Part shown: piece by piece, positions 1 through 64,000 of the stretch
Layout: every line of letters starts with the position of its first letter
Position numbering within the stretch: position 1 is the stretch's first letter
Assembly: GCA_049975525.1 (NCBI GenBank)
Contig: JBNGCW010000011.1
Span: 45,623 to 109,622, forward strand
From: Anaerolineae bacterium
Lineage (GTDB): Bacteria > Chloroflexota > Anaerolineae > B4-G1 > SLSP01
Direction: 5' to 3'
Length of the DNA: 64,000 nt
The notes under the pieces: model-generated
What the model was told of the DNA's origin: nothing
What the model saw: the letters and a program-made list of their open reading frames with translations, nothing else
Database searches by the model: none
Made by a program: the position numbers and the translations under genes

Positions 1-2
1 TG

Positions 3-275
3 CTGGTGGTCAACGCCTCACTGGTCGATATGGAGAGCGAGCGCGACGACATCGACGTCGTCTATATCCCCGCCAGCGACATCGCCACGGAGCTGGGCAA
101 CCCGCGCATGGCGAACGTCGTGCTGCTGGGCGCCTTCGTCGAGAAGACGGGCATCGTCTCGCCGGAGACGGTGGAGCAAGAGCTGGAAGCACACATCTCC
201 GAGCGCCACGAAAAGTGGCTGGAGCCGAACAAGGAGGCGCTGCACAAAGGCGCGGCGTTGGCGCGGGAGGCGTAA
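3..275 (+). CDS. 2-oxoacid(pyruvate/ketoisovalerate):ferredoxin oxidoreductase gamma-type subunit, C-terminal fragment (5' end outside window)
   Basis: ORF is open to the window edge. The ...RMANVVLLGAFVEKTGIV... motif is typical of the POR gamma subunit C-terminus. A terminator hairpin follows. Confidence 0.5.
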   Translation: MVVNASLVDMESERDDIDVVYIPASDIATELGNPRMANVVLLGAFVEKTGIVSPETVEQELEAHISERHEKWLEPNKEALHKGAALAREA

Positions 276-302
276 CGCACACGCCGAACAACCCATCATC
301 AA

Positions 303-330
303 GGGCGGGCCCTGGGGTCCGCCCTTTTTC
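303..330 (+). terminator. Rho-independent terminator (GGGCGG...CCGCCC stem + TTTTTC)
   Basis: GC stem-loop and T-tract lie directly after the stop codon of the upstream CDS. Confidence 0.6.
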
Positions 331-628
331 ATGAGCAATTTCACTGTATGATCACAGATCGTGATGACAACCTGGTTAAAACACTTAAATTACGATATTA
401 GAACGTAGCCAGGTGCGACGCACCTTAGAATGTTTGAAAATAGCCATTTCATCTCGATTAACTCCCATCCAGAAGACCCCCTTATGGCTGTGGACCGAAC
501 GACCATCCACCCTCAGTATGTATTTCGTCTCTAGATGTCAACCCCGAACCACCTCTTTGAGACTTGTCATTTTTCTCACTGCGGTGATACTAACGGTAAA
601 CATAGCAACCACGACAAGGGAGATGACA

Positions 629-1582
629 ATGAAACGCAAGCCACAGATCGGATTGGCCTTGAGCGGCGGCGGAGTGCGCGGCCTCGCCCACATCGGCGTG
701 TTGGAATTCTTGGAAGAAGAGCAGATCCCCATCGCTTATCTGGCAGGCACCAGCATGGGCGGCATTGTGGCCGGACTCTACGCCGCCGGCGTCCCTATCG
801 AGAAACTGAAGCAGATCAGCGCCACGATGGGCGTTTTGGACTTCGCCACCCCCGACCCCAACCGCTACGGCCTCCTGGGCCACAAGAAGATGCAGGCTTT
901 CTTCGCGGAGACACTGGGCAGCGCAGACGTCACCTTCGCCGACCTCGCCATCCCCACGACGTTGATCGCCGTGGATCTGGAATCCGGGGAGATGGTGCAT
1001 CTCAACGAAGGCCCCCTGATCCCGGCCATGCTGGCCACCTCGGCCGTCCCTCTGATATTCGGACCGGTACGCCACAAGGATCGTTGGCTGATCGATGGCG
1101 GCACCATCAACAACTTCCCCTTCGATGTCGTGCGCACTATGGGCGCGGATCGGGTGCTCGGTGTGCATACGCCCATGCACATCCAATTATCCCTTCAGCC
1201 GCACGCCACCCGCCGTCGTCTCTCCTTCAACGCCCTCTTCTCCTCCAACACGCGGCTGCTCGACTGGAAGACACCCTTTCTGATCGCCGAAAGCAGCATC
1301 CACCACACCATCAGTCTGATCCACCGGCAGCGGATGACGCTTTCGCCTCCTGATCTTGTACTGAGCATCTCGCTGCCCAACGTAGGCACCTTCACCGCCG
1401 ATCGTAACATCGAGATCGTTCAGGCGGGGCATGCGACGGCGCAGGCCCATCGCGACAAAATCCACAAGCTCTACGAGAGCCCCCTCCCCCCACCGTGGCG
1501 CCAACGATTCAGGGAGTTAGGCCTTCGCCTCCGCCGCGCATGGCAGGCCTTCCGGAGTCCACCCTACAAGCCCTTCCCCTGA
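629..1582 (+). CDS. Patatin-like phospholipase (RssA/NTE-like)
   Basis: GGGVRG oxyanion motif, GTSMG (GxSxG) nucleophile elbow and a DGG Asp motif are present. AGGGAG RBS lies 6 nt upstream of the ATG at 629. An alternative start at 623 or the annotated 413 is possible. Confidence 0.85.
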   Translation: MKRKPQIGLALSGGGVRGLAHIGVLEFLEEEQIPIAYLAGTSMGGIVAGLYAAGVPIEKLKQISATMGVLDFATPDPNRYGLLGHKKMQAFFAETLGSADVTFADLAIPTTLIAVDLESGEMVHLNEGPLIPAMLATSAVPLIFGPVRHKDRWLIDGGTINNFPFDVVRTMGADRVLGVHTPMHIQLSLQPHATRRRLSFNALFSSNTRLLDWKTPFLIAESSIHHTISLIHRQRMTLSPPDLVLSISLPNVGTFTADRNIEIVQAGHATAQAHRDKIHKLYESPLPPPWRQRFRELGLRLRRAWQAFRSPPYKPFP

Positions 1583-1620
1583 GCCATGCCCGGCAAGGCG
1601 AATCCGCGGCCTCCACATAC

Positions 1621-2820
1621 TCAATCCGTTGAACGCTTGGGCAACCGCAACACCCCCAGGCTGGAGGCAACCATCAACGCACCACCTACCAGAAAGGGGG
1701 TGCGCAATGAAAACCAACGCGCCAGCCAGCCCCCCACAAAAGGACCCACCGAGTTCGCCAGCGAGACCGCCGTCGTGTCCAGCCCATAGGCCATGCCGGA
1801 GCGCTCCTGGGAGACCGTCCGCCCCACGTAAGCGCTGACCGTCGCCAGGATGCCGCCCACGGCCAGACCCAACAACGCTTGCGTAAACAACAACACCAGG
1901 TAAGTCCCTGCCAGGCCCTGCAAGATCAACGCCGTTCCGCCGATCAGTGTGCATCCCAACAAGATCGGCCGGGCGCCGCGCCGATCCGCAAAGCGCCCTA
2001 ACAGCGGCGAAGAGATAGCGCCCATCCCACCGATGACGGTGGTCAACAAACCCGAGGCCGAACCCAACGCGGCGCTCTCCGGCAGCAGCTCGGCGACGAA
2101 CAGGGGGAGGATGGGGCTGGGGAAACGACGCCCCACGCGCAAGGTAAAGCGCACCACCAACACCAGGCCCAGGAGCGACTGCGCAAAGGCGAAGTGCAGG
2201 TCGTTCCCGATATTCCGCCAGAAGGAGTCGTGCTCCTCCCTCGGCGCCGGCTCGAAGGTCTCCTGCACACCGAGCAAAATGATCAGCCCGCCGGCCAGCA
2301 GAAACGCCGAGGTCATCCAGAAAACGGTGCGATAGCCAAAGGTGTCGGCAGCAAAGCCACCAAAGAGCGGTCCTACGGTGACCCCCAGGAAGATCGCCAG
2401 CTGCAGCTTCCCCAGCGTCTCCCCCAACCGCTCCTCCGGCGTCGTGCTGGCGACCAACGTCGTTGAGGCGGCCACCGTCCCCGTCAACGCGCCCTGGAAA
2501 AGACGCAGTGCCGTGAGCTGCTCCACGCTCTGTACAAAGCTCATCAACAGCGTCAGCACCGCACCGCCGAACATCGCCCGTTCCACCATCACTTTGCGCC
2601 CGTAGCGGTCGCTGAGCGTGCCCCAAATCGGTCCCATGATGGCCATGGCGAAAGAGGGTGCAGAGGAGGTCAATCCCGACCACGTCGCCACCGCCTCTCC
2701 GCTCACGCCCAGATACTCCACGTAGTACGGCAAAATCGGCCCAAAGGCGGCAAATCCCATGATAGCGAGCAGCTCAGCCGCCCATACTGCCCACAAGTTA
2801 CGTCGCCACGTTCGTTGCAT
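1621..2820 (-). CDS. MFS transporter
   Basis: About 12 predicted TM helices. MFS motif A (GTLSDRYGRKVMV) is present. Confidence 0.85.
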   Translation of the reverse strand: MQRTWRRNLWAVWAAELLAIMGFAAFGPILPYYVEYLGVSGEAVATWSGLTSSAPSFAMAIMGPIWGTLSDRYGRKVMVERAMFGGAVLTLLMSFVQSVEQLTALRLFQGALTGTVAASTTLVASTTPEERLGETLGKLQLAIFLGVTVGPLFGGFAADTFGYRTVFWMTSAFLLAGGLIILLGVQETFEPAPREEHDSFWRNIGNDLHFAFAQSLLGLVLVVRFTLRVGRRFPSPILPLFVAELLPESAALGSASGLLTTVIGGMGAISSPLLGRFADRRGARPILLGCTLIGGTALILQGLAGTYLVLLFTQALLGLAVGGILATVSAYVGRTVSQERSGMAYGLDTTAVSLANSVGPFVGGWLARWFSLRTPFLVGGALMVASSLGVLRLPKRSTD

Positions 2821-3003
2821 CGTTCCTCCAAAAACTAAGACAAGCTAAGCATAACATCAAAGACCAAAACGACAAGGGCGGAGCAACGGAGCAGGGATGA
2901 AGCAGAAGGCCTCGCATTTAGGTCTGCCCCCTCACACACGGAGGCAGCACGGAAAAGACGCCGACCCCAACGCCTCGATCAACCGATGCCCCCCGACACA
3001 ACG

Positions 3004-3031
3004 TTGCCGGATAGGCGTCACGGTCTATAAT
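3004..3031 (+). promoter_or_regulatory. Candidate sigma70 promoter (TTGCCG-16-TATAAT) for the S8 protease gene
   Basis: Perfect TATAAT -10 element with a plausible -35, 25-30 nt upstream of the RBS and ATG. Confidence 0.4.
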
Positions 3032-3058
3032 GGGCGGGAAAAGATGAAGGAGTGCCAC

Positions 3059-5518
3059 ATGGAAGAAAACAACCACATATCGACATCCGAAGAAGCCCCT
3101 CAAGTCCAAGGTTGTCTGACCGTGGGCCTTGGCAGCAGCCTGCTCCTCTGGGTGATGATCGCCCCCGCAGCCCTCACCCTCGGCGCCGAAGCGCTCGTTG
3201 CCGCATCCGGCTGGCACAGCGCCCTCACTGTGCTGGGGAACGCGATCCTGTCAGTGGCACCGGCGCTGCTTATCGCCCACCTCGCCCGTCGTCGAAAGCA
3301 GCATACCCTCGCCGCCACCGGCACCGCGGTGGCCATCGTCGGAGGCGCCATGACGCTGGACGCAACGGCCCAGGCGATTTCGCCGGGGACCCCCAACGTC
3401 ACGGCGGCTCTGCGACTGCTGCTTCTGTTACCTTACGTCGCTCTGATCGTCCATTTCACGCCCGCCTTTCACCCCTCCCTGACCCGGCTCGACCGTGCCA
3501 ACCTCTGGTTGAGCCTCTCCGTCGCCGCGCTTCTCACCTTGCCCTGGCCCCTCACCGGCGCACTGGGCGACAGCCTCGCCAGCCTGGGCTTGCTCCTGCA
3601 AGCCGCCGCCGACGCCATCCCACTGCTGCTCCTGATCTGGGGCCTGAGCTTCCCGCTGCTCACGGCGGCCTACGATCAGAGCTGGCTCGCGGCGCTGGCA
3701 ACGATCTGGCTCTACGAAGCCGCGTTGGTCGGCGGAGTCCTGCCGGCGGGCGACTGGAACGCGCTGCTCCGCGCCCTTTTCGCGCTGCCGCTGGCGCTGC
3801 TGCTCACCGAGCTCCGCGCACGGGGACGCGGAATCTGGCCTCTGCTGCCCGCTGCTTTTCTCTATGTGGCGACGCCGCGTCTTTTCACCGATCCGCGTGA
3901 CGTCATCGGACAGGGTATCCCTGAGGTGCAGCACCTGCTCGCCTACGGCATCATGTGGCTGACAACCTTCGTCTTTGGCCTGGGACTCTTCGTGGGACGC
4001 AAGTTCTTCACCAGGCAACCGACCTCGCTTGAGGAAGAACCCCGGCCCCGCAAAAGCATCGGCTGGATCCCGGCGGTGCTCTGGGCTACCTGGCTCCTCG
4101 TTTACGTCATGCTTGGAAACCCCGGCTTCACCAACGACGGCTTTCTTATTATCCTGGAGAAGCAGGCTGATGTGAGCGATGCTTACACGATGACCGACCG
4201 CGTGCAGCGACTCACCTATGTCCGCGAGACACTCATCCAGACCGCCGAACGCACGCAAGTGCCCCTGCGCGCCGAGATTGATCGGCTTGGTCTGCCGTAC
4301 CGTCCCTACTACATCATCAACATGATCCGCGTCGAGGGGCACACCTGGCGCATGCGTCACTTCGAGCAGCAGCCCGGCGTCGCCGAGGTGATCCGCAATC
4401 CCAACGTGCGCGAGTATCCCTACCGTATCCCCTTTCCGGCCTACGGCCCTTCAACGCCCATCACCGGGACCCAACCCAACCTGCTGGCGATCCGCGCCGA
4501 CAAGGCCTGGGCGCTGGGAGCGACGGGCGCGGGCATCGTCGTCGCCGGGCAGGACACCGGCTACGACTGGGAACATCCCGCGCTCAAAGCACACTATCGC
4601 GGCTGGAACGGCGAGAGCGCGACCCACGACTATCATTGGCTCGACACCTGGGACGCTTCGTCGGAGCCCTTCGACGACGGCTCTCATGGCACCCACACCA
4701 TGGGCACGGTGCTGGGCGATGACGGGGGAAACAACCGCATCGGTGTCGCGCCCCAGGCGCAGTGGATCGGCTGCCGGAACATGCGCCGTGGCCTGGGCAA
4801 CCCCGGCACTTACGCCGCCTGCATGGAGTTCTTCCTGGGCCCCTACCCCCTGGGCGGCGATCCCTTTACCGACGGCGACGTGCACTACGCGCCTCACCTC
4901 GTCAACAACTCCTGGGGCTGCCCCCGCCAAGAAGGTTGTCTCCCCGATACGTTGCAGCCCGCCGTGGAGGCACTGCGCGCCGCCGGCATCATGATGGTGG
5001 TCAGCGCGGGCAACGACGGCCCGGCCTGCAAGACGACGAACACACCGCCGGCCAACTATGACGCCGCCTTCTCCGTCGGCGCGACGGACAACCACGGAGA
5101 GATCACCGTCTTCAGCAGTCGCGGCCCGGTGGACAGCCTGCTCAAGCCGGACATTGTCGCGCCCGGCCTCGAGATCCGCTCCAGCGTACCCGACGGCCGC
5201 TACGCCACCGCCGCCGGCACCTCCATGGCCGGCCCTCACGTCGCGGGCGCGGTGGCGCTGCTCTGGTCCACCAACCCCACCCTCGTGGGAGAGATCGCCG
5301 CCACCGAGAGGTTACTCTGCGAGACAGCAAGGCCCCAACCTGTGGATAACACCTGTGAAACAGCGGATACCTCAACGGATCAGCCACTGTTGACGGAGAT
5401 GGGGATGGAGATGGCCCCGGCCTGCGCCTGCGGCGGGGTGACGGGCACTCCTAACAACGTCTACGGCTGTGGTCTCCTCGACGCGGGGGCAGCTGTGCGC
5501 GCAGCGCTGAGCGATTGA
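3059..5518 (+). CDS. Membrane-anchored subtilisin-like serine protease (peptidase S8) with a large N-terminal polytopic domain
   Basis: The C-terminal half carries the Asp/His/Ser triad motifs (VVAGQDTGYD, HGTHTMGT, GTSMAGPHVAG). The N-terminal 400-450 aa are very hydrophobic with multiple TM segments. AAGGAG RBS lies 6 nt before the ATG at 3059. The ORF track offers starts at 2897 and 3044. Confidence 0.8.
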   Translation: MEENNHISTSEEAPQVQGCLTVGLGSSLLLWVMIAPAALTLGAEALVAASGWHSALTVLGNAILSVAPALLIAHLARRRKQHTLAATGTAVAIVGGAMTLDATAQAISPGTPNVTAALRLLLLLPYVALIVHFTPAFHPSLTRLDRANLWLSLSVAALLTLPWPLTGALGDSLASLGLLLQAAADAIPLLLLIWGLSFPLLTAAYDQSWLAALATIWLYEAALVGGVLPAGDWNALLRALFALPLALLLTELRARGRGIWPLLPAAFLYVATPRLFTDPRDVIGQGIPEVQHLLAYGIMWLTTFVFGLGLFVGRKFFTRQPTSLEEEPRPRKSIGWIPAVLWATWLLVYVMLGNPGFTNDGFLIILEKQADVSDAYTMTDRVQRLTYVRETLIQTAERTQVPLRAEIDRLGLPYRPYYIINMIRVEGHTWRMRHFEQQPGVAEVIRNPNVREYPYRIPFPAYGPSTPITGTQPNLLAIRADKAWALGATGAGIVVAGQDTGYDWEHPALKAHYRGWNGESATHDYHWLDTWDASSEPFDDGSHGTHTMGTVLGDDGGNNRIGVAPQAQWIGCRNMRRGLGNPGTYAACMEFFLGPYPLGGDPFTDGDVHYAPHLVNNSWGCPRQEGCLPDTLQPAVEALRAAGIMMVVSAGNDGPACKTTNTPPANYDAAFSVGATDNHGEITVFSSRGPVDSLLKPDIVAPGLEIRSSVPDGRYATAAGTSMAGPHVAGAVALLWSTNPTLVGEIAATERLLCETARPQPVDNTCETADTSTDQPLLTEMGMEMAPACACGGVTGTPNNVYGCGLLDAGAAVRAALSD

Positions 5519-6004
5519 GGAAGGAGGAGGCACGCTAACCGGTCCTCCGGCCCCCAGAGGGGCTCCCCGGCGGGGAGCCCGGGGCCTGCGTACCTCACCA
5601 CGCGTAAGATAGGGTCAAACGAGAAGAGATGACAAGAGGGCTAGCTGGGGATAACCTGCCGAAAACAGTGGATAACTCCACAACTTATCCACTGTTGACT
5701 CACCTGACTATATCTCAAGTGCAGGAATACCCGTTCGTAGTCAGGCACAGAACGCAGTGGAGTGCCATGCGCTGCTCTCTGACGCCACGCCACTTAAAAA
5801 CGCGACTCCGCTGAAGCTGCGTCGCCGACTACGGGCGGAAGGCTTGTCGTCAAGCGCGCAGACGTCAACCAACATGAAGCGACAAGGCCGGGAAGGGGCC
5901 GATGGGATGAGTTTTAGAGGAATCTGATCGTTATGAGTTATGTCAGTGGTGTCACTGTTGGGCCATAAAATTCTACCCTCCCAATATCACGGATTGAACA
6001 TCAG

Positions 6005-8584
6005 ATGAGCCTGGACCGCATGATCGCGCAGCTGCGCGAGGATCGCAATTTCATACGCAACGTGACGGCGTGGCGCACGCTGCCCCGACAACAGGCCCAA
6101 ACAGCATCCTGGCCTTCCGACCTGGCACCCCGGCTGGTGGAGACAGCCCAGCAGCTGGGTATCGAGGCACTCTACGCACACCAGGCCCAGGCCGTCAAGA
6201 GAGCGCTGCACGGTGAACACGTCGTGTTGGCGACGGGGACTGCCTCCGGAAAGACGTTGGGCTACGCGCTCCCCATCCTCCACACCCTGCTCCACGATCC
6301 GTCCGCCACGGCGCTGTTGCTCTTCCCCACCAAGGCCCTGGCCCACGATCAGCTTGCGGCCTTGGAGACATGGATCGGGGCGCTGAACGTCAACCTCCCC
6401 CTGCGCCCCTACGACGGCGACACCCCCAGGCGCCACCGACCCTCTATCCGCAAAGAAGCCCGTATCCTGGTCTCCAACCCCGATATGCTGCACCTGGGCA
6501 TCCTGCCCCACCACACCAAATGGAGGCGCTTCTTCAGCGGCCTGCGCTACGTGGTGCTCGACGAGCTGCATACCTATCGGGGCGTCTTTGGCAGCCACGT
6601 CGCCAACGTACTGCGGCGGCTACGGCGGATCACGCACTTCCACGGCGCCGCCCCCCAGCTCATCGGCGCCTCGGCCACCATCGCCAACCCCCGCGCGCTG
6701 GCCGAGCGGCTGTGGGAAGCACCCGTCGCCACTGTGGAGCGCGACGGAGCTCCCTACGGACAGCGGCACGTCCTCTTCTACAACCCACCGCTGCACAACG
6801 CAGAGCTGGGTCTGCGCGCCAGCGCCACCGACGAAGCGCGTAAGCTGACCCTCCGCCTGCTGCGCGCCGGTGTGCAGACCATCGTCTTCGCCCGCTCCCG
6901 TCTTACCGTGGAGCTGCTACTGCGCGAATTGCGCGAGCACGCCGCCGGCCTCGGCCTTCCGCGCGAGGCCGTGCAGGGCTACCGGGGCGGCTATCTCCCC
7001 GCCGAGCGCCGGGCGATCGAGCGGGGATTACGCGAGGGCCATGTGCGCGCCGTCGTCGCCACCAACGCCCTGGAGCTGGGCATCGACATCGGCGCCCTGG
7101 ACGCCTCGATCCTGGTCGGTTATCCCGGCTCCATCGCCGCCACACGCCAGCAGATGGGACGGGCAGGCCGCCGCGCCGCCACCTCCCTCTCCGTCCTCAT
7201 CGCCACACCCACGCCGTTGGATCAATATCTGATCACTCATCCCGAGTACTTCTTCGGGCGCTCGCCGGAGATGGCGCGCCTCAATCCCAACGCACCGGCG
7301 CTCCTGGCCTCACACGTGACCTGCGCGGCCTTCGAGCTGCCCTTTGAAAAAGAGGAGCCCTTCGGCGGAATGGGCGACGTGAGTGCACTGTTAGAGGCAC
7401 TCGGCGAAGCGGGACTATTGTACCGCAGCGGAGAGACCTTCACCTGGATTGGGGAACAGTACCCGGCCCAGGCGATCTCGCTGCGCGCAGCCACCGCCGA
7501 CAACGTGGTCGTACAGCGTGTGGGACGTGACGGGAGCGGCGCGCAGGTGCTGGGCATCGTTGACCGTCCCAGCGCGGCGCGGCTGGTGCACGAAGGCGCG
7601 GTCTACTTTCACACCGGCGTCCCCTACCTCATCGAGGCCCTGGACTGGGAAGAGGGGCTGGCGTTGGCCCGCCCTGCCGACGTCGATTACTACACTGTGG
7701 CCGCCGAAAGCGTGGAGGTGGAACGCCTGAGGTTACTGGAGACGAAGCGCGTGGGGGAAATCACGCTGACGGAGGAGCGCGTGCAGGTGCGCAGCACGCC
7801 CACGGCCTACCGGCGCGTCAGCCTCGGCCGCCACGCCACCCTGGGCTGGGGTGAGATCGACCTGCCGCCGCAGGAGATGGAAACCGACGCCTGTCGCGTC
7901 GACATCGGTGCGGCGCCGGTCGAGGCGCTCACCGACGCGGGCGTGCACCTGGCACCCCTGGATTACGGCGCGGACTGGCCGAAGATCCGCGAGCAAATCC
8001 TGGCACGTGACGAACACCGCTGTCGATTCTGCAACGCCGAAGCGACGGACCGCCACCCGCTGGAAGTTCACCACCTCACACCCTTGCGCACCTTCCTGGC
8101 CCAGTATCCCAGAGCGGTGGCGCTGCACCTGGCCCATGCGCCCGGCAACCTGCTCACGCTCTGTCCCACGTGCCACCGCACCGTGGAACGGGCCCGTGGC
8201 GCACGCACGGCGCTCGGCGGCCTGGCGACGCTGCTCCACAATCTGGCTCCCGCCTTCCTGATGTGCGATCTCGGCGATCTGGGCACCACCGTCAACGCCC
8301 GCGATCCCATCACCCAACGGCCCTCCATCATCATCTACGACGCTATCCCCGGCGGCATAGGATTGAGCGTCAGCCTGATAGACGTGTGGCCGCAGCTGAG
8401 CGCGGCGGCACGGGAACGCGTGCAACGCTGCCCCTGCACACGGGGTTGTCCCGCCTGCGTCGGCCCCGTGGGCGAGAGTGAACCGGGCGCCAAACAAGCC
8501 GCGCGGCGGCTGCTGGAACGGCTGGAAACCCTCTGTGACCCCAACGACGTTATCTCATCCCCGCGCATCGTGCCCGGCCGCTGA
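6005..8584 (+). CDS. DExH-box helicase with C-terminal DUF1998 zinc-finger domain (MrfA/YprA-like)
   Basis: Walker A GTASGKT, DELH box and helicase C motifs are present. Cys clusters CRFCN...CPTCH and CPCTRGCPAC match the DUF1998 tail. Confidence 0.8.
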   Translation: MSLDRMIAQLREDRNFIRNVTAWRTLPRQQAQTASWPSDLAPRLVETAQQLGIEALYAHQAQAVKRALHGEHVVLATGTASGKTLGYALPILHTLLHDPSATALLLFPTKALAHDQLAALETWIGALNVNLPLRPYDGDTPRRHRPSIRKEARILVSNPDMLHLGILPHHTKWRRFFSGLRYVVLDELHTYRGVFGSHVANVLRRLRRITHFHGAAPQLIGASATIANPRALAERLWEAPVATVERDGAPYGQRHVLFYNPPLHNAELGLRASATDEARKLTLRLLRAGVQTIVFARSRLTVELLLRELREHAAGLGLPREAVQGYRGGYLPAERRAIERGLREGHVRAVVATNALELGIDIGALDASILVGYPGSIAATRQQMGRAGRRAATSLSVLIATPTPLDQYLITHPEYFFGRSPEMARLNPNAPALLASHVTCAAFELPFEKEEPFGGMGDVSALLEALGEAGLLYRSGETFTWIGEQYPAQAISLRAATADNVVVQRVGRDGSGAQVLGIVDRPSAARLVHEGAVYFHTGVPYLIEALDWEEGLALARPADVDYYTVAAESVEVERLRLLETKRVGEITLTEERVQVRSTPTAYRRVSLGRHATLGWGEIDLPPQEMETDACRVDIGAAPVEALTDAGVHLAPLDYGADWPKIREQILARDEHRCRFCNAEATDRHPLEVHHLTPLRTFLAQYPRAVALHLAHAPGNLLTLCPTCHRTVERARGARTALGGLATLLHNLAPAFLMCDLGDLGTTVNARDPITQRPSIIIYDAIPGGIGLSVSLIDVWPQLSAAARERVQRCPCTRGCPACVGPVGESEPGAKQAARRLLERLETLCDPNDVISSPRIVPGR

Positions 8585-8717
8585 GAGGAAAAGGATTTCG
8601 AAGCGAGGCCGCCGGTGAAAACGCCTGCCGTGCCGTAGAGCTGCGTAGACGAAAGCAAGACAAGCGAAGCTTTTGAGCCACCCTGGAACTGCTTCGTTTG
8701 CCCAAACAGACCGCTTT

Positions 8718-8745
8718 TTGCTTATTACAGATGGGATGCTATAAT
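8718..8745 (+). promoter_or_regulatory. Candidate sigma70 promoter for nifJ (TTGCTT-16-TATAAT)
   Basis: Consensus-like -35 and -10 elements about 85 nt upstream of the nifJ RBS (AGGAGG). Confidence 0.4.
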
Positions 8746-8831
8746 CGGGAATTGTGAACATATCCGACATCGTGTTAGCCTATGTTGTAACCCGGCATAG
8801 CGTTCCCTCACATTAATTTAGGAGGTTTTTT

Positions 8832-11800
8832 ATGGCAGAAAGGAAAATGATCACCGTAGATGGCAACACCGCTTGCGCGTCCGTCGCCCACAAGCTTAAC
8901 GAAGTTATCGCCATCTATCCCATCACCCCCTCCAGCCCCATGGGTGAGTTAGCCGACAGCCTCTCGGCTTCGGAAGAACCCAACATCTGGGGCAGCATCC
9001 CATTGGTCGCCGAGATGCAGGCTGAGGGCGGCGCCGCCGGCGCCATCCACGGCGCCCTCCAAACCGGTGCCCTGACGACGACCTTCACCGCCTCTCAAGG
9101 CCTGCTGTTGATGATCCCTAACATGCACAAGATCGCCGGCGAACTGACCTCCGCCGTCTTCAACGTCTCCGCCCGCAGCCTGGCGGCCCAGGCGCTCTCC
9201 ATCTTCGCCGATCACAGCGACGTCATGTCCGCCCGCAATACCGGCTTCGCGCTGCTGGCCAGCAACTCCGTCCAGGAAGCCCAGGACTTCGCCGTCATCG
9301 CCCAGGCAGCCACGTTGAAGACCCGCGTGCCCTTCGTGCACTTCTTCGACGGCTTCCGCACCAGTCATGAAATCAACAAAATCGAACAGCTGACAGAAGA
9401 CGACCTGAAGGCCATGATCGACGACCACCTGGTGCGAGCGCACCGCGAGCGCGCGCTCAACCCTGACAAGCCCATCGTGCGCGGTATCTCCCAGGGTCCC
9501 GACGTCTATTTCCAGGCCCGCGAGGCCGTCAACCCCTACTATGTCAAAGCCCCGGCCCTCGTCCAGGAGACCATGGACGAATTCGCCGCGCTGACAGGGC
9601 GCCAATACCATCTCTTTGATTACGTCGGCGCAGCCGACGCGAAGCACGTCATCGTCCTCATGGGCTCCGGCGCCGAGGTAGCGCACGAGACCGTCGAGTA
9701 CCTCATCGAGAACGAAGGCGCCAAGGTCGGCGTGCTCAAAGTGCGCCTCTATCGCCCCTTCAGCATCGAGCACTTCCTGGAGGCGTTGCCTGAGAGCGTG
9801 GAGATCATCGCCGCGCTGGACCGCACCAAGGAACCCGGCAGCGCTGGCGAGCCGCTCTTCGAAGACGTGGTCACCGCCGTCGCCGAGCTCGACCGCAAGG
9901 TCAAGGTCATCGGTGGGCGTTACGGGCTCTCCAGCAAAGAGTTTACCCCCGCCATGGTCAAGGGTATCTTTGACGAAATGGCCAAAGAGAACCCCAGGAA
10001 GCGCTTCACCGTGGGCATCGAGGACGATGTCACCAACCTGAGCATCGATTACGACCCCTCCTTCGACATCGAGCCGGATGATGTCGTGCGGGCGCTCTTC
10101 TACGGCCTGGGCTCCGACGGCACTGTGGGCGCCAACAAGAACTCCATCAAGATCATCGGCGAGGAGACCGATATGTACGCCCAGGGCTACTTCCAGTACG
10201 ATGCGAAGAAGTCCGGCGGGATCACCGTCTCCCACCTGCGCTTCGGCCCCCGCCCCATCCGTCAGACCTGTCTGGTGAGCAAGGCCAGCTTCGTGGGCGT
10301 CCACCAGTTTGTCTTCTTCGAGAAATTCAACGTCCTGGACGCTGCGGCGCCAGGCGCCACGCTGTTGATCAACAGCCCTTACACCGTCGACGAGACCTGG
10401 GATCGGCTGCCCCGGCAGGTGCAACAGCAGATCATCGATAAGGAGCTCGAGGTCTACATCATCGACGCTTACGAGGTCGCCAAAAACGTCGGCTTGGGCC
10501 GGCGCATCAATACCATCATGCAGACCTGCTTCTTCGCCCTCTCCGGCGTCCTGCCCAAGGATGAAGCCATCGCCGAAATCAAGAAGGCCATCAAGAAGAC
10601 CTACGGCGCCAAAGGCCAGAAGATCGTTGACATGAACTACGAGGCCGTCGATCACGCGCTGGAGAACCTGCACCTGTTGGAGTACCCCAACGAGGTGACC
10701 AGCGAGATCGAGATGCCGCCGGTCGTACCACAAGAAGCGCCCGAATTCGTACAGGAAGTCATCGCCAAGATGATCGCCCAGGAGGGCGACGACCTGCCCG
10801 TCTCCAAGCTGCCCGCCGACGGCACCTATCCGACCGGCACCACGCAGTGGGAGAAGCGCAACGTCGCCATGGAAATCCCCGTCTGGGATCCCGACGTCTG
10901 CATCCAGTGCGGCAAATGCGTCATGTCCTGCCCCCACGCCACCATCCGCATGAAGGTCTACGATCCCGCGCTGCTGGAGGGCGCACCGGAGGGCTTCCGC
11001 TCGGCCGACGCTCGGGGACGCAAGTTCAAAGGCATGAAGTTCACCATCCAAGTCGCGCCCGAGGATTGTGTGGGTTGCGGGCTCTGTGTGCAGGTCTGCC
11101 CGGCCAAGAACCGCGAGGAGCCGGATCGCAAGGCCATCAACATGACCGAGCAGCCGCCCATCCGCTTCCGTGAGCGCACCTTCTACGAATTCTTCCGCGA
11201 CGAGTTGCCCTACTTCGACCGCACCGATCTCAACCTCGACCAGGTCAAGGAGTCGCAGCTGCTGCGCCCGCTCTTCGAGTTCAGCGGCGCCTGCGCCGGG
11301 TGCGGCGAAACCCCCTACGTCAAGCTGCTCAGTCAGCTCTACGGCGACCGGGCCATCATCGCCAATGCCACCGGCTGCTCCTCCATCTACGGCGGGTACA
11401 TGCCCACCACCCCCTACACCACCGACGAAGCCGGACGCGGACCCGCCTGGAACAACAGCCTCTTTGAAGACAACGCTGAGTTCGGCTACGGCTTCCGCCT
11501 GACGCTGGACAAGCAGGAACAGTACGCCCGCAAGCTGCTGCAGAAGTTCAGCCACGTCATCGGTGAGGATCTGGTCGAGGAAACGCTCAACGCCGAGCAG
11601 ATCACCGAGGCCGACTACGTGGCGCAGCGCGCCCGCGTGGCCAAGATCAAGGAAAAACTGGCAGCTGTGGACGACCCCGACGCCGAGAATCTGCTCAGCG
11701 TGGCCGACGTGCTGGTCCGCCGCTCCGTCTGGATCGTCGGCGGCGACGGCTGGGCCTACGACATCGGCTACGGCGGCCTGGATCACGTGTTGGCCCAGGG

Positions 11801-12386
11801 CCGCAACGTCAACGTCCTGGTCCTCGACACCCAGGTCTACTCCAACACCGGCGGTCAGATGTCCAAGGCGACGCCGCGCGGCGCTGTGGCGAAGTTCGCC
11901 GCCGCTGGGCGCTCGCTGCCCAAGAAGGATCTCGGTCTGATGGCGATGAGCTACGGCAACATCTACGTAGCACAGATCGCCATGGGCGCCAACGACCGTC
12001 AGGCCCTCAAGGCCTTCCGCGAGGCCGAGGCTTACGACGGCCCGAGCCTCATCATCGCCTATAGCCACTGCATCGCCCACGGCATCCCCATGCACTACGG
12101 TTTCGACCAGCAGGATAAGGCCGTCAAATCCGGCGCCTGGCTGCTCTACCGCTACGATCCACGCCGTGCAGCAGAGGGCAAGAATCCTCTGCAGTTGGAC
12201 TGCAAAGAGCCTTCGATCCCCATCAAGGAGTACATGTACAACGAAGTGCGCTTCCGCACCCTGACGCAGTCCATGCCCGAGCGGGCAGAACGCCTGTTGA
12301 AGCTGGCACAGCAAGATGCCACCGCCCGCTGGAACTATTACAAGCAGCTGGCGGAGATGGATTACAGCTGGGCAGCGGAAAAGTAG
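8832..12386 (+). CDS. nifJ: Pyruvate:ferredoxin (flavodoxin) oxidoreductase, single-chain PFOR
   Basis: 1184 aa. Includes two 4Fe-4S ferredoxin motifs (CIQCGKCVMSCP, CVGCGLCVQVCP) and the TPP domain GDGW. Strong RBS. Confidence 0.95.
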   Translation: MAERKMITVDGNTACASVAHKLNEVIAIYPITPSSPMGELADSLSASEEPNIWGSIPLVAEMQAEGGAAGAIHGALQTGALTTTFTASQGLLLMIPNMHKIAGELTSAVFNVSARSLAAQALSIFADHSDVMSARNTGFALLASNSVQEAQDFAVIAQAATLKTRVPFVHFFDGFRTSHEINKIEQLTEDDLKAMIDDHLVRAHRERALNPDKPIVRGISQGPDVYFQAREAVNPYYVKAPALVQETMDEFAALTGRQYHLFDYVGAADAKHVIVLMGSGAEVAHETVEYLIENEGAKVGVLKVRLYRPFSIEHFLEALPESVEIIAALDRTKEPGSAGEPLFEDVVTAVAELDRKVKVIGGRYGLSSKEFTPAMVKGIFDEMAKENPRKRFTVGIEDDVTNLSIDYDPSFDIEPDDVVRALFYGLGSDGTVGANKNSIKIIGEETDMYAQGYFQYDAKKSGGITVSHLRFGPRPIRQTCLVSKASFVGVHQFVFFEKFNVLDAAAPGATLLINSPYTVDETWDRLPRQVQQQIIDKELEVYIIDAYEVAKNVGLGRRINTIMQTCFFALSGVLPKDEAIAEIKKAIKKTYGAKGQKIVDMNYEAVDHALENLHLLEYPNEVTSEIEMPPVVPQEAPEFVQEVIAKMIAQEGDDLPVSKLPADGTYPTGTTQWEKRNVAMEIPVWDPDVCIQCGKCVMSCPHATIRMKVYDPALLEGAPEGFRSADARGRKFKGMKFTIQVAPEDCVGCGLCVQVCPAKNREEPDRKAINMTEQPPIRFRERTFYEFFRDELPYFDRTDLNLDQVKESQLLRPLFEFSGACAGCGETPYVKLLSQLYGDRAIIANATGCSSIYGGYMPTTPYTTDEAGRGPAWNNSLFEDNAEFGYGFRLTLDKQEQYARKLLQKFSHVIGEDLVEETLNAEQITEADYVAQRARVAKIKEKLAAVDDPDAENLLSVADVLVRRSVWIVGGDGWAYDIGYGGLDHVLAQGRNVNVLVLDTQVYSNTGGQMSKATPRGAVAKFAAAGRSLPKKDLGLMAMSYGNIYVAQIAMGANDRQALKAFREAEAYDGPSLIIAYSHCIAHGIPMHYGFDQQDKAVKSGAWLLYRYDPRRAAEGKNPLQLDCKEPSIPIKEYMYNEVRFRTLTQSMPERAERLLKLAQQDATARWNYYKQLAEMDYSWAAEK

Positions 12387-12405
12387 CTTTTCGCTCCTAC
12401 CTACG

Positions 12406-12440
12406 ACGCCCGCAGGCGCTCATGTCTGCGGGCGTTTTTG
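12406..12440 (+). terminator. Rho-independent terminator after nifJ
   Basis: GCCCGCAG...CTGCGGGC stem followed by GTTTTTG. Confidence 0.6.
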
Positions 12441-12574
12441 CATCCACAGCCCCTCACGCGCGTCAGCATCAGGCAAACGGGAACGAGACTTGTGTTTTTC
12501 GAAGATATTGGCTATCATCATATGCAGCAGTCTACTCACCACAGTATTGAATGAACAAAGGAAAGGGGTTAAGC

Positions 12575-13570
12575 ATGAGTGATCTATCGACAACCTATAT
12601 GGGCCTGAACCTGAGAAATCCCATCGTTCCCTCTGCCTCCCCGCTCTCCCGCAACTTGGACGGCATCAAGCAGATGGAAGACGCCGGGGCCGGCGCCGTG
12701 GTCCTCTACTCGCTGTTCGAAGAGCAGATCGACCAGGAGGCCCAATTCCTTGACGAAATGATTGAAAGCACGAAGTATCGCTACGCCGAGATGATCGACC
12801 TCTTCCCACCTCAAGACATATACCGCCGCGACGAGCACGCGTACCTCGACCTGATCCGTCGGGCCAAGGAGAGCGTCGATATTCCCATCATCCCCAGCCT
12901 CAACGGCTACAGTCTGGGCGGCTGGTTGCGCTACGCTGCGCTTTGCGAGGAAGCCGGCGCCGACGGCCTGGAGCTCAACATCTATTATCTTCCCACCTCC
13001 CACCGCCTGACCGGCGCCCAGGTCGAAGCGCTGTACTTCGAACTGCTGCGCAACGTCAAACAACACGTCTCCATCCCCATCGCCGTGAAGATGAACCCTT
13101 TCTTCAGCTCTCTCCCCCACATCGCTACCCTGTTGGACCGCGCCGGCGCCGAGGCGCTGGTGTTCTTCAACCGCTTCTATCAGCCCGATCTGGATATTGA
13201 GGCCCTGCAAACTGTTCGCAAGTTGCACTTGAGCTCCTCAAAGGAGATGCTGTTGCCGTTGCGCTGGATCGCCATCCTCTACGGACGGCTCAACGCCTCC
13301 CTGGCGCTGAGCACCGGCGTGCACACCGTTGAGGACGTGGTCAAGGCGATCATGGCCGGTGCCGACGTCGCCAACGTCTGCTCGGTGCTCCTGCAGGAAG
13401 GCATCGATGCGTTGACCGAGCTGGTCACAGGCCTGGAAGCGTGGATGGACGCACACGAGTACGAGAACCCGGAGCAGATGCGCGGCCTCCTGAGCCATCA
13501 GAAAAGCCCCAACCCCACGGCCTTCGAGCGGGCTAACTACGTCCACCTGATCGGACAGAACAATGTCTGA
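12575..13570 (+). CDS. Dihydroorotate-dehydrogenase-like FMN-dependent TIM-barrel oxidoreductase
   Basis: N-terminus LNLRNPIVPSASPLS and overall pattern resemble the PyrD/DHPD family. A canonical PyrD catalytic motif could not be confirmed. ORF track start 12551 is an alternative. Confidence 0.65.
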   Translation: MSDLSTTYMGLNLRNPIVPSASPLSRNLDGIKQMEDAGAGAVVLYSLFEEQIDQEAQFLDEMIESTKYRYAEMIDLFPPQDIYRRDEHAYLDLIRRAKESVDIPIIPSLNGYSLGGWLRYAALCEEAGADGLELNIYYLPTSHRLTGAQVEALYFELLRNVKQHVSIPIAVKMNPFFSSLPHIATLLDRAGAEALVFFNRFYQPDLDIEALQTVRKLHLSSSKEMLLPLRWIAILYGRLNASLALSTGVHTVEDVVKAIMAGADVANVCSVLLQEGIDALTELVTGLEAWMDAHEYENPEQMRGLLSHQKSPNPTAFERANYVHLIGQNNV

Positions 13571-13650
13571 AAGTATGACTCACCTGAAAAAAGGGGGGAA
13601 AAATCGGCTTTGACGATACGTCTGAAAGCCGATTTGACAGGCAGGTATCT

Positions 13651-14217
13651 ATGAAGGACACTCTTTTCTACACCGGCACAGGCGACACAGGGACGACCAC
13701 TCGTCTGCAAGGTCGGAAGCGGCTCTCCAAAGCCGACGCGCTCCTGGAGGCCCTCGGCACCCTCGACGAGGCTACCTCCACCCTCGGCGTCGCCCGCGCG
13801 CAGGCCCTCTCCCCCCCAGTTCAACGGACGCTCCTGGAAAGTCAGCGGCGGCTTTACCGCCTGATGTCACACCTGTCGGCGGTTCCCGAAGCCCGCGCCA
13901 ACTATCCGGGACTCACCGGAGAGGATGTGATGTGGTTGGAGCAAGAGATCGCCCAGTTAGAAGCCAGGCTCCCTCCGCTGGAGGGATTTGTCCTGCCGGG
14001 GGACTCGCCGACCGGGGCTGCCTGTCACCTGGCCCGCGCTACCGTACGTCGAGCCGAACGACGGGTGGTCGTCCTCACAGATCGGGAAGCCAACATCGGC
14101 CCCGACAATCTCGCCTTCCTCAACCGTCTCTCGTCCTATCTCTTCGCCGCGGCCCTATATGAGGACCTGCAAGCAGGCCACACACCCACAGCAGCGCGGG
14201 CTCCGCAAGAGCATTGA
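13651..14217 (+). CDS. PduO-type ATP:cob(I)alamin adenosyltransferase
   Basis: N-terminal YTGTGDTGTT...EALGTLDE matches the PduO/MMAB family signature. Length 188 aa. Confidence 0.85.
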   Translation: MKDTLFYTGTGDTGTTTRLQGRKRLSKADALLEALGTLDEATSTLGVARAQALSPPVQRTLLESQRRLYRLMSHLSAVPEARANYPGLTGEDVMWLEQEIAQLEARLPPLEGFVLPGDSPTGAACHLARATVRRAERRVVVLTDREANIGPDNLAFLNRLSSYLFAAALYEDLQAGHTPTAARAPQEH

Positions 14218-14243
14218 GGATACCAAGGCCGCAAAAAAGGGGG

Positions 14244-14272
14244 TTGCAATTGTCTGAAAAGTTAGATATAAT
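14244..14272 (+). promoter_or_regulatory. Near-consensus sigma70 promoter TTGCAA-17-TATAAT upstream of the small peptide gene
   Basis: TTGCAA at 14244-14249, exactly 17-nt spacer, TATAAT at 14267-14272. Confidence 0.55.
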
Positions 14273-14327
14273 GGGTGGTATACAGTCGAGGGCCTGAAAA
14301 GCCGCTACTCCCAAAAAAGGAGGATGT

Positions 14328-14432
14328 ATGTACGAGGCGCCGGAAATCATCTATGAAGGCAAATTAGAAGTGCAGGCAGGCAGCCCTCTCGGAATACCGG
14401 AGGACCCCCTAGACCTGGATATGCCCGGCTAA
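14328..14432 (+). CDS. Small 34-aa peptide (MYEAPEIIYEGKLEVQAGSPLGIPEDPLDLDMPG), function unknown
   Basis: AAGGAGG RBS at 14317-14323, ATG at 14328, TAA at 14430. A dedicated promoter lies upstream and a GC hairpin (14491-14516) downstream. The peptide is below the ORF-track length cutoff. Confidence 0.5.
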   Translation: MYEAPEIIYEGKLEVQAGSPLGIPEDPLDLDMPG

Positions 14433-14490
14433 CGTTAAGAGAGGGCTTCAATCACTTCGGTGGCATTATTACCGTGGTGAACACGCAGAA

Positions 14491-14516
14491 GGGCGACTTT
14501 GCAGTCGCCCTTCTCT
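14491..14516 (+). terminator. GC-rich hairpin (GAAGGGCGAC-TTTGCA-GTCGCCCTTC) downstream of the small peptide gene
   Basis: Perfect 10-bp stem. No clear U-tract, so intrinsic termination is uncertain. Confidence 0.35.
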
Positions 14517-14920
14517 GCCTTAAGCGGTTCGTCGCTCTCTTCAAGAAAGCGCACGAGCCACCTGTGAAGATCTCACCGCCCTGGCAAACGCCCCCATGAC
14601 AGAAATCATGGTATAATCGGGAGTCGTTAAGGGTTGTCAAGCACTTGGATCAAAGGGCGACGAGAGGGTACCTCTCGCCGACCCGATCTTTTTGCCGCCG
14701 GGCGTTTCGTTTTACCGCAAAGTCTCCCCGGGAGAACGCCATATCTTCCAGGGCGGGCACTTTGTCACCTGGGCACCACACTTCAGAGGTCAAGCACATA
14801 CAGATTTGCAACTATTCGGGCGAAACGCGCTTTTTGCTACGGGAGGCGCATGCATAGAGCCGAACTCTAAAACGAAAAACGGGTGCTTCTCATCTTCTGG
14901 TCGCACAGTACCAATATATC

Positions 14921-15290
14921 CAGTGTTGACTCTGCTGAAAAAAGGTCCTAAAAATCGGATTTTTTTTCCGGAACTTGCCACTACATGTGGGAAAATTCGC
15001 GGTTGAAACCACTAGATATAGGGGATGTCTTGCTAAAAATCCGATTTTTTCAGTAGAGTCAGTGTTGACTCTACCAAGAGAAGCGGTAAAATCTCTAGCT
15101 TTGGACCTTTTTTTCAGCAGAGCGTTGGCTCTACTGAAATAACGCATAGAAATCGGATTTCTCCAAAACTCACCCCTACATGTGGGAGAATTCGCGGTCA
15201 AGATCAATAGATACAGGGGATGGCCGACTAGAAATCCGATTTTCCCCCTTTTTCAGTGGAGTCGGTGTTGACTGCCCTGAAAAAGGGGTG
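14921..15290. repeat. Two tandem MITE-like palindromic repeat units (CTGAAAAAAGG / AAATCGGATTT terminal inverted repeats; shared core CTACATGTGGGARAATTCGCGGT...ATAGGGGATG)
   Basis: Unit 1 is about 14933-15050 and unit 2 about 15122-15265. The aligned cores are about 80% identical, and both have inverted termini built on AAATCGGATTT. Confidence 0.6.
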
Positions 15291-15440
15291 AGCAGGGAGA
15301 AACGTGGGGACATGGCGTGAGGGTGTCGTGCACAAGCACGCCACATAGCATAGCACCCCTCCCTCCGCTGAAAAGTTCCTTTCAGCAGAGGCGGGGCTTA
15401 ATGCCAGGATCATCGCCCCCCGCCTGGAAGGAGGCTTATT

Positions 15441-18400
15441 GTGGGAAACAAACACGCTCGCTATGCCTGGATGGCGTTGGCTTTATCAGGCGCCATCGCA
15501 CTCCTCGGCCTGATCCAGACCGTCACCTGGGCCTCTCCTCCGGGGCCGCAGATCGAGTATCCACCGCTGCCGGAGCCCGATCCTGCCATGTCCCCCGAGC
15601 GCCTGGCCTCGCAAGTCGCGCTCTCCTCGCTGCCCGACCCCGCCGATCCCATACCGCTCCCCGAGCCCGCTTGGCGCATCGGCGTGATCACCGACGGCCT
15701 CTACGCCCTGAGCTACGCGACGTTGAACGCAGCAGGGGTGCCCGTCGCAGACGCCGACCCCGCTGCCTACCGCCTCTTCTGGCGCGGGCAGGAAGTCGCC
15801 CTGGACGCCAGCGACGTGGGCGACACCTTCGAGCCGGGCGAAGCCTTCTACTTCTACGGCGAGAAGTTCCACGGCTCGACCCAGGACGAGAAGTACACCG
15901 ACGAGAACGTCTACTGGCTGACCGTCGACGCGACCACGCCGGGCCTGCGCATGGCGACCCGCGACGTGACGCCGAATGGTCTTGGCACACCGGTCACCTG
16001 GTATACGGAGACACTGCACGCCGAGGAGAATCTCATCTGGTGGTCGCGTTGGTCGACCACACCGGGCACCGACGCCACGTGGTTCTGGGACGACGTGACG
16101 GCTTCCTCACCGGTCACGCGCAGCTACTCTGTTACGCTCTCCGACCTGGCTGCAGGGAGTCATGACGCCATGCTGATTGTGGAGTTGGCCGGACGGACCA
16201 CCAACGCCCATCGGGTCCGTTTTACGCTGAACGGCACCGTCGTGGGAGAGGCCACATGGTCCGGCGACGTGGGGCATGTGGCGACGCTCCCCTTCTCAGC
16301 AACCGCGCTGGTGGAAGGACAAAACACGCTTGATATGGCCATTCTCACCGACAGTGGAGCTCAGCGTATCTACTTGAACTGGTTCGAGATCCGGTACCCG
16401 CGAAAGATGGTATCTGTTGAGGGCGCTCTTGAATTCGGGGTTGAACTCTCCGGCACCGTTGCCGTCACGCTGACAGAATTCAGCACATCCACCCTACAGC
16501 TCTACGATGTGAGCGAGCCTCTCACCCCGACACGCTTGATCGGAGGGGAGATCACCGGATCCGGTGGCAACTATCAGTTGGCATTCCAGGATATGACCTC
16601 GACAGAGAAAATTTACCTGGCTACAGAGACGGACGTTGCCCGCTCGCCCGGCGATATCTCCTCATATACGCCATCCGCCGACTGGCTTAACCCCGGCGCA
16701 GGCGCCGATCTCATCGTCTTCGCTACATCAACCCACTTCACAGCCGTACAGCCCCTCATTGAACAGCGCCGTGCTCAGGGGATGCGAGTGCAGTTGGTCG
16801 ATGTAGCGGATGCGTATGCGCTGTTCAACGGCGGCATCGTGCACCCTGAAGCCATCCGGGCCTTCGTCACGTATGCGTACACGCATTGGCCGGGGCCCTC
16901 ACCGCAATATATCCTGCTTGTAGGCGACGCCAGTTTCAACCTCAAAGGCTACAACGAAGCGGCTTACGGCCCATGGACGCCACCCGTCATTCTCCCCTAT
17001 CTGGATTTCATCGATCCCGATCAGGGGGAGGTGCCCGTGGACGCCTATTTCGGCGACACCACCGGCGACGGCCTCCCCGAACTGGCGGTGGGACGCATAC
17101 CGGCTTACACCCCGGAAGACGTAGCGGGGTTCGTGAATAAAATCCTCGCGTATGAAAACCGCCCTCCGGCGGACTGGATGAAGCGGGCGCTCTTCGTCGC
17201 CGACGATGGAAAAACCTCCATTGAGGGATTCGCCTCAACGTTGAACCACCTGATGGCGGAGTACGTGCCCTCGACGCTGCTCACCCATACCGTCTACATT
17301 CAGGATTACTGTGGTCTCTCCGGCGCTTGCCCCGCGGCCACTGAGGCCTTGACCCAGACCTGGGGCCAGGAGGCTATCCTGCTCACCTATGCCGGACACG
17401 GGTCCATCCACCGTTGGGCCCACGAGCCACTGTTGCTCAACGAGCAGCTGGCCACGCTGCCCCCCATGGAAGGACTTCCCTTTATCATCTCCTTGGATTG
17501 TTGGGACGGCTATTGGCTCTTCCCCCCCATCTATCCTTCGCTGGGCAGTCAAGATGTGCGTTCCATTGGTGAATGGGCCACCACAGTGCTCACGGATCGA
17601 GGCGCCATAGGACTTTTCGGTCCGGCGGGGTTGGGTTATCTCTACATCGAGGATGACATGGCCGACGCGATGTACGACGCCATGTTCAACGGGGGGATTT
17701 TCCGCCTTGGAGATCTTACCCATCCGGCGCGTCGGACGGTCTCCAGCTCCTACCTGGCCCGTACCTACAGCCTCCTGGGTGATCCGACGTTGATGCTCTC
17801 CGTGTGGGACTCCCTGACGGCCACACCCTCCGGCGTCACCTTAACCGTCAATACACAGTTGACGCTCCCCGAGACCTTCGACGTCACCGGGACAACCCAT
17901 TATGGGGACGTGTTCACCATCACCCCCACCTGGACGGTCAACGACGGCACACTGAACGCCTGGGGTCTCTTCACCGCCCCCACTGAGGCGGGTTACGTGA
18001 CGTTGACGGCACACCTGGGACAGTTCTCTGTCCCCATCTCCATCCGAGTGCTGGGTGAGCCCGTCTCCATGACCGTGAGCCCGGACCCTCTGAAGATCGG
18101 TGCCGGTCTGACGGCCACCCTGCACGCCGAAGTCATAGATGCTTGGGGCAACATCCTCAACGAAACCCCAACGTGGAGCGCCGATGTGGGCGAGATCCAT
18201 CCAATGAAGGGCGTTTTCACCGCGCCGCTGCAGCCGACCCAAGGACACATTACCGCGACATTGGGCACGCTCGACGATGCGATAACCGTCGAGGTTCAAG
18301 CCCGCGAGCCCACCACCGTAAGCGTCACCCCCGCCTTGCTGCAGCTTCCCGTGGGAGCAACACAGCAGATGACGGCCACCGTCACCGACCGGTGGGGAAA

Positions 18401-18587
18401 TCCACTGCCGAACGCGACGGTACTATGGTCTACCGACGTCGGCGTGATCAATGCCCAGGGGGTATTCACCGCCGATTCAAAGCCAGGAGAAGGTTGGATT
18501 ACTGCTACCTCTCAAAGTGCCATCGGGCGGGCAGCGGTGACAGTCTATAGCTACAACATTTACCTTCCTTTAACAATACGCAACTAA
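15441..18587 (+). CDS. Secreted peptidase C25 (gingipain-like) with C-terminal Big_2/Ig-like domains
   Basis: GTG start after GGAAGGAGG RBS. Signal peptide present. Catalytic His in YAGHGS and Cys in SLDCWDG. Three Ig-like repeats follow. The protein ends ...YSYNIYLPLTIRN. Confidence 0.8.
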   Translation: MGNKHARYAWMALALSGAIALLGLIQTVTWASPPGPQIEYPPLPEPDPAMSPERLASQVALSSLPDPADPIPLPEPAWRIGVITDGLYALSYATLNAAGVPVADADPAAYRLFWRGQEVALDASDVGDTFEPGEAFYFYGEKFHGSTQDEKYTDENVYWLTVDATTPGLRMATRDVTPNGLGTPVTWYTETLHAEENLIWWSRWSTTPGTDATWFWDDVTASSPVTRSYSVTLSDLAAGSHDAMLIVELAGRTTNAHRVRFTLNGTVVGEATWSGDVGHVATLPFSATALVEGQNTLDMAILTDSGAQRIYLNWFEIRYPRKMVSVEGALEFGVELSGTVAVTLTEFSTSTLQLYDVSEPLTPTRLIGGEITGSGGNYQLAFQDMTSTEKIYLATETDVARSPGDISSYTPSADWLNPGAGADLIVFATSTHFTAVQPLIEQRRAQGMRVQLVDVADAYALFNGGIVHPEAIRAFVTYAYTHWPGPSPQYILLVGDASFNLKGYNEAAYGPWTPPVILPYLDFIDPDQGEVPVDAYFGDTTGDGLPELAVGRIPAYTPEDVAGFVNKILAYENRPPADWMKRALFVADDGKTSIEGFASTLNHLMAEYVPSTLLTHTVYIQDYCGLSGACPAATEALTQTWGQEAILLTYAGHGSIHRWAHEPLLLNEQLATLPPMEGLPFIISLDCWDGYWLFPPIYPSLGSQDVRSIGEWATTVLTDRGAIGLFGPAGLGYLYIEDDMADAMYDAMFNGGIFRLGDLTHPARRTVSSSYLARTYSLLGDPTLMLSVWDSLTATPSGVTLTVNTQLTLPETFDVTGTTHYGDVFTITPTWTVNDGTLNAWGLFTAPTEAGYVTLTAHLGQFSVPISIRVLGEPVSMTVSPDPLKIGAGLTATLHAEVIDAWGNILNETPTWSADVGEIHPMKGVFTAPLQPTQGHITATLGTLDDAITVEVQAREPTTVSVTPALLQLPVGATQQMTATVTDRWGNPLPNATVLWSTDVGVINAQGVFTADSKPGEGWITATSQSAIGRAAVTVYSYNIYLPLTIRN

Positions 18588-18590
18588 ACC

Positions 18591-20216
18591 GTGGATCTCA
18601 AAACAGCCTCCTGGTGGGACGCACTAGAGAAGCCGTGGCCCGGCACGCTGCACCTCCACGTGCGCGGGCGTAGCATGCTGCCTACCCTCCGCCCTGGCGA
18701 CGAGATCGTGGTGGAATCGGTCGCCCCCGAAGATCTCCGGCGGGGGGACTGGATCGTCGTCCGAGTCTCACAACAACTCCTGGTGCATCGTCTGCTTGAC
18801 TTCACACGCGAAGGAAGCCTGCTCACCAAAGGAGACGCGCAACGGGCTCCCGATCCTCCCTGTGCCCCCCAAGATGTGCTGGGGAAAGTCACCGCTTTGA
18901 AACGCGAGGGTAAAATAATACCGTTGCATCCTCAGAGCGCGAGTGAGAAAATCAAAACACTCTGGCATCTTATCCTGGCCAGAACCTGGTTGGGACTGAG
19001 GGGGATCGATCTGCTGATGTACAGCCTGCTGATCATCAGCCCACTCCTGTTGCCGATCCTCGTCCTCGCGTCCGTCGACCTGCTTTACTTTGAGGCAGAG
19101 GCACAGAGCAACCGGATTTACCTCACCTGGGAGACGGCCAGCGAGACCAATATGCTGGGCTTTTACGTCCAGCGCTCTCAAGAAGAGGATGCCGGATATC
19201 AACGTATCTCCGAGCTGATTCCGGCCGTGGGAGATATTGCCGGCGCTTTCTACGATTTTACCGATAGCGACATAAGCCGGGAGACGCTTTACTACTACAA
19301 ACTGGAGGCTGTGGAGACCGACAACAGCGCCGAGCTGCACGGACCGATCTCCGCCTGCCTGGGGTGTCCGACGCCAACGCCCACCCACACACCCACGCCT
19401 TCCGCAACGCCCACTTCCACCTCGACGCCGACCCCCTCCCCAAGCCCTACCGGGGAGAGCACCTCGGAGCCAGGGCAACCGACCTCCACTTTCACACCTA
19501 CACCAACGCCCGAACCCGGCGCGCCCACAGCCGTCCCTTCGGTTTACCTGCGCTTCTGGGCCGACGCCACCAGCCTCGACGCCGGTCAGTGCACCACGCT
19601 GCGCTGGCAGACGGATAACGCAGCCCGTGTCGAGCTCAACGGGGAAGGCGTGCCGGGCGGCTACAGCGAGGAGCGGGTCTGTCCCTGCACCGATCAGACC
19701 TACACGCTGCGCGCCGTCGGTCATGACGGGGACATCGAAGAAAGTACCATCTCACTAGACATCAGTGGCGCCTGCACACCCGTGCCGCCCGGCAGCACCG
19801 CCACACCGACGCGCACGCCGCGCCCGACCCAGACCTCCACCTCACGCCCCCCGCGCACCCACGCCGCCGCGACGGCGACGCCGCGACCGACCGAAACGCC
19901 CCGTGACGCGCAGACCGCCGCGACGCCGACGCCGTCGCCCACCGCCCATGCCGACTCCCCCCTGTCAACGCCGCAAACCGTCACGACCACGTCAACCCCG
20001 TCCCCCGAGCTCTCATCTTCGTCCACGCTCACCATCGCCGGGGGTCTGCCGACGCGCGCCCCCGCCCCCATCGGTCAGAGTGACATCCAGAACGTGAACA
20101 CACGTTCCGGCCGCGCGCCCGGCTGGCTCATCATCACGCTCATCAGTGGCACCGGCTTGATCGGCGCGGGCGGCTGGGGCATCTGGCGCGCCTGGAAGGA
20201 GAGAGAGGGCGCATGA
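18591..20216 (+). CDS. SipW-like ER/archaeal-type signal peptidase (S26B) fused to TM segments, FN3/Ig-like domains, Pro/Thr linkers and a C-terminal TM anchor
   Basis: GRSMLPTL...GDEIVV...GDWIVV...VHRLL matches the Ser/His-dyad SipW/Sec11 pattern, with no catalytic Lys box. The C-terminus is hydrophobic with a basic tail. The GTG start lies 3 nt after the upstream stop. Confidence 0.6.
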   Translation: MDLKTASWWDALEKPWPGTLHLHVRGRSMLPTLRPGDEIVVESVAPEDLRRGDWIVVRVSQQLLVHRLLDFTREGSLLTKGDAQRAPDPPCAPQDVLGKVTALKREGKIIPLHPQSASEKIKTLWHLILARTWLGLRGIDLLMYSLLIISPLLLPILVLASVDLLYFEAEAQSNRIYLTWETASETNMLGFYVQRSQEEDAGYQRISELIPAVGDIAGAFYDFTDSDISRETLYYYKLEAVETDNSAELHGPISACLGCPTPTPTHTPTPSATPTSTSTPTPSPSPTGESTSEPGQPTSTFTPTPTPEPGAPTAVPSVYLRFWADATSLDAGQCTTLRWQTDNAARVELNGEGVPGGYSEERVCPCTDQTYTLRAVGHDGDIEESTISLDISGACTPVPPGSTATPTRTPRPTQTSTSRPPRTHAAATATPRPTETPRDAQTAATPTPSPTAHADSPLSTPQTVTTTSTPSPELSSSSTLTIAGGLPTRAPAPIGQSDIQNVNTRSGRAPGWLIITLISGTGLIGAGGWGIWRAWKEREGA

Positions 20217-22213
20217 GACGCGGGCTCGTCCTGCTCCTGGTCATCTTGATCAGCGGCTGCACTGCCCAGGCCGCCGACCCGCCGACCGCCTCTCCGTCAG
20301 GCGTCTGGTTCGTGGAGCTGGCGCAGACAGGCGCAACCTGGCTTTCGCCGCAGACGCTGCGTGACCTGGGCCTGGACACCGACGCCGCGCCCGCGCTGCG
20401 CCTCAGCATGGGCGCGCGCGATCTGCCCTATCTCCCCCTGCCCGCCCGCCGGGGCTGGGGCGTGCTCTTCTTCGCTCCCAACGGCACAACGCGCTACACT
20501 AAACGCACCGTCGTCCGGCTGGAACCCGGCGTCGCAGGCGACCGCATGCCCTCCCAACCCGCCGAGACCACCGCCTCACCGGCGCCCGCCCTTGCGACGG
20601 TCACCTGGGAGCAGGACATCCGCTATCTCCCGCAGGCCACCGCCGACGTGCCCTGGCTCTGGGAACCCATCTACACGCCCGGCGCTTTGGAGCAGACCGT
20701 CGTGCTCACCGACGCGCAGCCCGGCCCCATCACCGCGATGGTGCGCCTCTGGAGCCACACTGGCTTCCAGCCGCAACCCGACCACCGCGCCGTGCTCGCC
20801 TGGGAGGGCACCCCCGTCGGAGAGTGGACGTGGAGCGGGCAGGGCATGCAGACGCTCACCGCCACCTGGCCTCTCGAAGAGAGCGGCGGCGAGCACACCC
20901 TGACCCTGCAGACCCCGGCCCTGGTCGAGGACAAAGTCGCCGTCGTCTGGATCGACGGCTGGGAGATCACCTACCCGCGCCGGGTGACCCAGGGCGTCTA
21001 CACGGCAGCCGGTGACGCGCTGCGCGCGTCGCCCCAGGCCCGCGTACTCGACGTGACCGACCCCTTCGCGCCGCTGGATCTCGGCGCCGTCCCGGAAAAC
21101 GGCGTCATCGGCACGCTGCGCGGGCACCGCTACTGGATCGGCTCGCCGGAGCAGGCTCAGACGCCCGTGTCCCTGCGTCCCGCCGCGCTACTGGATACCG
21201 CCGCCCTCAGCGCGACGGAGTACCTGGTCATCGCGCCGCCCGCCTTCCGGCCGCCGATTCAACCTCTGGTCGATCACAGGAAGGCTTCCGGCCTCAACGT
21301 GGCCGTGGTCTCACCCCAGTCCATCTACGACACCTTGGGAACCGGGCAACCCGACCCCGCGTCCCTGCGCGCCTTGATCCAGACGCTACCCGACCTGCGC
21401 TACGCACTGCTGGTCGGCGACGCGACCACAGAGCCCTGGGGCTACGACGGCGAGGACGGCGCCCTGCGCGTCGTCACGCCCTTCACGCGCACCACCGTGC
21501 TCGGCGAGACGCCCGCCGACGCCCTCCTGGGCACAGACGCGACCGGACATCCGCGCGTGGCCGTGGGTCGCTTCCCCGCCGCAAGCGTCGCCGAGGTCGA
21601 GGCCATGGTGGCGAAGACACTGGCCTGGGAAGCGAACGCCGCCGAGGCCTCATCCGTGCTCCTCAACGACGACGAACAGGAGTTCGTCAGCGCGGTGGAT
21701 GCGCTGACCGCCCTGCTCCCAGAGGGAGATGATGCGCCGCGCCTGGACGCCGGCGACCCGACGTGCCGCGACACGCTGCTGAGCACGTTGAGCGACGGGC
21801 CTCGCGTGCTCACCTACGTCGGACACGGCAGCTTGCGCCAGCTGGGCGATGAGGGTGTGCTGCTGATCGAGGATGGGGCTATGTGGGACGATCCCTCGGT
21901 CGTCGTGGCATGGACCTGTCTCGCGGCACACTTCACCCACACGCGCCAGCCCTCCATGGCCGAGGTCTGGCTGGCGCAGCCGCAGGGTGGCGTGGCGGCG
22001 TTTCTTGGTCCCGTCGGCGAGACGACGACGTTTGAACAAAAACCCTATGCCGCCGCTTTCTACGCGGCGCTGCAGGAGACGCCCCGGCTGGGCGACGCCT
22101 GGCTGACCGCGCTCCAGACCCCAGGCTCGCGCGACGTGCGCTGGGGCTTCACCATCCTGGGCGATCCAGCCTTGCACCTCCCCGGCACGTCGGCGCCCGA
22201 GCGATCCCCATAA
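20213..22213 (+). CDS. Peptidase C25 family lipoprotein (paralog of 15441..18587)
   Basis: The ATGA start overlaps the upstream stop. Lipobox LLLVILISGC. His in YVGHGS and Cys in AWTCLAAHF. The N-terminal domain is paralogous to the first C25 protein. Confidence 0.75.
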   Translation: MRRGLVLLLVILISGCTAQAADPPTASPSGVWFVELAQTGATWLSPQTLRDLGLDTDAAPALRLSMGARDLPYLPLPARRGWGVLFFAPNGTTRYTKRTVVRLEPGVAGDRMPSQPAETTASPAPALATVTWEQDIRYLPQATADVPWLWEPIYTPGALEQTVVLTDAQPGPITAMVRLWSHTGFQPQPDHRAVLAWEGTPVGEWTWSGQGMQTLTATWPLEESGGEHTLTLQTPALVEDKVAVVWIDGWEITYPRRVTQGVYTAAGDALRASPQARVLDVTDPFAPLDLGAVPENGVIGTLRGHRYWIGSPEQAQTPVSLRPAALLDTAALSATEYLVIAPPAFRPPIQPLVDHRKASGLNVAVVSPQSIYDTLGTGQPDPASLRALIQTLPDLRYALLVGDATTEPWGYDGEDGALRVVTPFTRTTVLGETPADALLGTDATGHPRVAVGRFPAASVAEVEAMVAKTLAWEANAAEASSVLLNDDEQEFVSAVDALTALLPEGDDAPRLDAGDPTCRDTLLSTLSDGPRVLTYVGHGSLRQLGDEGVLLIEDGAMWDDPSVVVAWTCLAAHFTHTRQPSMAEVWLAQPQGGVAAFLGPVGETTTFEQKPYAAAFYAALQETPRLGDAWLTALQTPGSRDVRWGFTILGDPALHLPGTSAPERSP

Positions 22214-22229
22214 CAACAGAAAGGTTATC

Positions 22230-23012
22230 ATGAACGAACAACTCTCCGGTGAAGAGCGACAAGTCGCGCCGCACACAGGCCCCACCATTGACGGCGCGCC
22301 CGTCTCATACGTGGTCACCGCTGCGAGCATCGTACTGGCCCTGGCCTTCGTCCCACTCTCCATCGTGCTCACTTCGGGGAAGAGCTTCCCCCTGAGCCAA
22401 AGCGTCTACCCGCTGATGGGCTGGCTGCTGGGACCGGTCGCCGGCGCGGTGGCCAACGCCGTAGGCGCGCTGGTGGGGGTGATGCTGGCGCCCCACACGA
22501 CGACGATGCCCGTCGCCACGGTGCTGGGCGCAGCCTTGGGCGGGTTAGCCGCCGGCGCCATGACGGTCGAAAAGGAGCGCCGTTGGTGGTGGCTACCCCT
22601 TTCCCTTCTCTTCATGGGGGCTTACGGCCTGTACGGCGTGCGCGCCATCGTCCAGAACGGCGCCGCCTGGTATGCCGTGCTCCTCGGCTCTTTCATCAAC
22701 TGGTCGGCGCTGCTGCTCTTCGTCCTGCCGACGCGCCGATGGATCGGACGCCGGCTGCAATCCAGGGATTTAAGGCGCCTCGGCGCGGCGCTCTTCCTGG
22801 GCACCTGGAGCGCCGCCGGCCTGACGCATCTGAGCACGGCCACCGTGGTTTACTTCTTCTCGAACTGGCCCAACGAAGTGTGGCTGGCGATCGCACCGCT
22901 GGCGCCTTTCGAACACCTGATCCGCGCCTTTGTAGGCACCGTCATCGGCGTCGGTGTGATCAGCGGCCTGCGGGCCACCAGCCTGGTCAAAGCGTTGCAC
23001 GCCGTCTACTGA
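22230..23012 (+). CDS. Polytopic membrane protein, unknown function
   Basis: About 6-7 TM helices. Lies directly downstream of the C25 module. Confidence 0.5.
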   Translation: MNEQLSGEERQVAPHTGPTIDGAPVSYVVTAASIVLALAFVPLSIVLTSGKSFPLSQSVYPLMGWLLGPVAGAVANAVGALVGVMLAPHTTTMPVATVLGAALGGLAAGAMTVEKERRWWWLPLSLLFMGAYGLYGVRAIVQNGAAWYAVLLGSFINWSALLLFVLPTRRWIGRRLQSRDLRRLGAALFLGTWSAAGLTHLSTATVVYFFSNWPNEVWLAIAPLAPFEHLIRAFVGTVIGVGVISGLRATSLVKALHAVY

Positions 23013-23015
23013 TCC

Positions 23016-23747
23016 ATGTTTACTGCCGCCGTGATGACCGACGCGCACGCTAACCTACCTGCCCTGGAGGCAGCCCTGGACGTCATCTGCCGGATAGGCT
23101 ACGACGTCCTCTATCACACCGGCGACGCCATCGGGATCGGGCCTCATCCCCGCGAGACGTTGGAGTTGCTGCTGGAGACCCCGCGCGCCCACCTGCTGAT
23201 GGGCAATCACGAATTGCGGTATCTCAACGGGATGCCAAGGGAGCAGCCGGATGCCATGACGGATCTGGAGTTCCAGCACGTACGTTGGATGCAGCGTGTA
23301 CTGGGGCCGGACTACCGCACTGCGGTGCGGAGGTTTCCCCGTCGGATCGAGCGTACGATCTACGGGCGACGGCTCTGCTTCCTACACTACGCGCCGGGCG
23401 GCGACCGCTGGGACCTGCATCCGGTGGTCGAGCATCCCACCCCGGCGCAACTGGATGCCATGTTCGCCGGGTGCCACGCGGACCTGGTCTTCTACGGGCA
23501 CCACCACCCGCCGGCCGATCACACGGGCCGCGCACGGTACATCAATCCCGGCGCGCTGGGCTGTTCGGTCGACGGACGGGCGCGTTTCGTCCTGCTGCAC
23601 GTGGCGGAAGACGGAACCTACAGGCTGGAGAAGCGCACGGTGCTCTACAACCGCCAGGCCGTCCTGCAGGATCTGGAACGCCGCCGGGTGCCGGGGCAGG
23701 CCTTCATCTCCGAGGCTTTCTTTGGATCCAACAAGCGACCCAACTAA
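23016..23747 (+). CDS. Metallophosphoesterase (calcineurin-like)
   Basis: DAHAN...GD...GNHE metal-binding motifs are present. Confidence 0.8.
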   Translation: MFTAAVMTDAHANLPALEAALDVICRIGYDVLYHTGDAIGIGPHPRETLELLLETPRAHLLMGNHELRYLNGMPREQPDAMTDLEFQHVRWMQRVLGPDYRTAVRRFPRRIERTIYGRRLCFLHYAPGGDRWDLHPVVEHPTPAQLDAMFAGCHADLVFYGHHHPPADHTGRARYINPGALGCSVDGRARFVLLHVAEDGTYRLEKRTVLYNRQAVLQDLERRRVPGQAFISEAFFGSNKRPN

Positions 23748-23780
23748 AAAAGATGGAAAATTTGAATCTACTTAAAATAA

Positions 23781-23882
23781 CTTTTTCAGTAGAGAAAGGG
23801 ATACTATATGTTGTGGTTAGACTGCGTCCAACCACAACATATACCTCATATTTCTCCGGCTGACCCTTTTTTCAGGGCAGCC
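23781..23882. repeat. About 100-bp palindromic intergenic element, copy 1 (13-bp perfect inverted repeat ATATGTTGTGGTT/AACCACAACATAT)
   Basis: About 88% identical to 28548-28650. Internal and terminal inverted repeats. Non-coding: an indel between copies breaks any reading frame. Confidence 0.65.
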
Positions 23883-23945
23883 AAATTTGAAATTACGCCA
23901 TCCAACGCTCCCCCCTCTATCCATTCGATCACGCCTGACGGAACA

Positions 23946-26300
23946 CTACGTTTCTTCTCGCCCCAAGGCACAGTGGAGGCGCCAGCGGCTGGCCTTCTTG
24001 CGCAGCTGCCGACCCAGCAGAACGCGCTCCAGCGTCGCGGGGGCCTCGTGCAACCGCCGACCGGTAGCGTGAGCGATGGCGTTGAGCAGCGCAGGCGCCG
24101 TGGGGATCATCACCGGTTCCGCCAGGTTCTTCGCGCCAAAGGGCCCGTGCTCCCAGCGCGTCTCCACAAAGTGCGCTTCGATTTCCGGCGCATCCACCGA
24201 GGTAGGGATGAGGTAGGTATCGTAGTTGACATCTCTGGGGTAGCCGTGGTCAAAGGTGAACTCCTCCAGCAGCCCGTAGCCCAATCCCTGGACCACCCCC
24301 CCGTACATCTGTCCGTAGGCGCCGATGGGGAAGAGCAGCTGTCCGCCGTCGTGAGCAGCCCAGATCCCTAACACCTGCACCTTGCCCGTCCCCAGATCGA
24401 CCTCCACCTCCGCCACCTGCGCACCGAAGGAGTAGGTGCTGTAGGGTTTCCCCTGTCCGGTCTGCATGTCCCAGTGAATCTCAGGCATGTCCCAACGCCC
24501 CGTGGTGTGCAGCTCGAGGCCCAGGGCGCGTGCGTGCGCGGTCACGTCCTCAAAGGTCACAGGCTCCTCCGACGGACCGATGAATTGCTCACCGTGACGG
24601 ACAATCTGCTCCGGCTGACAACCGAGCAGGTCGGCGGCGACGTTGTGCAGCAATCGGCGCAGCTGCTCAGCGGCGACGCGCGTGGCGTTCCCCCCGAGGA
24701 TCGAGGCACGGCTGGCGACCGTAGGCCCGGAGTCACGGGCCGTCTCCGTGTCGGGACGGGGCATGTGGATACGCGCCACGTCCACGCCCAGCACCTCCGC
24801 CGCGACCAGGGGAAAGACTGTACGGGAGCCCTGTCCGTAGTCCGTGAGGCCCGATGTAAGGGTGAGGGAGTTGTCGGGGTTGACGGTCAACGTGCTCACG
24901 GCGAAGTCGGCGCCTTCGGCACCCAGGGAAGTGCCGTGGTGAATGCAAGCGACGCCGATCCCTCGACGGCGTTCGGCGTCGGACGGCTGTTGGGCGTACG
25001 CCGCCCGCTTGCGGTCCCAATCAGAGGCCGCCCGGACCCACTCCAACGCCTGGATCAGTCCCACCTCGAAATCCAGGACGTTCCCTGTAGCCGCGCGGTC
25101 GCCCTCACGCAGCGCGTTGCGCAGGCGGAAGTCGAGAGGATCCATCCCCAGCTGCTCCGCCAGCTCGTCGACGGCCCGCTCTATGATGAGGGCGGCGTCG
25201 GTGTTACCGAAGCCACGGAAGGCTCCGCTCCAGCCGTTGTTGGTGTAAACTGTGTAAACGTCGATGTGGGCGGCCTTGTAACGGTAGGCTCCGGCTGCAT
25301 GCATGGCCGCCCGCCAACCGATAAAAGGGCTGGCGGCAGAATAAGCACCGTTATCCATCAGCAGCTCGACCTTGGCCGCCTGCAGCCTGCCGTCGCGAGT
25401 CGCTGCCAGGCGCACCGTCCCCCGTGTCGGCTCGCGCTTGTAGGAGGCGATCATGGACTCCTCGCGGGTGACGATCAACCGAACGGGGCGGCCCGCTTTG
25501 AGAGCCAGGGCCGCCGCCTGTCCCGACGTCTCGTAGCAGATGTCATCTTTGCCGCCGAAGGCGCCGCCCACAAAGGCCGAGACAACGCGTACTTTCTCCT
25601 GGGGCAAGCCCAACACGCGCATCAGCGTGTTACGGTTGACGAAGGGAGATTGGTCATCGGCGTAGACGATGACTCCCCCTTCCGGCGTAGGCAGAGCGAC
25701 CGCGCCCTCCGGCTCGATATAGGCGTGCTCCTGGCGGGGCGTGGTGAAGTGCCCCTCGTAGACGACATCGGCCTCGGCAAAGAGAGGGTCAGGTTCGCCG
25801 TTGCGCACAATGTTGTGGGCGGCGAGATTGCCACGCGGCAACTCCTCCGCATCCCAGCCTGTGGGGCCCACCAGAGGAGCGTCGGGCTCCAACGCCGCCT
25901 CCGCATCAAAGACGCCGGGTAACGGTTCCAGCTCCAGGACGATGGCGCGCAGCCCGGCCTCGGCGGCCTCCGGAGTCTCGGCGGCCACGGCGGCGATGGC
26001 CTCGCCCACGTAGCGCACCCGCTCGTGAGCCAAGATGTAGTTGTCGGCGATGGGGAAGCCGTAGCTGCCGTGATCCACAAAATCCTCCGAGGTGATGGCG
26101 GCGATGACACCGGGCACCTCCAAGGCGGGCGTCACGTCCAACTTAACGATGCGCGCGTGGGGCAGCGGGCTGCGCAACACCCTGGCGTGCAACATGTTGG
26201 GGAAGTAGTAATCGCCCACGAAACGCGCGCGCCCGGTCACTTTTTCCACCGCGTCCAGGCGGCGGCTGTGCTTACCGATGTAGCGGGTTTCGTCCATCAT
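23946..26300 (-). CDS. Xanthine dehydrogenase/aldehyde oxidase family molybdopterin-binding large subunit
   Basis: The N-terminus RYIGKHSRRLDAVEKVTGRARFVGDY is typical of the CoxL/XdhB family. AGGAGG RBS. The ATGA start overlaps the upstream gene's stop. The true start is the internal Met of the 809-aa ORF. Confidence 0.85.
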   Translation of the reverse strand: MMDETRYIGKHSRRLDAVEKVTGRARFVGDYYFPNMLHARVLRSPLPHARIVKLDVTPALEVPGVIAAITSEDFVDHGSYGFPIADNYILAHERVRYVGEAIAAVAAETPEAAEAGLRAIVLELEPLPGVFDAEAALEPDAPLVGPTGWDAEELPRGNLAAHNIVRNGEPDPLFAEADVVYEGHFTTPRQEHAYIEPEGAVALPTPEGGVIVYADDQSPFVNRNTLMRVLGLPQEKVRVVSAFVGGAFGGKDDICYETSGQAAALALKAGRPVRLIVTREESMIASYKREPTRGTVRLAATRDGRLQAAKVELLMDNGAYSAASPFIGWRAAMHAAGAYRYKAAHIDVYTVYTNNGWSGAFRGFGNTDAALIIERAVDELAEQLGMDPLDFRLRNALREGDRAATGNVLDFEVGLIQALEWVRAASDWDRKRAAYAQQPSDAERRRGIGVACIHHGTSLGAEGADFAVSTLTVNPDNSLTLTSGLTDYGQGSRTVFPLVAAEVLGVDVARIHMPRPDTETARDSGPTVASRASILGGNATRVAAEQLRRLLHNVAADLLGCQPEQIVRHGEQFIGPSEEPVTFEDVTAHARALGLELHTTGRWDMPEIHWDMQTGQGKPYSTYSFGAQVAEVEVDLGTGKVQVLGIWAAHDGGQLLFPIGAYGQMYGGVVQGLGYGLLEEFTFDHGYPRDVNYDTYLIPTSVDAPEIEAHFVETRWEHGPFGAKNLAEPVMIPTAPALLNAIAHATGRRLHEAPATLERVLLGRQLRKKASRWRLHCALGREET

Positions 26301-27754
26301 CAGGCCTCCTTTTCGGTTCTGCGTTGGGCTGCGGTGGCTTCGATAGCGTCCACGATCTGCCGATAACCGGTGCAACGGCAGAGGTTGCCGGCGATGGCGT
26401 AGCGGATCTCCTCACGGGTGGGACGCAAGTTACGGGCCAGCAGCGCTTCGGCGGAGAGCAACATACCGGGGATGCAGATGCCGCACTGCACCGCACCGTG
26501 GTCGATGAACGCCTGCTGCAGATCGGTCAACCCACCGTCAGGGCCGCGCATGCCTTCGACGGTCACCACCCGACGCCCGTCGGCCTGATGGGCCAACGTC
26601 AGGCAGCTGAGCACGGCCTCGTCGTCGAGGAGCACTGTGCAGGCGCCACACTCCCCGCTGTTGCAGCCCTCTTTCGCGGAAAGCGCCCCAAAGGTGTCCC
26701 GCAACACGGTAAGCAGGCTCAGCCCCACCGGCACCTCGGCACTCACCTCCTCGCCGTTGAGGGTGAAACTGAGGCATTGAGGCGGTCCCTCGTGGACGAT
26801 CCGGGTGTGAACTTGTTGCGCCGGCTCGGGCGGCTGCGCCGCCACCGTCTCCTCCGGTGGACGGTGCAGATGCTCCATCAGCACCAGCCGCTGGGCATCG
26901 GCTGCCTCAGCGTCGGCGGCGAAGACGTACGCCAGCGCACGCCGGGTCAGGGTAACGATGACCGGCTCCTTGTAGTCGGTGGACCAGCGCCGACCGGAGA
27001 TCTCGATCATCAGCGCCGCCATCTGCCGTCCGGCGGCCTCGAAAAGCGCCGACTCCGGGCGCCGGCCCAACAGCCGCTCCTCGACCTCGGTGACGCGACG
27101 GGTGTGCCTGAGGGCCGCCCCAGGGACCAGGCGCACCTCGGCGATGCGTCCGGCGTCGTCCAGACGGCCCACGGCGCTCATGGAGAGGCGGGCGATGTTG
27201 AGAGCATTGCGCCGTCCCACCTTGAGGAAGACACTGCGGCCCTCGGGGGGGCGGAAGTGGAAGCCTGTGATGATCTCCCCTGGCTGCAGCGTATGACGGC
27301 CCGGCCCCGTGATGAGCTTATCGAGAGGCGTTTCACGTTTCCCCTGCAAGCCAACAACCTCGGCCAGCGCGTCCAGCGCGATGAGCGCGGGCAGACTGTC
27401 GGCGGCAAGGGCGGCGTTGGCGATATTACCACCGATAGTGCCCATGTTGCGCAGCTGGACGGCGCCGGCTTCAGCGGCCATCTGCACCAGGAGGGGGGCG
27501 TGCTCGCGGATCAGGGGATGAGCCAACAACATCCCAAAGGTGACGTTGGCGCCGATAAAGAGCTCGTCATCGCGCCACTCAATACGGCGCAACTCGGGAA
27601 TCTGCCCCACATCCACAATGCGGTCGCAGGTGAACTCCCCACGCCGCAACTGAATCATAAAATCCGTGCCCCCGGCCAGCAACCGCGAACAAACGTTCGG
27701 TTCGTTGTGCAGGGCGAGGGCCTCGTCGACGCTCTTTGCGCGACAATATTCCAT
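26300..27754 (-). CDS. Fused FAD-binding (CoxM-like) + [2Fe-2S] (CoxS-like) subunit of the molybdo-oxidoreductase
   Basis: N-terminal FAD-binding molybdopterin dehydrogenase motif LLAGGTDF. C-terminal 2Fe-2S cysteine motifs (CNSGECGACTV and CGICIPGM). Confidence 0.8.
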   Translation of the reverse strand: MEYCRAKSVDEALALHNEPNVCSRLLAGGTDFMIQLRRGEFTCDRIVDVGQIPELRRIEWRDDELFIGANVTFGMLLAHPLIREHAPLLVQMAAEAGAVQLRNMGTIGGNIANAALAADSLPALIALDALAEVVGLQGKRETPLDKLITGPGRHTLQPGEIITGFHFRPPEGRSVFLKVGRRNALNIARLSMSAVGRLDDAGRIAEVRLVPGAALRHTRRVTEVEERLLGRRPESALFEAAGRQMAALMIEISGRRWSTDYKEPVIVTLTRRALAYVFAADAEAADAQRLVLMEHLHRPPEETVAAQPPEPAQQVHTRIVHEGPPQCLSFTLNGEEVSAEVPVGLSLLTVLRDTFGALSAKEGCNSGECGACTVLLDDEAVLSCLTLAHQADGRRVVTVEGMRGPDGGLTDLQQAFIDHGAVQCGICIPGMLLSAEALLARNLRPTREEIRYAIAGNLCRCTGYRQIVDAIEATAAQRRTEKEA

Positions 27755-27984
27755 AGCATAACCTCCAACAACTACGTTCCGTCTCCGGATATTTAACGGT
27801 TAGCAGGGGGAACCCCTTATCATTATAGCCCCTTTGGAAGAGAAATAAAACAAGATGTTAGACATCTGATAAAAGCAGCGCATCAAAACCCCCCGACTGA
27901 CCAGGGAAAAAGAGGAACGTCAGGAAGCACCTCGGCGTTCTAAGGGTAGATCACGCTGAGAACATTCACAGAGGAGATTTAAAT

Positions 27985-28452
27985 ATGAAAGCGAGTTTGG
28001 GTTTTCTGCTCATCATCGGGGCGATCCTGGTGGCATCGTTAGGTGGGTGTGGCGCGGACACACTTTCTTTCGAGGAAACAGACCAGGGATCGACCGGGGA
28101 GGTCGACGCCCCCGCACCCACGGCAGTAGTAGACGCTTTTTACACCTGGTACCTGGGCTATCCCGGCAACCCATGGATCGACGCTGCCTACCGCGATCGG
28201 CCTGAGTTGCACCCGGACGCCATCGCCGATGCCGACGCCCTGATGTCCGAGCGTCAGTTGGGCATGGGTGACCCCTTCCTCTGCGCGCAGGCGCGGCCCG
28301 GCAGGGTCGAAACGCAGTTGGTCGAGAGCGACACCCACGCAGCGCGCGTTGAAGTCACCACCGACTTTGAGGGGCACCGCTTCTATGTGACCCTCGCCCG
28401 GGACGAGAGCCACGGCTGGCAGATCACCGAGATCGCCTGTGAGACGCCGTAG
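27985..28452 (+). CDS. Lipoprotein, unknown function
   Basis: Signal peptide with lipobox LGGC. GAGG RBS. Terminator downstream. Confidence 0.5.
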   Translation: MKASLGFLLIIGAILVASLGGCGADTLSFEETDQGSTGEVDAPAPTAVVDAFYTWYLGYPGNPWIDAAYRDRPELHPDAIADADALMSERQLGMGDPFLCAQARPGRVETQLVESDTHAARVEVTTDFEGHRFYVTLARDESHGWQITEIACETP

Positions 28453-28460
28453 GAAGCGCA

Positions 28461-28501
28461 CCCAGGCTCGGCGCGCGGAAGCGTCGAGCCTGGGCCTTTT
28501 G
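28461..28501 (+). terminator. Rho-independent terminator
   Basis: CCCAGGCTCG...CGAGCCTGGG stem followed by CCTTTTG. Confidence 0.6.
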
Positions 28502-28547
28502 TCCCCCGAAGAAATCCGATTTTTATGAGTTGACTCTACTGAAAAAG

Positions 28548-28650
28548 GTTTTTCAGCAGAGAAAGGGATACTATATGTTGTGGTTTGGCTGCGCCCAACC
28601 ACAACATATACCCCATATTTTCATTGGCTGCCCCCTTTTTCAGGGCAGCC
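28548..28650. repeat. About 100-bp palindromic intergenic element, copy 2
   Basis: See copy 1 at 23781-23882. Preceded by AAATCCGATTTTT and GTTGACTCTACTGAAAAAGG motifs of the MITE-like family. Confidence 0.65.
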
Positions 28651-28704
28651 ATGAGTTATTTCGGGGATGTCTACCAAGAATTCTTCAAGAGCGCCCCTTC
28701 GCCC

Positions 28705-29469
28705 TCAACGGCCAGATGGCAATTTTCCCACCGGAGCGACGTAAACGGCAAACTCCTCCTCGCCATCGACGCCCAGGAGCGCATCCAGTTCGCGCTGGTT
28801 GTAAGCGGCGATGGCACAGGTGCCGGCGCCAACGGCCGTACAGGCCAGATACAGATTCTGGCAGACGTGACCGGCATCCAGGGCGATCAACTTGGGAGCC
28901 GCTTTACCGTAACGCCACTCGGTGCGGTAAGGAATCGCCGTCCAGACGAAGGTGACGGCGCTCTGGGCAACAAAGGTCTGATGGTGACAAGCTCTGGCCA
29001 CGCGCTCGGCCAGATGGGCCCCCGTTCGAAGACAACAGAGCCGATGATCCAGGGAGAGGTAGCGGTAGAGGCCAGCCTCAATGCCTTCCACGCGGTTGAG
29101 AACCAGATAGGTCTCGAAGGGGTGACGGGCGCCGGCCGAGGGCACGGTGCGAAAAAGGGCCCGGTCGCCGCGCATGAGCCGGCGCACGCCCTGCGTAGCC
29201 CACAGCAGGAAAGCCAGCTCCTCCAGAGAGAGGGGGGCGGCGCTGTAGGCGCGGTGACTCTTGCGTTCGCGCAGAGCGGTGAAAAGCGAGACCGGCGCCA
29301 CGTCGAGACGCCGGGGCACTGGTAGATCGATCAACGGTGCGCCCTTCGGATAGGGCTGTTGCAGCGGTGGACGCGGCAGCCCCCGGCGCTGATCACTGGG
29401 CACGTCGCGCAGCTCCTCCCACACGTCGGCTTTCAATACGTCGCGTCTCACGTCGTCCGCCGGCATCAC
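28705..29469 (-). CDS. SagB-type dehydrogenase / nitroreductase-family FMN oxidoreductase
   Basis: RKSHRAYS...LWATQG...PSAGARHP...LDAGHVCQNLYLACTAVGAGTC matches the SagB/ThcOx domain signature. Confidence 0.75.
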   Translation of the reverse strand: MMPADDVRRDVLKADVWEELRDVPSDQRRGLPRPPLQQPYPKGAPLIDLPVPRRLDVAPVSLFTALRERKSHRAYSAAPLSLEELAFLLWATQGVRRLMRGDRALFRTVPSAGARHPFETYLVLNRVEGIEAGLYRYLSLDHRLCCLRTGAHLAERVARACHHQTFVAQSAVTFVWTAIPYRTEWRYGKAAPKLIALDAGHVCQNLYLACTAVGAGTCAIAAYNQRELDALLGVDGEEEFAVYVAPVGKLPSGR

Positions 29470-29630
29470 GGCCTCCTCTTTATGGCTTACGCTTCAGTCC
29501 TTGCTATCACTATACCCAAAGCGGGCCAGAAAACAATCGCCCGAACAAAAAGAAGCCTGCTTTGAAACCACTCAGCCCATCCTCACCGACCTTCACTCGT
29601 CATTTAGCCCAAATGTGGTAAAATGGTTCA

Positions 29631-30647
29631 GTGATAGACGAAAAAGAACCCAACGCCAAGCCCAAAAAACCCAAAAACGTCATTGCCTGCCTGACAGAAG
29701 GTTTTGACATCGTCGCCCGTCGCCCTCAACTGGCATTTCTGCCCTTCCTGCTCGACCTTTATCTCTGGTTGGGACCGCGCCTTTCATTGGAGCCCTTGCT
29801 ACGAGAGCTCCAACAACTGTTGAGGGCGTCTTTGACCTCGGGGAATGCGGAAACCACAACCCAACTCTTACATCAGATACTGGAGGAGGCGGCTGACGTC
29901 TACAATCTCTTCAGCCTCCTGGAACCCTTCCCCTTGCTCGGCCTCCCCACTTTCATGGGGCAACGCCTGACCGTGACGCGCCCGCTAGGGCCCCGTTCTG
30001 TCATTCCCGTGGAAAGCATAACCACGGCACTGGGATGGGTCTGTGTGATCGTCATCGTGGAGTTAGGGCTGAGCGCCTTCTACCTGTGGCGCATCGGGGT
30101 AGCGAGCAACGAGACGACCGAGGAGTCTTCCCCCCCACCCCCCTCGACGCCGGCGCACATCTGGGGCAGCTTGCTCAAACTGACGCTCTGGCTCCTTGCC
30201 GCGCTCTTGATGTTGAGCATACCAGGGATGCTCATCGTCATGTTGACGAGCTTTATCAGCATCGGGTTTTCCGGCTTTGTGTTGATCCTGTTCTTCTCCG
30301 GCGGGCTTTTCACGCTGTTGCACACGTTATATACCGTGCCCGGCATTGTACAGTTCAGCAAGCCCCCCCTGCAGGCCCTACAAGAGAGTATCATCCTGAC
30401 CCAGACCGATTTCCCTGGCACGCTGAGTCTGTTGCTGGTAATCCTGGTGATGTCCCAGGGCTTGAATTTCGTCTGGGCGTTGCCCGAGCCGGAGAGCTGG
30501 ATTACGCTGGTCGGCATCGGCGGACACGCAGTGGTGAGCACTGCGCTCATGACGACGTTGTTCATCTTTTACCGGGAGCGCCTGAGGTATCTTAAAGCGC
30601 TCCAGAAGCTTTACGCAGTGCGCACGGCTCACTCATCAGAGGCATAG
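29631..30647 (+). CDS. Polytopic membrane protein, unknown function
   Basis: Multiple TM helices. No recognisable catalytic motif. Confidence 0.5.
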   Translation: MIDEKEPNAKPKKPKNVIACLTEGFDIVARRPQLAFLPFLLDLYLWLGPRLSLEPLLRELQQLLRASLTSGNAETTTQLLHQILEEAADVYNLFSLLEPFPLLGLPTFMGQRLTVTRPLGPRSVIPVESITTALGWVCVIVIVELGLSAFYLWRIGVASNETTEESSPPPPSTPAHIWGSLLKLTLWLLAALLMLSIPGMLIVMLTSFISIGFSGFVLILFFSGGLFTLLHTLYTVPGIVQFSKPPLQALQESIILTQTDFPGTLSLLLVILVMSQGLNFVWALPEPESWITLVGIGGHAVVSTALMTTLFIFYRERLRYLKALQKLYAVRTAHSSEA

Positions 30648-30774
30648 TATCTTTGTCGATATTAGGACGACATCCTCCGCATTCTTCATGCTTACCGCAA
30701 GCGCATCGCATCTTACAGAAAACTGGAACGGATACGGAGAAGGATACGGCGCATAGTGTAGAGACGAGGACAGT

Positions 30775-32700
30775 ATGGCAGAACGAGAGCAAACCGAAAT
30801 GAAATACGACGCATCGACCATCCAGGTATTGGAAGGCCTGGAGGCGGTTCGACGGCGGCCCGGCATGTATGTTGGCGGCACCGACGTGCGCGCCCTCCAT
30901 CACCTGATCTACGAGGTTGTGGATAACTCCATCGACGAAGCGCTGGCCGAGGCCTGCGATCACATCCGCGTGACCATCCACGAAGATCGCAGTGTCACCG
31001 TGTGGGATAACGGGCGTGGCATCCCCGTGGAAGAGCATCCCGAAAAGAAGATCTCAGCGCTCCAACTGGTGATGACGACGCTGCACGCGGGGGGCAAGTT
31101 CGACGGTGGCGGCTACAAAGTCTCCGGCGGCCTGCACGGCGTCGGCGTTTCGGCCGTCAACGCGCTCTCCGAATGGATGGAGGTGGAGGTACGAAAGGAG
31201 CACGGGCTCTACCGTCAGCGCTACGAGACAGGCATCCCCATGACTGAGGTGGAGAAACTCCGTGATACCATCGACGAGGAGACGGGGACCACCATCACTT
31301 TCAAGTTCGATGAGACGCTTTTTAAGAACGTAGACTACAACTTTGATACGCTCGCTCAGCGTTTTCGGGAGATGGCCTTCGTCACACGTGGTGTGCGTAT
31401 GGATCTGATCGACGAGCGCGAGAAGCCCTTTCCCCGCCGTATGAGCTTTTACTTTGAGGGCGGCATCCTGGCTTTCGTTCAATACCTAAATCGCAAGCGC
31501 AAGACCCTTCACGACGCCCTGTACGTAGAAAGGGAGATCGACAACACCACCGTCGAAGTAGCGCTGCAGTACACCGACAGCTACCGAGAGACGGTGCTCG
31601 CCTTCGCTAACACCATCAATACAATAGACGGCGGGTCCCACCTCACCGGCTTCCGGTCCGCGCTGACGCGCACCATCAACGAGTACATGCACGAATCCGG
31701 CCTGCTCAAGGAGAAAGACCCCAACCTGAGCGGTGACCTGGTGCGGGAAGGGCTCACCGCTGTGATCAGCGTCAAGATCCCGGATCCGCAATTCGAGAGT
31801 CAGACCAAGGTCAAGTTGATGAACCCCGAGGTCAAAGGATTGGTGGAAAGCGCCGTCAACGAGGCGCTGGCGGAGTTTCTGGAGAAGGACTCCCGCGCGG
31901 CGCGACGGATTGGCAACAAATGTCTGACCTCCTTCAAAGCCCGTCGGGCGGCCCGCAAGGCACGCGATCTGGTGATCCGCAAGAGCGCGTTGGAAAGCAT
32001 GACGTTGCCCGGCAAGCTGGCCGACTGCTCCAGCCGCGACCCGGCGGAGACGGAGATCTTCATCGTCGAGGGTGATTCTGCCGGCGGCTCCGCCAAACAG
32101 GGCCGCGATCGACACTTCCAGGCGATTCTGCCGTTGCGCGGCAAAATCCTCAACACAGAGCGGGCCAGCATCAACCGCATCCTCAACAATCGGGAGATCA
32201 AAGCCATTATCTCGGCTCTGGGCTGCGGCATCGGGCGGCAGTTCGACATCGAGAACCTGCGCTATGGGCGCGTCATCATCATGTGCGACGCGGACGTGGA
32301 CGGCGCGCACATCGCCACATTACTGTTGACGCTCTTCTTCCGCTACATGCAGCCGTTAATCACAGAAGGTCACCTCTTCTTAGCGCAACCGCCGCTCTAC
32401 CTGGTGAAATCCGGGCGCTCGGAGGAGTACATCTACACAGAAAAAGGGCTCCAGCGCTACCTCAAGAGTCTGGATGGGCAGAGCTACAGCCTGCAGCGCT
32501 ACAAGGGTCTGGGCGAGATGAACCCGCAACAGCTCTGGGAGACAACCATGGATCCTAAGACGCGCACGCTGTTGCGCGTCACGATCGAAGACGCCGAACG
32601 CGCCGACAACACCTTCAGTATGTTGATGGGGCGAGAGGTGCCACCGCGCCGCCGGTTCATCCAGAGTCACGCCCGCGAGGTGCAAAACCTGGACGTGTGA
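30775..32700 (+). CDS. gyrB: DNA gyrase subunit B
   Basis: GHKL ATPase N-terminus and TOPRIM motifs ([24 protein letters not shown]). Confidence 0.9.
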
Positions 32701-32721
32701 GGTGAGGCTCCGGCCCGCTCA

Positions 32722-33546
32722 CTATCCTCCCTCCCACAGCGGGCCCAGCCGCAGGTCCGAGAGGTCAATCCGAGGCACGCCAAGACGCCGACTCACAAAG
32801 CCCCCATGATAATCCGAGCCGCCGGTGATGAGGAGATCTCGGCGCTTACACCACTCCACACAAAAAGCCGTCATTGCCGCTTCATGGTACTGGGAATAGC
32901 ATTCCAGCCCCTCGATCCCGTATTCCAGAAAGGGCACCAGCGCGGCTTCGCTTAGACCACCGCGCTTCGCCAGGCTCTCACCCGGATGGGCCAGGATGGG
33001 ATGTCCGCCGGCCCCACGTATGATGGAGATAGCCTCCCTCGGGTGGACAAACTCGGGCCAGCGATGCCCCAGCTCCGCACGAAGGCGCACGAAAAAGTCC
33101 CGTGGGCCGGTGCACAGTCCCCGGTCGATGCAGTAGTTGAGGGACTTGAACCCACCGCGCGTGCGGTCGTAGTCGTAACTCAGATACTCCTCGTAGTCCA
33201 GCGGATACCCCAGCTCGATGAGCCGCCGGATATCTTCCGCGTCCACGGCGGCCATCTTCTCGGTGTGCTCGCTCAGCAAGGCACGGAGTGCCCCGTCGGT
33301 GGGATCGACGCCGTATCCGAGGATGTGGAACAGCGCACCGTCATCGAGGGTCGATATCTCAACAGCGCGCAGAAAGGCCAGGCCGGCCTCCTGGGCCAGG
33401 CGCTCTGTGCGCAGCACGTTGCCCACGGAATCGTGATCCGCGACGGCGAAGAGTTCGATGCCCTCCGCCTGGACACCCGCGACTACCTGCTCCGCCGTCC
33501 AGCGTCCGTCCGACGCCGTGGTGTGAATGTGGAGATCTACCCGCAT
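32722..33546 (-). CDS. PHP-domain metal-dependent phosphoesterase
   Basis: MRVDLHIHTTASDG...ADHD PHP motifs are present. Confidence 0.8.
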   Translation of the reverse strand: MRVDLHIHTTASDGRWTAEQVVAGVQAEGIELFAVADHDSVGNVLRTERLAQEAGLAFLRAVEISTLDDGALFHILGYGVDPTDGALRALLSEHTEKMAAVDAEDIRRLIELGYPLDYEEYLSYDYDRTRGGFKSLNYCIDRGLCTGPRDFFVRLRAELGHRWPEFVHPREAISIIRGAGGHPILAHPGESLAKRGGLSEAALVPFLEYGIEGLECYSQYHEAAMTAFCVEWCKRRDLLITGGSDYHGGFVSRRLGVPRIDLSDLRLGPLWEGG

Positions 33547-33548
33547 CG

Positions 33549-34526
33549 TTACGCCGGCTCCGTTCCCGGGAGAAAGACCTCGGTACCGCAGTGTTCACAT
33601 CGCGTCGTGCCCTTGCCCGCCAGCGTCATCTCGGCGCCGCAGTTGGGACACTGGCTGAGGTCTTGTAACTTCTCCGCCTCTCTCGAGTAGATGATCTCGT
33701 TATCCCAGTCCAGATAGCCCGTGAACTTGCCCTCCCTTACCAAGGCATAAATCCATTCCTCAACAAGACCCTGCGGCACGCCGAACTCCTCACTTAACGT
33801 CTGCAGCGAGACCGTGCCCCGCGAATCGATGATCCCCAGCAGCGTCAACTGCCGCTCCGCGTAGGCGGACACGGTGTAGAAACGGCGGTACTTCACCTCG
33901 CGGAGTCCCTGGAGTTTTTTGTCCTTCACAATTTTGCGCAAGAGTGGGTCGACACGCTCCTCGGAAACATCCAAAGCACGGGCCAATTGCCGGTAGGTCA
34001 CCTCCCCACCCTGGCGTCGGATGTAATCGACCGCGTCTTCCTCCAGACCTTGCTGGTGAAGCTCGCGCAGATGAGCAGGTGTCTTGACAAGTCCATAAAC
34101 CGGAAGAATGGTTGCCAGGAGCAGCACAGGAGAACAGAGACATGAAAAGCCTAGAAAGCCCGTCGCGAGATTCTCAAACTCGTCACTCGTTCCAAGCGAG
34201 ATACCGACGATCACGTTACTTAAGGCGAGCGCACCCAAGGCCAGCACGCCTAACACCGTTTTGGCCGGTGCGGCTCGCTCCCAGAGCCCCGCAATCTCAA
34301 AGAGCAGAGCGACGAGCGGCAGCACGAAGATGCCCAACACCGCGCCGCCGTTTTCGATTTGTGCATCGGCCCCCTCGAAGGCACTCATCCCATAGAATAC
34401 GGCTAACAGGGTGCCCAACAAGAGCACGCCTAGAGCCACCATAACGACCACCAAAGGACCGATAGCGGGCAGAAACACGCACAACGTTCGTCGCAGTCTT
34501 CGGGACATGGAACACCTTCCTTGCAT
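33549..34526 (-). CDS. Membrane-anchored winged-helix protein with C-terminal zinc ribbon
   Basis: N-terminal TM helices, central wHTH-like repeats, and C-terminal CPNCG...CEHCG. Alternative start at 34508. Confidence 0.5.
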   Translation of the reverse strand: MQGRCSMSRRLRRTLCVFLPAIGPLVVVMVALGVLLLGTLLAVFYGMSAFEGADAQIENGGAVLGIFVLPLVALLFEIAGLWERAAPAKTVLGVLALGALALSNVIVGISLGTSDEFENLATGFLGFSCLCSPVLLLATILPVYGLVKTPAHLRELHQQGLEEDAVDYIRRQGGEVTYRQLARALDVSEERVDPLLRKIVKDKKLQGLREVKYRRFYTVSAYAERQLTLLGIIDSRGTVSLQTLSEEFGVPQGLVEEWIYALVREGKFTGYLDWDNEIIYSREAEKLQDLSQCPNCGAEMTLAGKGTTRCEHCGTEVFLPGTEPA

Positions 34527-34736
34527 AGCTTGCTATCAATAGCTTATTTTACCGTATTCCAGCGTCCCGACAAAACAGCCTTCGCACGTTCTTAGGCATT
34601 GAGGGTGTTTTTGATAACCGACGGGTTCCAAAACCTGTGGAGTTCCACAGTAGACAACGGCCTTACACTTTGATAGACTGAAGTTGTTGGATAGGTTGGG
34701 AAAGTTATCCTGCATGTTCAGAGAGGGAGGGATAAG

Positions 34737-34928
34737 ATGTGTAAAGAGACTGTGTTACGGGTCAGCAAACCAAAGACCGTTGGTCGAGTGGTATCCATGG
34801 TGTTTCTACTGGTGACAATGATAGGGCCTTGGTTTGCCGACAGCCACCCCGCGACAGAGGAGACCTGCCTTCCTCCTCTTGTCTGGCTGGGTGAGGTTTA
34901 TTGCGCGTGCCGGATATCTTCCGCCTGA
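34737..34928 (+). CDS. Possible small Cys-containing protein (63 aa)
   Basis: Strong GAGGGAGGG RBS 5 nt upstream of the ATG. No homology recognised. Confidence 0.3.
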   Translation: MCKETVLRVSKPKTVGRVVSMVFLLVTMIGPWFADSHPATEETCLPPLVWLGEVYCACRISSA

Positions 34929-35012
34929 CCCGCGGCTCCAGCCGACGCCGCTCCGCTGCGCGGCTGAGTGGCAGGCCGTTATTTTAGTAGAATTACCTAT
35001 CGGAATTAAAAA

Positions 35013-35965
35013 ATGAGTGAATCCATATCGGTTAACGAGCAAACATCCCCCAGACGTTCCGGGCGCCCTGCGATAAACACGCTGGGCCGGCTCTATCGGC
35101 TGGCCGTGGCCGTGCTGGCGGTGTTCGTCATCGTCGGCGTCGTGCTCTTCGTGGGGCGGGCGGCGGTCTACAAGATCCGCCCTACGAGCACGGATTGCAC
35201 CTGCGCGGCGGACGCTTCATCAACGTGGACGAGCCAGGCTGGTACATCCAAATCCCGCTGGTCGATACGGTCATCATCGTCAAGGTCAACGAGCGATTGG
35301 ACTACGTGGAGTGCATCCCGGCCATGACCTCCGACGACGTGACCATGGACGTCTCCCTACAATACACTTAGCACATCGTCCATCCCGAGCGCTTCGCCCT
35401 GGAGGTAGACAACCCGGCGCGGATTGTCTTTGAATTTGTTCGGGGTAACCTTCGAGACGCGGTGAATACCAAGGCCATGACCGAGGTGATGCACAACCGC
35501 GCCGAGCTCAACCGTGAGGTAATACTCACGCTCCAGGAAAAAGAGGCCCAGTACGGCGTCGAGTTTATCACCGTACAGATCCGGAGCGCGTCGCCGCCCA
35601 GGAGGTGGTGACGGCCATTAAGAATCGCATGGTCGCCGTACAGCGCCAGGAGCAGGCGCAGGCCGAGGCCGTGTAGCGTCGTACGCTGGTCGACGCCGAG
35701 TTCTACGCGGCGCAGAAGCAGGCCGACGGTGAAGCTTACCAGATCACCAAGCGCGCCAAGGCCGAGGCGCAACGCACCGCGCTCACATCAGAAGCGCAGC
35801 AGGAAGCCATCCGTGCTGTCTTAGATGAACTGGAAGCCAGGGGCGACCTGGCCGAGGCGTGCGCGCAGGTGCTTCTCGCGCAAGAACTGAAGGAGAATAG
35901 CAAGTGGATCACCAGTGGCGGGGAGATGGCGCCTGTCGTAGAGCTGCTGCGCGAGGCGCCATAAA
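35013..35965 (+). pseudogene. SPFH/band-7 (HflC/stomatin-like) gene disrupted by frameshifts and in-frame stops
   Basis: Band-7-like translation is recovered only by switching frames near 35176, passing a TAG at about 35368, and shifting again near 35600 and 35680. An N-terminal TM helix is intact. Confidence 0.6.
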
Positions 35966-36191
35966 AGTGGCACCTTCACGGCCAATGGGTCTGGCCGGCT
36001 TTACTTCCGCATCAACGATGACATTCTCAGTGACAACGAGGGGGTACGTGACCGTCGAAGTGGAAATTTTACCAGCGGAAGAATAAAAGCACGCCGGCGT
36101 GCAGCCGGGGTATCAGGCTCAAAGTGACAGCGGAGTGTCGTCTCAGAGTACATGCATGCGACTCCGCTGTACTACAAAGATCTAGGGTTCG

Positions 36192-36923
36192 TCAACCGGC
36201 CTGAAGATGCCGAAACGGCCCTTTGCGGTCAAAAAGCCGACGCCACAACCCGGCAAAGGTCAAGCGTTGACCTTCCCATATCCCCTTGGGCCGACTCATA
36301 GGCTTGACATCCGGCACGCGCAACTCCACGGTTTGCGGCGGGTAGACGACAAAAGTCTTGAGCGCCCCCAGCTCAGGGTACGCTTCTATGTGTTCCTGAG
36401 CAGCGAGCTCGGTGATGTCTCCGTAGAGACGGTAGAAATCTTCCGTCATCAAAATGTACTCCCGCGAGGGCAGGCTGTTCTTGAGCAGACGATGGATCAG
36501 GATGACGTTGTTGCCGGCCAGCTCTTCAAACTGCCGGATCTGCTTCATGACGACTTCACCGTAATGCAACACCGCCTTGAGCTGCAGCTGGGCGATGTTC
36601 CGGCAGGCCTCGCAGGGGCAGCCCCCTTCACCGGCCTCCACAAGCGTGGTCTGTTTCTGCTTGAAAGCCGCAAAAAACCCCAACACCTGCCGGGCGATGT
36701 CGTGCACGGCGGCCTGGGGGTTTTCTTCAACCTCCGCGTAGAGCAGCGCTGCGTCACCCTCCAACTTATTGAGCGTGAGCGGATAATCGGCTTTGTCGAT
36801 GACGGCCTCCATCAGCTCCGTGATGATCTCCTCCGCGTGAAGCAGGCTGGCAGCGTGCATCTGAAGGAACCGCGTGTAGCCGCTGATGTCAACCAGGACG
36901 AGAGCAACTTTCTTGATCTCCAT
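36192..36923 (-). CDS. DUF2652-like protein with class-III nucleotidyl-cyclase-like palm motifs
   Basis: LVLVDISGYTRF is like FADIVGFT, and KLEGDAALLYA is like KTIGDAYM. GGAGGA RBS. Confidence 0.6.
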   Translation of the reverse strand: MEIKKVALVLVDISGYTRFLQMHAASLLHAEEIITELMEAVIDKADYPLTLNKLEGDAALLYAEVEENPQAAVHDIARQVLGFFAAFKQKQTTLVEAGEGGCPCEACRNIAQLQLKAVLHYGEVVMKQIRQFEELAGNNVILIHRLLKNSLPSREYILMTEDFYRLYGDITELAAQEHIEAYPELGALKTFVVYPPQTVELRVPDVKPMSRPKGIWEGQRLTFAGLWRRLFDRKGPFRHLQAG

Positions 36924-36943
36924 GATCTATCCTCCAACAATAG

Positions 36944-37003
36944 GATGACTCGCCTGAAAAAATCGAGACAAATCGGATTTTTAGTCGACCATCCCCTGTG
37001 TGT
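36944..37003. repeat. Truncated inverted copy of the MITE-like element (CTGAAAAAATCGAGACAAATCGGATTTTT...CAGGGGATGGTCGAC)
   Basis: The reverse complement matches the ...CAGGGGATGGCCGACTAGAAATCCGATTTT segment of unit 2 at 15213-15245. Confidence 0.5.
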
Positions 37004-37162
37004 AGTGATATCTTAGTATAGTCAAGATGATGAACCGCGCAAACGCAGCCTCATTATAAACAGCGGCTGGCTCACGTCAACCAAAACCGTTTCATTTTTT
37101 GATCAAACAGGTACAACGCACCCCTTCACGGTCACGAGGCCCGTCAACTGGGGCCTCCACAG

Positions 37163-38056
37163 TCAGAGATAACAATCCTGAAAGGTCTCGGTGTCGAGGC
37201 GCAGATCCCCCAGGCGCAGCACCGCGACCGTCTCTTCCCGTCCGGGGAGGAGCGGCGCGCGCAGATGAACGACACGCTCGTCTGCACCCTCCACAAAGCC
37301 GAGGGCCAGCGCAAAGCCCTCCCGATCTTCCAGCGCCGCCAAGCGCCCCGGCAGAAAACGACGCGCGGGGAAGACCGCCAGTCCGTGGTAGTTGAGCGAG
37401 ACCCGGCGCGCTTCTGCGAAGTACTCACGGTAGCAGGCCGCTCGATAAGCACGCCGCTCCTCCCGAGAGCGCAGCCGCACTCCCGCCGGCACAGAGAGCT
37501 CGATCACGCGCACGCCGGGCAGCGGATGCAGGGGCAGCAGCAGCGAGCGCAGCTCCCGCTCGCGTTGAAAAACCACGACGGTACAGGGGCGCAGCAGCTC
37601 CACCTGCGCCCACTTGAGGTGGGTGCCGCCAAAGCGGGCGTCGACGAACCCCGTGGTGTCGATGATCAGCGTCTCGGCCCGGGTCGCCTGCACAAGGCGG
37701 GAGAGGCCCAGGATCACGCGGAGCATGTGACCGGGCGGCGCGTTACCCCCCACAAACCAGAGATGTCGCTCCGCGCAAGGCGGAAAGGCGACCTCCCCCG
37801 AGCTTTCGTTGCGGGCCACGACCATCGTCGTCGGCAGCCGGTAGCTGTTTTGCCCCATGTCGGCGTCGAGGAAAGCGACGTACGTGTGCGTCTCCAGTAA
37901 ACGCCGGTAGAGGTAACGGGCGAAGGTGCTTTTCCCCGTGTTACTGGCGCCCACCACCAGAATCGGGCCGCGCCAGGCGGCGATGTCTAACGCCTGCCAG
38001 CTTTCCGGCACTTCGATATCGTCCCGATCTATCATAAGGACCCAACAACACCCCAC
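37163..38056 (-). CDS. Clp1/Grc3-like P-loop polynucleotide 5'-hydroxyl kinase family protein
   Basis: Walker A GASNTGKST and the Clp1 clasp motif LDADMGQ (DxDxGQ) are present. Confidence 0.55.
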   Translation of the reverse strand: MGCCWVLMIDRDDIEVPESWQALDIAAWRGPILVVGASNTGKSTFARYLYRRLLETHTYVAFLDADMGQNSYRLPTTMVVARNESSGEVAFPPCAERHLWFVGGNAPPGHMLRVILGLSRLVQATRAETLIIDTTGFVDARFGGTHLKWAQVELLRPCTVVVFQRERELRSLLLPLHPLPGVRVIELSVPAGVRLRSREERRAYRAACYREYFAEARRVSLNYHGLAVFPARRFLPGRLAALEDREGFALALGFVEGADERVVHLRAPLLPGREETVAVLRLGDLRLDTETFQDCYL

Positions 38057-38131
38057 TCCCCGAGCATCCCCCCGACCTCCAAGGGAGGAGGCACTTTCAA
38101 AAAACCCGACCGCTTGCTATCGGCAACAGGA

Positions 38132-39640
38132 TTAGGGCGCGACGACTTCGGTGTTGAGCAACGCGCCCTGGGGCCCATAGGTCGCTCGATAGAGCCAGCC
38201 ACCGTACTCCACGGCGACGGCGGCACAATACTGATCCGCCCGATCGGTGTAGCTGTACCACGTCCAGTTGGCGCTGCCCCCCGCCGTCAACGGTGGAGGT
38301 TCACCCTCGATGCCGTTGGGCCAGCCGTCCTCTTTGCGATAGTAGTTAGCGTAATACCATCCCTCCTCCGATCCATCACCGTTGCGGATGAGGAACAAGG
38401 GCTGGTAAGCGGGCCAGTCGATAGTCGCACCGCTGACGTTATGATACGTCATCTTCATCTCGCACCAGCGACTCTGCCCCTCTCGCCCCTCATATCCCAT
38501 GGGACCCTCCCACGTGATCTCCAGGGGGGCGCTGCTCGCAGCGGGCGCCTCCGTCTCGGCAGGCGCTTCGGTTGCGGCAAGTGGCTCCGAGGCTACAGGC
38601 GCGGCCGCACCCGAGGCGCTCTCGAGTTGCCAGACGCGCAAATCATCCAGGCAAATGGTGACATTAGCGTCCTCGTAGGTGGCCCCGCCGATGCCGATGC
38701 GCCCTTCGGCGAAGATGTCGGCCTGCACGGTGTTGATGAGAACGCCGTTCACATACAAGTAGAGGGTATCGCCCAGGCGACCCATCCCCAGATAGTTTTC
38801 TCCATCCGGTGCAATGTGTTGCGCCTCCGTCCACGAGACAAGAGCATCCTGCCACACGTCATCTTTGAGGAAGAACAACGCGTAGGATTGCGTGCTGGCG
38901 TCGATTTCGTACCAGACCAGGTTATCCCCGTCTGCGCCGTATCCCAGTCCGCAGCTGGCGTCGGTCATCGGATCGACGGTACACTTAACCTCGGCGAAGA
39001 ACTCGGTGGTACGGAAAGGCTCGTACCACTCCCAGGCGGTCATGTCACTCACCCGGATATCGATACAGTATTCGCCGTTGGCCGGCACGTTGTAGATGAC
39101 GTCGCCGTCGTCGATCCCCCCCCAGTTGTTGCGGTTGTCGCTGAAGTCCTCTTCAAAGCGCAACACAGCGCCCTCGGCGACGCTGGCCGTGCCCACCACC
39201 GTCCACGTGTGTGTGCCTGTTAGTTCGACGTTGTAAAGCGTCTCCACCACCTCGAGTTCCGGATTGCCGGCCTGCAGGTCGTAGACCGCAGGGGGAATGC
39301 CGGAAAGGGTCCGTCGCTGACCGGCCGCGAGAGGCATATCGAGCCAATTGGAACCCCACTCATTGCTCTCCACCGGGGAGATATAGAGCTCGGTAAGAGG
39401 AACTCCGCTGTCGTTGATGACCTCCAGCGAGGCCGTCCTCTCTTCTTGGGGGGGAAGTGTTTCCTCCACCGGCTCACGGGTAGCCATCGGACGCGAGGTG
39501 GGGGTAGGTTCCATCTTCACGGTCTCCTCGGTGGGAGGGGTCTCCGTCGCCGCAGGGGGAGTTAAATCAAGCAAACTACAGCCGAGGGACACAAACAACC
39601 CTATAGCGATAACGATAAAGATCCGCCGTCGGTATTTCAT
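38132..39640 (-). CDS. Secreted lipoprotein, unknown function
   Basis: AAGGAG RBS. Signal peptide with lipobox LGCS. Pro/Thr/Glu-rich linker. Confidence 0.6.
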   Translation of the reverse strand: MKYRRRIFIVIAIGLFVSLGCSLLDLTPPAATETPPTEETVKMEPTPTSRPMATREPVEETLPPQEERTASLEVINDSGVPLTELYISPVESNEWGSNWLDMPLAAGQRRTLSGIPPAVYDLQAGNPELEVVETLYNVELTGTHTWTVVGTASVAEGAVLRFEEDFSDNRNNWGGIDDGDVIYNVPANGEYCIDIRVSDMTAWEWYEPFRTTEFFAEVKCTVDPMTDASCGLGYGADGDNLVWYEIDASTQSYALFFLKDDVWQDALVSWTEAQHIAPDGENYLGMGRLGDTLYLYVNGVLINTVQADIFAEGRIGIGGATYEDANVTICLDDLRVWQLESASGAAAPVASEPLAATEAPAETEAPAASSAPLEITWEGPMGYEGREGQSRWCEMKMTYHNVSGATIDWPAYQPLFLIRNGDGSEEGWYYANYYRKEDGWPNGIEGEPPPLTAGGSANWTWYSYTDRADQYCAAVAVEYGGWLYRATYGPQGALLNTEVVAP

Positions 39641-39760
39641 TTTTTCACTCCTTGAAGGCTAAAACATCTGGCTACCCTGAAAAAGGGCGGCCAAAGCAAA
39701 CCATGGGGTATAGGATACCCTCGTCTCCTGCTGAAAAACCTGTGCAACAGGGTCAACACC

Positions 39761-41143
39761 TTACTCTTCCCCAGCCAGAAAGATCTGCTTCGAAACGGTC
39801 AGACGCTGCATCTGCCAGAGGATGAAACGCACGCGCTGGGAGAGGGCCGCGCTGATATTCCAAAGCAAGCGGGTGCCCAAAATCGCGTCGTCCTCACAAA
39901 GCGCCAGCAGCCGCTCCCGATCCAGCGCCAGCAGCACGGCGCCCCCGTCACCGGCGATCAAATCCGCGCTGCGCTCCTGCTTGTCGAAAATCGCCAGCTC
40001 GCCGGCCAGCTGACCGGGCAGCAGGTCGGCGACGTGCCGCTTATGCTTCGACTCCTCGCCCGGATGCTCAGGATCGCTCCACACCTCCACCGTGCCGCTG
40101 CGAATAATGTAGAGTTCTTGACCACTTTCGGCGACGTTGACGATCTTCTCTCCTGCCGCGTAGATGCGTGGCTGACATTGGGCGGCCAAACGCAGGCGTT
40201 GTGCCTTGTTCAAGTCGTTGCCAACGTCAGAGTGGGCCAGAAACCGCGCGATTTCCTGGACCTGCCCCAGCTCCTCGTCGCTGAGCGAGGCATCCAGTTT
40301 CTCTTGGAAACGCGGCAAGCCGAGGTAGGCACTGACCAGCCGCCGGGTGACCTGAGGCGCCTCAAACTGAGGCCAATGTCCGGCCTTGGGCAAAATGCGC
40401 AGGTCGGCCTCCGGCCACTCGTCGGCCACGATGCTGGCATCCCGCAACGGGACCGTGTTGTCCTCGGCGCCCCAGATGATGAGCGTCGGCGTGTCGAGCC
40501 GGTGGAGATGTGAGGTCAGATCGTTGTTCCGCATGGCGAAAAAGCACTCGGCGCGCACCCGGCCTTGACCGGGACGGCGCGCATCGGACCGGATCTTCTT
40601 GTAATCCGCCTCGGTAATCCCCGTGCGCTCCGCAAAGGAAGCCGGGCGCATGATCCGATCGGTGACGCCCACAAAACCCTGCTCCACAGCGGAGACAATC
40701 AACCGGCCCAGGCCAAACCGTTCCAGCAGCGTGATGGGCGAGACCACCAGGTTAATGTAGGGGGAAAGCCGCCCGGTGATCGTGGGGTCCAGTAACACCA
40801 TCCGCTCGATCAGGGCGGGGTGACGTAGAGCGAGGGTCACCGCGATCATCCCCCCCATGGAATGCCCGACGACGACAACCGGAGCGTCACAGACTTCACC
40901 GAGGAACTCGGCCAAGAGATCTGCGTAGGCCGGGATGGTCGTGCGATGCGGGAGAGGGGGCGACTGGCCATAGCCCGGTAGGTCGACAGCCAGACAGCGA
41001 AAGCGCTGCCGCAAAATCTGGACCATCGGCGAGAGAGCGTACCAGGAACTGGACCAGCCGTGGATCAACAACGCGATCTGTCGTTTGGGCACCCCCTCTT
41101 CATGAACGTGGATCTGCTGCCCGCGAACATCGTAGAAAGCCAT
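39761..41143 (-). CDS. Alpha/beta-hydrolase fused to a C-terminal cyclic-nucleotide-binding (CAP effector) domain
   Basis: HGWSSSW, the GHSMGG nucleophile elbow, and C-terminal ...GELAIFDKQERSADLIA... (GELAL/RSA signature). Confidence 0.75.
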   Translation of the reverse strand: MAFYDVRGQQIHVHEEGVPKRQIALLIHGWSSSWYALSPMVQILRQRFRCLAVDLPGYGQSPPLPHRTTIPAYADLLAEFLGEVCDAPVVVVGHSMGGMIAVTLALRHPALIERMVLLDPTITGRLSPYINLVVSPITLLERFGLGRLIVSAVEQGFVGVTDRIMRPASFAERTGITEADYKKIRSDARRPGQGRVRAECFFAMRNNDLTSHLHRLDTPTLIIWGAEDNTVPLRDASIVADEWPEADLRILPKAGHWPQFEAPQVTRRLVSAYLGLPRFQEKLDASLSDEELGQVQEIARFLAHSDVGNDLNKAQRLRLAAQCQPRIYAAGEKIVNVAESGQELYIIRSGTVEVWSDPEHPGEESKHKRHVADLLPGQLAGELAIFDKQERSADLIAGDGGAVLLALDRERLLALCEDDAILGTRLLWNISAALSQRVRFILWQMQRLTVSKQIFLAGEE

Positions 41144-41716
41144 ACGGAATCCCCTTCACCTTTGGAAAAGCCTAAATCTGAATTCAATCAACCGTATCCA
41201 CATCCAACCATGATACGATGGGGATCAGAATTTAATGAACCTGGAACTCTTTAAGGTATGGCCTCTGTACCTAATAGTAACCTCGACTTTTGCGATCACA
41301 GGGATAACAAATTTGATTTCACATAGTAGCATTGAAACTCAACAAAACCTCGCTCATATCGAACCGGGCTTACAATTAGATGCGCAATTAAGGTTGCCTT
41401 TCCATGGCGGGCCCCAAAATGCGATTGAATGACTTGTCGCGGTCTGATGGCCGGAAAACCTGGGCATTTGCGGTTCGGCAGATGCTAAATTCAAGCCAAC
41501 AAGCCAGCGGCACAGTCTTATCTCGCTCCATGGTCACGCCGGATAAGGTGTGTTGAGAGTGTATTGGCTGCATTATAGTCACTTTTATCAGATGTTCAAA
41601 CTATCGCAAAACTCGAGTAGTAACCTATAAACGCGATAAGTTCAACACCAGATCGGGGGATCATCTCAGAATCTCCACCGGCGGCTGCAAAAGTCTCACG
41701 CAGAAGCGACACGAAC

Positions 41717-41758
41717 ACAAAAAACTCCAAAGCCCCCTCGCCGGAGAGGACTTTGGAG
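41717..41758 (-). terminator. Rho-independent terminator for the beta-helix protein gene
   Basis: Minus-strand reading gives CTCCAAAG...CTTTGGAG followed by TTTTTTGTG. Confidence 0.6.
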
Positions 41759-41779
41759 TTTGGGTGCGGGTGCGAGAAA

Positions 41780-44700
41780 CTACGGACGGCTCACCAGGGG
41801 CAGGAAAACTGAGTAAGGCCAGCCCTGAGCCGTGGTCGTATCAACCACGGAAGCCGAGACCGATCCATCGCCCAACGAGGTCGCGGTCACCGTCAGGACG
41901 TCAACGACCCCTTCTGCCGTTCCCGGAGGTATGGAGACGTAGACCTTCACCGTCGTCGAGGCGCCCGCCGCCAGGGTCGCAGCGATAGGCTGGACAGATC
42001 CGCTCCAGCCCTGACTGGACGCCGCACTCAGGTGGAAGGTGTCGGAGCCATTGCCGTCGTTGGTCAGCGTATGCTCATAAACAACCTGCGTCCCCGGCAA
42101 GCCTCCCACCGCCCGGTCGGGTGTGAAGGTCAAGGCGGGCACCAGGGCCACCGTGATATCGTCTTGCGCGCCATCTACCACCGCCGGGTTGGGCACCGAA
42201 GCGGCGGTCACGTTGATAGAGTCCGTCGTCCCCGCGGCCAGACCGGTCGGCACATCGACCTTCACCAGCACCGTCGCCGATCCGGCGGCCGGTACCGTCA
42301 CCAGGGCCGGCATCACGTGCACCGGCCAACCGTTTGCGGAAACGGCGCTGACGTTGAAGGTGTCCTGTGCGTTACCGGTGTTCTGCACCGTGTGTGTGAA
42401 GACCGCCTGAGTGCCCGGATCGGGCGAGGCGCTGAGGTCAGGTGTCAGAGAAACGCCGGAGAGACGCCACTCGTAGCAGCCCATATCCGCGTCACCGCCG
42501 GCGGGCACCGGTCGCGGCACACCGTCCAGATCGAGGGCCGGCGCCGCTGCCGTCTCGGCTGCGTCCACCGCCGGCGAGGTCTGCTGGAGGTGATAGTCGC
42601 CTCCGCCGACGAAGAGCGGGTTCTGGTCGATGTTGCCCGCCCCGGACCAGCCGCCCTCGATGTCAGAGTACGTAGCCTTCATCGTCTGCGTCACCGGATA
42701 AGCGCTGGTGAAGGCAGCGGTGTGCCCCCAGAGGATGGTGTTGGAGAGATAGGCCGTGGTGGTGAGTGTGCCGCTGATGTAGACGCCGCTTTCCCCATTG
42801 TTGGCGATGGTGTCGTTGAGGCTGCGGAAATCGGCCTCGTCTACGAAAACGCCGGCCGCCAACTGGCTGCCGCCGGTGTTGTCGGCGATCAGGTTGTTGA
42901 CGCTCCGGCCCCATAGCGGGTCGGTCAGATTCTCGTTGTCGATGACCATGCCCGCGCTCCGATAACCGGCGGTGTTGCTGAGCACCCGGTTGCGCTCCAG
43001 GAAATACTGGCTGTCATCCCCGCCCTTGAGGTAGATGCCTGCGCTTTCGGTGATGGCCGTATTGGCGCGGATGAGATTATGCTCCATCACTAACCGCGAG
43101 CCTCTGTACAGTTCGGCGTAGAATCCGGCCAGACTATTCTGGGCCTCGTTGCCGGCGATGGTGTTATCCACCATAGTCAGCATGCCGGCGTCGGAGAGAT
43201 CGGTGTACATCCCGGCGTAGCTGCCGCCGGTGGTGCCGGTGAGATAGGCAGTGTTGGAGAGCACCTGATTGCGGCGAAAGTCCACTTGGCCGCCGTACTT
43301 GATGTCCTCGAGGTAAAGCCCGCCATAATCGCCGCCGAGCACCTGGGCGGGTGCGGCGATGATCTGGGTTCCGACCCGCACCGTCTCGGTGATGCCGGCC
43401 CGGTTGCCGACGAGCCGGTTATCCCAGAAACGCATCACTGTGCCATCGGACACGCTATCGAAGTAGAGCCCGCCATAGTTGCCGCCGGCGGTGTTGCGGT
43501 TGAACTGGTTGCCGATGAAATCTACCTCGGCCTTCTCGATGTTGTAGAAGCGGCAGCCGCCGTAGTCGCCAAGGGCCGTGTTGTCGTTGATCAGGTTGCG
43601 GTTGAAGTGGACCACCGCTCCGTTGTACCAGTAATCGTCGAAGTAGCAGCCGCCGCCCGCGTCGCCGGCCCAGTTGCGCTGCAACTGGTTGTCCTCGAAG
43701 TACCAGACTGAGCCGTAGTCGACGTAGTCGTCGAAGTAGAGGCCGCCGCCGTCGTCCGTGGAGATATTATCGTTGATCTGGTTACCCGTCATCCACACGG
43801 TGGCGCCCTCGTCGATGGTGTAGAGATAGATCCCCCCGCCGCCGTAGGAGCCGGTGCTGGAGATGGTATTGTGGCTGATAACGTTGTCGTGGAACTGGAC
43901 GCGGCCGCCACTTTCGACTCTGTAGAAGTAAAGTCCGCCGCCGGCGCCGCCGGTGGTCAGGTTGCCGGTGATCACGTTGCGGTTGAAGGCCAGCGTGACG
44001 CCCTCGTAGGCCGGATGGTACATGTAGACCCCCCCGCCGTCGCCGTCGGAGACGTTGTCCACGACGACGTTGTCGCTGAAAGAGACGTCAGCCCCATCAG
44101 AGCCGAACTCGGAGCTGTAGAAGCCGCCCCCTGCGCCGCCGGCCGTGTTGCCGCGCAGCACATTGCGGTCGAAGGTGCCCAGCGCCCCTTCGTAGGCGAA
44201 GTAGTAGTTGTAGAACCCGCCTCCCTCGTCGCCGGCCGTGTTGTTGAGGAACTGGTTGTCGTCAAAGTGAACCTCGGTGCCATAGTGGGTCTCGTAGAAG
44301 TAGACCCCGCCGCCGTCACCGGTGGCGGCCTCGTTGTTTTCAAAGACGTTGCGGCTCATCGAGAGCTGGCAGCCCTCGGTGCAGTAGTACCAATAGAGGC
44401 CACCGCCGCTGTTCCCGGCCCTGTTATCGCGGTAGACGCCGTCGTCAAAGACCAGCTGCCCCGATCCTTGGTGGGCCTCGTAGAGGTAGAACCCGCCGCC
44501 CTCGTCGCCGGCCGTGTTGCGTTCAAAGGTGAGATGATCGGCCTGGATGGAGACAGCCGGGGGGGCGTTGTAGTAAATCTCGTCCATGTAGAAGCCGCCG
44601 CCGTCGGCGCCGGCCGTGTTGCTGACGAAGCGGGCGTGGCTCAGCTCCAGGTAGGCGCGGTAGTTGGGGCCGTAGTCGAAATAGATGCCGCCGCCGTCGC

Positions 44701-46165
44701 TGGCAGCGGTGTTGGTCAGGAACTCGGTCTGGCCCAACAGCATCCTCGAGCCAGCGTAGATATCGCCCACGTAGAGGCCGCCGCCGTCGGCGCCGGCCGT
44801 GTTGCGCTCGAACCGGCTGCCGGTCAGGTCCACCAGGCTGCCGTTGCTGGCTTGGGCGTACCCGCCGCCGCCGTTGTCGCCGGCCGTGTTGCTGATCACC
44901 TGGGCGTTGGTGGCGATGACCGTGTCGTTGCTGGCGTCCAGGTAGACGCCGCCGTAACTCCCGCCGGCGACGTTGTCATAGACATACAGATTGGTCGCAG
45001 TGATTGTAGAGTGGTCGTAGGCCTCAAAGTAGGCCCCACCATAGTCGTCGCCAGCCCGGTTGCCCGTGACCCGCGTGTTGGGCAAGTCTATGGCCGAGTT
45101 GTATCCGGCGTAGATGTATCCGCCGCCATAGTCGTAGGTACCACCGTTGACCGTGTTGTCCGCCAGCACCAAATTGTCGCCGGTGACCTGGCTGTTGCCA
45201 TAGGCATATAGATACAGCCCGCCGTAGCCCCGGTAGTTGGCCGTGTTGTTCCGGAACTCGTTGTCGTAGAAGGTGGCGCTGGAGTTGTAGTACATATAGA
45301 CGTAGCCGCCGCCGTAATAATCGTCGGCGTAGTTGCCGATCACGCGGTTGCGGTCGAAGGTGCCGTGGGAGTTGTACAGGGCGAAGTAGAGGCCGCCGTA
45401 GTAATGGTAAGGAAATCCAGAGGATCCATCTATGGCGGTGGTGTTATTCATCACCAGGTTGTCCTCGATCTGGAACTGGCCAAAGCCCTCCACGTAGGCG
45501 TACAGGCCGCCGTAGTAGTCTCCCGAGATGTTCCCTACAATGTTGTTGCCGGTCAGCGTGAGCGTGCCGGAAAGATAGACGTTGGCGTAGATGCCGGCGT
45601 AGTCGTCGGACGAGGTGTTGGTCATCACGTCGTTGCCGGTGATGTGCAGGTCGGAGCGGTTGTCCACATCGGCATAGATGCCGCCGCCATCGTCGGCGCT
45701 GTTGTCATGGATGAAGTTGTCGTGGATGGTCACGACGCTATCGTCTTCCACGTCTACGTAGATGCCGCCACCGTCGTTGGCGCCGGCGTCGCCGTTGGCG
45801 ATCTCGAAACCGTCGATGGTCACCTCGATCCCGGCGCCCTGGACGTCGATCACGCGCGCCGCTACGTTGCCCACGGTGGTGCTGCGCGGCGTGCGGCTGC
45901 CGAAGCCGGCCTCATATCCGCCCAGCAGCGTCAGCGACTTGGTGATGACCAGGTTTTCGTTGAAGGTCTCGTTGCGCACGTGGATGGTGTCGCCGGGGTT
46001 GGCCGCGTCGATGGCGGCCTGGATGGTGGCGTAGTCGCCACCGGTCCCCACCGTGATGATAGCCGCGCGCGTCAGTTGCGGCGTCAGCCACAACAGGGCC
46101 AGGCCCAGAGCGGCGACGCTCACGGCGGTCAAGATACTGAACAAAGCGTTGCGTTGCGTCCTCAT
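41780..46165 (-). CDS. Giant secreted right-handed parallel beta-helix repeat protein with C-terminal CARDB/Ig-like domains
   Basis: Signal peptide. Dozens of NTAGxDGGGxY-type beta-helix repeats. Two C-terminal Ig-like domains. The protein ends ...PYSVFLPLVSRP. Confidence 0.8.
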   Translation of the reverse strand: MRTQRNALFSILTAVSVAALGLALLWLTPQLTRAAIITVGTGGDYATIQAAIDAANPGDTIHVRNETFNENLVITKSLTLLGGYEAGFGSRTPRSTTVGNVAARVIDVQGAGIEVTIDGFEIANGDAGANDGGGIYVDVEDDSVVTIHDNFIHDNSADDGGGIYADVDNRSDLHITGNDVMTNTSSDDYAGIYANVYLSGTLTLTGNNIVGNISGDYYGGLYAYVEGFGQFQIEDNLVMNNTTAIDGSSGFPYHYYGGLYFALYNSHGTFDRNRVIGNYADDYYGGGYVYMYYNSSATFYDNEFRNNTANYRGYGGLYLYAYGNSQVTGDNLVLADNTVNGGTYDYGGGYIYAGYNSAIDLPNTRVTGNRAGDDYGGAYFEAYDHSTITATNLYVYDNVAGGSYGGVYLDASNDTVIATNAQVISNTAGDNGGGGYAQASNGSLVDLTGSRFERNTAGADGGGLYVGDIYAGSRMLLGQTEFLTNTAASDGGGIYFDYGPNYRAYLELSHARFVSNTAGADGGGFYMDEIYYNAPPAVSIQADHLTFERNTAGDEGGGFYLYEAHQGSGQLVFDDGVYRDNRAGNSGGGLYWYYCTEGCQLSMSRNVFENNEAATGDGGGVYFYETHYGTEVHFDDNQFLNNTAGDEGGGFYNYYFAYEGALGTFDRNVLRGNTAGGAGGGFYSSEFGSDGADVSFSDNVVVDNVSDGDGGGVYMYHPAYEGVTLAFNRNVITGNLTTGGAGGGLYFYRVESGGRVQFHDNVISHNTISSTGSYGGGGIYLYTIDEGATVWMTGNQINDNISTDDGGGLYFDDYVDYGSVWYFEDNQLQRNWAGDAGGGCYFDDYWYNGAVVHFNRNLINDNTALGDYGGCRFYNIEKAEVDFIGNQFNRNTAGGNYGGLYFDSVSDGTVMRFWDNRLVGNRAGITETVRVGTQIIAAPAQVLGGDYGGLYLEDIKYGGQVDFRRNQVLSNTAYLTGTTGGSYAGMYTDLSDAGMLTMVDNTIAGNEAQNSLAGFYAELYRGSRLVMEHNLIRANTAITESAGIYLKGGDDSQYFLERNRVLSNTAGYRSAGMVIDNENLTDPLWGRSVNNLIADNTGGSQLAAGVFVDEADFRSLNDTIANNGESGVYISGTLTTTAYLSNTILWGHTAAFTSAYPVTQTMKATYSDIEGGWSGAGNIDQNPLFVGGGDYHLQQTSPAVDAAETAAAPALDLDGVPRPVPAGGDADMGCYEWRLSGVSLTPDLSASPDPGTQAVFTHTVQNTGNAQDTFNVSAVSANGWPVHVMPALVTVPAAGSATVLVKVDVPTGLAAGTTDSINVTAASVPNPAVVDGAQDDITVALVPALTFTPDRAVGGLPGTQVVYEHTLTNDGNGSDTFHLSAASSQGWSGSVQPIAATLAAGASTTVKVYVSIPPGTAEGVVDVLTVTATSLGDGSVSASVVDTTTAQGWPYSVFLPLVSRP

Positions 46166-46502
46166 TTAGCAACCCTCCTCAGGTATGGAATATTGACACT
46201 TTGAAGAGAGACACCTCACAAATTCAGGTTCAGATATCAGAGGATGGTCTTTGCGTTGCATCACCTCCCTTTTCCATAATAATCCGCGGAGACAAGAGGG
46301 GGGCTGCCGCAGAAAACCCTTGCGAAGCCGGCTCCTCTTACGGAAGTGAGGTTGAAGCTAAAAGGCGTGGATGGGTGCGTTTCCCCGTGGAACACGTAAA
46401 CCTATCTCCAGGATAAATTAGTATTGCCTGGATATCAAGAGGAGTTGACCGTTTTGGATTTCGCGATAGCCTCCCTCTTGGGTTTAGGTCCCCTTCCCGT
46501 GC

Positions 46503-46635
46503 TTCTCCGTCATCCCGAGCGCAGCGCAGCAAAAGGACGAATGCTAAGTCAGCCACAACTTCGTATGCCAGGTGGGGAGATTCCTCGACTCCCTCCAGGC
46601 AAACTGCGCCTTCCGCTCGCGCGGAATGACGGGGA
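46503..46635. repeat. Second repeat family: inverted termini CCGTCATYCCG.GAGCG flanking GAGATTCCTCGACTCC
   Basis: A partial copy with GAGATTCCTCGATTCGCTCGGAATGACG lies at 58946-58973. Confidence 0.45.
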
Positions 46636-46797
46636 GGGACCATAAAAGCATAAGTTCCCGTTGCTGTCAACCCACTGCGGAAGAGAATCGCCGCGTGTCT
46701 TTCGGCTTGGCGGGGATCTGATGATCTCTTTCAAGTCAACTGAGCCACAACCTCACATTCACAGCGTCTTTGCGGTCTTGGCGCTCCTGCGTAAGGC

Positions 46798-47739
46798 TTA
46801 CAATTCTTCCCCACAGCCGGCATGAGAGGACCAGCAGAGCGTCTGAGCCGCCACAACACTCACGGCCTCGAAGCGCACAGCATCGCCGGGCAGGCACTGC
46901 GCCAGCAGCGGCAGATCGGCGCGGATCACCGTAGCGATCTTGGGATAGCCGCCCGTGGTCTGGTGATCGGCCAACATGACGATGGGCTGGCCGTCGGCGG
47001 GCACCTGCACACTGCCGGCGACGACGCCGTCGGAGACGATCCCGGTGGCATCACGGTGGGCAATACGCGGTCCCTGCAGGCGCGCGCCCATGCGGTTGGA
47101 ATCGGGGCGGATCTTGTATGGAACGTTCAAGAACGTCTCCAATCCTGCTGACGTGAAATAGTCATCCTGCGGGCCCAGGACGACACGCAGCGTGGGCGCT
47201 GCCGTGTACGGCGGGCGCCGGGACGCGGGCCACGCGCGCCCCGCCTGCATCGCCGGGTGCGGAACGCCCTCACCGAGGGGTAGCCGATCCCCGGCGCGCA
47301 GCGCGCGGCCCTCCAGGCCGCCGAAACTCCCGGGCAGATAGGTGCTGCGCGAATCGAGGAAAGGAGGCACATCGATGCCCCCATCGATGGCGAGATAGGC
47401 ACGCGCACCTCGTCGTCGCGCGCCGAAACGCAGCCACTGTCCGGCCCGCAGAAAGACCGCGTGCCACGTGGGAACGCGGAGCGTCCCCGCCCAGAGCTCG
47501 AAGTCGGCACCGCAGACAGCCACAAGGCTGGGACGCGAGCAGCGCAGCGTCGGCCCGGTGAGGGTGATCTCCAGGCCCGCCGCGCCCTTGGGATTGCCCA
47601 CCAATTGGTTCGCGGCGCGGAAAGCGGCTGCGTCCAGGGGGCCGGAGGGCGGCACACCAAAGCGCGCCCAGCCGACGCGCCCCGCGTCCTGGACGGTGGT
47701 AAGCAGACCCGGTTCCCAGATTTCCAGCACGCCCCTCAT
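46798..47739 (-). CDS. pxpC: 5-oxoprolinase subunit C
   Basis: Homology begins at MRGVLEIWEPGLLTTVQDAGR. The annotated 454-aa ORF has a spurious Arg/Gly-rich N-terminal extension overlapping pxpB. Confidence 0.8.
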   Translation of the reverse strand: MRGVLEIWEPGLLTTVQDAGRVGWARFGVPPSGPLDAAAFRAANQLVGNPKGAAGLEITLTGPTLRCSRPSLVAVCGADFELWAGTLRVPTWHAVFLRAGQWLRFGARRRGARAYLAIDGGIDVPPFLDSRSTYLPGSFGGLEGRALRAGDRLPLGEGVPHPAMQAGRAWPASRRPPYTAAPTLRVVLGPQDDYFTSAGLETFLNVPYKIRPDSNRMGARLQGPRIAHRDATGIVSDGVVAGSVQVPADGQPIVMLADHQTTGGYPKIATVIRADLPLLAQCLPGDAVRFEAVSVVAAQTLCWSSHAGCGEEL

Positions 47740-47741
47740 CC

Positions 47742-48401
47742 TCAGCCATCCTCCGCGATGAAGCGCACCCTGTCTCCGGCCTGAAGCAGGAACGGGGCTT
47801 CCCGCGCCGGATCGAAGAGCGCCAGATCCGTGCGCCCCAGGATGCGCCAGCCGCCGGGCGTATCCAGCGCGTAGACGCCCGTCTGCCCGCCCGCGATGCC
47901 GACGCTGCCCGATGGAACGCAGGTGCGCGGCGTCTCCAGGCGCGGCGCGGCGATGCGGGGATCGAGGCCCTGCAAGTAGGCGAAGCCCGGCGCGAAGCCC
48001 AGCATCGCCACGCGGTACGTGGGCGCCGTGTGCAGGCGGATCACCTCGGCCGGGGAGAGGCCCGCGTGCTGGGCGACGCTCGCCAGATCGGGACCGGCGT
48101 CGCCGCCGTAGCGGACGGGGATCTCGATGAGACGACCTTCCGGCGGCTCGATCTCCGCCCATGCATCCAGATGGGCGCCGAGGGCTGCCTCGACCTCGTC
48201 CGCCGGGCAGACGCAGGGATCGTAGCGCACCAGGAGCGCGCGATAGGTGGGCACCGTCTCGATGAAGCCGGGCAACGTGTCGGGCGTGAGGAGGGCATCA
48301 AGGGCGTGAACCCGCGCCGTGAGCCTCGCGTCGACGCGGTTTCCGAATTCGACGGTGAAGGCCGCCTCGCCCACGGGCAGGATGCGCGGATAGGCACTCA
48401 C
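47742..48401 (-). CDS. pxpB: 5-oxoprolinase subunit B
   Basis: MSAYPRILPVGEAAFTVEFG... matches the KipI/PxpB family. Coupled to pxpC with a 2-nt gap. Confidence 0.8.
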   Translation of the reverse strand: MSAYPRILPVGEAAFTVEFGNRVDARLTARVHALDALLTPDTLPGFIETVPTYRALLVRYDPCVCPADEVEAALGAHLDAWAEIEPPEGRLIEIPVRYGGDAGPDLASVAQHAGLSPAEVIRLHTAPTYRVAMLGFAPGFAYLQGLDPRIAAPRLETPRTCVPSGSVGIAGGQTGVYALDTPGGWRILGRTDLALFDPAREAPFLLQAGDRVRFIAEDG

Positions 48402-49171
48402 GGCGCCCCCACGATCTCCGCCAGCGGCGCAATGGTCACGCCGGCGGCCTCCAGCACCTGCCGCAGTTCCGCAGCGATGCTCACCGCGTCCGGTGTGTCG
48501 CCGTGCACGCAGAGCGTATCGATCTCCAGGGGAATGGTGACGCCGCCAAGAGTTTGGATCTCGCCCTGGGTGACCATCTGCACGGCGCGCGCCGCCGCCT
48601 GGGCGGGATCGTGGATGACGGCGCCGGCCTCGCTCCTGGGCACGAGGCTACCGTCGGCCTGATAAGCGCGGTCGGCGAAACCCTCCCGCGCGACGCGCAG
48701 CCCCTGATGGCGGGCGGCATCCGCCAGGGCCGAGCCGGGCAGGGTGACGACGATGAGCCGTGGATCGAAGGCAGCGACGGCGCGGGCGATGGCGGTGGCG
48801 CTCTCGCGGTCTTTCACCGCCCAGTTGTAGAGCGCGCCGTGCGGCTTGACGTGGGTGAGACGTGCGCCGGCGCCCCGGGCGAACCCGGCCAGCGCGCCCA
48901 GCTGATAGAGGACAAAGGCCTCAATCTCTGCAGACGTCAGCGCCATCAGCCGCCGTCCGAAGCCCTGGCGGTCCGGGAAACTGGGGTGCGCGCCCACGGC
49001 GACGCCTTTCGCGACAGCCTCTGCTACCGTCTGCCGCATCACCTGGGGATCACCGGCGTGCAGCCCACAGGCGATGTTAGTCGAAGTAACCAGATCCAGC
49101 ATGGCGGCGTCATTTCCCAGCGTGTACCGACCGAAACTCTCTCCCATATCACAGTTTAGATCAACATACAT
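48398..49171 (-). CDS. pxpA: 5-oxoprolinase subunit A (LamB/YcsF)
   Basis: MYVDLNCDMGESFG... matches the LamB/YcsF signature. Overlaps the pxpB start. Confidence 0.85.
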   Translation of the reverse strand: MYVDLNCDMGESFGRYTLGNDAAMLDLVTSTNIACGLHAGDPQVMRQTVAEAVAKGVAVGAHPSFPDRQGFGRRLMALTSAEIEAFVLYQLGALAGFARGAGARLTHVKPHGALYNWAVKDRESATAIARAVAAFDPRLIVVTLPGSALADAARHQGLRVAREGFADRAYQADGSLVPRSEAGAVIHDPAQAAARAVQMVTQGEIQTLGGVTIPLEIDTLCVHGDTPDAVSIAAELRQVLEAAGVTIAPLAEIVGAP

Positions 49172-49373
49172 AGAGGCCCTCCCCACCAGGTATGCAACAC
49201 AGAAAAACAGGTACTTTATAGAATGGATGGCCCAGAAGTCAACGGGCTAGCGACTCTCCAAAATCCCTGGAAACATGCCACGGCTCTTGTATCCTCCGCA
49301 ACTTGCGCTATGCTTAAGGGTGAAAATGCCCGCAGATCACGAATGCAGCCATGGCAAAAAGGAGTTCATCATC

Positions 49374-50843
49374 ATGAAAATTGTCATGATTTCCTCAGAG
49401 TGTGTCCCCTTCGCAAAGAGCGGCGGTCTCGCCGACGTGGTCGGCGCGCTGCCGGCGGCCCTCAGAGCTCTGGGACACGAGGTGACGGTCGTGATGCCCA
49501 AATACGCTTCCATCGACGCCGAGAAGCACGCCTTGAAGCCCTTCCTCGCACCGCTGGGCGTCTGGATGGGCACCACGCAGGAGTGGTGCGCCGTACACAC
49601 CACGAGGACGCAAGAAGGTGTGCCGGTCTTCTTTATCGAGTTCAATCAATACTTCGACCGGGAGGGGCTTTACCACGACGCCGACTTCAATGACTACCTG
49701 GACAACCCGCGCCGTTTCGGCTTCCTGACGCGGGCGGCTCTGCAGCTGTGCAAAGACATGGGATTTCAACCCGACGTGGTCCACGCGCACGATTGGCAAA
49801 CCGCGCTGGCTCCGGCCTATCTCAAGATCTGGCATTGGGATGATCCGGTGCTGGGGCGCGCCGCGAGCCTGCTCACCATCCACAACATCGGCTATCAGGG
49901 CGTCTACGACGCCGCCGATTACGATTACCTGGGCCTGCAATGGGACAACTTCACCAGCGACAAATTCGAGGATCACGGCCGCATCAACTTTCTGAAAGGC
50001 GGGATCTACTACGCCGATCTGGTGAACACGGTCAGCCCCACCTACGCCGCTGAGACACGAACACCTGAATACGCGCACGGGATGGCACCCTACCTCAACA
50101 ACAAAGGCGAAAACTACATCGGCATCCTCAACGGCGTGGACTACAGTCAATGGAGCCCGGTGGTGGACCCCCTCATCCCCGCGCAGTACAGCCGCGACGA
50201 CCTCTCGGGCAAAGCGAGGTGCAAACAAGCGCTCCAGGAGCGAATGGGGTTGGAAGTCAACGCCGAGATCCCCATCGTCGGGGTGGTCAGTCGCTTCGCT
50301 CACCAAAAAGGGCTGGATCTGCTGGCGGGCGCCGTCGAGGCTATCCTCAAAGATATGCGAGTGCAGTTTGCGATCCTGGGCTCCGGCGACAAGGATTTGG
50401 AGGCCTTCTATGGCACGCTGCCCCAGCACTATCCAGGCCGCGCCGGTAGTTACATCGGCTACAACAACGAGCTGGCGCACTGGATCGAAGCGGGTGCCGA
50501 CTTCTTTATCATGCCTTCGCGTTACGAACCATGTGGCCTCAACCAAATCTACTCCCTGCGCTACGGGACGTTACCCATCGTGCGCGCCACCGGCGGCCTC
50601 GACGACACGGTCGAGCAATACGATGAAGTTAGAGGTGAAGGCACGGGCTTCAAATTCTGGGAGCCGTCGCCCCACGCCATTTACTACACGGTGGGCTGGG
50701 CCGTCAGCACCTACTACGACCGCCCTCACCACATGGAACAGATGATCCGGCGGGCCATGGCTCAGCGCTTTTCCTGGAAAGATAGCGCCCGACGTTACGA
50801 GGAAGCTTATCAGAAAGCCATCGCGAACAAGCAGCGGTTGTAG
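49374..50843 (+). CDS. glgA: Glycogen synthase
   Basis: MKIVMISSECVPFAKSGGLADVVGALP is the GT5 N-terminal signature. AAGGAG RBS. Confidence 0.9.
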   Translation: MKIVMISSECVPFAKSGGLADVVGALPAALRALGHEVTVVMPKYASIDAEKHALKPFLAPLGVWMGTTQEWCAVHTTRTQEGVPVFFIEFNQYFDREGLYHDADFNDYLDNPRRFGFLTRAALQLCKDMGFQPDVVHAHDWQTALAPAYLKIWHWDDPVLGRAASLLTIHNIGYQGVYDAADYDYLGLQWDNFTSDKFEDHGRINFLKGGIYYADLVNTVSPTYAAETRTPEYAHGMAPYLNNKGENYIGILNGVDYSQWSPVVDPLIPAQYSRDDLSGKARCKQALQERMGLEVNAEIPIVGVVSRFAHQKGLDLLAGAVEAILKDMRVQFAILGSGDKDLEAFYGTLPQHYPGRAGSYIGYNNELAHWIEAGADFFIMPSRYEPCGLNQIYSLRYGTLPIVRATGGLDDTVEQYDEVRGEGTGFKFWEPSPHAIYYTVGWAVSTYYDRPHHMEQMIRRAMAQRFSWKDSARRYEEAYQKAIANKQRL

Positions 50844-50988
50844 TCATTTAGGTTTATGAGCAGCTGAGGGGCAACACTCTTACGAATCCTTATCGGCACT
50901 GAACCTTGACGTCGTCATTTCAGAAGCATTTCGATGGACATCATACCCGTATTCATGGATAGAGAAAAGAATCACGAGGAGGAAAAGT

Positions 50989-52269
50989 ATGAGCAGCAAA
51001 GCGAACAACAAACTCGGCATCTTAGTCTCAGGAGGCCCGGCGCCCGGCATCAACGGCGTCATTCACGCTGCGACTATCGAGGCTATCAATAACGGCTATG
51101 AGGTGATCGGCATCTACGACGGCTTCCAGCACCTGATGGAAGGGCAGCTGGTCGCCGACCCGCTGACCATTGACGACGTCAGTCGCATCTACCGAAACGG
51201 GGGCTCCATCCTGCGCACCTCGCGGGCCAATCCCACGCGGGAGACCCGCACGCTGAAGAACTGCGGTCGGGCGCTGCTCGATGCCGGGGTCGGTTATCTG
51301 CTGGCCATCGGTGGGGACGACACGGCTTACTCGGCCTACCGGGTGGCCCGCTACGTCCAGGAACACATGGGGGCCGACATTCAGGTGGCCCACGCGCCGA
51401 AAACCATCGACAACGATTTGCCGCTGCCGGAGGAGATCAACACCTTCGGCTATGAGACGGCGCGAGAACTGGGCACGCGGCTGGTGATGAACCTCATGGA
51501 GGAAGGTTTGACGGGCTTCCGCTGGTTCCTGGTGGTGACCATGGGCCGCAAGGCCGGGCATCTAGCGCTGGGCATCGGCAAGAGCTCCGGCGCGACCCTC
51601 ACCCTGATCCCCGAGGAATGGGGTGACCGCACCATCCGGCTGCAAGAAGTGACCGACATCCTGGTCACCTCCCTGATCCGCCGCCTGGTCGACGGCAAAC
51701 CCTACGGCGTGGCCCTCGTGGCCGAGGGTGTGTTGGAGCAGATGTCCCACAACGACCTGCGTGAGCTGGAGTATGTAGAGCGTGATGCTCACGGACACAT
51801 CCGCCTGGCGGAGATCAACTTCTCCGACATCCTCAAGCGGGTGATGTATCGGGAACTGGAGCGCCTGGGCATTCACATCCGCATCACCAGCAAGGATCTG
51901 GGTTACGAGCTGCGTTGCGCCGACCCCATCGCCTTGGACATCGACTACACCCGGAGTCTCGGAGAGGCAGCCGTTGCCTTTCTGATGGATGGCGGCACCA
52001 ACGCCACCGTCACCATCCAGGGCACGCGTGTCGTCCCTATTCCCTTCGAGGAGATGATGGATCCGGATACCGGACGCACCGAAGTGCGACAGGTCAACTT
52101 AGACTCGTTCATCTACCACTCCGCCTACAAACTGATGATCCGCCTCAAACCGGAGGACGCCGACAACGAAGAGATCTGGGAGCAGATGGCTGCGCAGACC
52201 AACCTTTCGACCGAAGCCTTCAAAGCGCGCTTTGGCTACCTGGTGGGCATCGCGCCGCCGCCTTTCTGA
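50989..52269 (+). CDS. pfk: 6-phosphofructokinase (PFK-A family, possibly PPi-dependent)
   Basis: GILVSGGPAPGINGVI and IGGDDT motifs. GAGGAGG RBS. Confidence 0.85.
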   Translation: MSSKANNKLGILVSGGPAPGINGVIHAATIEAINNGYEVIGIYDGFQHLMEGQLVADPLTIDDVSRIYRNGGSILRTSRANPTRETRTLKNCGRALLDAGVGYLLAIGGDDTAYSAYRVARYVQEHMGADIQVAHAPKTIDNDLPLPEEINTFGYETARELGTRLVMNLMEEGLTGFRWFLVVTMGRKAGHLALGIGKSSGATLTLIPEEWGDRTIRLQEVTDILVTSLIRRLVDGKPYGVALVAEGVLEQMSHNDLRELEYVERDAHGHIRLAEINFSDILKRVMYRELERLGIHIRITSKDLGYELRCADPIALDIDYTRSLGEAAVAFLMDGGTNATVTIQGTRVVPIPFEEMMDPDTGRTEVRQVNLDSFIYHSAYKLMIRLKPEDADNEEIWEQMAAQTNLSTEAFKARFGYLVGIAPPPF

Positions 52270-52487
52270 GCGCGCCGGCGAGTGGGCGATCGAGAAATGG
52301 ACGATCAACCGTACGTCAAGCGCGTTCAACGCGCGTCGTGGCCCATCGAAAGCGGCCGCTGTGGAGTCAACGACTAACGCGCGCATTAGAAAACCTCGAG
52401 ATGCTGCGAAAACGTTTAAGACGGCAAGCTTTCAGGTGAGAGGCGCTGCACATCTCACCCGCCGATGACGCGCAAAAGGAAAAAGAG

Positions 52488-53006
52488 ATGCAAGATCAGA
52501 TTTCAGCCGAAGTGGTCGAACAAACCTGGCAGCGTATTGCGATGACGCCCCTGCAGCAGGCAGGAGGGCTGATCGCACAGATGCAACAAGAACAACCCTA
52601 TCTTATGGACTACTTGATGGCGGTCGACGAGTTATTGATGCAGCACGAACGAGAAATCATCTTCTACGTGGGAATGGTCCTGTGGCAGATGATGCGACAG
52701 AGCCCTCGCGGACTGAAGCAGGTAACGCCCACCCACCTGGAACAGGCACAAACGACAAACTACGAAAAGCTAACGCAGCTGGCCACAGAGGGCGATCGAG
52801 ACTTTGAAATCTCGGTCCGGGAAGCGATTAACACGTATCCCGAGCCGGAAGTCCTGCGCTACATGGTGGAAGCGATTAACGAGGAAGACGAAACGAGCGG
52901 CCCATCGATACGCGACCTGTACCGGGGAGTCGCTTTTATACATCTGAAGAGCGCGCTGGACGCGATGATCGCCAGTCTGGAGCACCCGCCCCCGGGCTTC
53001 GATTAG
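52488..53006 (+). CDS. Hypothetical protein
   Basis: Good RBS (AAAGGAAAAAGAG). No recognisable motifs. Confidence 0.5.
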   Translation: MQDQISAEVVEQTWQRIAMTPLQQAGGLIAQMQQEQPYLMDYLMAVDELLMQHEREIIFYVGMVLWQMMRQSPRGLKQVTPTHLEQAQTTNYEKLTQLATEGDRDFEISVREAINTYPEPEVLRYMVEAINEEDETSGPSIRDLYRGVAFIHLKSALDAMIASLEHPPPGFD

Positions 53007-53056
53007 CGTCTCTCTCCGGGCAGGTCCACCCGACCCGGGCATGTGAGAAAGAGGCG

Positions 53057-53878
53057 TCAGACTTCCTCGCCAAACCGTCCGCTGAATTGGTGGAAGAACC
53101 AATAGCCGAAAAAAAGCACAATCAACGCCGTCACCGCCGTGCGCAGCAGGAAATCCAACGCCGTGGGCGCGCCGCGATAAATCAGATCCTGGTAAGTGTT
53201 GATAATTGACGCCATGGGATTAATCCAGAAGATCAACCGCTGCGGATTGAAGGGAATCCCCAGAAGCTCTGCCTGAAGTGGAAACTGCTCGACGGAGTAG
53301 AAGATGGGCGTCATAAAGAACCACGCCAGCATCCCCACGTCCATCAGCATGTGAGTGTCGCGATAATACACCTCCAGCGTGGAGAGAATGAACACGATAC
53401 CGATGATGAAAATGGTTTCCACGAGAATGGGGATGGGCAACAGAACCAGCCAGGGGCTGAAACGCATCCCGGAGATCAGGGCCAAGACGAAAAGCACCGG
53501 TAGCGAGATGAGGAAATTGACCAAATTCGAGAGCACCAGGGAGATGGGGAGAACCTCGCGAGGAAAGTAAACTTTTTTGATGAGGTGTCCGTTGGCGACG
53601 ATACTGCGAATCCCACCCATCACTGCGCCGGAGAAGAAATTCCACGGCAACAGCGCGCTGAGGACGAAGACATGGTAGCCGGCCATATCCCGATCCTGCA
53701 TCACGTTGAAGACAAACGTAAAGACCAGCATCATCAGGAGTGGATTCAACCAGGACCAAAGGATGCCCAGTAGAGAATTCTTGTAGCGGACCTTGAGATC
53801 GCGCAGGACTAAATTGTAGACCAGTTCACGGGCGTCCCAGAGTTCCTTCAGAGAGTCAAGTAAATTCTTTTTTCTCAT
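53057..53878 (-). CDS. ABC-2 type transporter permease (Wzm/TagG-like)
   Basis: Six TM helices and an ABC-2 signature. Overlaps the upstream GT2 gene. Confidence 0.8.
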
Positions 53879-54878
53879 GGATGTCCAATTCTAGTTTGCG
53901 AAGGCGGTAGAGCGTCTCTTCCAGGATCTTGCGATTGAAACCAATGAGGTCAGCAAGCAGCCCGATCAACGTCGTCTGAAAGCCCATAATCAACAGGATG
54001 GCGGTGAGGATCAACGATTGTACGTGCCCCATACCACCCTCTGTAAAGTAAAAATAGAGAAAGCGAAGCCCCAGCCCCAGCCCGGCAGCGAAGAGCACAC
54101 TTCCGAGAAGGAGAAAGAAACGCAGAGGCCGATACATAGTATAGGCGCGGATCACGGTAGCGCCGGAGTTGGCGAGGAAGTGCAGGAGGCTCTTCATCAG
54201 CCGTGAAGGCCGGGTCTGGGGATTGACGCGCACGGGCACGTATTGGACCGCCATGCGTCGCGTGCCGGCCTGAATCAAGGTCTCCAGGGTATAGGAGTAG
54301 TTGCTCAACACCAGGGTGTGTAATGCCGCGTCGCGGCTCAACGCCCGAAAACCACTGGTGGCATCGGGCACATCCACACCGGCGGCGATCCCCACGATCC
54401 AACTTCCCAGCTGCTGCAAAAAGCGCTTCCAGCGGGGGAAATAGGGATGGGATTGCATGCCCCGGTCCCCTACCACGATGTCCGCTTCCTGGCGGAGAAT
54501 GGGGGCGACAAGCCGGAAAATGTCCGCGCCCTCATACTGGTTGTCGGCGTCGGTGTTGACAATGATGTCAGCACCGTGCTCCAGCGCCACCTGCAACCCG
54601 TCGATGAACGTGCTTGCCAATCCCTCGTTGTGAGCGTGGCGCTTGATGTAGTCCACGCCCAGCCTCTCGGCCACCTCCGCCGTCGCGTCGGTGCTCCCGT
54701 CATCGATGACCAACGTCTCAATCACGTCGACGCCGGGGATCTCCTGGGGCAACGCCGCCAGCGTAAGGGGCAACGTCTGCTCCTCATTGTAACAGGGTAT
54801 CTGAATGATCAATTTGATCGGCTTCTTCACAAGCGGGATTATAGCAGCTTGGGAATAGATGACAATGTCTTTCCGCAA
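53856..54878 (-). CDS. GT2 polyprenyl-phosphate sugar synthase-like glycosyltransferase (Dpm1/Ppm1-like)
   Basis: IQIPCYNE...DDGSTD...DAD GT-A motifs plus C-terminal TM helices. Confidence 0.8.
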
Positions 54879-55218
54879 AAGACCGTGGACTCCACCCTCA
54901 TTGGCCCGACAACCGCCTGAGGTATAATGATGCGGTGTTAGCGTCCCGGTTATCTATCCCTTTTATGAGGACGGTTAATGAAACCAACTCACCCCCTACT
55001 CACGTCATTCCAAGTGAGCGAGCGGCGTCGTTGTCGGGAGCGAATCGAGGAATCTCCCCTCCGCGACGTAGGATAGCCATCGAGGGAGGAAGACACCTCG
55101 CCAAAAATCGGCCCTCCGCCGGGAATAACGGGGAAGAGGACGGTTTTAGCCATCAAAGGGATAGGCAATCAGGGCCGAAAAATAGAGAGTCAAAAACGAT
55201 GATGGGGGAGTTTGAGAC

Positions 55219-57564
55219 ATGATAGCAAAACGGCGAACGAAATACGGCTTGCGCCTGCTGCTCATGGTGGGCCTGCTGGTCGCCTTTGGCCTACGTCTGC
55301 ACAAACTGGGGGATCAGAACGTCTGGTGGGACGAAGGTTACTCCCTTTGGGTAGCGCGCAAGGGCGTGGTCGCGGCAACGCTGCACACGGCAACGGACAC
55401 GCACCCGCCCCTTTATTACTGGCTGTTGGCCCCCTGGCTGCGGGCAGCCGGGGAGACGGAGTTCGCCTTGCGCTACTTGAGTGTTCTGCTGGCCCAGCTG
55501 ACCGTGGCCCTGATGGTGCCGCTGGCCCAGCGTCTCTCCGGCTCCCAGAAGGTAGGCATCGGCGCGGCCTGGTTCCTGGCTCTCTCTCGCTTCCACATCT
55601 GGTGGTCTCAGGAGATCCGCATGTATGTGCCGGCCGCCTTCTGGGCGCTGCTCTCCCTCTACGCCACGGCTCGCCTGGCCTCGCACGACCAGGCCGCGAA
55701 GCGGCTATCCACCTGGGCCGGATGGGTGCTGGCTACGGCGGCGGCTTTCGCCACCTACTACGCCACGCTTGTCGTGGCCGTCATCGAGAACCTCTTTATG
55801 CTTATCGTAGGCTTGCAGCGCAAACAGCGTCTGCACTTCTGGGGACGCTGGATCGGTGCGCAGTTGGTGGTGGCGCTGTTCCTGCTCCCCTGGCTGGCCT
55901 TTGCCCTCCCCCGTATGCAGAGCTGGTCCGCGACGCAGACGCCCGCCACCCTCCCCTTCGTCTTCGAGCTTCACGTGGTACTGTTGGCTTTGGGGATCTC
56001 CACGGACGTGGGCCAACACCTCCTGCCGGCGCTCCTGATCACCGCCGTGGGGATCGCGGGCGTGGTCGGCGCGTTGAGGCGGGGCACACGAGGCCCTGAA
56101 CGGTGGGGAGCACTGCTGCTATGCCTGGGGCTGACGCTGCCACCGCTCTTCATCTGGGGACTCACACAGCCCCGTTCCTTTCTCTACACGCCGCGTGTAG
56201 AGGCTCGATACCTTCTGCCCCTGGCGCCACTCTTCTCAATCCTACTGGCCTGGTCTATCAAGGGATGGCACCTGTGGAGTCGTCGTCTGGGCAACCTGGT
56301 TCTCCTCCTGCTGCTCCTGACCTCGGCCTGGACCCTGCCCCAGCACTATCGATCGCGCTACTTCCGGGACACCTACAGCACGCTGGTGCGGGTGATCTGG
56401 GCTTACGCCCGACCCGACGACGTGGTCCTGCTCGTCTCCGGCGACCGCTATCCCCTTTTTCACACCTACTACGACCGACGCCCGGCGCCCGAGGCGCGCC
56501 CCCCCGTCACCTGGATGCCCAACCCACCGGGCGAGGCCCCCTTCGACGCCGCCTTCGTGGAGAAGGAGCTGGCCGAACTGAGCGGGGCCTATCGACGGAT
56601 TTGGCTGGCGCAGGTCGAAAGCGCCCTCCAGGATCCGGAGGGCCTCACGGAGACCTGGTTGATGCAGCACTACGCCCGTCCTCTGCACTTCACCTTCGAT
56701 TACAACTCGCTGAGCCTCTTCGCACCCACCGCCGAGGAACCGACAGTGCCGCAGTGGAACCTGCCGCCGCAACACCCCATCTCACAAACCGTGACACCTG
56801 GCCTCACAGTGAGGGGCTACGATTTGCTCACCGAGGAGTTCCGCCCAGGGGACACCATCCGACTGGGACTCTACCTGGAGGTGGAAGAGGCGACGCAGGT
56901 GGAGATCACCCAGGTGGGAGCGGACGGGAGAACCGTGGCGCGCCATGCGCTCACGCTGGATCCACACCCCGGCGTCGTCTACCGGCAAGCGAGGTTCCGC
57001 GTCTGGCCCTACACGCCCGCACAGCGTTATCACTTCCGTTTAACTGAAAGGCTCAGCGTGGGCGAGGTACAGGTGACCCATACGCGCCGCCCGCCCAGGC
57101 TGACCACGGTCGCGCACCCCTTAGAAGCGCGGCTGGGAGCGCACATTTGGCTGCTGGGTTACGATCTCACCGGAGTCGGACGCGGCTCACCCCCCACGGT
57201 ACGCCCCGGGGAGACGCTGCATCTCGATCTCTACTGGAAGGCCGAGGCCCCTGTGGAAGAGCGGTACAAAGTCTTCACCCACCTCATCGGCACAGCCCAC
57301 AACCCGGAGACCGGCGGCCCCCTCTGGGCCCAAGACGACCAGATTCCCTTAGAGGGCGCCTATCCAACGGAGGCATGGCTCCCCAACTTACCCCTCCAAG
57401 ACCACTATCGGCTCTCGCTGCCGCCCCACACGCCGCCCGGCGACTACCAGTTGGTCGTGGGCATGTATACCTTAGAGGACGGCATGCGCCTGCCGGTGAG
57501 CGGAGAGGGCGCCGTCGCCGAGCAGGGTTACATCCTGCTGACGCCGGTGCGCGTACTCCCGTAA
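55219..57564 (+). CDS. GT-C fold glycosyltransferase of the GT39/PMT/ArnT superfamily with a large C-terminal soluble domain
   Basis: N-terminal TM helices with WWDEGYS (DE motif) in loop 1 and about 12 TM segments. Divergently transcribed from the GT2 gene. Confidence 0.7.
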   Translation: MIAKRRTKYGLRLLLMVGLLVAFGLRLHKLGDQNVWWDEGYSLWVARKGVVAATLHTATDTHPPLYYWLLAPWLRAAGETEFALRYLSVLLAQLTVALMVPLAQRLSGSQKVGIGAAWFLALSRFHIWWSQEIRMYVPAAFWALLSLYATARLASHDQAAKRLSTWAGWVLATAAAFATYYATLVVAVIENLFMLIVGLQRKQRLHFWGRWIGAQLVVALFLLPWLAFALPRMQSWSATQTPATLPFVFELHVVLLALGISTDVGQHLLPALLITAVGIAGVVGALRRGTRGPERWGALLLCLGLTLPPLFIWGLTQPRSFLYTPRVEARYLLPLAPLFSILLAWSIKGWHLWSRRLGNLVLLLLLLTSAWTLPQHYRSRYFRDTYSTLVRVIWAYARPDDVVLLVSGDRYPLFHTYYDRRPAPEARPPVTWMPNPPGEAPFDAAFVEKELAELSGAYRRIWLAQVESALQDPEGLTETWLMQHYARPLHFTFDYNSLSLFAPTAEEPTVPQWNLPPQHPISQTVTPGLTVRGYDLLTEEFRPGDTIRLGLYLEVEEATQVEITQVGADGRTVARHALTLDPHPGVVYRQARFRVWPYTPAQRYHFRLTERLSVGEVQVTHTRRPPRLTTVAHPLEARLGAHIWLLGYDLTGVGRGSPPTVRPGETLHLDLYWKAEAPVEERYKVFTHLIGTAHNPETGGPLWAQDDQIPLEGAYPTEAWLPNLPLQDHYRLSLPPHTPPGDYQLVVGMYTLEDGMRLPVSGEGAVAEQGYILLTPVRVLP

Positions 57565-57597
57565 GAACACCTCAACGCCTCCCCTCTAGTAGAGGGG

Positions 57598-58479
57598 CTA
57601 CTTCTTGCGCGGCACCACCTCAACCTCGTCTACTTTGAAGCGATGGCGTTTGCGCTCACGGCGTGGCCCGGTAGGCGGAATCTCGACGATGATATCCCCC
57701 TTAAGGACATCCCAATCGATGACCCGCCCCAGCCCCAAGTCCGTCTGCACGCGGGCTCTGCGGCGGGGAAAGTTGTCGCTGGCCTCTTTGTACACCTGGT
57801 GTTCGTAATCCAGGCAGCAGCGCAGACGTCCACACATCCCCGTGATATCGGTGGGCGCCAGGGAGATGGCTTGATCCTTCGCCATATGGATGGAGATAGG
57901 CTTGAAATCCGTCAGGAAACGCGCACAACAGCGCGGCTCCCCACAGACCCCGTACCCCCCCAGCAGCTTGGCCTCATCCCGCGGCCCGACGGAGTGCAGC
58001 TCCACCCGACATCCAAAGGTCGAGGAAACCTGCTCCTGGATGCGGGACTGCAGCCCTGACGAGAGTTTCCCCCGGTAGAAAAGCATGGCTTTCTCGCCAT
58101 CCAGCGTATACTCGGTGGTGATAATTTTCGCTTCACGCTGCGCGTGCTCTTGGACACTCTCCTGCGCCATCCGGGTGACGCGCTTCGCCCGCTCCGCAAG
58201 AATCTGCCGCCGCACCATATCCAGCCCACTGGCCCGGCGCAGCACCCGCCGCAGCTCGGAGACCTGAACGTTGGAAGGTAGATCGCATCCCACCTCCACA
58301 ATCCGCCCCGTCTTCGGCCCGTGCACAGTCTCGACCACTACCCAATCGCCGCTTCTCAACTCCAGATCAGACTCGACCAAGAAGTTATACAGGGAGCCGG
58401 CTGGGTAAAACCGTACACTGGCGATAAGGAAATAGGCGCCGCCCTCTTCTACGGTAAAATCTGCGCTTGTATCAGGCAT
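57598..58479 (-). CDS. PSP1 C-terminal domain protein (RicT/YaaT-like)
   Basis: Cys motifs CGEPRCCARF and CGRLRCCLDYE. PSP1 domain. Confidence 0.75.
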   Translation of the reverse strand: MPDTSADFTVEEGGAYFLIASVRFYPAGSLYNFLVESDLELRSGDWVVVETVHGPKTGRIVEVGCDLPSNVQVSELRRVLRRASGLDMVRRQILAERAKRVTRMAQESVQEHAQREAKIITTEYTLDGEKAMLFYRGKLSSGLQSRIQEQVSSTFGCRVELHSVGPRDEAKLLGGYGVCGEPRCCARFLTDFKPISIHMAKDQAISLAPTDITGMCGRLRCCLDYEHQVYKEASDNFPRRRARVQTDLGLGRVIDWDVLKGDIIVEIPPTGPRRERKRHRFKVDEVEVVPRKK

Positions 58480-59375
58480 AAGTTTCCGATCTTTTCTCCA
58501 AACGTGATTTTTATCTCAACGGAGCCCAAAGCAAAGCTCCGCCCGTCATCTTAACGCTGCCTCCCTGTTATACTCCGAGGGCGCTATTTTTGCAACCTCA
58601 CCCTCTTGACGTCCTCCGACACCCCATGCAGACTTGACGCTGCTGAAAAGACCTGGGGCTACGCAGAATAGGAGGGAGAAAACTGAGCCGCCGGTTTGAC
58701 AGCACGCCGGCTGACGCCTGTGTGCTTGACGACAAACCTTTTATAGTAAGCGACGCAGCGTTAGCAGAGTCGCGTTTGGGAAGTACGAGATCCCTCGTCA
58801 CTGCGTTCCTTGGGATAACACCGGTGCCTTGTCAAGTCGTAACTGATGGATGAACGTGCCGCATGACCGGTGCCCCCCAGCAATTTCATTGCTTGCCAGG
58901 GACCGTGCCACCGCCCCGCTCGATGGTAACTCTACGTCGCAGAGGAGAGATTCCTCGATTCGCTCGGAATGACGTGACCAGGAGGGTGATTGAATTTACG
59001 GTATAAGGTGCAACGCACCTGCGATGACCCGATCATGTTGGCTAAAAACCCATCCTGGTGTGCACGAAATGGCTATGTTCAAACCTTCGAAGGTGCGTCG
59101 CACCTGGCGCCGGCCAGCACCGAACGGGTATCCCTGAACTTGATGCTCCAAAACGATCACCCATCTATCCACCAGATCACGCCCGACAGAACACCAGACC
59201 CAAAGACCCTTTCAGCAGCATCGAAGGTACTATAGGAGTTGGATGGAATCCCATCCCTATCCCTACCCCATGTTTTCCTTTGGCTGCACCTGTTTCAGTG
59301 CAGCCGGACTTGACTTTGAGGGAAGTATGGTAGACTACCGACGTTTATGTACCCATACAGGGAAAGGAGGAGACA

Positions 59376-59666
59376 ATGCTCAAACGGAAAGGGTTTCGGG
59401 GTAAGGATAAGATCAAGGTCACCTTTATCTTACCGGACGGTTCGCCCAAAGCTTCGGTCGTCGGGGATTTCAACGCTTGGGATCCTGAGGCAAACCCCTT
59501 TATTCGTCGCAGCAATCACACCTACAGCACCGCCGTGGAGCTGGATAAGGGTGGGCGCTACGAGTTCCGCTACCGCCTGGAAAACGGAGAGTGGTGGAAC
59601 GAAGAGGACGCCGACGAACAGGTACCCAACGAATTCGGCGAGATCAACAGCGTCATCCTGACCTGA
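59376..59666 (+). CDS. Standalone CBM48 glycogen-binding-module protein
   Basis: VTFILP...VVGDFNAWDP...YEFRYRLENGEWWN matches the CBM48/E-set signature. AAGGAGGAG RBS. Confidence 0.7.
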   Translation: MLKRKGFRGKDKIKVTFILPDGSPKASVVGDFNAWDPEANPFIRRSNHTYSTAVELDKGGRYEFRYRLENGEWWNEEDADEQVPNEFGEINSVILT

Positions 59667-59860
59667 CGGTCAAAAGAAGCTTACATTCCGAGGCAGAGGA
59701 CAAAGATCCTCTGCCTCCATTGCAATAACTTGGGACGCACGTTATGTCCCAAGAAACACGAACTAACCCTTCCATGACCCACTTTCCTTTGCTCCGCTCG
59801 GAGGTACAATCGAAGCATTGAAAACAAAACCTGCCCATGTGAACTTCGAACGAGGTTAGC

Positions 59861-61870
59861 ATGATCGAATTTGGACGAGAGCTGTGCGGAGACGTACGAC
59901 AGGCGGCAAAACGCGAGTGGTTGGTGACTAACGGCATCGGCGGCTATGCCTTGGGCACGGTCGCCGGCATCTTGACCCGACGCTATCACGGGCTGTTGAT
60001 TGCGGCCCTCGATCCTCCCCTGGGACGAACGTTGTTGTTGGCCAAACTTGAGCCCACCGCTTTTTACGATGGGAACGAATATCGTCTCTATGCCAATGAA
60101 TGGGTCGGTGATGTCATCGAGGCGGAAGGCACCCGGCACCTGGAGCGCTTTCACCTCGAAGGAACTACGCCTGTCTGGACTTTTGCTTGCGCCGACGCGC
60201 TGCTGGAAAAGCGAGTGTGGATGCAGCCGGGCAGCAACACCACCTACATCCACTACCGGCTGACCCGCGCGACCCGTCCGCTCACCTTGCAGTTACGCGC
60301 CCTGGTCAATTACCGTCCACACCATGCTCTAACGCGCTCTCTGGGTCACTGGATGCGCGTGGAACCCGTGGGACGGGGAGTACGCGTGGTCGCCGACGAC
60401 TCGGCCAGCCCCTTCTACCTTCTGAGCGCCCGGGCCTCCGTCCAGGCACAACATCAGTGGTATCGGGATTTTTACCTGCGAGAGGAGGCTGATCGGGGGC
60501 TCGACAAAGTGGAAGATCACCTTTGCGCGGCAGAGTTCAACGTCGCGCTGGCACCCGGCGAAAGCGTCACCATCGTCGCCAGCACGGAGGCCACGCCAAA
60601 CCTCGACGGCAAGGCGGCCTATCAAGAGCGCACCGCCTACGAAGCGGATCTGCTGGCGGTCGCCGAGGTGGAACACGCCCCTGAAGCCATCCGCCAGCTG
60701 ACCCTGGCAGCAGATCAGTTTGTCGTGCGTCGGCGTCTATCCCAAGGCGGGGAAGGGTACAGCGTCATCGCCGGCTATCCCTGGTTCGCCGATTGGGGAC
60801 GGGATACCATGATCGCCCTACCTGGCCTGACGCTGAACAGCGGTCAGCACCACGTGGCCTGTCAGATCCTGCGCACCTTTGCCGGCTACATAGATCGAGG
60901 CATGCTGCCCAACACCTTCCCCGAAGCCGGAGAGGGCCCGCAATACAATACCGCCGACGCGACCCTCTGGTTCATCGAGGCGGTGCGGGCCTACGTCGCC
61001 GCATCCCACGACACCCGACTGTTGCGGGAGATCTTCCCCGTCTTACAAGAGATCCTCGCCTGGCATCAACGCGGCACGCGCTACGGCATCCAGGTCGATT
61101 TCGACGACGGCCTTCTGCGCGCCGGTGAGCCCGGCGTGCAGCTGACCTGGATGGACGCAAAGGTAGGAGACTGGGTGGTCACCCCTCGGGTGGGCAAGCC
61201 CGTGGAGATCAACGCGCTCTGGTACAATGCCTTGCGCAGTATGACCGCCTTCGCGCAGACCCTGGACGAACCGGCGGAGACCTACGCCCGTGCAGCGCGG
61301 CAGGTTAAAGCGGGGTTCGCTCGCTTCTGGAACGCTGAGCACGGCTACTGCTACGACGTGATTGACGGGCCGGAGGGCGCCGATCCAACGTTGCGTCCCA
61401 ACCAGCTCTTCGCCGTCTCCCTACGCCATAGCCCTCTGACGCCCCCCCAACAGCGGGCCGTCGTCGACGTCTGCGCCCGACGGCTGCTGACCGCCCACGG
61501 CCTGCGCAGCCTGACGCCTGAACACCCCGACTACGTGGGACACTACGGTGGCGGGCAGCGCGAGCGCGACGGGGCTTACCATCAGGGCACCGTCTGGGCG
61601 TGGCTGATCGGCCCCTTTGTCAGCGCCCACCTGCGCGTCTACCGGGCGCCCGCCGTGGCCCGCTCGTACCTGGTACCGCTGCTCCGGCACCTGCGCGCCC
61701 ACGGCGTGGGCACCCTCAGCGAAATCTTCGACGGCGACGCCCCCTTCCTTCCTCGCGGCTGCATCGCCCAGGCGTGGAGCGTCGCCGAGGTGTTGCGCGT
61801 GTGGCACGCCCTTGAAGAGACACCGCAGTCGTCCACCGCCTCGCTGGGGGAAAACGCGCCCACCTTGTGA
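59861..61870 (+). CDS. Glycogen debranching enzyme (amylo-alpha-1,6-glucosidase, GDE_C family)
   Basis: Conserved N-terminus EWLVTNGIGGYALGTVAGILTRRYHGLL and a C-terminal (alpha/alpha)6 barrel region. Confidence 0.8.
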   Translation: MIEFGRELCGDVRQAAKREWLVTNGIGGYALGTVAGILTRRYHGLLIAALDPPLGRTLLLAKLEPTAFYDGNEYRLYANEWVGDVIEAEGTRHLERFHLEGTTPVWTFACADALLEKRVWMQPGSNTTYIHYRLTRATRPLTLQLRALVNYRPHHALTRSLGHWMRVEPVGRGVRVVADDSASPFYLLSARASVQAQHQWYRDFYLREEADRGLDKVEDHLCAAEFNVALAPGESVTIVASTEATPNLDGKAAYQERTAYEADLLAVAEVEHAPEAIRQLTLAADQFVVRRRLSQGGEGYSVIAGYPWFADWGRDTMIALPGLTLNSGQHHVACQILRTFAGYIDRGMLPNTFPEAGEGPQYNTADATLWFIEAVRAYVAASHDTRLLREIFPVLQEILAWHQRGTRYGIQVDFDDGLLRAGEPGVQLTWMDAKVGDWVVTPRVGKPVEINALWYNALRSMTAFAQTLDEPAETYARAARQVKAGFARFWNAEHGYCYDVIDGPEGADPTLRPNQLFAVSLRHSPLTPPQQRAVVDVCARRLLTAHGLRSLTPEHPDYVGHYGGGQRERDGAYHQGTVWAWLIGPFVSAHLRVYRAPAVARSYLVPLLRHLRAHGVGTLSEIFDGDAPFLPRGCIAQAWSVAEVLRVWHALEETPQSSTASLGENAPTL

Positions 61871-61881
61871 GGCACGAACCC

Positions 61882-62496
61882 TCAGAACAGCGAAAGCTGT
61901 TCTACCTCCGGCGGGGGTTCGTAATCCTCAACCTCTACTTCACCGTCCAACAGCGCCCGCAGTCGGACGAAGTCGTTTTTCACGGTAGGCGTCAGGCTGG
62001 GCTGATGCAAAGCCGCCGCCGGATGATACATAGGGAAATAAACCCGTCCGTCGACGCGACGCGCACGCCCGTGCACCTGCGAGATCTTCTCGTTGGGGAA
62101 AGCCCGCGCCATGGAATGACGACCCAGGGTGACGATGACCTGGGGGTTAAGCACCTCAATCTGGCGATCCAGGTAAGGTTTGCACGCTTCAACCTCCTCC
62201 GGACGCGGATCGCGGTTGCCCGGCGGACGACATTTGATCACGTTGGTGATGAAAACGCTCTGGCGGTCGATCCCTACGTCGGCCAACAGCTCGTCGAGAA
62301 ACTGCCCGGCGCGTCCCACAAAGGGGAGACCCTGTTGATCCTCGTGAAAGCCGGGGGCTTCACCAATAAACATGATGTCGGCCTGGATAGGGCCGGCACC
62401 CGGAACAGCGTGGGTTCTGCCCGCGTGCAAAGGACAACGTCGGCACGCCCGAATTTCCTTGTGAATGGCTTCCAATGTAGATTCGGCTGAAGTCAT
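61882..62496 (-). CDS. Uracil-DNA glycosylase family 4
   Basis: CRRCPL...GEAPG... are family-4 UDG 4Fe-4S motifs. Confidence 0.85.
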   Translation of the reverse strand: MTSAESTLEAIHKEIRACRRCPLHAGRTHAVPGAGPIQADIMFIGEAPGFHEDQQGLPFVGRAGQFLDELLADVGIDRQSVFITNVIKCRPPGNRDPRPEEVEACKPYLDRQIEVLNPQVIVTLGRHSMARAFPNEKISQVHGRARRVDGRVYFPMYHPAAALHQPSLTPTVKNDFVRLRALLDGEVEVEDYEPPPEVEQLSLF

Positions 62497-62587
62497 AGGT
62501 CCTCCCTTACATCTTGTTCGGGTAACTGCTCAGGCGAGGAAAGCAGTCAAGGGATCAAAACGGGCTGAATGCGCCCTCCTTACCCCT

Positions 62588-63190
62588 TCACCAGCGTCGT
62601 CCTCCCCTCTCCCACAGACGGCGTTCTACGGCCTGACGACGTTCACGCAGCCGCCGTTCATACCCCTCGGCGGCGGGATCACTTTCCAACAACGCCGCGT
62701 CTTCGCCGTCCTTGTAGTAGGCAGGGAGATGAGCGACCTTGTGAAAAGTGTACTTACGATAAAGTGCTTGCGCCACGGCGTTGGAGACACGGACTTCCAA
62801 CGTGACGCGCTCCGCGCCTTCTCTGAGCGCCTTTTCCAACAGCGTGATAAGCAATAATTCCCCAAAGCCCTGTCCCCGCCAGTGTGGATGAACCGCCAGC
62901 GTGCTGATGTGAGCCCGTTTTGACTCCAGCCGCACGCCGGCAAAGCCATGAATCTCCTGCACAGGGGAACGCTTCTGTTTCCAGCGTCGCCAGAGTCCAC
63001 CACCTTCCTCTTTCAGCGCCTGAACCTGGAGCACGAAATAGTAGGCGGTGGGATTAAAATACAGCTCCTGGATATAAGCCCGCTCCGGCCAGGGGTCACG
63101 GAAAACGCGCTTTTCCAGCGCGGCGACTCTTCGAATATCCTGGGATCTCATGCGTCGAATGCGATAACGCCAAGCCGTCCACACATTCAT
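62588..63190 (-). CDS. rimI: Ribosomal-protein-alanine N-acetyltransferase (GNAT)
   Basis: GNAT fold with RGQGFG. A start 2 nt after the tsaB stop suggests coupling. An internal Met at 63151 (MRSQDIRRV...) is an alternative. Confidence 0.7.
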   Translation of the reverse strand: MNVWTAWRYRIRRMRSQDIRRVAALEKRVFRDPWPERAYIQELYFNPTAYYFVLQVQALKEEGGGLWRRWKQKRSPVQEIHGFAGVRLESKRAHISTLAVHPHWRGQGFGELLLITLLEKALREGAERVTLEVRVSNAVAQALYRKYTFHKVAHLPAYYKDGEDAALLESDPAAEGYERRLRERRQAVERRLWERGGRRW

Positions 63191-63192
63191 CT

Positions 63193-63840
63193 TTATCGTG
63201 CGTAGATAGGCGTCAGTCGGGCCGGATCTCCGTGGTAGCCAGCACGCAGTCGCTTCCAACCCAACTCGGCCAAAAAGCCGGCCCGCCGCAGACGGTGTGC
63301 CGGAGAGGGGACGTAGACCCTGTCCCCCAAAGGCGCCAACGCCTGCTCACCCTCCGCCGGGATCTCACCGACGAGAATGGCCGGGGGCTCCACGTGCTTC
63401 GCTATCTCGGCCCAGGGCACGATCCGCACCTTATCTTCCGCCTGCCACGCCGACGTCACGTAACGATAACGGGCGAAACCGACCCGACGCCGTCCCGCTT
63501 CGAAGAGGACGTAAAGCGCCCGCGGATCGGGCGGCTGAGCAGCGACCAGGATCTCCAACGTGGTCACGCCGACAAGGGGCAGGTGCCGGGTAATAGCCAG
63601 TCCCTGCGCCACGGCGAGGCCGATACGCACGCCCGTGTACGAGCCGGGTCCGCGACAGACGGCGATGGCGCTCAAATGTTCCGGCGTGATACCCGTTTCC
63701 TGTAGCAGCTCGTAGATATGCGGCAGCAGGGTGACCGTGTGCTGTCGGTTGGCTTCCCAGGTACACTCCCCACGAAGCGTGTGTTCGTCGTGTAGCGCGA
63801 TGCTGGCGTAACGTGTCGCGGTGTCAATGGCTAGCAGCAT
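63193..63840 (-). CDS. tsaB: tRNA threonylcarbamoyladenosine biosynthesis protein TsaB
   Basis: MLLAIDTATRYASIAL... matches the YeaZ family. Confidence 0.85.
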   Translation of the reverse strand: MLLAIDTATRYASIALHDEHTLRGECTWEANRQHTVTLLPHIYELLQETGITPEHLSAIAVCRGPGSYTGVRIGLAVAQGLAITRHLPLVGVTTLEILVAAQPPDPRALYVLFEAGRRRVGFARYRYVTSAWQAEDKVRIVPWAEIAKHVEPPAILVGEIPAEGEQALAPLGDRVYVPSPAHRLRRAGFLAELGWKRLRAGYHGDPARLTPIYAR

Positions 63841-63843
63841 ATC

Positions 63844-64000
63844 TCAACGTCCCACGATCTCCTGACGATAGCGACGCAACAGCGCTCGATGGCGTTCTCC
63901 GCCGGGACGAAAGGTGAGCGCCCGTCGGTACTCGTCAAGCCAGCGCAAAGTGACCCACAGAGATTCCTCCGGCATGATCTCCGCCGCGCGATCCGCCCAC
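63844..64000 (-). CDS. tsaE: Probable tsaE C-terminal fragment (5' end outside window)
   Basis: Open to the window edge. Position upstream of tsaB-rimI and weak C-terminal similarity. Confidence 0.4.
   Translation of the reverse strand, partial: WADRAAEIMPEESLWVTLRWLDEYRRALTFRPGGERHRALLRRYRQEIVGR

Follow-up and report, generated by a model that had tools for sequence, protein, structure and literature searches.

A conserved family of small peptides in Anaerolineae with a lasso-type leader motif and candidate modification partners

The peptide gene and the operon downstream of it

The window, by which we mean the whole stretch of 64,000 nucleotides analyzed here, carries a 34-codon open reading frame with its own expression signals, separated by a spacer of 1 kb from an operon encoding two C25 peptidases and a SipW-like protein. 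The features are as follows.

14244..14272, forward strand: sigma-70-type promoter TTGCAA-17-TATAAT of the peptide gene, with 10/12 consensus matches
14317..14323, forward strand: Shine-Dalgarno sequence AAGGAGG, 4 nt upstream of the ATG
14328..14432, forward strand: peptide ORF of 34 aa, encoding MYEAPEIIYEGKLEVQAGSPLGIPEDPLDLDMPG
14328..14381, forward strand: leader-like half, M1-G18, a predicted docking site for a PqqD-type RRE (basis: conservation, codon-level purifying selection and lasso register)
14382..14432, forward strand: core-like half, S19-G34, SPLGIPEDPLDLDMPG, with the stop codon; Ser/Thr(+1)-Pro(+2), then a variable, acidic, Leu/Pro-rich tail
14487..14514, forward strand: GC-rich hairpin with a perfect 12-bp stem and a 4-nt loop, starting 55 nt after the stop codon
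15441..18587, forward strand: secreted PorU-like Peptidase_C25 of 1048 aa (Pfam C25, 9.8e-66) with signal peptide and Big_1 domain; first gene of the operon
18591..20216, forward strand: SipW/S24-like signal-peptidase fusion of 541 aa, with a TM segment, an FN3-like (K2) domain, a Pro/Thr-rich linker and a second TM segment
20213..22213, forward strand: second Peptidase_C25, 666 aa, with the lipoprotein signal LISGC
22230..23012, forward strand: polytopic membrane protein of 260 aa with weak similarity to ECF-transporter S-components; it also follows the second C25 gene in two homologous loci (L006, L019)

A first-pass annotation of this DNA had described the promoter, the ribosome binding site, the 34-aa ORF and the GC hairpin, and all four lie where it had placed them, the hairpin with its perfect stem. 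It had also called the promoter perfect; TTGCAA-17-TATAAT is indeed present, but the two mismatches to the consensus both fall into the −35 hexamer, which matches at 4/6 positions. Promoter-like sites number 5 in a 2.5-kb region, against 0.5 expected, and a −35-like TTG(T/C)AA together with TATAAT is positionally kept in three homologous loci (L006, L019, L015) despite diverged flanking DNA.

The 108 nt past the stop codon (14433-14540) fold at −46.4 kcal/mol (z = −4.6). The terminator scan made no call at the hairpin, because there is no U-tract 3' of it. The hairpin is therefore not a textbook intrinsic terminator; it is probably a partial terminator or a stabilizer between the peptide gene and the operon. 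Many homologous loci have 10–20-bp stems 3' of the stop codon, and T-runs accompany some of these. Since an Rfam search of the whole window and a tRNA scan both came back empty, no known RNA element is present here.

Judging by the signal peptide of one and the lipobox of the other, the two C25 proteins of the window are both extracytoplasmic. They match the NCBIfam model of the T9SS sortase PorU over ~700 residues (1.2e-67), at 228 bits against a cut-off of 420. Elsewhere around the peptide gene, the window encodes a PFOR, a DHO-dehydrogenase-like protein and a cobalamin adenosyltransferase upstream, and downstream, after the 260-aa membrane protein, also a metallophosphoesterase.

The peptide family and its conserved block

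Searches of Pfam and NCBIfam with the peptide (E ≤ 10) returned no family. The search for homologues that had been suggested along with the original annotation, run with the peptide padded with 7 in-frame upstream codons as query, found 5 close relatives with 83–94% identity. A genome scan yielded 27 loci, of which 26 are genuine and come without exception from Anaerolineae/Chloroflexota MAGs; a metagenome scan with a narrower alignment (A3) added 41 further loci, and a profile search gave 137 representatives at 50% identity clustering. In total, the family occupies ~65 distinct genomic loci, nearly all of them in Anaerolineae/Chloroflexota MAGs. Not counted as members are a match in an acidobacteriotal sequence (L039), which arose by chance within a larger protein, and a 635-aa repeat protein (P0006). 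In the sources searched, no member bears a name beyond 'hypothetical protein', and the accessible literature contained nothing on the peptide family, on ScmC/SynChlorMet, on PF27840 or on C25 operons in Chloroflexota.

The first-pass annotation had taken the ORF for a genuine small gene and had named the synonymous/nonsynonymous pattern as one way of judging this. In the conserved block of 69 distinct DNA copies, the entropy at the first, second and third codon positions is 0.59, 0.48 and 1.50 bits, respectively, a coding-type pattern in which third positions are ~3 times as variable as first and second ones. All four codons occur for the invariant Pro, Ala and Gly residues, and AGY as well as TCN codons for the invariant Ser. 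Since the variation concentrates at synonymous sites, selection acts on the amino-acid sequence. Further, 74 of 75 family copies have a Shine-Dalgarno-like sequence ahead of the start codon, and copies are found in unrelated genomic contexts. By these signatures, the 34-codon ORF is a real, conserved, protein-coding small gene.

We aligned the 137 representatives by anchoring them on the invariant Ala-Gly. The alignment contains a 19-residue block free of indels, Y-x-x-P-x-[IV]-[IV]-[YF]-E-[GA]-x-L-E-[VI]-[QR]-A-G-[ST]-P, whose positions, counted from the Gly-Ser/Thr junction, are occupied as follows.

−17: Tyr, 135/137
−14: Pro, 136/137
−12: Ile/Val, 137/137
−11: Ile/Val, 124/137
−10: Tyr/Phe, 116/137
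−9: Glu, 129/137
−8: Gly/Ala, 109/137
−6: Leu, 127/137
−5: Glu, 129/137
−4: Val/Ile, 114/137
−3: Arg/Gln, 115/137
−2: Ala, 135/137 (Thr in the other 2)
−1: Gly, 135/137
+1: Ser/Thr, 136/137 (Thr in 25)
+2: Pro, 123/137

The block is preceded by an N-terminal extension of 1 to more than 40 residues before the Tyr and followed by a tail with a median of 16 residues after Ser-Pro. The tails are composed mainly of Leu (16%), Pro (16%), Asp (13%) and Gly (11%), are nearly devoid of Cys and have a net charge near −3. They range from SPLGIPDPLDL-like to PFPWDW-like types, with basic tails in some tandem copies, and their variability is moderate, as SPLGIPDPLDL recurs. Several loci and MAGs contain two copies with different tails.

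In the window peptide, the leader half reads Y(−17) E A P(−14) E I(−12) I Y E G(−8) K L E V Q A(−2) G(−1) and thus includes Y2-x-x-P5-x-I7-x3-G11, which had been noticed initially as an RRE-recognition motif of the lasso type. In lasso leaders, YxxPxL always spans positions −17 to −12 (PMC10368454). If cleavage is assumed at AG|S, the Tyr, Pro, Ile/Val and Gly/Ala residues of the family at −17, −14, −12 and −8 stand in the same register. Because its conserved residues occupy lasso-leader positions, the motif is real and defines the family; moreover, homologues of the peptide gene adjoin genes for PqqD proteins resembling lasso B1 (see below).

The family thus combines a conserved recognition sequence, a variable C-terminal part and a short ORF with an RRE and a candidate tailoring enzyme co-localized in homologous loci, all of which are features of RRE-dependent RiPP precursors. 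As far as can be judged from sequence, this is the architecture of RiPP precursors, and the family is a large, unnamed one of 30–60-aa peptides from Anaerolineae built in this way. The whole peptide could also be functional without a split into leader and core. A double-glycine leader of the C39 type was considered and rejected: the AG junction is present, but no C39-ABC gene recurs among the neighbors. The E/L spacing of the family leader is off by one from what we take to be the double-glycine consensus.

Partner genes in homologous loci

In 18 loci of relatives, three translationally coupled genes with overlapping start and stop codons lie upstream of the peptide gene. The first encodes a protein of ~160 aa, here called K2, in which two TM segments flank an FN3-like domain, the second a P-loop protein of ~270 aa and the third a PqqD-family protein of ~92 aa. 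Clustering of the ORFs around the family loci gave counts of 18 for the P-loop protein (ScmC-like, see below), at least 9 for PqqD, 17 for the K2 domain and at least 15 for C25.

Proteins of the PqqD family are peptide chaperones for modifying enzymes. All nine copies tested from the trio score above the gathering threshold of the Pfam PqqD family (PF05402). Among proteins of solved structure, they are closest to TbiB1 (1e-11) and TfuB1, both of them lasso B1 chaperones, with PqqD itself ranking behind; their best NCBIfam match is TIGR04248 (2.9e-13), at a score far under its equivalog cut-off.

The P-loop protein has matches to ScmC (TIGR04249) in 13/13 copies, to HprK_rel_B in 12/13 and to HprK_rel_A in 11/13, all of them weak; those to the HprK-related models are in the range of 1e-5 to 1e-7, far below the 200-bit cut-offs. 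A precomputed assignment places it in PF27840 'ScmC'. The motifs H-x-A-G...GxSGSGKS(T) (Walker A)...DD are conserved. A profile of the protein compared with PDB sequences matched generic P-loop segments and PEPCK only, and a Foldseek search with its AF2 model (pLDDT 95.7) matched the PEPCK fold (E 1.8e-8, TMq ~0.6). HPr kinase has the same fold as PEPCK. On the basis of this model, the ScmC-like protein is a candidate phosphotransferase or kinase of the HprK/PEPCK fold, although the fold match is to PEPCK and not to a peptide kinase. It has more than 550 homologues, all unnamed and all from Anaerolineae/Chloroflexota, and its clades track the leader subtype of the peptide (EVQ vs EVR).

The second recurrent partner set is the operon found in the window. 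C25, SipW-like/K2-domain and C25 genes lie in this order downstream of the peptide gene in at least 15 loci, with gaps that are often 17–360 nt. The K2 domain is common to the small protein of the trio and the SipW-like protein of the operon. Three loci (L035, L040, L081) contain both the trio and the C25 operon, with an ECF sigma factor between them. Where each flank extends for 2 kb or more, which is the case in 14 loci, the peptide gene has one or both partner sets nearby in 9 and neither in 5.

Other genes seen in family loci encode a sortase, DUF4012, DUF11 and LTD proteins, a TMEM260-like glycosyltransferase, SpaA-like surface proteins and GH13 enzymes, and an ECF sigma factor with a putative partner recurs in them. 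The peptide lacks a signal peptide, and a dedicated exporter does not recur among the loci; an adjacent FtsX/ABC set occurs in L009-L011 only.

The window copy is an orphan with respect to the trio. Searches of the window by tblastn with the ScmC-like, PqqD and other partner proteins gave no match, and an HMM search of its six frames found no second copy of the peptide. Because the 64-kb window contains neither chaperone nor kinase, the link between it and the trio runs entirely through homology and synteny in other genomes. There, where a MAG contains two peptide loci, only one of them is accompanied by the trio (L018 vs L016; L029 vs L028), and two loci have the trio without a peptide gene (L082, L083). 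L083 derives from an assembly of SRR28875795, and SRR28876213 also contains its ScmC-like protein; the exact peptide of the window is found in five samples, among them these two. The GC content of L083 is 62.8%, compared with 61.8% for the window, and the tetranucleotide correlation between the two is 0.964, which fragments of the window's own lineage do not exceed. These observations are no more than suggestive of L083 belonging to the window's organism; this organism probably encodes the trio elsewhere, acting in trans.

Possible roles of the peptide

With moderate confidence, we interpret the window peptide as a precursor, or substrate, of a new RRE-guided peptide-modification system. With a chaperone of the lasso type, an enzyme resembling kinases and cysteine peptidases of the cell surface as partners, the system is probably one that is so far undescribed. 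In the mechanism we propose, the YxxPxI block would dock on the PqqD chaperone in the way lasso leaders dock on B1 proteins (TbiB1, TfuB1), and the chaperone would hand the peptide to the ScmC-like phosphotransferase. Since the spacing between leader and site is fixed, the enzyme would act on the invariant Ser/Thr(+1), which is Ser19 in the window peptide; we infer this residue from its invariance and from the interchange of Ser and Thr. Phosphorylation of Ser19 would be the most economical modification and is our best guess. As a precedent, phosphorylation of a core Ser by the HprK-like kinase BsfK requires the B1 RRE (PMC10368454). In the organism of the window, the trio would be encoded elsewhere and work in trans. 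In the most speculative step, the modified peptide would work with, or be processed by, the extracytoplasmic C25/SipW machinery; no lasso ring would be made.

Several observations speak against this reading: the window contains neither chaperone nor kinase, the matches of the ScmC-like protein to HprK-related models are far below the cut-offs and its fold match is to PEPCK, the C25 proteins are extracytoplasmic, yet the peptide has neither a signal peptide nor a recurrent exporter, the five well-flanked loci noted above lack both partner sets, and the tail is only moderately variable. The fuller version of the reading is bolder and we put it forward only tentatively: a new RiPP class, widespread in uncultured Anaerolineae, in which the lasso-type leader and the B1-like chaperone would be re-used with an ScmC-family phosphotransferase that replaces the lasso protease and cyclase and modifies the junction Ser/Thr, the product feeding or controlling a PorU-like C25 'sortase' system by which the Chloroflexota cell surface is built.

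Among the fall-back readings offered by the first-pass annotation, the orphan RiPP precursor comes closest to ours, and the independent small protein survives as a rival that we find doubtful, if still the best of the alternatives. Here, the peptide would be an unmodified partner or regulator of the surface C25/SipW locus, for instance by titrating PqqD/ScmC or as part of an ECF-sigma circuit. This would suit the tight synteny with the C25 operon, the ECF sigma factor and putative partner that recur in the same loci, and the pattern of conservation, which is highest in the N-terminal block plus SP-x-G and extends to a semi-conserved PDPLDL in the tail; nor does any enzyme of proven activity come attached to the peptide. 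However, the PqqD family consists of known chaperones for modifying enzymes, the P-loop protein retains Walker A and an acidic motif, and the Ser/Thr alternation, the fixed spacing and the multiple copies with divergent tails are typical of enzyme substrates.

We consider it unlikely that the peptide is instead a substrate of the C25 proteins, exported and either cut at AG|S or transpeptidated in a Chloroflexota surface-sorting pathway, with the trio only preparing or escorting it. PorU is a transpeptidase of the C25 family, the peptide gene lies directly 5' of C25 genes in at least 15 loci, the K2 domain links the trio to the SipW-like protein, and neighboring surface proteins end in a TM segment and a basic tail, resembling sorting signals. 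Against this, the peptide lacks a signal peptide and a conserved exporter, and several loci with both trio and peptide contain GH13 or other genes but no C25.

Even less likely, in our estimate, is a true lasso precursor, for which a distant cyclase and B2 protease would cut behind Gly18 and link Ser19 with Glu25 or Asp26. Several points argue for it. The register of the leader is exactly lasso-like, and the associated PqqD is nearest to lasso B1 proteins. The core of the window peptide has E7 and D8, and in the family 101 of the 137 cores (74%) have Asp or Glu at positions 7–9, where 57% would be expected from tail composition. The absence of the usual Thr at −2, remarked upon in the first-pass annotation, holds for the window peptide, which has Ala at this position like 135 of the 137 representatives, but lasso precursors with Ala, Ile or Val there are on record, Ala from bioinformatic prediction only, and lasso clusters with a kinase exist (PMC10368454).

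The genes needed for a lasso product do not appear, however. Lasso clusters known so far have their B1, B2 and C genes grouped together. In agreement with the initial remark that nothing specific to lasso biosynthesis is nearby, we found no lasso-type cyclase, RRE or B2 protease gene in the 64-kb window; a PqqD-type RRE next to the precursor is present in homologous loci only. No Asn-synthetase-like cyclase and no transglutaminase-like B2 protease is among the 25 most frequent families of 140 neighboring ORFs, and both are absent from the individually annotated contexts (L026, L040, L081-L083). Further, 36 of the 137 tails (26%) have no Asp or Glu at positions 7–9 and two (P0076, P0140) contain no acidic residue at all; the residue at −2 is Ala, the first core residue is Thr in 25/137, and many tails are without bulky plug residues. 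The macrolactam that the first-pass annotation had thought possible in principle therefore finds no backing, with neither cyclase nor B2 recurrent across ~65 loci and over a quarter of the tails unable to close such a ring. Going by gene content and core composition, the family peptide is most probably not a lasso peptide and a lasso product is unsupported.

Finally, a chance ORF or a non-coding regulator (a C25-operon leader or attenuator, for example) can be set aside. The very small size of the ORF, its place within an extended intergenic region and the hairpin behind it speak for this reading, but the amino acids of the ORF are conserved while synonymous sites vary, a codon-position pattern that already refutes this reading, and its copies stand in unrelated contexts, with a Shine-Dalgarno sequence in 74/75 and no Rfam match.

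Returning to a peptide substrate of an RRE-guided modification system, the nearest described parallel is that of phosphorylated lasso precursors of the paeninodin type, such as BsfA/BsfK/BsfB1 of Bradymonas sediminis (PMC10368454). Both have YxxPx(L/I/V) at −17 to −12 and a small residue at −1, both pair the precursor with a B1-type PqqD and a P-loop protein of the HprK/PEPCK fold, and residues other than Thr at −2 are documented. In contrast to the Bsf/paeninodin type, our family has no recurrent B2 protease, cyclase or ABC exporter, its core opens with Ser/Thr followed by Pro, a quarter of its tails are unable to form a macrolactam of 7–9 residues, its P-loop protein fits ScmC better than the HprK-related models, and it is linked to C25/SipW surface-protein genes.

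The SynChlorMet (SCM) cassette (TIGR04248-04251) likewise has an ScmC-family protein adjoining a PqqD-family protein (ScmD). Its two radical SAM/SPASM proteins, ScmE and ScmF, were not found here, and the scores to its models are far below the equivalog cut-offs; no radical SAM gene recurs among the neighbors or is present in the annotated contexts. To our knowledge, the SCM cassette is itself uncharacterized. In prochlorosin-type systems, dispersed RiPP precursors are served in trans. These resemble our family in combining a conserved leader with divergent C-terminal parts and in having several copies per genome, many of them far from the enzyme, but they involve another enzyme family and chemistry, and the tails in our family are Cys-free and less variable. 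The likeness to PorU, the C25 sortase of type IX secretion, concerns the extracytoplasmic C25 proteins of the window, whose matches over ~700 residues stay under the cut-off; neither T9SS genes nor CTD signals were seen, synteny alone relates these proteins to the peptide, and we know of no T9SS in Chloroflexota.

New here is an RRE-dependent precursor peptide that would combine a lasso-type leader with a different enzyme set and that may prove to represent a new RiPP class. As the peptides are short and Cys-free, the hypothesis is directly testable by co-expression and mass spectrometry. If it is true, the uncharacterized ScmC family would gain a candidate substrate and a testable activity for its more than 550 homologues. 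The leader/B1 module of lasso biosynthesis would then also work outside of it, which bears on the evolution of RiPPs by enzyme swapping around a docking module. For the Anaerolineae, which abound in sludge and sediments and are difficult to cultivate, it would tie a small modified peptide to a conserved, unstudied surface locus comprising C25 and SipW-like proteins and, in relatives, sortase, DUF4012 and ECF sigma factors.

The long spacer upstream of the C25 operon

At 1 kb, the spacer that separates the 34-codon peptide gene from the operon encoding the PorU-like C25 proteins is unusually long, whereas it measures only 17-360 nt in relatives. Most of it is occupied by an AT-rich block that is dense in repeats:

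14900-15300, AT-rich repeat block in the spacer

The block comprises two units of ~195 nt, with an identity of 79% over 86 nt. Both units contain the palindromic arms AAAAATCGGATTTTT and AAAAATCCGATTTTT, separated by ~70 nt, and each also carries TTTTTTCAGYAGAG repeats. It has the appearance of a repeat element that inserted here, or of clustered regulatory sites. Two additional copies of a 16-mer, CTAAAAATCSGATTTT, are found outside the spacer:

28511-28526, copy of the 16-mer with 1-2 mismatches
36969-36984, copy of the 16-mer with 1-2 mismatches

Since the window holds seven matches to this 16-mer in total, against an expectation of 0.01, we regard it as a dispersed short palindromic motif.

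The spacer also contains two promoter-like sites:

14609-14617, + strand, extended -10-like TGgTATAAT
14640-14613, - strand, TTGACA-16-GATTAT

Beyond them, near 14660-14695, lie a short GC stem and a T-run, and the region 14607-14700 could be a small independent transcript within the spacer. One further gene of the window bears no relation to the peptide finding:

6005-8584, 859-aa protein of the DEAD/Helicase_C type, carrying an MrfA Zn-binding domain and, as an insertion, an HNH nuclease domain

Peptide and putative modification genes at other loci

In a single lineage (L009-L011), the peptide gene lies 52 nt 3' of a DUF4418-FtsX-FtsX-ABC_tran set that may serve as an exporter. Multicopper-oxidase genes adjoin the peptide gene at these loci, where ScmC and C25 are both absent. 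Six other loci (L063, L066, L067, L070, L074, L078) encode family peptides as tandem pairs with a common leader and contrasting tails, acidic in one member (SPFAMPDGLEEVLGQ) and basic in the other (SPLVKIFGKSVKGLTDPARLWSK or GKRLLFPDLTDPAGLWKKK); C25 genes are absent from their surroundings.

A locus with the gene order K2 (small membrane protein with an FN3-like domain)-ScmC-PqqD-ECF sigma occurs without a peptide gene on L083 (Logan SRR28875795_21112). This locus and the peptide of the window share their samples of origin, and the tetranucleotide correlation between L083 and the window is 0.964. L083 is a candidate source of the trans-acting modification genes of the window organism.

Surface proteins next to peptide and C25 genes

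Surface proteins of clusters K5 and K7 are encoded adjacent to peptide and C25 genes at two loci:

L032, 5062-6399, surface protein
L034, 3667-4605, surface protein

At the C-terminus each passes from a hydrophobic segment into a basic tail (..LILRKHRKAQI, ..FFTRRRKFIL), and these ends resemble a C-terminal sorting signal. This resemblance hints that the PorU-like C25 proteins work as a sortase-like system in Chloroflexota.

Follow-up and report, generated by a model that had tools for sequence, protein, structure and literature searches.

A PorU-like peptidase pair with a candidate peptide-processing partner in an uncultured Anaerolineae bacterium

The window analysed here is a stretch of 64,000 nucleotides from an Anaerolineae bacterium (GenBank assembly GCA_049975525.1, contig JBNGCW010000011.1, positions 45,623 to 109,622, forward strand). 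It contains three tightly linked protease genes on the plus strand, which we call A, B and C. Gene A (15441-18587, 1048 aa) has a GTG start with GGAAGGAGG 7 nt upstream. Gene B (18591-20216, 541 aa) follows after a 3-nt gap (TAA-acc-GTG), and A and B share one reading frame. Gene C (20213-22213, 666 aa) is joined to B by an ATGA overlap. A fourth gene, D (22230-23012, 260 aa), lies behind C. The preliminary description had reported this arrangement, and the observation is confirmed, apart from two details that are corrected below.

A and C both belong to the C25 family of cysteine peptidases (Pfam Peptidase_C25, 9.8e-66 for A and 1.1e-51 for C). A is a predicted secreted protein with a signal peptide, N-terminal beta domains, a C25 domain at aa 434-786 with H653 (nt 17397) and C687 (nt 17499), and C-terminal Ig-like repeats. 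However, the Big_1/Big_2 hits in the C-terminus of A are below cutoff. C is a lipoprotein with the lipobox LISGC16 (Cys16 at nt 20258) and the catalytic pair H538 (nt 21824) and C569 (nt 21917). Both proteins are PorU-like: A matches NF033707 over residues 78-788 and also matches PorU in the PDB, and the predicted structure of C has PorU (6za2) as its best PDB match (E 5e-24, against 1e-13 for gingipains). NCBI annotates the genes only generically.

B carries the motifs GRS28M...VH66R...TKGD and has no Lys general base. In profile searches it hits Peptidase_S24 (25.4 bits against a cutoff of 23.3) and falls just short of TIGR02228 sigpep_I_arch (49.3 against 51.85). The S26B-like Ser/His peptidase domain spans aa ~15-113 (S28 at nt 18672, H66 at nt 18786). 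It is followed by a signal-peptide-like TM (aa ~136-160, ending VLA|SV), an FN3-like domain (aa 162-256), a PT-rich linker, a second beta domain (aa ~318-393), a second PT-rich linker, a C-terminal TM and a basic tail. An AlphaFold2 model of residues 1-265 (pLDDT 84) shows a beta peptidase domain, a long helix (the TM) and an FN3 domain. B has two membrane segments, and not only the C-terminal anchor described before. Furthermore, it lacks the N-terminal anchor that every SipW/Sec11 enzyme has.

D, the 6-TM protein, is a weak match to an ECF S-component, and in two relatives the EcfA/EcfT genes follow it. We take it to be an ordinary ECF transporter component that is not part of the module.

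Upstream of the three genes lies a small peptide gene (14328-14432, plus strand) that is not annotated in the NCBI record and is absent from the preliminary description. It encodes 34 aa, MYEAPEIIYEGKLEVQAGSPLGIPEDPLDLDMPG, and is preceded by an AAGGAGG ribosome-binding site. About 55 nt upstream there is a sigma-70-like promoter (14244-14272, plus strand; TTGCAA-17-TATAAT), which matches 10 of 12 consensus positions and is a consensus match only. An HMM finds the peptide in 17 related loci, usually just upstream of C25-A. Y2, P5, I7, E10, E14, A17 and G18 are invariant, and the codon-position differences are 788/611/1836. There are 533 database relatives, of which the best 120 have E<3e-9. 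The leader resembles a lasso-type RRE-binding motif (YxxPxI; Y2, P5 and I7) and is followed by the invariant Ala-Gly.

Downstream of the peptide gene there is a perfect 12-bp hairpin (14487-14514, plus strand), in a region with an MFE of -46.6 kcal/mol (z = -4.2 against shuffles). No T-tract follows, so it is not a canonical terminator, but it may be an attenuator or a stabiliser.

C25-A ends in a YLP-box-type ultrashort C-terminal motif (18555-18584, plus strand; NIYLPLTIRN, then stop), which the preliminary description also missed. NCBIfam lists this motif as a putative sorting signal with no named enzyme. Of 74 motif occurrences in ORFs of at least 100 aa, 29 lie within 4 residues of the stop. 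C25-A orthologues of the related loci L001, L006, L021 and L062 (numbers with L denote related loci throughout) pass NF050076 and/or NF053834. However, the window's own variant, with Thr in place of Val/Ile, did not score with these models, and C25-A lacks the YLP-box in one subgroup (L004, L007, L009, L010, L012, L014 and L015). The window also encodes a 1461-aa beta-helix surface protein (41780-46165, minus strand) with choice-of-anchor Q/T domains, a signal peptide and a YLP-box end (SVFLPLVSRP, then stop). It is a candidate client of the same sorting signal and is not part of the operon.

To find out whether the three genes belong together, we examined their order and catalytic residues in related genomes, the two points on which the preliminary description had staked its proposal. 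A, B and C occur in that order in every sufficiently long related locus, down to about 30% identity, and order and catalytic residues are conserved in about 25 Anaerolineae, Thermoflexia and Anaerolineaceae genomes. S28 and H66 of B are conserved, as is the GHG...LDC motif of A, and H538 and C569 of C are invariant in 23 sequences. The His/Cys pair is invariant in both C25 proteins.

The related loci also show where the peptidase domain of B is likely to act. B has no N-terminal hydrophobic segment, Lys/Arg cluster before TM1 and after TM2, and acidic residues follow TM1. TM1 ends in AxA|AVTLVSF, like the cleavable signal peptides of the stand-alone FN3 proteins. The peptidase domain is thus predicted to be cytoplasmic. 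In L022-L029, the Anaerolineaceae form of the cassette, the peptidase is a separate soluble protein of 136-171 aa without a TM, followed by the peptide chaperone PqqD (Pfam 5e-15) and then the FN3 gene. Its nucleophile is Ser or Cys and the His is kept.

Other relatives of this domain are fused or adjacent to RiPP-type cytoplasmic enzymes. The relative P0290 is a fusion of ScmC (HprK-like) and S24 next to a radical SAM gene. The relative P0032 is an S24 domain with a C-terminal GNAT-like region next to NTP_transf_5, although the GNAT-like region was identified by eye from an RxxGxG-type motif and Pfam records only a faint Peptidase_S24 hit. L037 has C25-A, a soluble S26 and then a gene that looks NTP_transf_5-like by eye.

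Genes for proteins with C-terminal sorting-type signals cluster around the triad. Proteins carrying YLP signals or NAVTL signals ('GPNAVTL + TM + RRRR') flank it in L001, L004, L022-28, L043, L062, L068, L070 and L074/75. However, the clustering of YLP-box genes is only mildly above the background density in these loci. The YLP-box proteins have Sec signal peptides, so only the extracytoplasmic C25 enzymes of the cassette could reach the motif.

To explain these observations, we propose that the triad is the conserved core of a so far undescribed cassette of Anaerolineae and Thermoflexia (Chloroflexota), which probably matures cell-surface proteins. In this view its universal parts are a small acidic peptide gene, C25-A, an S26-like peptidase, an FN3/PT-rich membrane protein and C25-C, and the work is split across the membrane. 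On the cytoplasmic side, the Ser/His domain of B would not be a signal peptidase but a member of a soluble, RiPP-associated clade. It would most likely remove the lasso-type leader of the 34-aa peptide, cutting at or next to Ala17-Gly18, and would stand in for the B2 protease of split-B lasso systems. In related genomes it is accompanied by PqqD, an HprK-like ScmC protein and an NTP_transf_5 protein. The -3/-1 residues of the peptide, Val/Thr and Ala, fit S24/S26 specificity: LexA cuts at Ala-Gly, and signal peptidase I follows the AxA rule. Furthermore, the peptide lies directly after PqqD in L072/73.

On the outer side, the two PorU-like enzymes with intact His/Cys dyads, one lipid-anchored (C) and one secreted and itself ending in a YLP-box (A), would act as endopeptidases or transpeptidases on Sec-exported surface proteins. 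The likeliest clients are proteins ending in the YLP-box and the neighbouring proteins that end in 'GPNAVTL + TM + RRRR'. B would join the two sides physically, with a peptidase head inside and an FN3 domain with a PT-rich stalk, probably O-glycosylated, outside.

This explanation remains tentative. Our analysis establishes the gene structure, the conservation of order, the catalytic residues, the PorU-like fold, the predicted topology, the existence and conservation of the peptide, and the strong C-terminal positional bias of the YLP motif, whereas catalysis, every pairing of an enzyme with a substrate and the coupling across the membrane are inferred. Some findings also speak against it. There is no PqqD within the 64-kb window, and 3 of the 6 peptide paralogues examined are not next to a triad or an S26 gene. 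No exporter for the peptide is evident, so its link to the extracellular enzymes is unexplained. A and C also score far below the PorU equivalog cutoff.

Alternatively, the whole cassette could be a RiPP-like peptide pathway. The small peptide would be matured in the cytoplasm by S26, with PqqD, the HprK-like protein and NTP_transf_5 where present, then exported and trimmed or activated outside by the two C25 proteases, as LanP or the Phr-processing proteases do. It would act as a signal or an antibiotic, with the FN3 domains (of B, the anti-sigma factor and the stand-alone copies) as its receptors, and surface proteins would not be substrates. The peptide is indeed the most constant partner of the triad. 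An ECF sigma factor and an anti-sigma factor carrying the same FN3 domain lie between the peptide gene and C25-A in L007, L009, L012, L014, L062 and L068, and the full cassettes have the gene set of phosphorylated lasso clusters except for B2 and the cyclase. However, we consider this scenario unlikely. The cassette has no exporter, the peptide has no signal peptide, and PorU-like multidomain enzymes, one of them lipid-anchored, are unusual leader peptidases. Neither the YLP-box on C25-A nor the surrounding surface-protein genes are explained.

Less likely still is an envelope-signalling or regulated-proteolysis device. Here the extracellular FN3 domains would sense unassembled C-termini or a ligand, the C25 enzymes would act as site-1 proteases on FN3 membrane proteins, including the anti-sigma factor, and the cytoplasmic head of B would cleave a regulatory peptide. 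Three paralogous TM-FN3-TM proteins do carry different cytoplasmic heads (none, an anti-sigma domain or an S26 peptidase), and sigma and anti-sigma genes lie inside the cassette in several lineages. However, these genes are absent from the window and from the Anaerolineaceae form of the cassette, and nothing shows that the FN3 proteins are cleaved.

The interpretation given in the preliminary description is only partly supported. A role in surface-protein processing is plausible. It is doubtful, however, that B is a dedicated SipW/Sec11-type signal peptidase, acting on the outer face of the membrane to remove signal peptides from special surface or matrix proteins while the C25 enzymes remove C-terminal signals. 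B has the S26B motifs (SM.PT, VHR, TKGD), its best PDB matches are SEC11A/C, it is a near-threshold match to TIGR02228, and TM1 carries an AxA site. Yet B has no N-terminal anchor or signal peptide, and its stand-alone orthologues have no TM and sit next to cytoplasmic PqqD. The positive-inside rule and homology with the FN3 proteins, whose FN3 domain follows a cleavable signal peptide, place the peptidase domain in the cytoplasm. The SipW equivalog scores only 16.6 against a cutoff of 190.

Least likely, A and C are ordinary nutritional or degradative exoproteases and B is an unrelated membrane protein in the same operon: although C25 enzymes include broad-specificity proteases (the gingipains), this does not fit a gene order conserved down to about 30% identity across classes, translational coupling, a lipid anchor on one enzyme, a PorU-like rather than gingipain-like architecture, and an association with the peptide and the S26 peptidase that persists even in rearranged loci such as L037.

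Parts of the cassette resemble known systems. B shares its catalytic motifs, with a Ser/His dyad in place of Ser/Lys, with the Sec11/SipW (S26B) signal peptidases. It differs from them in its missing N-terminal anchor and predicted cytoplasmic catalytic domain, in its soluble stand-alone orthologues, some of which use Cys as the nucleophile, and in its PqqD, HprK-like and NTP_transf_5 genomic partners.

The second comparison is with split-B lasso-peptide maturation with kinase (K) and nucleotidyltransferase (N) tailoring, for example the bsf cluster (PMC10368454) and the paeninodin type (PMC8498205). If the core starts at S19, the precursor has Y, P and a hydrophobic residue (I) at -17, -14 and -12, which is the lasso rule stated in PMC10368454. 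A PqqD-type RRE (B1), an HPr-kinase-like protein and an NTP_transf_5 protein are present in the full cassettes. However, no B2 transglutaminase-type protease and no Asn-synthetase-like cyclase was seen in the gene tables of the loci selected by the peptide and by B (L062-L075). No Asp/Glu is conserved at core positions 7-9, so the product cannot be a lasso. An S26-like peptidase takes the place of the protease, and the cassette is embedded in surface-protein genes.

The YLP-box itself is known from NCBIfam (NF050076 and NF053834). C25-A orthologues and neighbouring secreted proteins end in [VIF][YF]LPL[VIL]x[RK] plus 0-3 residues and pass these models, and the carriers include 'choice-of-anchor' domain proteins. 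These models only label substrates. No NCBIfam model claims A, B or C as the cognate enzyme, and we found no paper that mentions the motif. The link to the C25 pair is a proposal made here.

Sortase with LPXTG and the other dedicated C-terminal sorting systems (exosortase/PEP-CTERM, archaeosortase/PGF-CTERM, rhombosortase/GlyGly-CTERM) use an unrelated enzyme family. The motif differs and matches no model above cutoff, and no 'GPNAVTL...TM...RRRR' protein lies next to the triad in the window itself. In related loci such proteins lie upstream of the triad and give weak hits to LPXTG-type anchor models. The shared principle is a dedicated peptidase encoded beside clients that carry a short motif, a TM and a basic tail.

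Finally, A and C can be compared with PorU, the C-terminal signal peptidase and sortase of the Bacteroidota type IX secretion system (PDB 6za2; PMC4560394). The scores are far below the PorU equivalog cutoff (228 and 123 bits against 420), and no T9SS CTD domain was detected. The host is a Chloroflexota bacterium, whereas T9SS is described only in Bacteroidetes (PMC5445135). The enzymes come as a pair, one of them a lipoprotein, the candidate signal is 8-10 residues long and not an 80-residue domain, and the partners are an S26-like protein and a small peptide instead of PorV, PorQ and PorZ. Nevertheless, PorU is the best hit for A and C by profile, by sequence and by fold. It belongs to family C25, has the same His/Cys dyad spacing and shares the architecture of N-terminal beta-sandwich domains followed by the catalytic domain. 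PorU carries the sorting signal of its own system, as C25-A carries a YLP-box, and it is encoded with its clients and acts on C-terminal signals of surface proteins.

The window has about 62% G+C, and the four open reading frames lie where the preliminary description placed them: C25-A at 15441-18587, B at 18591-20216, C25-C at 20213-22213 and D at 22230-23012. In NCBI the same proteins, from a 110-kb contig of an Anaerolineae MAG, are annotated only as "C25 family cysteine peptidase" and "S24 family peptidase". C25-A (A below) is preceded by a GGAAGGAGG ribosome-binding site and has a Sec-type signal peptide, whereas C25-C (C below) has a lipobox (LISGC16). The B/C junction is an ATGA overlap. 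The A/B junction (18585-18593) is unusual, since the two genes share a reading frame and are separated only by TAA ACC, with B starting at GTG. We rejected stop-codon read-through or a split gene as unlikely, because other loci have gaps of 75-320 nt between the genes and a fusion would give an impossible topology. Pfam and NCBIfam confirm two C25 domains and an S24/S26 domain. Upstream lie housekeeping genes (PFOR, a DHODH-like gene and cob(I)alamin adenosyltransferase). Downstream lie a metallophosphoesterase gene and a convergent xanthine-dehydrogenase-like operon. The unit is therefore bounded at about 14.2 kb and 22.2 kb.

To understand whether the three genes belong together, we examined their conservation in related genomes, a test that had been set in advance. 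A word-index search with the N-terminal half of B returned only 32 relatives, all from Anaerolineae or Chloroflexota metagenomes, and their contigs show C25, B and C25 in that order. A scan of GTDB species representatives gave 57 loci (numbered with the prefix L, as are the loci retrieved later). Mapping by tblastn shows A, B and C in the same order in every locus long enough to hold them, and truncated contigs show the expected part. These loci come from Anaerolineae, Thermoflexia, Anaerolineaceae and one bin labelled "Chloroflexia", at identities down to about 30%. Four more instances came from independent look-ups. Hence, the observation of a coupled C25, S26-like and C25 gene trio stands, and the trio is co-conserved.

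The six-transmembrane protein D, which had been described as following the trio, is not part of the module. D (within 22230-23747) is a weak match to an ECF-transporter S component. It is kept only in the closest relatives, where EcfA and EcfT follow it, as in L005 and L062. In the window a metallophosphoesterase follows instead, so that the S component is orphaned in this genome region.

Both A and C belong to peptidase family C25 (gingipain/PorU). Against Pfam PF01364 (cutoff 23), A scores 222.9 bits over profile positions 11-374 of 374 and C scores 176.7 bits over positions 1-374 of 374. The family has a catalytic His (GHG) and a Cys about 33 residues downstream. A has H653 and C687, a spacing of 34, and C has H538 and C569, a spacing of 31. 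The His aligns with the His of Kgp and PorU. The His and a Cys 31-34 residues downstream are conserved in the orthologues, and H538 and C569 are invariant in a 23-sequence alignment of C that reaches down to 28% identity. A matches the NCBIfam PorU model NF033707 over residues 78-788 (E 1e-67) and also matches PDB PorU 6za2. An AlphaFold2 model of C (pLDDT 87.8, pTM 0.86) has 6za2 as its best PDB match (E 4.8e-24, TMq 0.60 over 766 columns), whereas gingipains match only the catalytic domain, at about 1e-13. Both proteins are thus PorU-like in architecture.

The middle gene was previously read as a SipW-type signal peptidase, and this reading is not supported by its topology or its context. 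The motifs are of the Sec11/SipW Ser/His type (S28-M-x-P-T, V-H66-R and T-K-G-D): S28, M29, P31, H66, R67, T79 and G81 are invariant in 12 sequences, and SEC11A/C are the best PDB sequence hits. However, B of the window scores 49.3 on TIGR02228 (cutoff 51.85) and 16.6 on the SipW model NF046067 (cutoff 190). The stand-alone orthologue of L028 reaches 55.2 on TIGR02228 but only 29 on the SipW model. Signal peptidases of this type have an N-terminal membrane anchor that places the catalytic domain on the outer side. In B the 26 residues before Ser28 are hydrophilic, and the maximum hydropathy in the first 30 residues is at most 0.65 (15-residue window). The first hydrophobic segment (TM1) comes after the domain, at about residues 136-160, with Lys/Arg before it and acidic residues after it. 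The C-terminal transmembrane segment is followed by 3-6 basic residues in the eight homologues analysed. In the window's own B this segment fell below the hydropathy threshold, and the tail, RAWKEREGA, was read directly. TM1 ends in AxA|AVTLVSF, the same junction that follows the cleavable signal peptide of stand-alone FN3/PT-rich/TM proteins. The FN3 part is therefore predicted to be outside and the peptidase domain inside. An AlphaFold2 model of B (pLDDT 84) agrees with this, showing a beta domain, a long helix and an FN3 domain. A Foldseek search of the PDB with this model returned only FN3 hits, which masked the peptidase domain, so that the assignment of the peptidase fold rests on sequence profiles.

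The genomic context of the peptidase domain points in the same direction. In the Anaerolineaceae form of the cassette (L022-L029), B is split into three genes. The first is a 136-171-aa peptidase with no transmembrane segment, the second is a PqqD protein (Pfam 5e-15), and the third is the FN3/PT/TM protein with its own signal peptide. The nucleophile of the stand-alone peptidase is Cys (GNCM) in L023, L025, L026 and L029 (genes at about 9900-10450), whereas L022, L027, L028 and all fused B proteins have Ser (G[RKS]SM). The His is retained, making this a natural Ser/Cys swap within one orthologous group. An exhaustive HMMER search shows that the nearest non-B relatives are soluble-looking proteins of 150-220 aa. 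One relative, P0290 (L076, 1659-2885), is a fusion of an HprK-like (ScmC) domain and S24 next to a radical SAM gene. Another, P0032 (L069, 495-1268), is an S24 domain with a C-terminal region that looks GNAT-like by eye, next to NTP_transf_5. In L037 (16350-17568) a soluble S26-like gene follows a YLP-box C25-A and precedes a gene that looks NTP_transf_5-like by eye. We regard these as Rosetta-stone-type links to RiPP-style peptide maturation. The clade therefore appears to be a cytoplasmic, RiPP-associated branch of the S26B fold.

The preliminary description missed a gene. The 1.2-kb gap upstream of A holds a 34-codon open reading frame at 14328-14432, with an AAGGAGG site and a sigma-70-like promoter. 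An HMM finds the peptide in 17 related loci, and it is also present in the divergent Anaerolineaceae group. It usually lies immediately upstream of C25-A or is separated from it by an ECF sigma/anti-sigma pair. Y2, P5, I7, E10, E14, A17 and G18 are invariant. Nucleotide differences concentrate at third codon positions (788/611/1836). The large database holds 533 relatives, of which the best 120 have E<3e-9. All are unannotated and 30-57 aa long, with the consensus YExPDIIYEGELEVQAGSPvGvPEWDELxEEW. The gene is not annotated by NCBI, and no NCBIfam model hits it.

A perfect 12-bp hairpin (AGAAGGGCGACU/AGUCGCCCUUCU, 14487-14514) lies about 55 nt after the stop codon of the peptide gene. The region has z = -4.2 against shuffles, and no T-tract follows. 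The hairpin resembles the attenuator or stabiliser hairpins often seen after RiPP precursor genes. The 1-kb spacer between the peptide gene and C25-A is filled with repeats (14900-15300): two 86-nt direct repeats (14963-15048 and 15158-15243, 79% identical), 33-nt and 18-nt repeat families, and several inverted repeats. These may be regulatory or MITE-like. A second promoter-like site lies at 15065-15092. An Rfam scan of 13000-24500 gave no matches. In several lineages an ECF sigma factor and an anti-sigma factor, whose extracellular part is the same FN3-like domain as in B, are inserted between the peptide gene and C25-A (L007 5225-6499, L062 5858-7047 and L068 5641-6977). Both are absent from the window.

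If the core starts at S19, then Y, P and I of the peptide fall at -17, -14 and -12, which is the lasso-leader rule, and Ala at -2 has been reported among predicted lasso precursors (PMC10368454). The full cassettes (L062, L068 and L074/75) carry the accessory genes of phosphorylated lasso clusters: PqqD/B1, an HPr-kinase-like ScmC protein and NTP_transf_5. In L072/73 the peptide gene directly follows FN3-ScmC-PqqD, with no triad nearby. By tblastn, no PqqD or ScmC homologue was found in the 64-kb window. We rejected the possibility that the peptide is a true lasso peptide, because neither a B2 cysteine protease nor an Asn-synthetase-like cyclase appears in any full cassette, and no acidic residue is conserved at core positions 7-9. 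The resemblance of QAGSP to RAGP could also suggest a SecM-like arrest peptide. Against this, the peptide has no N-terminal export signal, and adjacency to PqqD argues that it is a bound substrate. From these observations we infer that the S26-like domain of B is the leader peptidase of this peptide, cutting at or next to the invariant Ala-Gly. Such a site fits the preferences of clan SF peptidases, since LexA cuts at Ala-Gly and signal peptidase I follows the AxA rule.

A ends in NIYLPLTIRN. Across all fetched loci, 29 of 74 matches to [..][LIV]P[LIVM]..[RK] in open reading frames of at least 100 aa lie within 4 residues of the stop. NCBIfam holds two "ultrashort_CTERM" models, NF050076 and NF053834 (cutoffs 15 and 10 bits), for a "YLP-box putative sorting motif". 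C25-A of L001, L006, L021 and L062 passes both models, and C25-A of L028 passes NF053834 only. The C-terminus of A in the window fits the pattern and its position but returned no score, and one subgroup of C25-A lacks the YLP-box. No NCBIfam model names A, B or C as the enzyme for this motif. YLP-like strings also occur at nonterminal positions: C25-A of L004 has an internal insertion (...SFIYLPLVFNGGG..., at about 7550-7600), and a truncated B homologue (P0016) continues after its FN3 domain with ...SIYLPLVFRD.... These unexplained strings may be assembly or frameshift artefacts, or remnants of recombination at the motif.

The proteins that carry the YLP-box have Sec signal peptides and include "choice-of-anchor" domain proteins. 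One of them lies in the window at 41780-46165 on the minus strand, 23 kb from the triad. It is a 1461-aa secreted beta-helix protein with choice-of-anchor Q/T, NosD-like and Ig-like domains that ends in SVFLPLVSRP, and it scores 11.3 bits against the cutoff of 15. Other carriers lie near the triad: an S8 protease (L004, L070), a Glyco_hydro_cc protein and a choice-of-anchor-Z protein (L022-28), and a beta-propeller protein (L043). Carriers also lie near the peptide paralogues that are not linked to a triad (L063-67).

A second conserved C-terminal signal, GP[NT]A[VI]TL..[FL].A followed by a transmembrane segment and RRRR, marks small secreted, LTD and GEVED proteins encoded just upstream of the triad (L001 6460-7227, L004 6211-6867, L062 7428-9713, L068 13608-14987, L070 4044-6399, and L074/75, in L075 at 4866-7695). 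Its motif resembles the first beta-strand (AAVTLVSFEA) of the FN3-like domain of B. No NCBIfam model matches this signal above cutoff, and only weak hits to LPXTG-type tails were obtained. Because both signals end up outside the cell, the only enzymes in the cassette that could act on them are the two C25 proteins, a pairing that is inferred.

Downstream genes in several lineages encode DUF4012, LPG_synthase_TM, GT2, TMEM260/PMT_2-type O-mannosyltransferases and Wzy_C. This fits glycosylation of the PT-rich stalks. The same FN3-like domain occurs on a stand-alone membrane protein, on the anti-sigma factor and on B, which suggests a shared extracellular docking or sensing module with different cytoplasmic heads.

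The earlier proposal of a surface-protein processing apparatus is only partly supported: it is plausible for the C25 pair, but the reading of the middle gene as a SipW-like signal peptidase is not supported. The most economical model is a two-compartment system. In this view, the S26-like head of B matures a conserved peptide with a putative lasso-type leader in the cytoplasm, A and C carry out extracytoplasmic PorU-like processing of YLP-box and/or NAVTL-anchored proteins, and B bridges the two. The gene structure and the co-conservation of the trio are established by the analysis, whereas the membrane topology is predicted, and the cleavage of the peptide by B, the action of A and C on either signal and the coupling through B are inferred. 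Alternatively, the cassette could be a pure RiPP pathway in which the C25 enzymes act as extracellular maturases. A regulated-proteolysis signalling device is a further rival.

How Chloroflexota, which are abundant filamentous bacteria in sludge, sediments and hot springs, attach and mature their surface proteins is essentially unknown, and the cassette offers concrete candidate enzymes for a motif that NCBI curators have catalogued as a putative sorting signal without assigning it an enzyme. Beyond this, our analysis uncovers a large family of unannotated small peptides (more than 500 members) with putative lasso-type leaders, a predicted cytoplasmic branch of the signal-peptidase (S26B) fold that appears to have been recruited as a RiPP-type leader peptidase, and a membrane protein that would physically join the two processes. 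Literature searches for the YLP-box, SynChlorMet, C25 in Chloroflexi or Anaerolineae, and S26 with PqqD returned nothing relevant, and we could not find the combination described anywhere.

A bolder reading, which we consider unlikely but cannot exclude, is that the cassette is a previously unrecognised protein-sorting system of Chloroflexota, analogous in rank to sortase, exosortase, archaeosortase and PorU. A lipid-anchored and a secreted PorU-like C25 transpeptidase would recognise the ultrashort YLP-box, and possibly also the GPNAVTL-TM-basic signal. Their action would be coupled through the S26-FN3 transmembrane protein to a ribosomal peptide with a lasso-type leader, which would serve as acceptor, cofactor or checkpoint for surface attachment. 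If true, this would be the first link between RiPP-style peptide maturation and protein sorting.

The closest comparison for the C25 pair remains PorU, a C-terminal signal peptidase with a sortase-like transpeptidase mechanism (PMC4560394). A and C are not the PorU of a type IX secretion system (T9SS): on the PorU equivalog model they score 228.5 and 123.4 bits against a cutoff of 420, and T9SS is described only in Bacteroidetes (PMC5445135). No model of the T9SS C-terminal domain (CTD; Por_Secre_tail) hits A, C or the neighbouring proteins, and no T9SS genes were seen in the gene tables returned for related loci. The parts of the cassette belong to known families, and the PorU-like pair is found outside the Bacteroidota and outside any type IX secretion context.

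Follow-up and report, generated by a model that had tools for sequence, protein, structure and literature searches.

The LPXTG/sortase, PEP-CTERM/exosortase, PGF-CTERM/archaeosortase and MYXO-CTERM/myxosortase systems are each built around a short, lineage-restricted C-terminal signature that is carried by unrelated secreted proteins. In the T9SS, the C-terminal sorting domain is a folded unit of roughly 70-100 residues and the cargo is processed and attached by PorU, a C25-family sortase of Bacteroidota that cleaves this domain and bears an uncleaved C-terminal T9SS sorting domain of its own; the gingipains have Arg/Lys specificity. The Chloroflexota, which abound in sludge, sediments and hot springs, have an envelope of debated architecture, and we know of essentially no account of how they display surface proteins. 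For secreted proteins of this phylum, NCBIfam release 20.0 holds two very short models: sort_motif_YLP (NF050076.1), with 11 positions and a cut-off of 15 bits, and ultrashort_CTERM (NF053834.1), with 10 positions and a cut-off of 10 bits. Each carries the description 'YLP-box putative sorting motif-containing protein'. These database entries give a name and not a mechanism. No paper on the YLP-box motif was found in the full-text literature, and look-ups of annotation names in clusters returned no 'YLP-box', just 'choice-of-anchor Q domain-containing protein' and 'hypothetical protein'.

The window (the whole 64-kb stretch of DNA that was analysed) encodes two large secreted proteins that end in a YLP box. 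The first, C25#1 (15441..18587, plus strand, 1048 amino acids), is a secreted PorU-like C25 cysteine peptidase (Pfam Peptidase_C25 E = 1e-65) with the C-terminus ...VYSYNIYLPLTIRN (...NIYLPLTIRN, then the stop). Its box, YLPLTIR, comprises residues 1041-1047 (18561..18581, plus strand) and is followed by N and a TAA stop codon. The second (41780..46165, minus strand, 1461 amino acids) is a secreted right-handed beta-helix protein in which choice-of-anchor-Q and two Ig-like domains precede the box, and its C-terminus is ...PYSVFLPLVSRP (...SVFLPLVSRP, then the stop). Here the box, FLPLVSR, comprises residues 1454-1460 (41786..41806, minus strand) and is followed by P and the stop codon. Because a single residue separates each box from the stop, neither window tail is followed by a transmembrane (TM) segment. 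The sequence-only reading had placed both tails behind Ig-like domains at the extreme C-terminus with no TM segment, and the domain matches and stop positions agree with it: Big_1/Big_2 matches mark Ig-like domains ahead of the tail of C25#1, where the beta-sandwich of the AF2 model stops at residue 1036, and Ig_VWA7/NPCBM_assoc matches extend to about residue 1434 of the beta-helix protein, ahead of its tail.

Among the 532 six-frame stop-to-stop ORFs of at least 60 amino acids in the window, such a tail was found on only two real genes. Given the amino-acid composition of the window, about 6e-4 such tails would be expected among 35 proteins and the probability of two or more is about 2e-7, so the shared tail noticed on the C25 and beta-helix proteins is real. 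The second C25 peptidase of the window (C25#2, described below) contains a third match to the motif, YLPLPAR at residue 73, which was attributed to chance, as it is not conserved in an ortholog. The DNA encoding the two window tails differs at many positions, and among 41 instances the motif is encoded by different synonymous codons; it is therefore the peptide that is under selection, and the conservation is not at the level of the DNA.

The identity of the tails was established by scanning NCBIfam release 20.0 with tail peptides of 22-32 amino acids, which matched NF050076.1 and NF053834.1. The 22-residue tail of the beta-helix protein passed both models, with 18.3 bits for NF050076 and 15.5 bits for NF053834 (cut-offs 15 and 10, respectively). 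The tail of the closest C25#1 ortholog (P0002) was likewise above both cut-offs, with 17.4 and 14.4 bits, respectively, and that of a further protein, P0059, scored 18.1 bits against NF050076. The tail of the window C25#1 is a divergent box, with T and I in place of the consensus V and L; this LPLTIR variant is too divergent for either model and was undetected by both at E <= 10, so that C25#1 belongs to NF050076 by orthology alone. When the full-length window proteins were searched against NCBIfam at E <= 0.1, NF050076 was not listed, probably because HMMER filters drop matches of short models in long sequences. Both window tails are instances of the YLP box, which has already been named as a putative sorting motif. 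The two models describe the same motif, aligned to [IV]YLPLVLR at the protein end, and share the putative-sorting reading. Since the beta-helix tail and that of P0002 match them, the motif was already curated and the window adds no discovery of it; the word 'undescribed', which the sequence-only reading had applied to the signal, has to be withdrawn.

The box is conserved among relatives of both window proteins. Approximately 90 of the 120 best C25 homologs, which are 41-62% identical to the window C25#1, end in [IV][YF]LP[LIM]xx[RK] plus 0-4 residues, both with and without preceding Ig domains, and those named by source are from Anaerolineae, Thermoflexia or Chloroflexota. Under a looser pattern, the tail was found in about 51 of 120 relatives of the beta-helix protein, among them nearly all of the closest ones. 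It is retained in the orthologs P0121-P0143 and also occurs in many more distant relatives of other architectures (S8, DUF11, PKD). The tail is thus kept in orthologs of both window proteins. Its carriers belong to unrelated families, namely C25, M14 and S8 peptidases and beta-helix, DUF11, Reg_prop (propeller) and PKD proteins. In relatives from other phyla the C-terminus is occupied by a T9SS sorting domain or by tails of dockerin-like or TM-plus-basic appearance.

In the 240 proteins together, the core pattern was counted 156 times where 3 occurrences were expected. Of the 156, 126 lay within 4 residues of the end; 17 of the 126 tails stop exactly at Arg. The consensus of the YLP box is [IV]-Y-L-P-L-V-L-[RK], followed by 0-4 residues. 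The pattern first proposed for the window tails, [YF]-LPL-x-x-R-x, had thus captured a real tail in a slightly degenerate form, the fuller consensus being [IV]-Y-L-P-[LIM]-[VIA]-[LVIM]-[RK] plus 0-4 residues.

The distribution of the box was examined by scanning a genome collection, in which each species was represented by a single genome, for sequences that encode YLPLVLR; the scan returned at least 120 loci. Among the matches listed, a stop codon within 4 codons of the motif combined with at least 150 upstream codons was found for 25 of 45 in Chloroflexota-labelled loci versus 2 of 76 in other loci (p = 1e-11). Likewise among the matches listed, 38 of the 718 ORFs of at least 150 amino acids in Chloroflexota loci carried the tail, versus 1 of 1001 elsewhere (p = 5e-14). 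In this listing, a place at the ORF end was almost confined to Chloroflexota. The two exceptions outside the Chloroflexota label, a MAG labelled only 'uncultured bacterium' and a match on a 1.9-kb contig, are probably Chloroflexota DNA. Several tail-bearing genes lie side by side in some Chloroflexota loci, three of them in one case (locus L011). By a crude hydropathy rule, and with control ORFs that include spurious ones, signal-peptide-like N-termini were predicted for 25 of 28 complete carriers versus 39 of the 230 remaining long ORFs (p = 2e-14); the sequence-only reading had proposed this enrichment as a check.

C25#1 itself consists of a signal peptide, N-terminal beta-sandwich domains, the catalytic domain, three Ig-like domains and the YLP box. 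It scored 222.9 bits against Pfam PF01364 (gathering score 23), which places it in family C25, and its catalytic dyad, His653 and Cys687, is invariant across 93 sequences. Against the NCBIfam model of PorU (T9SS sortase, NF033707) it gave E = 1e-67 and 228.5 bits, below the equivalog cut-off of 420, and against the PorU2 model 166 bits, far under the cut-off of 450. The top fold match in the PDB was PorU (6ZA2, E = 4.5e-41), with RgpB and Kgp next, and the best PDB match by sequence was also PorU. As its fold is like that of 6ZA2 and its score is below the NF033707 cut-off, C25#1 is called PorU-like in architecture and not PorU. The sequence FLPWWLR, which follows the catalytic domain of some C25 homologs, was considered as a further box and discarded, the alignment identifying it as ordinary domain-end sequence.

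The AF2 model of C25#1, built from the 93-sequence alignment, had a mean pLDDT of 89 and a pTM of 0.79. The last Ig strand runs to residue 1036, and residues 1039-1048 had a pLDDT below 50 and no secondary structure. The tail is thus predicted to be disordered and therefore to form an exposed appendage outside any fold. Disorder in AF2 is weak evidence, as it denotes the mere absence of predicted packing.

The position of the box is not fixed. Internal boxes with the same flank signature were found between modules of large proteins (loci L041, L025 and L053), in an N-terminal linker (L040) and inside a domain of cupredoxin-like appearance (L016). Within the C25#1 family, members without a terminal box carry a box together with a Gly/Ser-rich linker at one of three sites. 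The insert near query residue 175 (12 sequences) reads YLPLVL[GNS], with loss of the Arg; that near residue 327 (4 sequences) reads YLPLxIR; and that near residue 401 (8 sequences) reads YLPLVLR or YLPLLLK in six and has S or N for R/K in two. All three sites correspond to inter-strand loops in the AF2 model of C25#1, and in the AF2 model of one homolog with an internal box (P0104) the box region, residues 424-458, was predicted to be disordered (pLDDT below 50). In the 93-sequence alignment, the eight members with the residue-401 insert have no terminal box, and that insert is present in no other member. Boxes placed in internal loops of members that lack the terminal copy argue that the YLP box is portable and does not need a free C-terminus, and each C25#1 protein appears to have a single box. 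In one subclade of C25#1, YLP is succeeded at the C-terminus by about 14 hydrophobic residues and a basic cluster. The YLP box can be described as a short linear motif that is specific to Anaerolineae/Thermoflexia-type Chloroflexota, conserved at the protein level and predicted to be disordered.

C25#1 is encoded in a module of three peptidase genes. The middle gene (18591..20216, plus strand) encodes a SipW-like protein (TIGR02228, 49.3 bits versus a cut-off of 51.85; Pfam Peptidase_S24 match). From its N-terminus, this protein consists of a SipW/archaeal-type S24/S26 peptidase domain, a first TM segment, an FN3-like domain and a linker rich in Pro and Thr; a second TM segment lies at the C-terminus. 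Orthologs whose sequences cover the segments concerned preserve the motifs GxSMxPT, LHR and TKGD. No N-terminal TM segment is apparent in the SipW-like protein, and the SipW-like domain may therefore face the cytoplasm. The third gene (20213..22213, plus strand), whose first 4 nt are shared with the end of the middle gene, encodes C25#2. This second PorU-like C25 peptidase has a lipoprotein-type signal (LISGC) and lacks a YLP box. C25#2 is 24% identical to C25#1 and retains GHGS and the catalytic His and Cys. None of 91 C25#2 homologs carried a YLP tail, and the lipobox Cys is present in most of the full-length ones.

The middle gene adjoins C25#2 in all 17 metagenome loci with downstream sequence, and C25#1 lies upstream of the two in 13 of 20 metagenome loci. 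The order C25#1, SipW-like gene, lipoprotein C25#2 was also found in loci L126, L127 and L128. A general link between C25#1 and the SipW-like gene is contradicted by the two most distant of the C25#1 contexts examined (L124 and L125), in which the module is not adjacent and an MFS transporter and Thy1 are the neighbours instead. Genes with a YLP box are mostly encoded away from the C25/SipW-like module, and all-against-all clustering of the neighbours in 45 YLP-box loci gave no recurrent candidate enzyme. That the C25/SipW-like module reads the YLP box, as the sequence-only reading had suggested of the adjacent peptidases, is put forward as a weak hypothesis. A 550-amino-acid ORF with no Pfam match is conserved beside small YLP-box proteins.

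We consider it reasonably likely that the YLP box serves in sorting or retention, as an exposed and portable peptide that another envelope protein recognises after Sec export. In this model, the carrier would be exported through Sec with its box exposed, a dedicated envelope factor would recognise the exposed box, and this factor would retain the carrier at the cell surface or attach it there. Such a box would be the functional counterpart of the LPXTG, PEP-CTERM or T9SS C-terminal domains found elsewhere, with no transmembrane segment of its own. A docking peptide is favoured over a signal that depends on a free C-terminus because the position of the box changes, because the Arg of internal boxes can be lost and because the lipid-anchored paralog has no box. 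Indeed, C25#2 has a lipoprotein signal and its family never carries a box, which fits a scheme in which box and lipid anchor are alternative routes of retention. The box would appear still to be required once it has moved to an internal loop.

The sequence-only reading had suggested an undescribed sorting, attachment or cleavage signal. Apart from the word 'undescribed', this was reasonable: the tail is conserved in orthologs and present on unrelated families with signal-peptide-like N-termini, and known anchors occupy the same position in other phyla. Two points weigh against the docking reading. Internal boxes fit a cleavage-site function as well, and the hydrophobic heptad could alternatively mediate self-association.

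The first alternative to a docking peptide holds that the PorU-like C25/SipW-like module acts like a sortase, cutting at or after the Arg/Lys and attaching the cargo covalently to an envelope polymer. C25#1 is PorU-like over its whole length, as the matches to 6ZA2 and the NCBIfam PorU model show, both C25 peptidases of the module retain the catalytic His and Cys, and the gene order recurs in the window, in L126-L128 and in the metagenome loci, where the SipW-like/C25#2 pair is constant. A conserved basic residue would suit the specificity known from gingipains, the 0-4 unconserved residues beyond it look dispensable, and PorU offers the precedent of a peptidase with an uncleaved sorting domain. 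We nevertheless regard this model as unlikely. In the 17 tails that end at Arg nothing is left to cleave; the boxes near residue 175 have no Arg, and a cut there would split a folded domain. The AF2 model of C25#1 shows no docking of the tail in the active site, the SipW-like domain may be on the cytoplasmic side, the distant C25#1 homologs in L124 and L125 have no adjacent module, and most YLP-box genes have none nearby. An enzyme-free variant, in which the box is a self-assembly tag whose heptad enters an adjacent subunit, or a polymer of the sheath or matrix, through strand addition or hydrophobic packing, seems to us decidedly unlikely. Its invariant central Pro disfavours regular strand pairing, a nearly uniform sequence on unrelated carriers points to one common reader and not to partner-specific interfaces, and a polymer would not be expected to be built from enzymes such as the M14 and C25 peptidases. 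These objections outweigh, in our view, the strong hydrophobicity of the box, its beta-branched flank and its place after the last strand of Ig-like domains, its function in loops as at the terminus, and the nature of its carriers, which are large surface proteins that are often encoded in tandem (as are the three in L011).

The box might also have nothing to do with localisation and serve export or turnover, as a mini stop-transfer sequence, a translocon-pausing element or a tag for a tail-specific protease. A hydrophobic stretch with an Arg does resemble a truncated stop-transfer with its inside positive charge, the tail emerges from the Sec channel last, and the subclade with about 14 hydrophobic residues and a basic cluster after YLP would be in keeping with such a role. 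Internal boxes, however, are flanked by exported domains on both sides and cannot span the membrane, and crossing a bilayer needs more than seven or eight residues. Tail-specific proteases prefer non-polar ends, unlike the residues after the Arg, which are variable and often polar. This reading is therefore given only a very small probability. Still less, indeed practically nothing, is to be said for a chance resemblance or a translated DNA-level element such as a terminator or a repeat. It would draw on the shortness of the motif and on there being just two copies in the window, and was rejected on the probability calculated for the window, the hundreds of conserved instances in homologs, the synonymous codon variation and the DNA differences between the window copies, and the ORF-end enrichment, which among the matches listed is strong only in Chloroflexota.

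The analysis adds new constraints on the function of the YLP box. The box is predicted to be disordered; its position is mobile, with apparently one box per C25#1 protein; it is missing from the lipoprotein paralog C25#2; and the box-bearing C25#1 is linked to a recurring module of three peptidases. As a bacterial sorting signal, a tag of 7-8 residues that is free of TM segments would be out of the ordinary, carried as it is by many large peptidases and adhesin-like proteins that are secreted, and the YLP box would be a handy predictor of the Chloroflexota surface proteome. In a bolder version, the box would be the address tag of a T9SS-independent surface display in which the C25#1/SipW-like/C25#2 module reads a terminal or loop box and tethers dozens of secreted enzymes and adhesins to the Chloroflexota envelope or links them to it covalently. 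We think this quite unlikely to hold in full; if true, such an address-tag module would extend PorU-type sorting beyond Bacteroidota and their relatives.

In comparison with described systems, the YLP box resembles the signatures of the LPXTG, PEP-CTERM, PGF-CTERM and MYXO-CTERM systems in being short, C-terminal, restricted to a lineage and shared by unrelated secreted proteins. There are probably many boxes per genome, judging from the several tail-bearing genes within single 8-kb loci. The box also holds the position at which homologs from other phyla carry tripartite signals or T9SS or dockerin-like tails. Unlike the tripartite signals, it has no transmembrane helix or basic cluster, as only 0-4 residues follow the Arg/Lys in the 126 tails, and neither window tail has a TM segment with a basic cluster after the signature. 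The box also differs from these signals in that it is seemingly still needed in internal loops. No match to a sortase, exosortase or rhombosortase was found among the scanned window proteins. T9SS components were likewise not seen among them, and neither of the two box proteins matched T9SS sorting-domain models of Pfam or NCBIfam such as PF18962, a domain that is present in some of the relatives from other phyla. In the T9SS the sorting domain is a folded unit, whereas the YLP box is a 7-8-mer that is predicted to be disordered. The comparison with T9SS/PorU is closest in C25#1, a PorU-like peptidase that itself bears the signal and is encoded within a conserved peptidase module.

The box-bearing PorU-like C25 peptidase C25#1 lies at the head of a three-gene module (window 15441..22213, plus strand) that recurs at the genome and metagenome loci L126, L127, L128 and L130-L149. 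The first gene of the module encodes a PorU-like C25 peptidase with a YLP box, the second a SipW-like S24/S26 membrane protein, and the third a lipoprotein PorU-like C25 peptidase lacking the YLP box. The SipW-like and lipoprotein C25 genes overlap by 4 nt, and were adjacent in all metagenome loci with downstream sequence (17 of 17). In the window, C25#1 and the SipW-like ORF share one reading frame (18585..18593), with nothing but the TAA stop and a single codon (ACC) between C25#1 and the GTG start of the SipW-like ORF. An N-terminal transmembrane segment was absent from the SipW-like peptidase domain in both the window protein and the aligned orthologs; the domain may therefore lie on the cytoplasmic side.

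For the C25#1 tail, the codons are AT-rich (CTT CCT TTA ACA ATA; window 18555..18584) in a window of 62% G+C; the tail of the beta-helix protein (41780..46165, minus strand) has typical GC-rich codons. A subclade of C25#1 homologs (P0019, P0022, P0027, P0028, P0031, P0034, P0035, P0048 and P0065) carries an Arg-less internal box, and its conserved C-terminal tail is of another kind: [YF]L[PL]xGLxVAAL..L and then a run of basic or charged residues, as exemplified by AYLPIGLSVAALATLQEKLLRRRRERRE. This tail may represent an extended or ancestral version of the YLP signal.

YLP boxes were also found on other proteins. In a Thermoflexales MAG (L011:1..7489), the box ends each of three genes in a row: one is a partial ORF, another encodes a C25 peptidase that also has a C25 propeptide domain, and the remaining one encodes an M14 zinc carboxypeptidase. 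Trimming of the residues that follow the Arg by a carboxypeptidase is conceivable, if speculative. A family of small secreted proteins of approximately 100 aa carries a GGFWGG motif directly ahead of the box (L007, L079:7320-7643, L082 and L109); at three of them, L079, L082 and L109, the gene adjoins a conserved ORF of approximately 550 aa for which no Pfam match was found. Long ORFs with canonical YLP boxes also occurred on contigs not labelled Chloroflexota, namely L054, from a 'Nitratifractor' MAG, and L024 and L025, from a MAG labelled 'uncultured bacterium'. Mis-binning probably explains the L054 contig, and the MAG containing L024 and L025 probably belongs to Chloroflexota.

The pattern proposed in the sequence-only reading, [YF]-LPL-x-x-R-x, is also fitted by YLPLPAR at residues 73-79 of the lipoprotein peptidase C25#2 (window 20429..20449). 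This candidate was rejected as a YLP box, since the motif is not conserved and an ortholog has PWFPLETD at this position; it is a chance match within a folded domain. Two relatives of the beta-helix protein, P0170 and P0181, end in similar short tails (...GVMMLLLDEN and ...GIIMLLLDED, respectively), which had no match in NCBIfam and may constitute a further ultrashort C-terminal motif.

At L016:1893-7997 (plus strand), a YLP box and linker interrupt a small N-terminal domain, cupredoxin-like in appearance by eye. The protein exceeds 2000 aa in length and also contains CARDB, PKD and beta-helix domains. Compared with the NCBIfam YLP-box models, this internal box scored 12.3 bits against both, which is below the cut-off of NF050076 (15) and above that of NF053834 (10), although the box is not C-terminal.

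Follow-up and report, generated by a model that had tools for sequence, protein, structure and literature searches.

The gene under study is an ordinary member of the DUF2652 family, and its 243-aa product almost certainly belongs to that family and adopts a class III nucleotidyl-cyclase fold. The cyclase prediction for the family has been known since 2016, when DUF2652 was described as a predicted class III cyclase subfamily (Ramakrishnan et al. 2016, Biology Direct, PMC4886424). The original prediction had paired the gene with a nearby gene for an alpha/beta-hydrolase fused to a cNMP-binding domain (CNBD), as a Pycsar-type anti-phage system. We see instead that the proximity of the two genes is lineage-specific synteny, and that the DUF2652 gene appears to be a normal chromosomal signalling gene outside any defence system. 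The label that fits it is 'DUF2652 family, class III nucleotidyl-cyclase-like', with no Pycsar or defence flag, which is a routine annotation point.

The features found in the window, meaning the whole 64,000-nucleotide stretch of DNA that was analysed, are collected in Table 1. The list of open reading frames confirms a minus-strand frame that carries both of the motifs originally picked out, LVLVDISGYTRF at residues 8-19 and KLEGDAALLYA at residues 53-63. The ATG start is credible because a GGAGG motif lies 7 nt upstream and homologs in the alignment begin at the same MEIK... position. A promoter candidate sits within the 239-bp gap upstream of the gene and a terminator-like hairpin lies downstream; judged from these signals and the Shine-Dalgarno motif, the gene appears to form its own transcription unit. 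An Rfam scan of the window found nothing.

Table 1. Features of the DUF2652 locus, in positions of the window.
Feature	Position	Strand	Basis and remarks
Terminator-like GC hairpin followed by a T-run	36094..36108	-	consensus match only; ~85 nt 3' of the DUF2652 stop codon
DUF2652-family class III nucleotidyl-cyclase-like gene	36192..36923	-	ATG-started ORF, 243 aa
Shine-Dalgarno motif GGAGG	36930..36934	-	read from sequence; 5' of the ATG at 36923
Sigma-70-like promoter candidate, TTGACG-16 nt-TATAAT	37053..37080	-	consensus scan, 11/12; consensus match only
Clp1-like P-loop gene	37163-38056	-	Pfam CLP1_P, E 5.5e-31
Lipoprotein gene, 502 aa	38132-39640	-	sequence and Pfam; N-terminal lipobox-like ...VSLGC; no family match
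Alpha/beta-hydrolase and cNMP-binding fusion gene	39761-41143	-	Pfam Abhydrolase_1, E 3e-31; cNMP_binding at residues 326-418, E 3.9e-12
Intergenic spacer	41144-41779		~640 bp, GC 0.39-0.53; 18-bp-stem terminator-like hairpin and promoter-like site

The Pfam profile for DUF2652 (PF10851) is matched over its full length (1-118 of 118, residues 34-156) at an E-value of 1e-30, the score of 106.6 bits exceeding the cut-off of 22.1. Together with the 1345 homologs that were found, this puts the match far beyond chance and bears out the earlier guess at the family. NCBI lists an identical protein under the name 'DUF2652 domain-containing protein', JGI labels homologs "class 3 adenylate cyclase", and no NCBIfam model matches the protein. 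The cyclase family PF00211 (Guanylate_cyc) gives a partial match (residues 3-129, profile 6-116 of 183, E 8.7e-4) whose 19.4 bits fall short of the gathering threshold of 21.9. An AF2 model (pLDDT 89.3, pTM 0.87) shows the secondary-structure order E-H-H-E-E-H-E..., and the best 50 Foldseek matches to it in the PDB are all cyclases of class III, adenylyl or guanylyl, with probability 1.00 and a TM-score on the target of up to 0.78; examples are CyaC (1wc1, E 3.5e-10) and an AC C2 domain (1cjv_B, TM 0.78). The predicted cyclase fold is thereby upheld. Searches of PDB sequences with the protein as query returned chance matches or nothing, and the family profile found no PDB sequence at E<=1, so that only fold comparison or a Pfam profile reveals the relation between DUF2652 and the cyclases. 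A GGDEF diguanylate cyclase was considered and rejected, since the turn reads KLEGDA, no GGDEF Pfam match is seen, and the structural matches are to AC/GC and not to GGDEF domains.

Among soluble cyclases of known structure, Spirulina CyaC (1WC1), P. aeruginosa CyaB (3R5G), Synechocystis Cya2 (2W01) and M. tuberculosis Rv1900c (1YBT) share the fold (probability 1.00, TM 0.66-0.74) as well as the two metal Asp motifs, the Lys of KxxGD and the Arg in the G..V.L..R helix. The protein studied here differs from them in its low identity (12-20%), its sub-threshold PF00211 score, the replacement of Asp by Glu and of Asn by Ile, and the deletion of the KGK hairpin. It also has an extra CxCxxC insertion and an extra C-terminal amphipathic helix (residues 212-231), and lacks a fused sensor domain.

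The two sequence motifs had been read as the metal-binding Asp motifs of class III cyclases, and this holds in an hhalign comparison with AC5 C1, where D12 aligns with D396 and D57 with D440; in class III cyclases these Asp residues belong to beta1 and to the turn between beta2 and beta3. Against AC2 C2, using a trimmed profile because the untrimmed one aligned junk from the tail of P0046, K53 aligns with K938, E133/134 with D1018, I141 with N1025, R145 with R1029 and K116 with the phosphate Arg. K53 and E134 thus fall at or beside the canonical K938/D1018 pair, with Glu standing where the canonical Asp is, and the gamma-phosphate-binding Lys of the beta7-beta8 'KGKG' hairpin is deleted. As PF00211 is sub-threshold and the profile finds no PDB sequence, the mapping of the C-terminal half rests on low-probability hhalign alignments to two cyclase sequences, and it agrees with the published assignment (PMC4886424).

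Conservation was assessed over 265 family members, and the pattern suggests purifying selection: D12 is kept in 264, D57 in 263, K116 and K148 in 264 each, and R145 in 246. The protein is a short form of the family, with the K53/E134 pair, Ile141 at the position of the transition-state Asn and CxCxxC at residues 102-107. Ile occupies that position in 249 of the 265, so the Asn of the usual Asn-Arg pair on helix alpha4 is absent while the Arg (R145) is present. Long-form paralogs fused to SRPBCC (22-32% identity) keep the same catalytic residues together with the canonical Asn. At the base-reading positions, 227 sequences have K53/E134, and 19 have both residues swapped together to E53/K(R)134; this co-variation predicts ATP-type and GTP-type subgroups within DUF2652.

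We judge it reasonably probable that the protein acts as a stand-alone cytosolic cyclase, a reading that takes in dimerisation, catalysis, substrate and metal site as a whole. Two short-form copies would pair head-to-tail, as other class III cyclases do, and both active sites would form in trans. One protomer's D12 and D57 would hold the pair of divalent metal ions, base recognition would fall to K53 and E134, and phosphate binding and transition-state stabilisation would be the task of the partner's K116 and R145, perhaps joined by its K148. The reaction would convert NTP to a 3',5'-cyclic NMP and pyrophosphate. In class III cyclases a Lys/Asp pair goes with ATP and a Glu/Cys-type pair with GTP; since K/E is similar to the adenine-type Lys/Asp, we would guess first at cAMP made from ATP.

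The change from Asn to Ile and the loss of the hairpin Lys imply that activity could be low or the chemistry altered. The short form may even not be a cNMP synthase at all, serving instead as a nucleotide-binding regulator, as a Cys-cluster sensor, or in some other nucleotidyl transfer on the cyclase scaffold. Besides those two losses, the PF00211 score and an invariant Cys3(His) insertion that is absent from canonical cyclases point this way, the PDB has an entry for a protein that resembles class III cyclases and binds ATP yet lacks cyclase function (6yii), and a literature search found no experimental paper on any DUF2652 protein. However, paralogs down to 22% identity keep the two metal Asp residues, K116, R145 and K148 almost without exception, the long-form paralogs keep the Asn, and several active class III cyclases do without it (PMC4886424). 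With the complementary losses in tandem fusions described below, these observations make a non-synthase unlikely in our view, and we retain the cyclase reading.

In a set of tandem DUF2652 proteins (P0241-P0246 and P0046), domain 1 keeps D12 and D57 but has K53 changed to Gln and R145 lost, whereas domain 2 keeps K53, E134, H144 and R145 and has lost D12 and, in most cases, D57. Such complementary degeneration is the C1/C2 pattern, as a functioning active site formed in trans would be expected to show. The residues are split as in mammalian membrane AC C1/C2 and human soluble AC, with the Asp pair in the first domain and the Lys, acid and Arg in the second; unlike these, the protein studied here is single-domain and presumably homodimeric. 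An AF2 model of a tandem protein finds the soluble domains of sAC and AC9 as its best PDB matches over ~480 columns, but at a TM of only ~0.4 and a pTM of 0.57, so that on structural grounds head-to-tail pairing stays a proposal.

The residues C102, C104, C107 and H29 are conserved in 98% of the 265 members, and domain 2 of the tandem forms has lost all four. The CxCxxC segment is an insertion of ~11 residues between alpha3 and beta4 relative to canonical cyclases. Its three Cys residues, probably with H29, would most likely form a Cys3His metal site on the side of the fold that carries the Asp residues, acting as a structural Zn site or as a redox/metal switch. A functional precedent is found in the clade D cyclase AnPycC, a class III-type cyclase whose Cys3His Zn site is essential for activity (PMC11224242). 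The two sites differ in position, that of AnPycC lying in a C-terminal ribbon (C221/C223/C260/H263).

The neighbourhood is as first described in its layout: Pfam confirms the hydrolase fusion on the same strand, 2,838 bp from the DUF2652 gene, with the Clp1-like and lipoprotein genes between them, all on the minus strand. In the fusion, the catalytic GHSMGG motif is intact and the CNBD carries a GELA...RSA phosphate-binding cassette (Glu/Arg). Beyond it, the claim of an AT-rich island was overstated and has been dropped, as there is only an ordinary intergenic spacer (Table 1).

Read as a Pycsar-like module, the locus would respond to infection by making a cyclic nucleotide that activates the hydrolase through its CNBD, and the cell would be killed or arrested. 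The pieces invite this reading: a small stand-alone cyclase-fold protein and a CNBD enzyme with an intact cassette lie 2.8 kb apart on one strand, a 74%-identical relative has kept the arrangement, and the CNBD matches PADLOC PycTIR models weakly (E 1e-6), through the generic cNMP-binding domain only. PycC proteins are likewise small class III-type cyclase domains that form homodimers and have two metal Asp residues (PMC11224242). However, no PADLOC model, PycC included, matches the cyclase at E<=0.1, and no PycC structure is among the best 50 Foldseek matches. In Pycsar operons, the effector gene directly adjoins the cyclase gene; here two genes intervene, and each partner has its own promoter-like and terminator-like signals. 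Defence systems generally sit in defence islands or mobile elements and are patchily distributed. The flanks of this locus are instead housekeeping genes, such as those for gyrB, a PHP-domain protein and a nitroreductase; the synteny in the relative extends equally to unrelated genes; and the family records include 0 phage and 2 plasmid sequences. The hydrolase fusion is itself 66-91% identical over more than 100 Anaerolineae/Chloroflexota clusters and, judged by this sequence conservation, is a highly conserved Anaerolineae core protein. As the only CNBD protein nearby, it is neither a TIR nor a TM effector, whereas Pycsar effectors are of two types, with the CNBD fused to TM helices or to TIR, and are encoded next to PycC genes in defence contexts (PMC11224242). 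The context largely refutes the Pycsar reading, which we regard as extremely improbable.

Conservation of the linkage speaks against the particular pair more directly. Among 80 divergent DUF2652 loci, the hydrolase fusion, the Clp1-like gene and the lipoprotein gene were each found in none, and no DUF2652 gene was found near hydrolase-fusion orthologs at eight loci in other genomes. A metagenome scan with the hydrolase alignment returned mostly generic alpha/beta-hydrolases (GHSMGGM pattern), true fusion orthologs amounting to ~10 loci. The adjacency is seen only in the same narrow lineage, in the two related lineages examined.

A cNMP-binding gene of some kind does occur within 10 kb of DUF2652 genes in 5 of the 80 loci (1.2 Mb), including L039, L008 and L065, so the complete lack of co-occurrence that would have counted against the original prediction is not strictly what is seen. 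In control-like loci, no independent cNMP-binding neighbour was seen in 0.7 Mb (Poisson P about 0.05), and the five neighbours are not demonstrably an excess over background. L039 is a convincing operon, in which DUF2652 paralogs (DUF2652-SRPBCC) flank a gene for a transporter-like (MFS/TLC)/HEAT/cNMP-binding protein. The five loci, with this operon among them, support a tie of the cyclase-like family to cNMP signalling generally, not this particular pair and not a role in defence. The position of M. tuberculosis Rv2561 close to the cNMP-binding Rv2564/65 (PMC4886424) points to the same general tie.

The two genes might still work together outside defence, as a lineage-specific pair in which a cyclic nucleotide made by the DUF2652 protein allosterically regulates the separately transcribed hydrolase in normal physiology. 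Their same-strand proximity in both lineages and the intact hydrolase and CNBD motifs agree with this, as does the linkage of DUF2652 genes to genes for cNMP-binding proteins at L039, L008 and L065 and, in M. tuberculosis, of Rv2561 to Rv2564/65. In about four independent lineages, a plain alpha/beta-hydrolase gene also lies upstream of the DUF2652 gene at a distance of at most 1.6 kb, and such genes lie near mycobacterial members too (PMC4886424 Table 2). Against it stand the lack of linkage, in either direction, beyond the immediate lineage, a number of cNMP-binding neighbours that is not demonstrably above background, and the genome beyond the 64-kb window, which may encode other cyclases that feed the hydrolase CNBD. 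Alpha/beta-hydrolase genes are among the most abundant in bacteria, so that their presence at ~15 of the 80 loci is near expectation. We consider such a pair improbable. The fuller version, in which a metal- or redox-gated (Cys3His) adenylyl-type DUF2652 cyclase controls the neighbouring cNMP-gated hydrolase through its product, is a long shot; if true, it would be an undescribed housekeeping route from a cyclic nucleotide to ester or lipid hydrolysis, and not a defence.

The closest published relatives for comparison are the mycobacterial ones. M. tuberculosis Rv2561/Rv2562 (P9WL99) belongs to the same family and length class (~240 aa, single domain), and the protein studied here shares the signature reported for mycobacterial and proteobacterial members, with two metal Asp residues, Lys and Glu for the substrate, the Arg kept and Asn replaced by Ile (PMC4886424). 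The genomic neighbours differ, and the 2016 data set did not include Chloroflexota, to which our Anaerolineae gene adds a member. The CxCxxC(+His29) cluster, the K53/E134 swap, the C1/C2-like tandem fusions and the L039 operon are new here, the first three being features not described in that work; they are small additions. For a first biochemical study of the DUF2652 family, which has a member in M. tuberculosis, they offer concrete handles.

Antisense shadow ORFs of the DUF2652 gene were filtered out of the neighbour clustering, and a regular expression for the phosphate-binding cassette of cNMP domains was abandoned as it missed known positives. The recurrent neighbours that emerged (ECF sigma, ABC exporter, thioredoxin, YjeF_N, Pyr_redox_2, GTP cyclohydrolase II and SDR) were set aside, being mostly one Anaerolineales synteny block or promiscuous families. 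Independently of the DUF2652 gene, the highly conserved Anaerolineae alpha/beta-hydrolase-CNBD fusion is a further candidate, as an enzyme that cNMP may regulate.

The 243-aa target is a DUF2652 protein (PF10851; E 1e-30, 106.6 bits against a Pfam cut-off of 22.1) with a class III cyclase fold, an assignment that we regard as practically certain. Both cyclase-like motifs quoted in the original prediction are present, at residues 8-19 and 53-63, since the translated ORF opens MEIKKVALVLVDISGYTRF and includes NKLEGDAALLYA. The Guanylate_cyc model (PF00211) scored 19.4 bits over residues 3-129, below its cut-off of 21.9, and no NCBIfam or PADLOC model matched the target. For an AlphaFold2 model (35 homologs in the alignment; pLDDT 89.3, pTM 0.87), each of the best 50 Foldseek matches in the PDB was the catalytic domain of a class III adenylyl/guanylyl cyclase, such as CyaC (1wc1, E 3.5e-10), CyaB (3r5g), Cya2 (2w01) and Rv1900c (1ybt), and mammalian C2 (1cjv_B) gave a TM-score of 0.78. 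As PDB searches by sequence alone, with the target and with a family profile, returned no relatives, the relationship is remote yet structurally unambiguous. The predicted fold had already been published for DUF2652 by Ramakrishnan et al. (Biology Direct 2016; PMC4886424), where a reviewer remarked that PSI-BLAST or HHpred easily recovers the relation. The NCBI entry identical to the target is named 'DUF2652 domain-containing protein [Anaerolineae bacterium]', and several homologs already carry the JGI name 'class 3 adenylate cyclase'. This kind of protein is known, and a literature search found no experimental characterisation of it.

Catalytic positions were assigned with hhalign against mammalian AC5 C1 and AC2 C2, reference sequences that serve for motif registration only. 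In this register D12 and D57 correspond to canonical D396 and D440, K53 to K938, E133/E134 to D1018, I141 to N1025, R145 to R1029, and K116 to the phosphate-binding Arg of the 'RVGIH' strand. The same alignments show that the β7-β8 'KGKG' hairpin (K1065) is deleted, and that residues ~97-107 (…GGCPCEAC…) are an insertion compared to canonical cyclases. Conservation among 265 family members is very high for D12, K116 and K148 (264 each), D57 (263), H120 and C104 (261 each), H29 and C107 (260 each) and C102 (259), followed by I141 (249) and R145 (246). The conserved residues persist at 22-32% identity in long paralogs fused to an SRPBCC domain, in which the canonical Asn ('DVNLAHRL') stands at the position taken by Ile in the short, single-domain forms. 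We also see that positions 53 and 134 swap together in the family alignment: 227 sequences have K/E and 19 have E/K(R). This looks like covariation at the canonical base-specifying pair and predicts ATP-type and GTP-type subgroups, with K53/E134 of the target being the adenine-like combination. The published group signatures are 'D,D / K,E / R', with Ile in place of the transition-state Asn, for mycobacteria and proteobacteria, and 'D,D / E,K / H,R' for Bacteroidetes (PMC4886424). The CxCxxC motif (C102, C104, C107) and H29, ~98% conserved in the 265 members and kept in distant paralogs, may make up a Cys3His site for metal binding or redox sensing; PMC4886424 says nothing of Chloroflexi, of tandem forms, of zinc or of clustered cysteines. 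In four homologs of 270-280 aa (P0095, P0099, P0119, P0120) the conserved amphipathic helix at the C-terminus continues into a hydrophobic stretch rich in Gly (…LSYFVGGIGGNIAATI…; alignment columns ~260-300) that resembles a membrane anchor, a hint that the family C-terminus is possibly membrane-associated.

Out of 1.84 billion, an exhaustive family search retained 3,116 cluster representatives with E<=1e-3 and 1,983 with E<=1e-10, and certain members of ~420-463 aa comprise two DUF2652 domains (P0241, P0242, P0243, P0245, P0246 and P0046). According to the family HMM alignment, the first domain keeps D12, D57, H29 and all three Cys residues, has Gln in place of K53 and no longer has R145. The second keeps K53, E134, I141, H144 and R145, and has lost D12 and all three Cys, mostly also D57, and H29 in 4/5. 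Read from sequence, this complementary degeneration shares out the catalytic roles as C1 and C2 do in pseudo-heterodimeric class III cyclases, and it argues that the DUF2652 family would work as a head-to-tail dimer with active sites assembled in trans. H29 is kept or lost along with the three Cys residues, which suggests that they form one Cys3His metal site, located on the side of the Asp pair. In a model of the tandem protein P0046 both domains are confident, with a pTM of only 0.57, and its best PDB matches, at TM ~0.4, are cyclases with two domains, among them human sAC (8co7; E 3.5e-15 over ~480 aligned columns). A Cys3His zinc site is needed for activity in the clade D Pycsar cyclase AnPycC but, unlike the putative site of DUF2652, is C-terminal (PMC11224242); it is a precedent for the Cys cluster rather than a homologous feature.

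The target had been proposed to form a Pycsar-type anti-phage pair with a hydrolase-CNBD fusion (CNBD, cNMP-binding domain) encoded 2,838 bp away. This reading is not supported: the analysis found no PycC-type cyclase, no CNBD-TM or CNBD-TIR effector, no adjacent effector gene, no conserved pairing and no defence context. The block of 1461-aa repeat protein, hydrolase-CNBD fusion, lipoprotein, Clp1-like protein and DUF2652 recurs in contigs encoding the identical protein and a 74%-identical relative, as do the unrelated flanking PCI and PHP genes. We compared 80 divergent DUF2652 loci (1.22 Mb; Chloroflexota, Proteobacteria, Bacteroidota, Verrucomicrobiota and others), and none contains gyrB, PHP, PCI, Clp1-like, lipoprotein, hydrolase-fusion or repeat-protein neighbours. 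The fusion itself is strongly conserved in Chloroflexota/Anaerolineae (66-91% identity, >100 clusters), and DUF2652 was found neither within 10 kb of its orthologs at eight long-flank loci (0/8) nor in 713 kb of related loci. None of 50,697 phage records contained DUF2652; of 72,556 plasmids only 2 carried it, and these are megaplasmids of Rhodobacteraceae. With both locus comparisons empty, no phage occurrence and the block limited to related contigs, the pairing is lineage-specific synteny.

Genes for cNMP-binding proteins lie near DUF2652 in only 5/80 loci (L008, L035, L039, L065, L080; ORFs <=10 kb away by an iterated cNMP-domain HMM), with no statistically demonstrable enrichment and no additional ORFs when the HMM was relaxed to E<=1. 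L039, from an Anaerolineales MAG, holds a compact same-strand array whose overlapping stops and starts suggest an operon: a short DUF2652, a 263-aa ORF, three DUF2652-Polyketide_cyc2 (SRPBCC) fusions, a 1015-aa CNBD protein (MFS/TLC-like, HEAT and cNMP_binding; E 5e-20) and a fourth DUF2652-SRPBCC fusion. This array is the best context evidence tying DUF2652 to cNMP signalling. A CNBD-CBS gene is divergently adjacent to DUF2652 in L065, a double-CNBD ferredoxin-domain protein is encoded 2 kb away in L008, and in M. tuberculosis cNMP-binding Rv2564/Rv2565 lie beside Rv2561 (PMC4886424). Together these neighbourhoods support a probable cyclic-nucleotide role for the family. Plain α/β-hydrolase genes without a cNMP domain lie 0.1-1.6 kb upstream of DUF2652 in nine loci (L005, L047, L070, L043, L046, L060, L073, L078, L079) from ~4 independent lineages and recall the α/β-hydrolase neighbours of mycobacterial DUF2652 genes (PMC4886424); this is suggestive, but not clearly above background.

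A Pfam search of ORFs found the window neighbours as originally described, all on the minus strand. The target has a strong Shine-Dalgarno GGAGG 7 nt 5' of its ATG, and alignment shows a start position common to homologs. A promoter-like site lies in the 239-bp gap upstream, and a hairpin with a T-run follows the stop. Terminator-like hairpins also lie downstream of the lipoprotein gene and of the hydrolase gene, the latter with a promoter-like site ahead of it. These signals, promoters and terminators being consensus matches only, point to separate transcription units. The most likely function, which as a whole statement we favour with moderate confidence, is that the target would act as a homodimeric cyclase, probably of the adenylyl type, that has a Cys3His metal site and is expressed from a promoter of its own.

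Positions of features in the window and, where a locus is named, in compared loci
Feature	Position	Strand	Details
GC-rich stretches (~2 kb each)	20001-22000; 47001-49000		GC 0.71; window mean ~0.61
Membrane protein	33549-34526	-	several hydrophobic segments; C-terminal PCI-like winged-helix region (PF01399, E 3e-10); zinc ribbon
DUF2652 target ORF	36192-36923	-	ATG start, 243 aa
CxCxxC motif	36600-36620	-	
Promoter-like site	37080-37053		TTGACG-16-TATAAT, near-consensus
CLP1_P P-loop protein	37163-38056	-	Pfam E 5.5e-31
Lipobox-bearing protein	38132-39640	-	502 aa; no family match
Abhydrolase_1 + cNMP_binding fusion	39761-41143	-	E 3e-31; E 3.9e-12 over residues 326-418
Intergenic spacer	41144-41779		~640 bp; GC 0.39-0.53
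Terminator-like hairpin	41722-41761		18-bp stem
Repeat protein	41780-46165	-	1461 aa
DUF2652-CNBD array	L039:7491-17240	+	
Hydrolase-CNBD and CLP1_P genes	L089:10001-12242	+	16 bp apart
Lipoprotein gene	L082:2748-4256	+	two ORFs (282 + 217 aa)

The 'AT-rich island' noted beyond the hydrolase is just an intergenic spacer; it holds an unusually long terminator-like hairpin, 3' of the upstream 1461-aa gene, and the promoter-like site for the hydrolase gene. Rfam gave no match anywhere in the window. The 1461-aa protein, with no Pfam match on record, is rich in degenerate, beta-helix-like Gly/Asp/Asn repeats and has an N-terminal signal-like segment. The PCI-like gene adjoins the PHP-domain gene, an arrangement kept in the related lineage. 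In the window and in L087-L098, the hydrolase-CNBD fusion has an intact GHSMGG nucleophile motif and GELA...RSA cNMP cassette. The fusion is by itself a candidate for a cNMP-regulated esterase. In L089, from a distant genome, the CLP1_P gene directly follows the hydrolase gene, whereas the window lineage has the lipoprotein gene between them; this close arrangement occurs in 1/8 further ortholog loci outside the window lineage, and the hydrolase and Clp1-like genes may form a pair. Finally, in L082, a metagenome contig encoding a DUF2652 protein identical to the target, gene calling splits the lipoprotein gene into two ORFs instead of one; variation between strains, a frameshift or a fault in the assembly could account for this.
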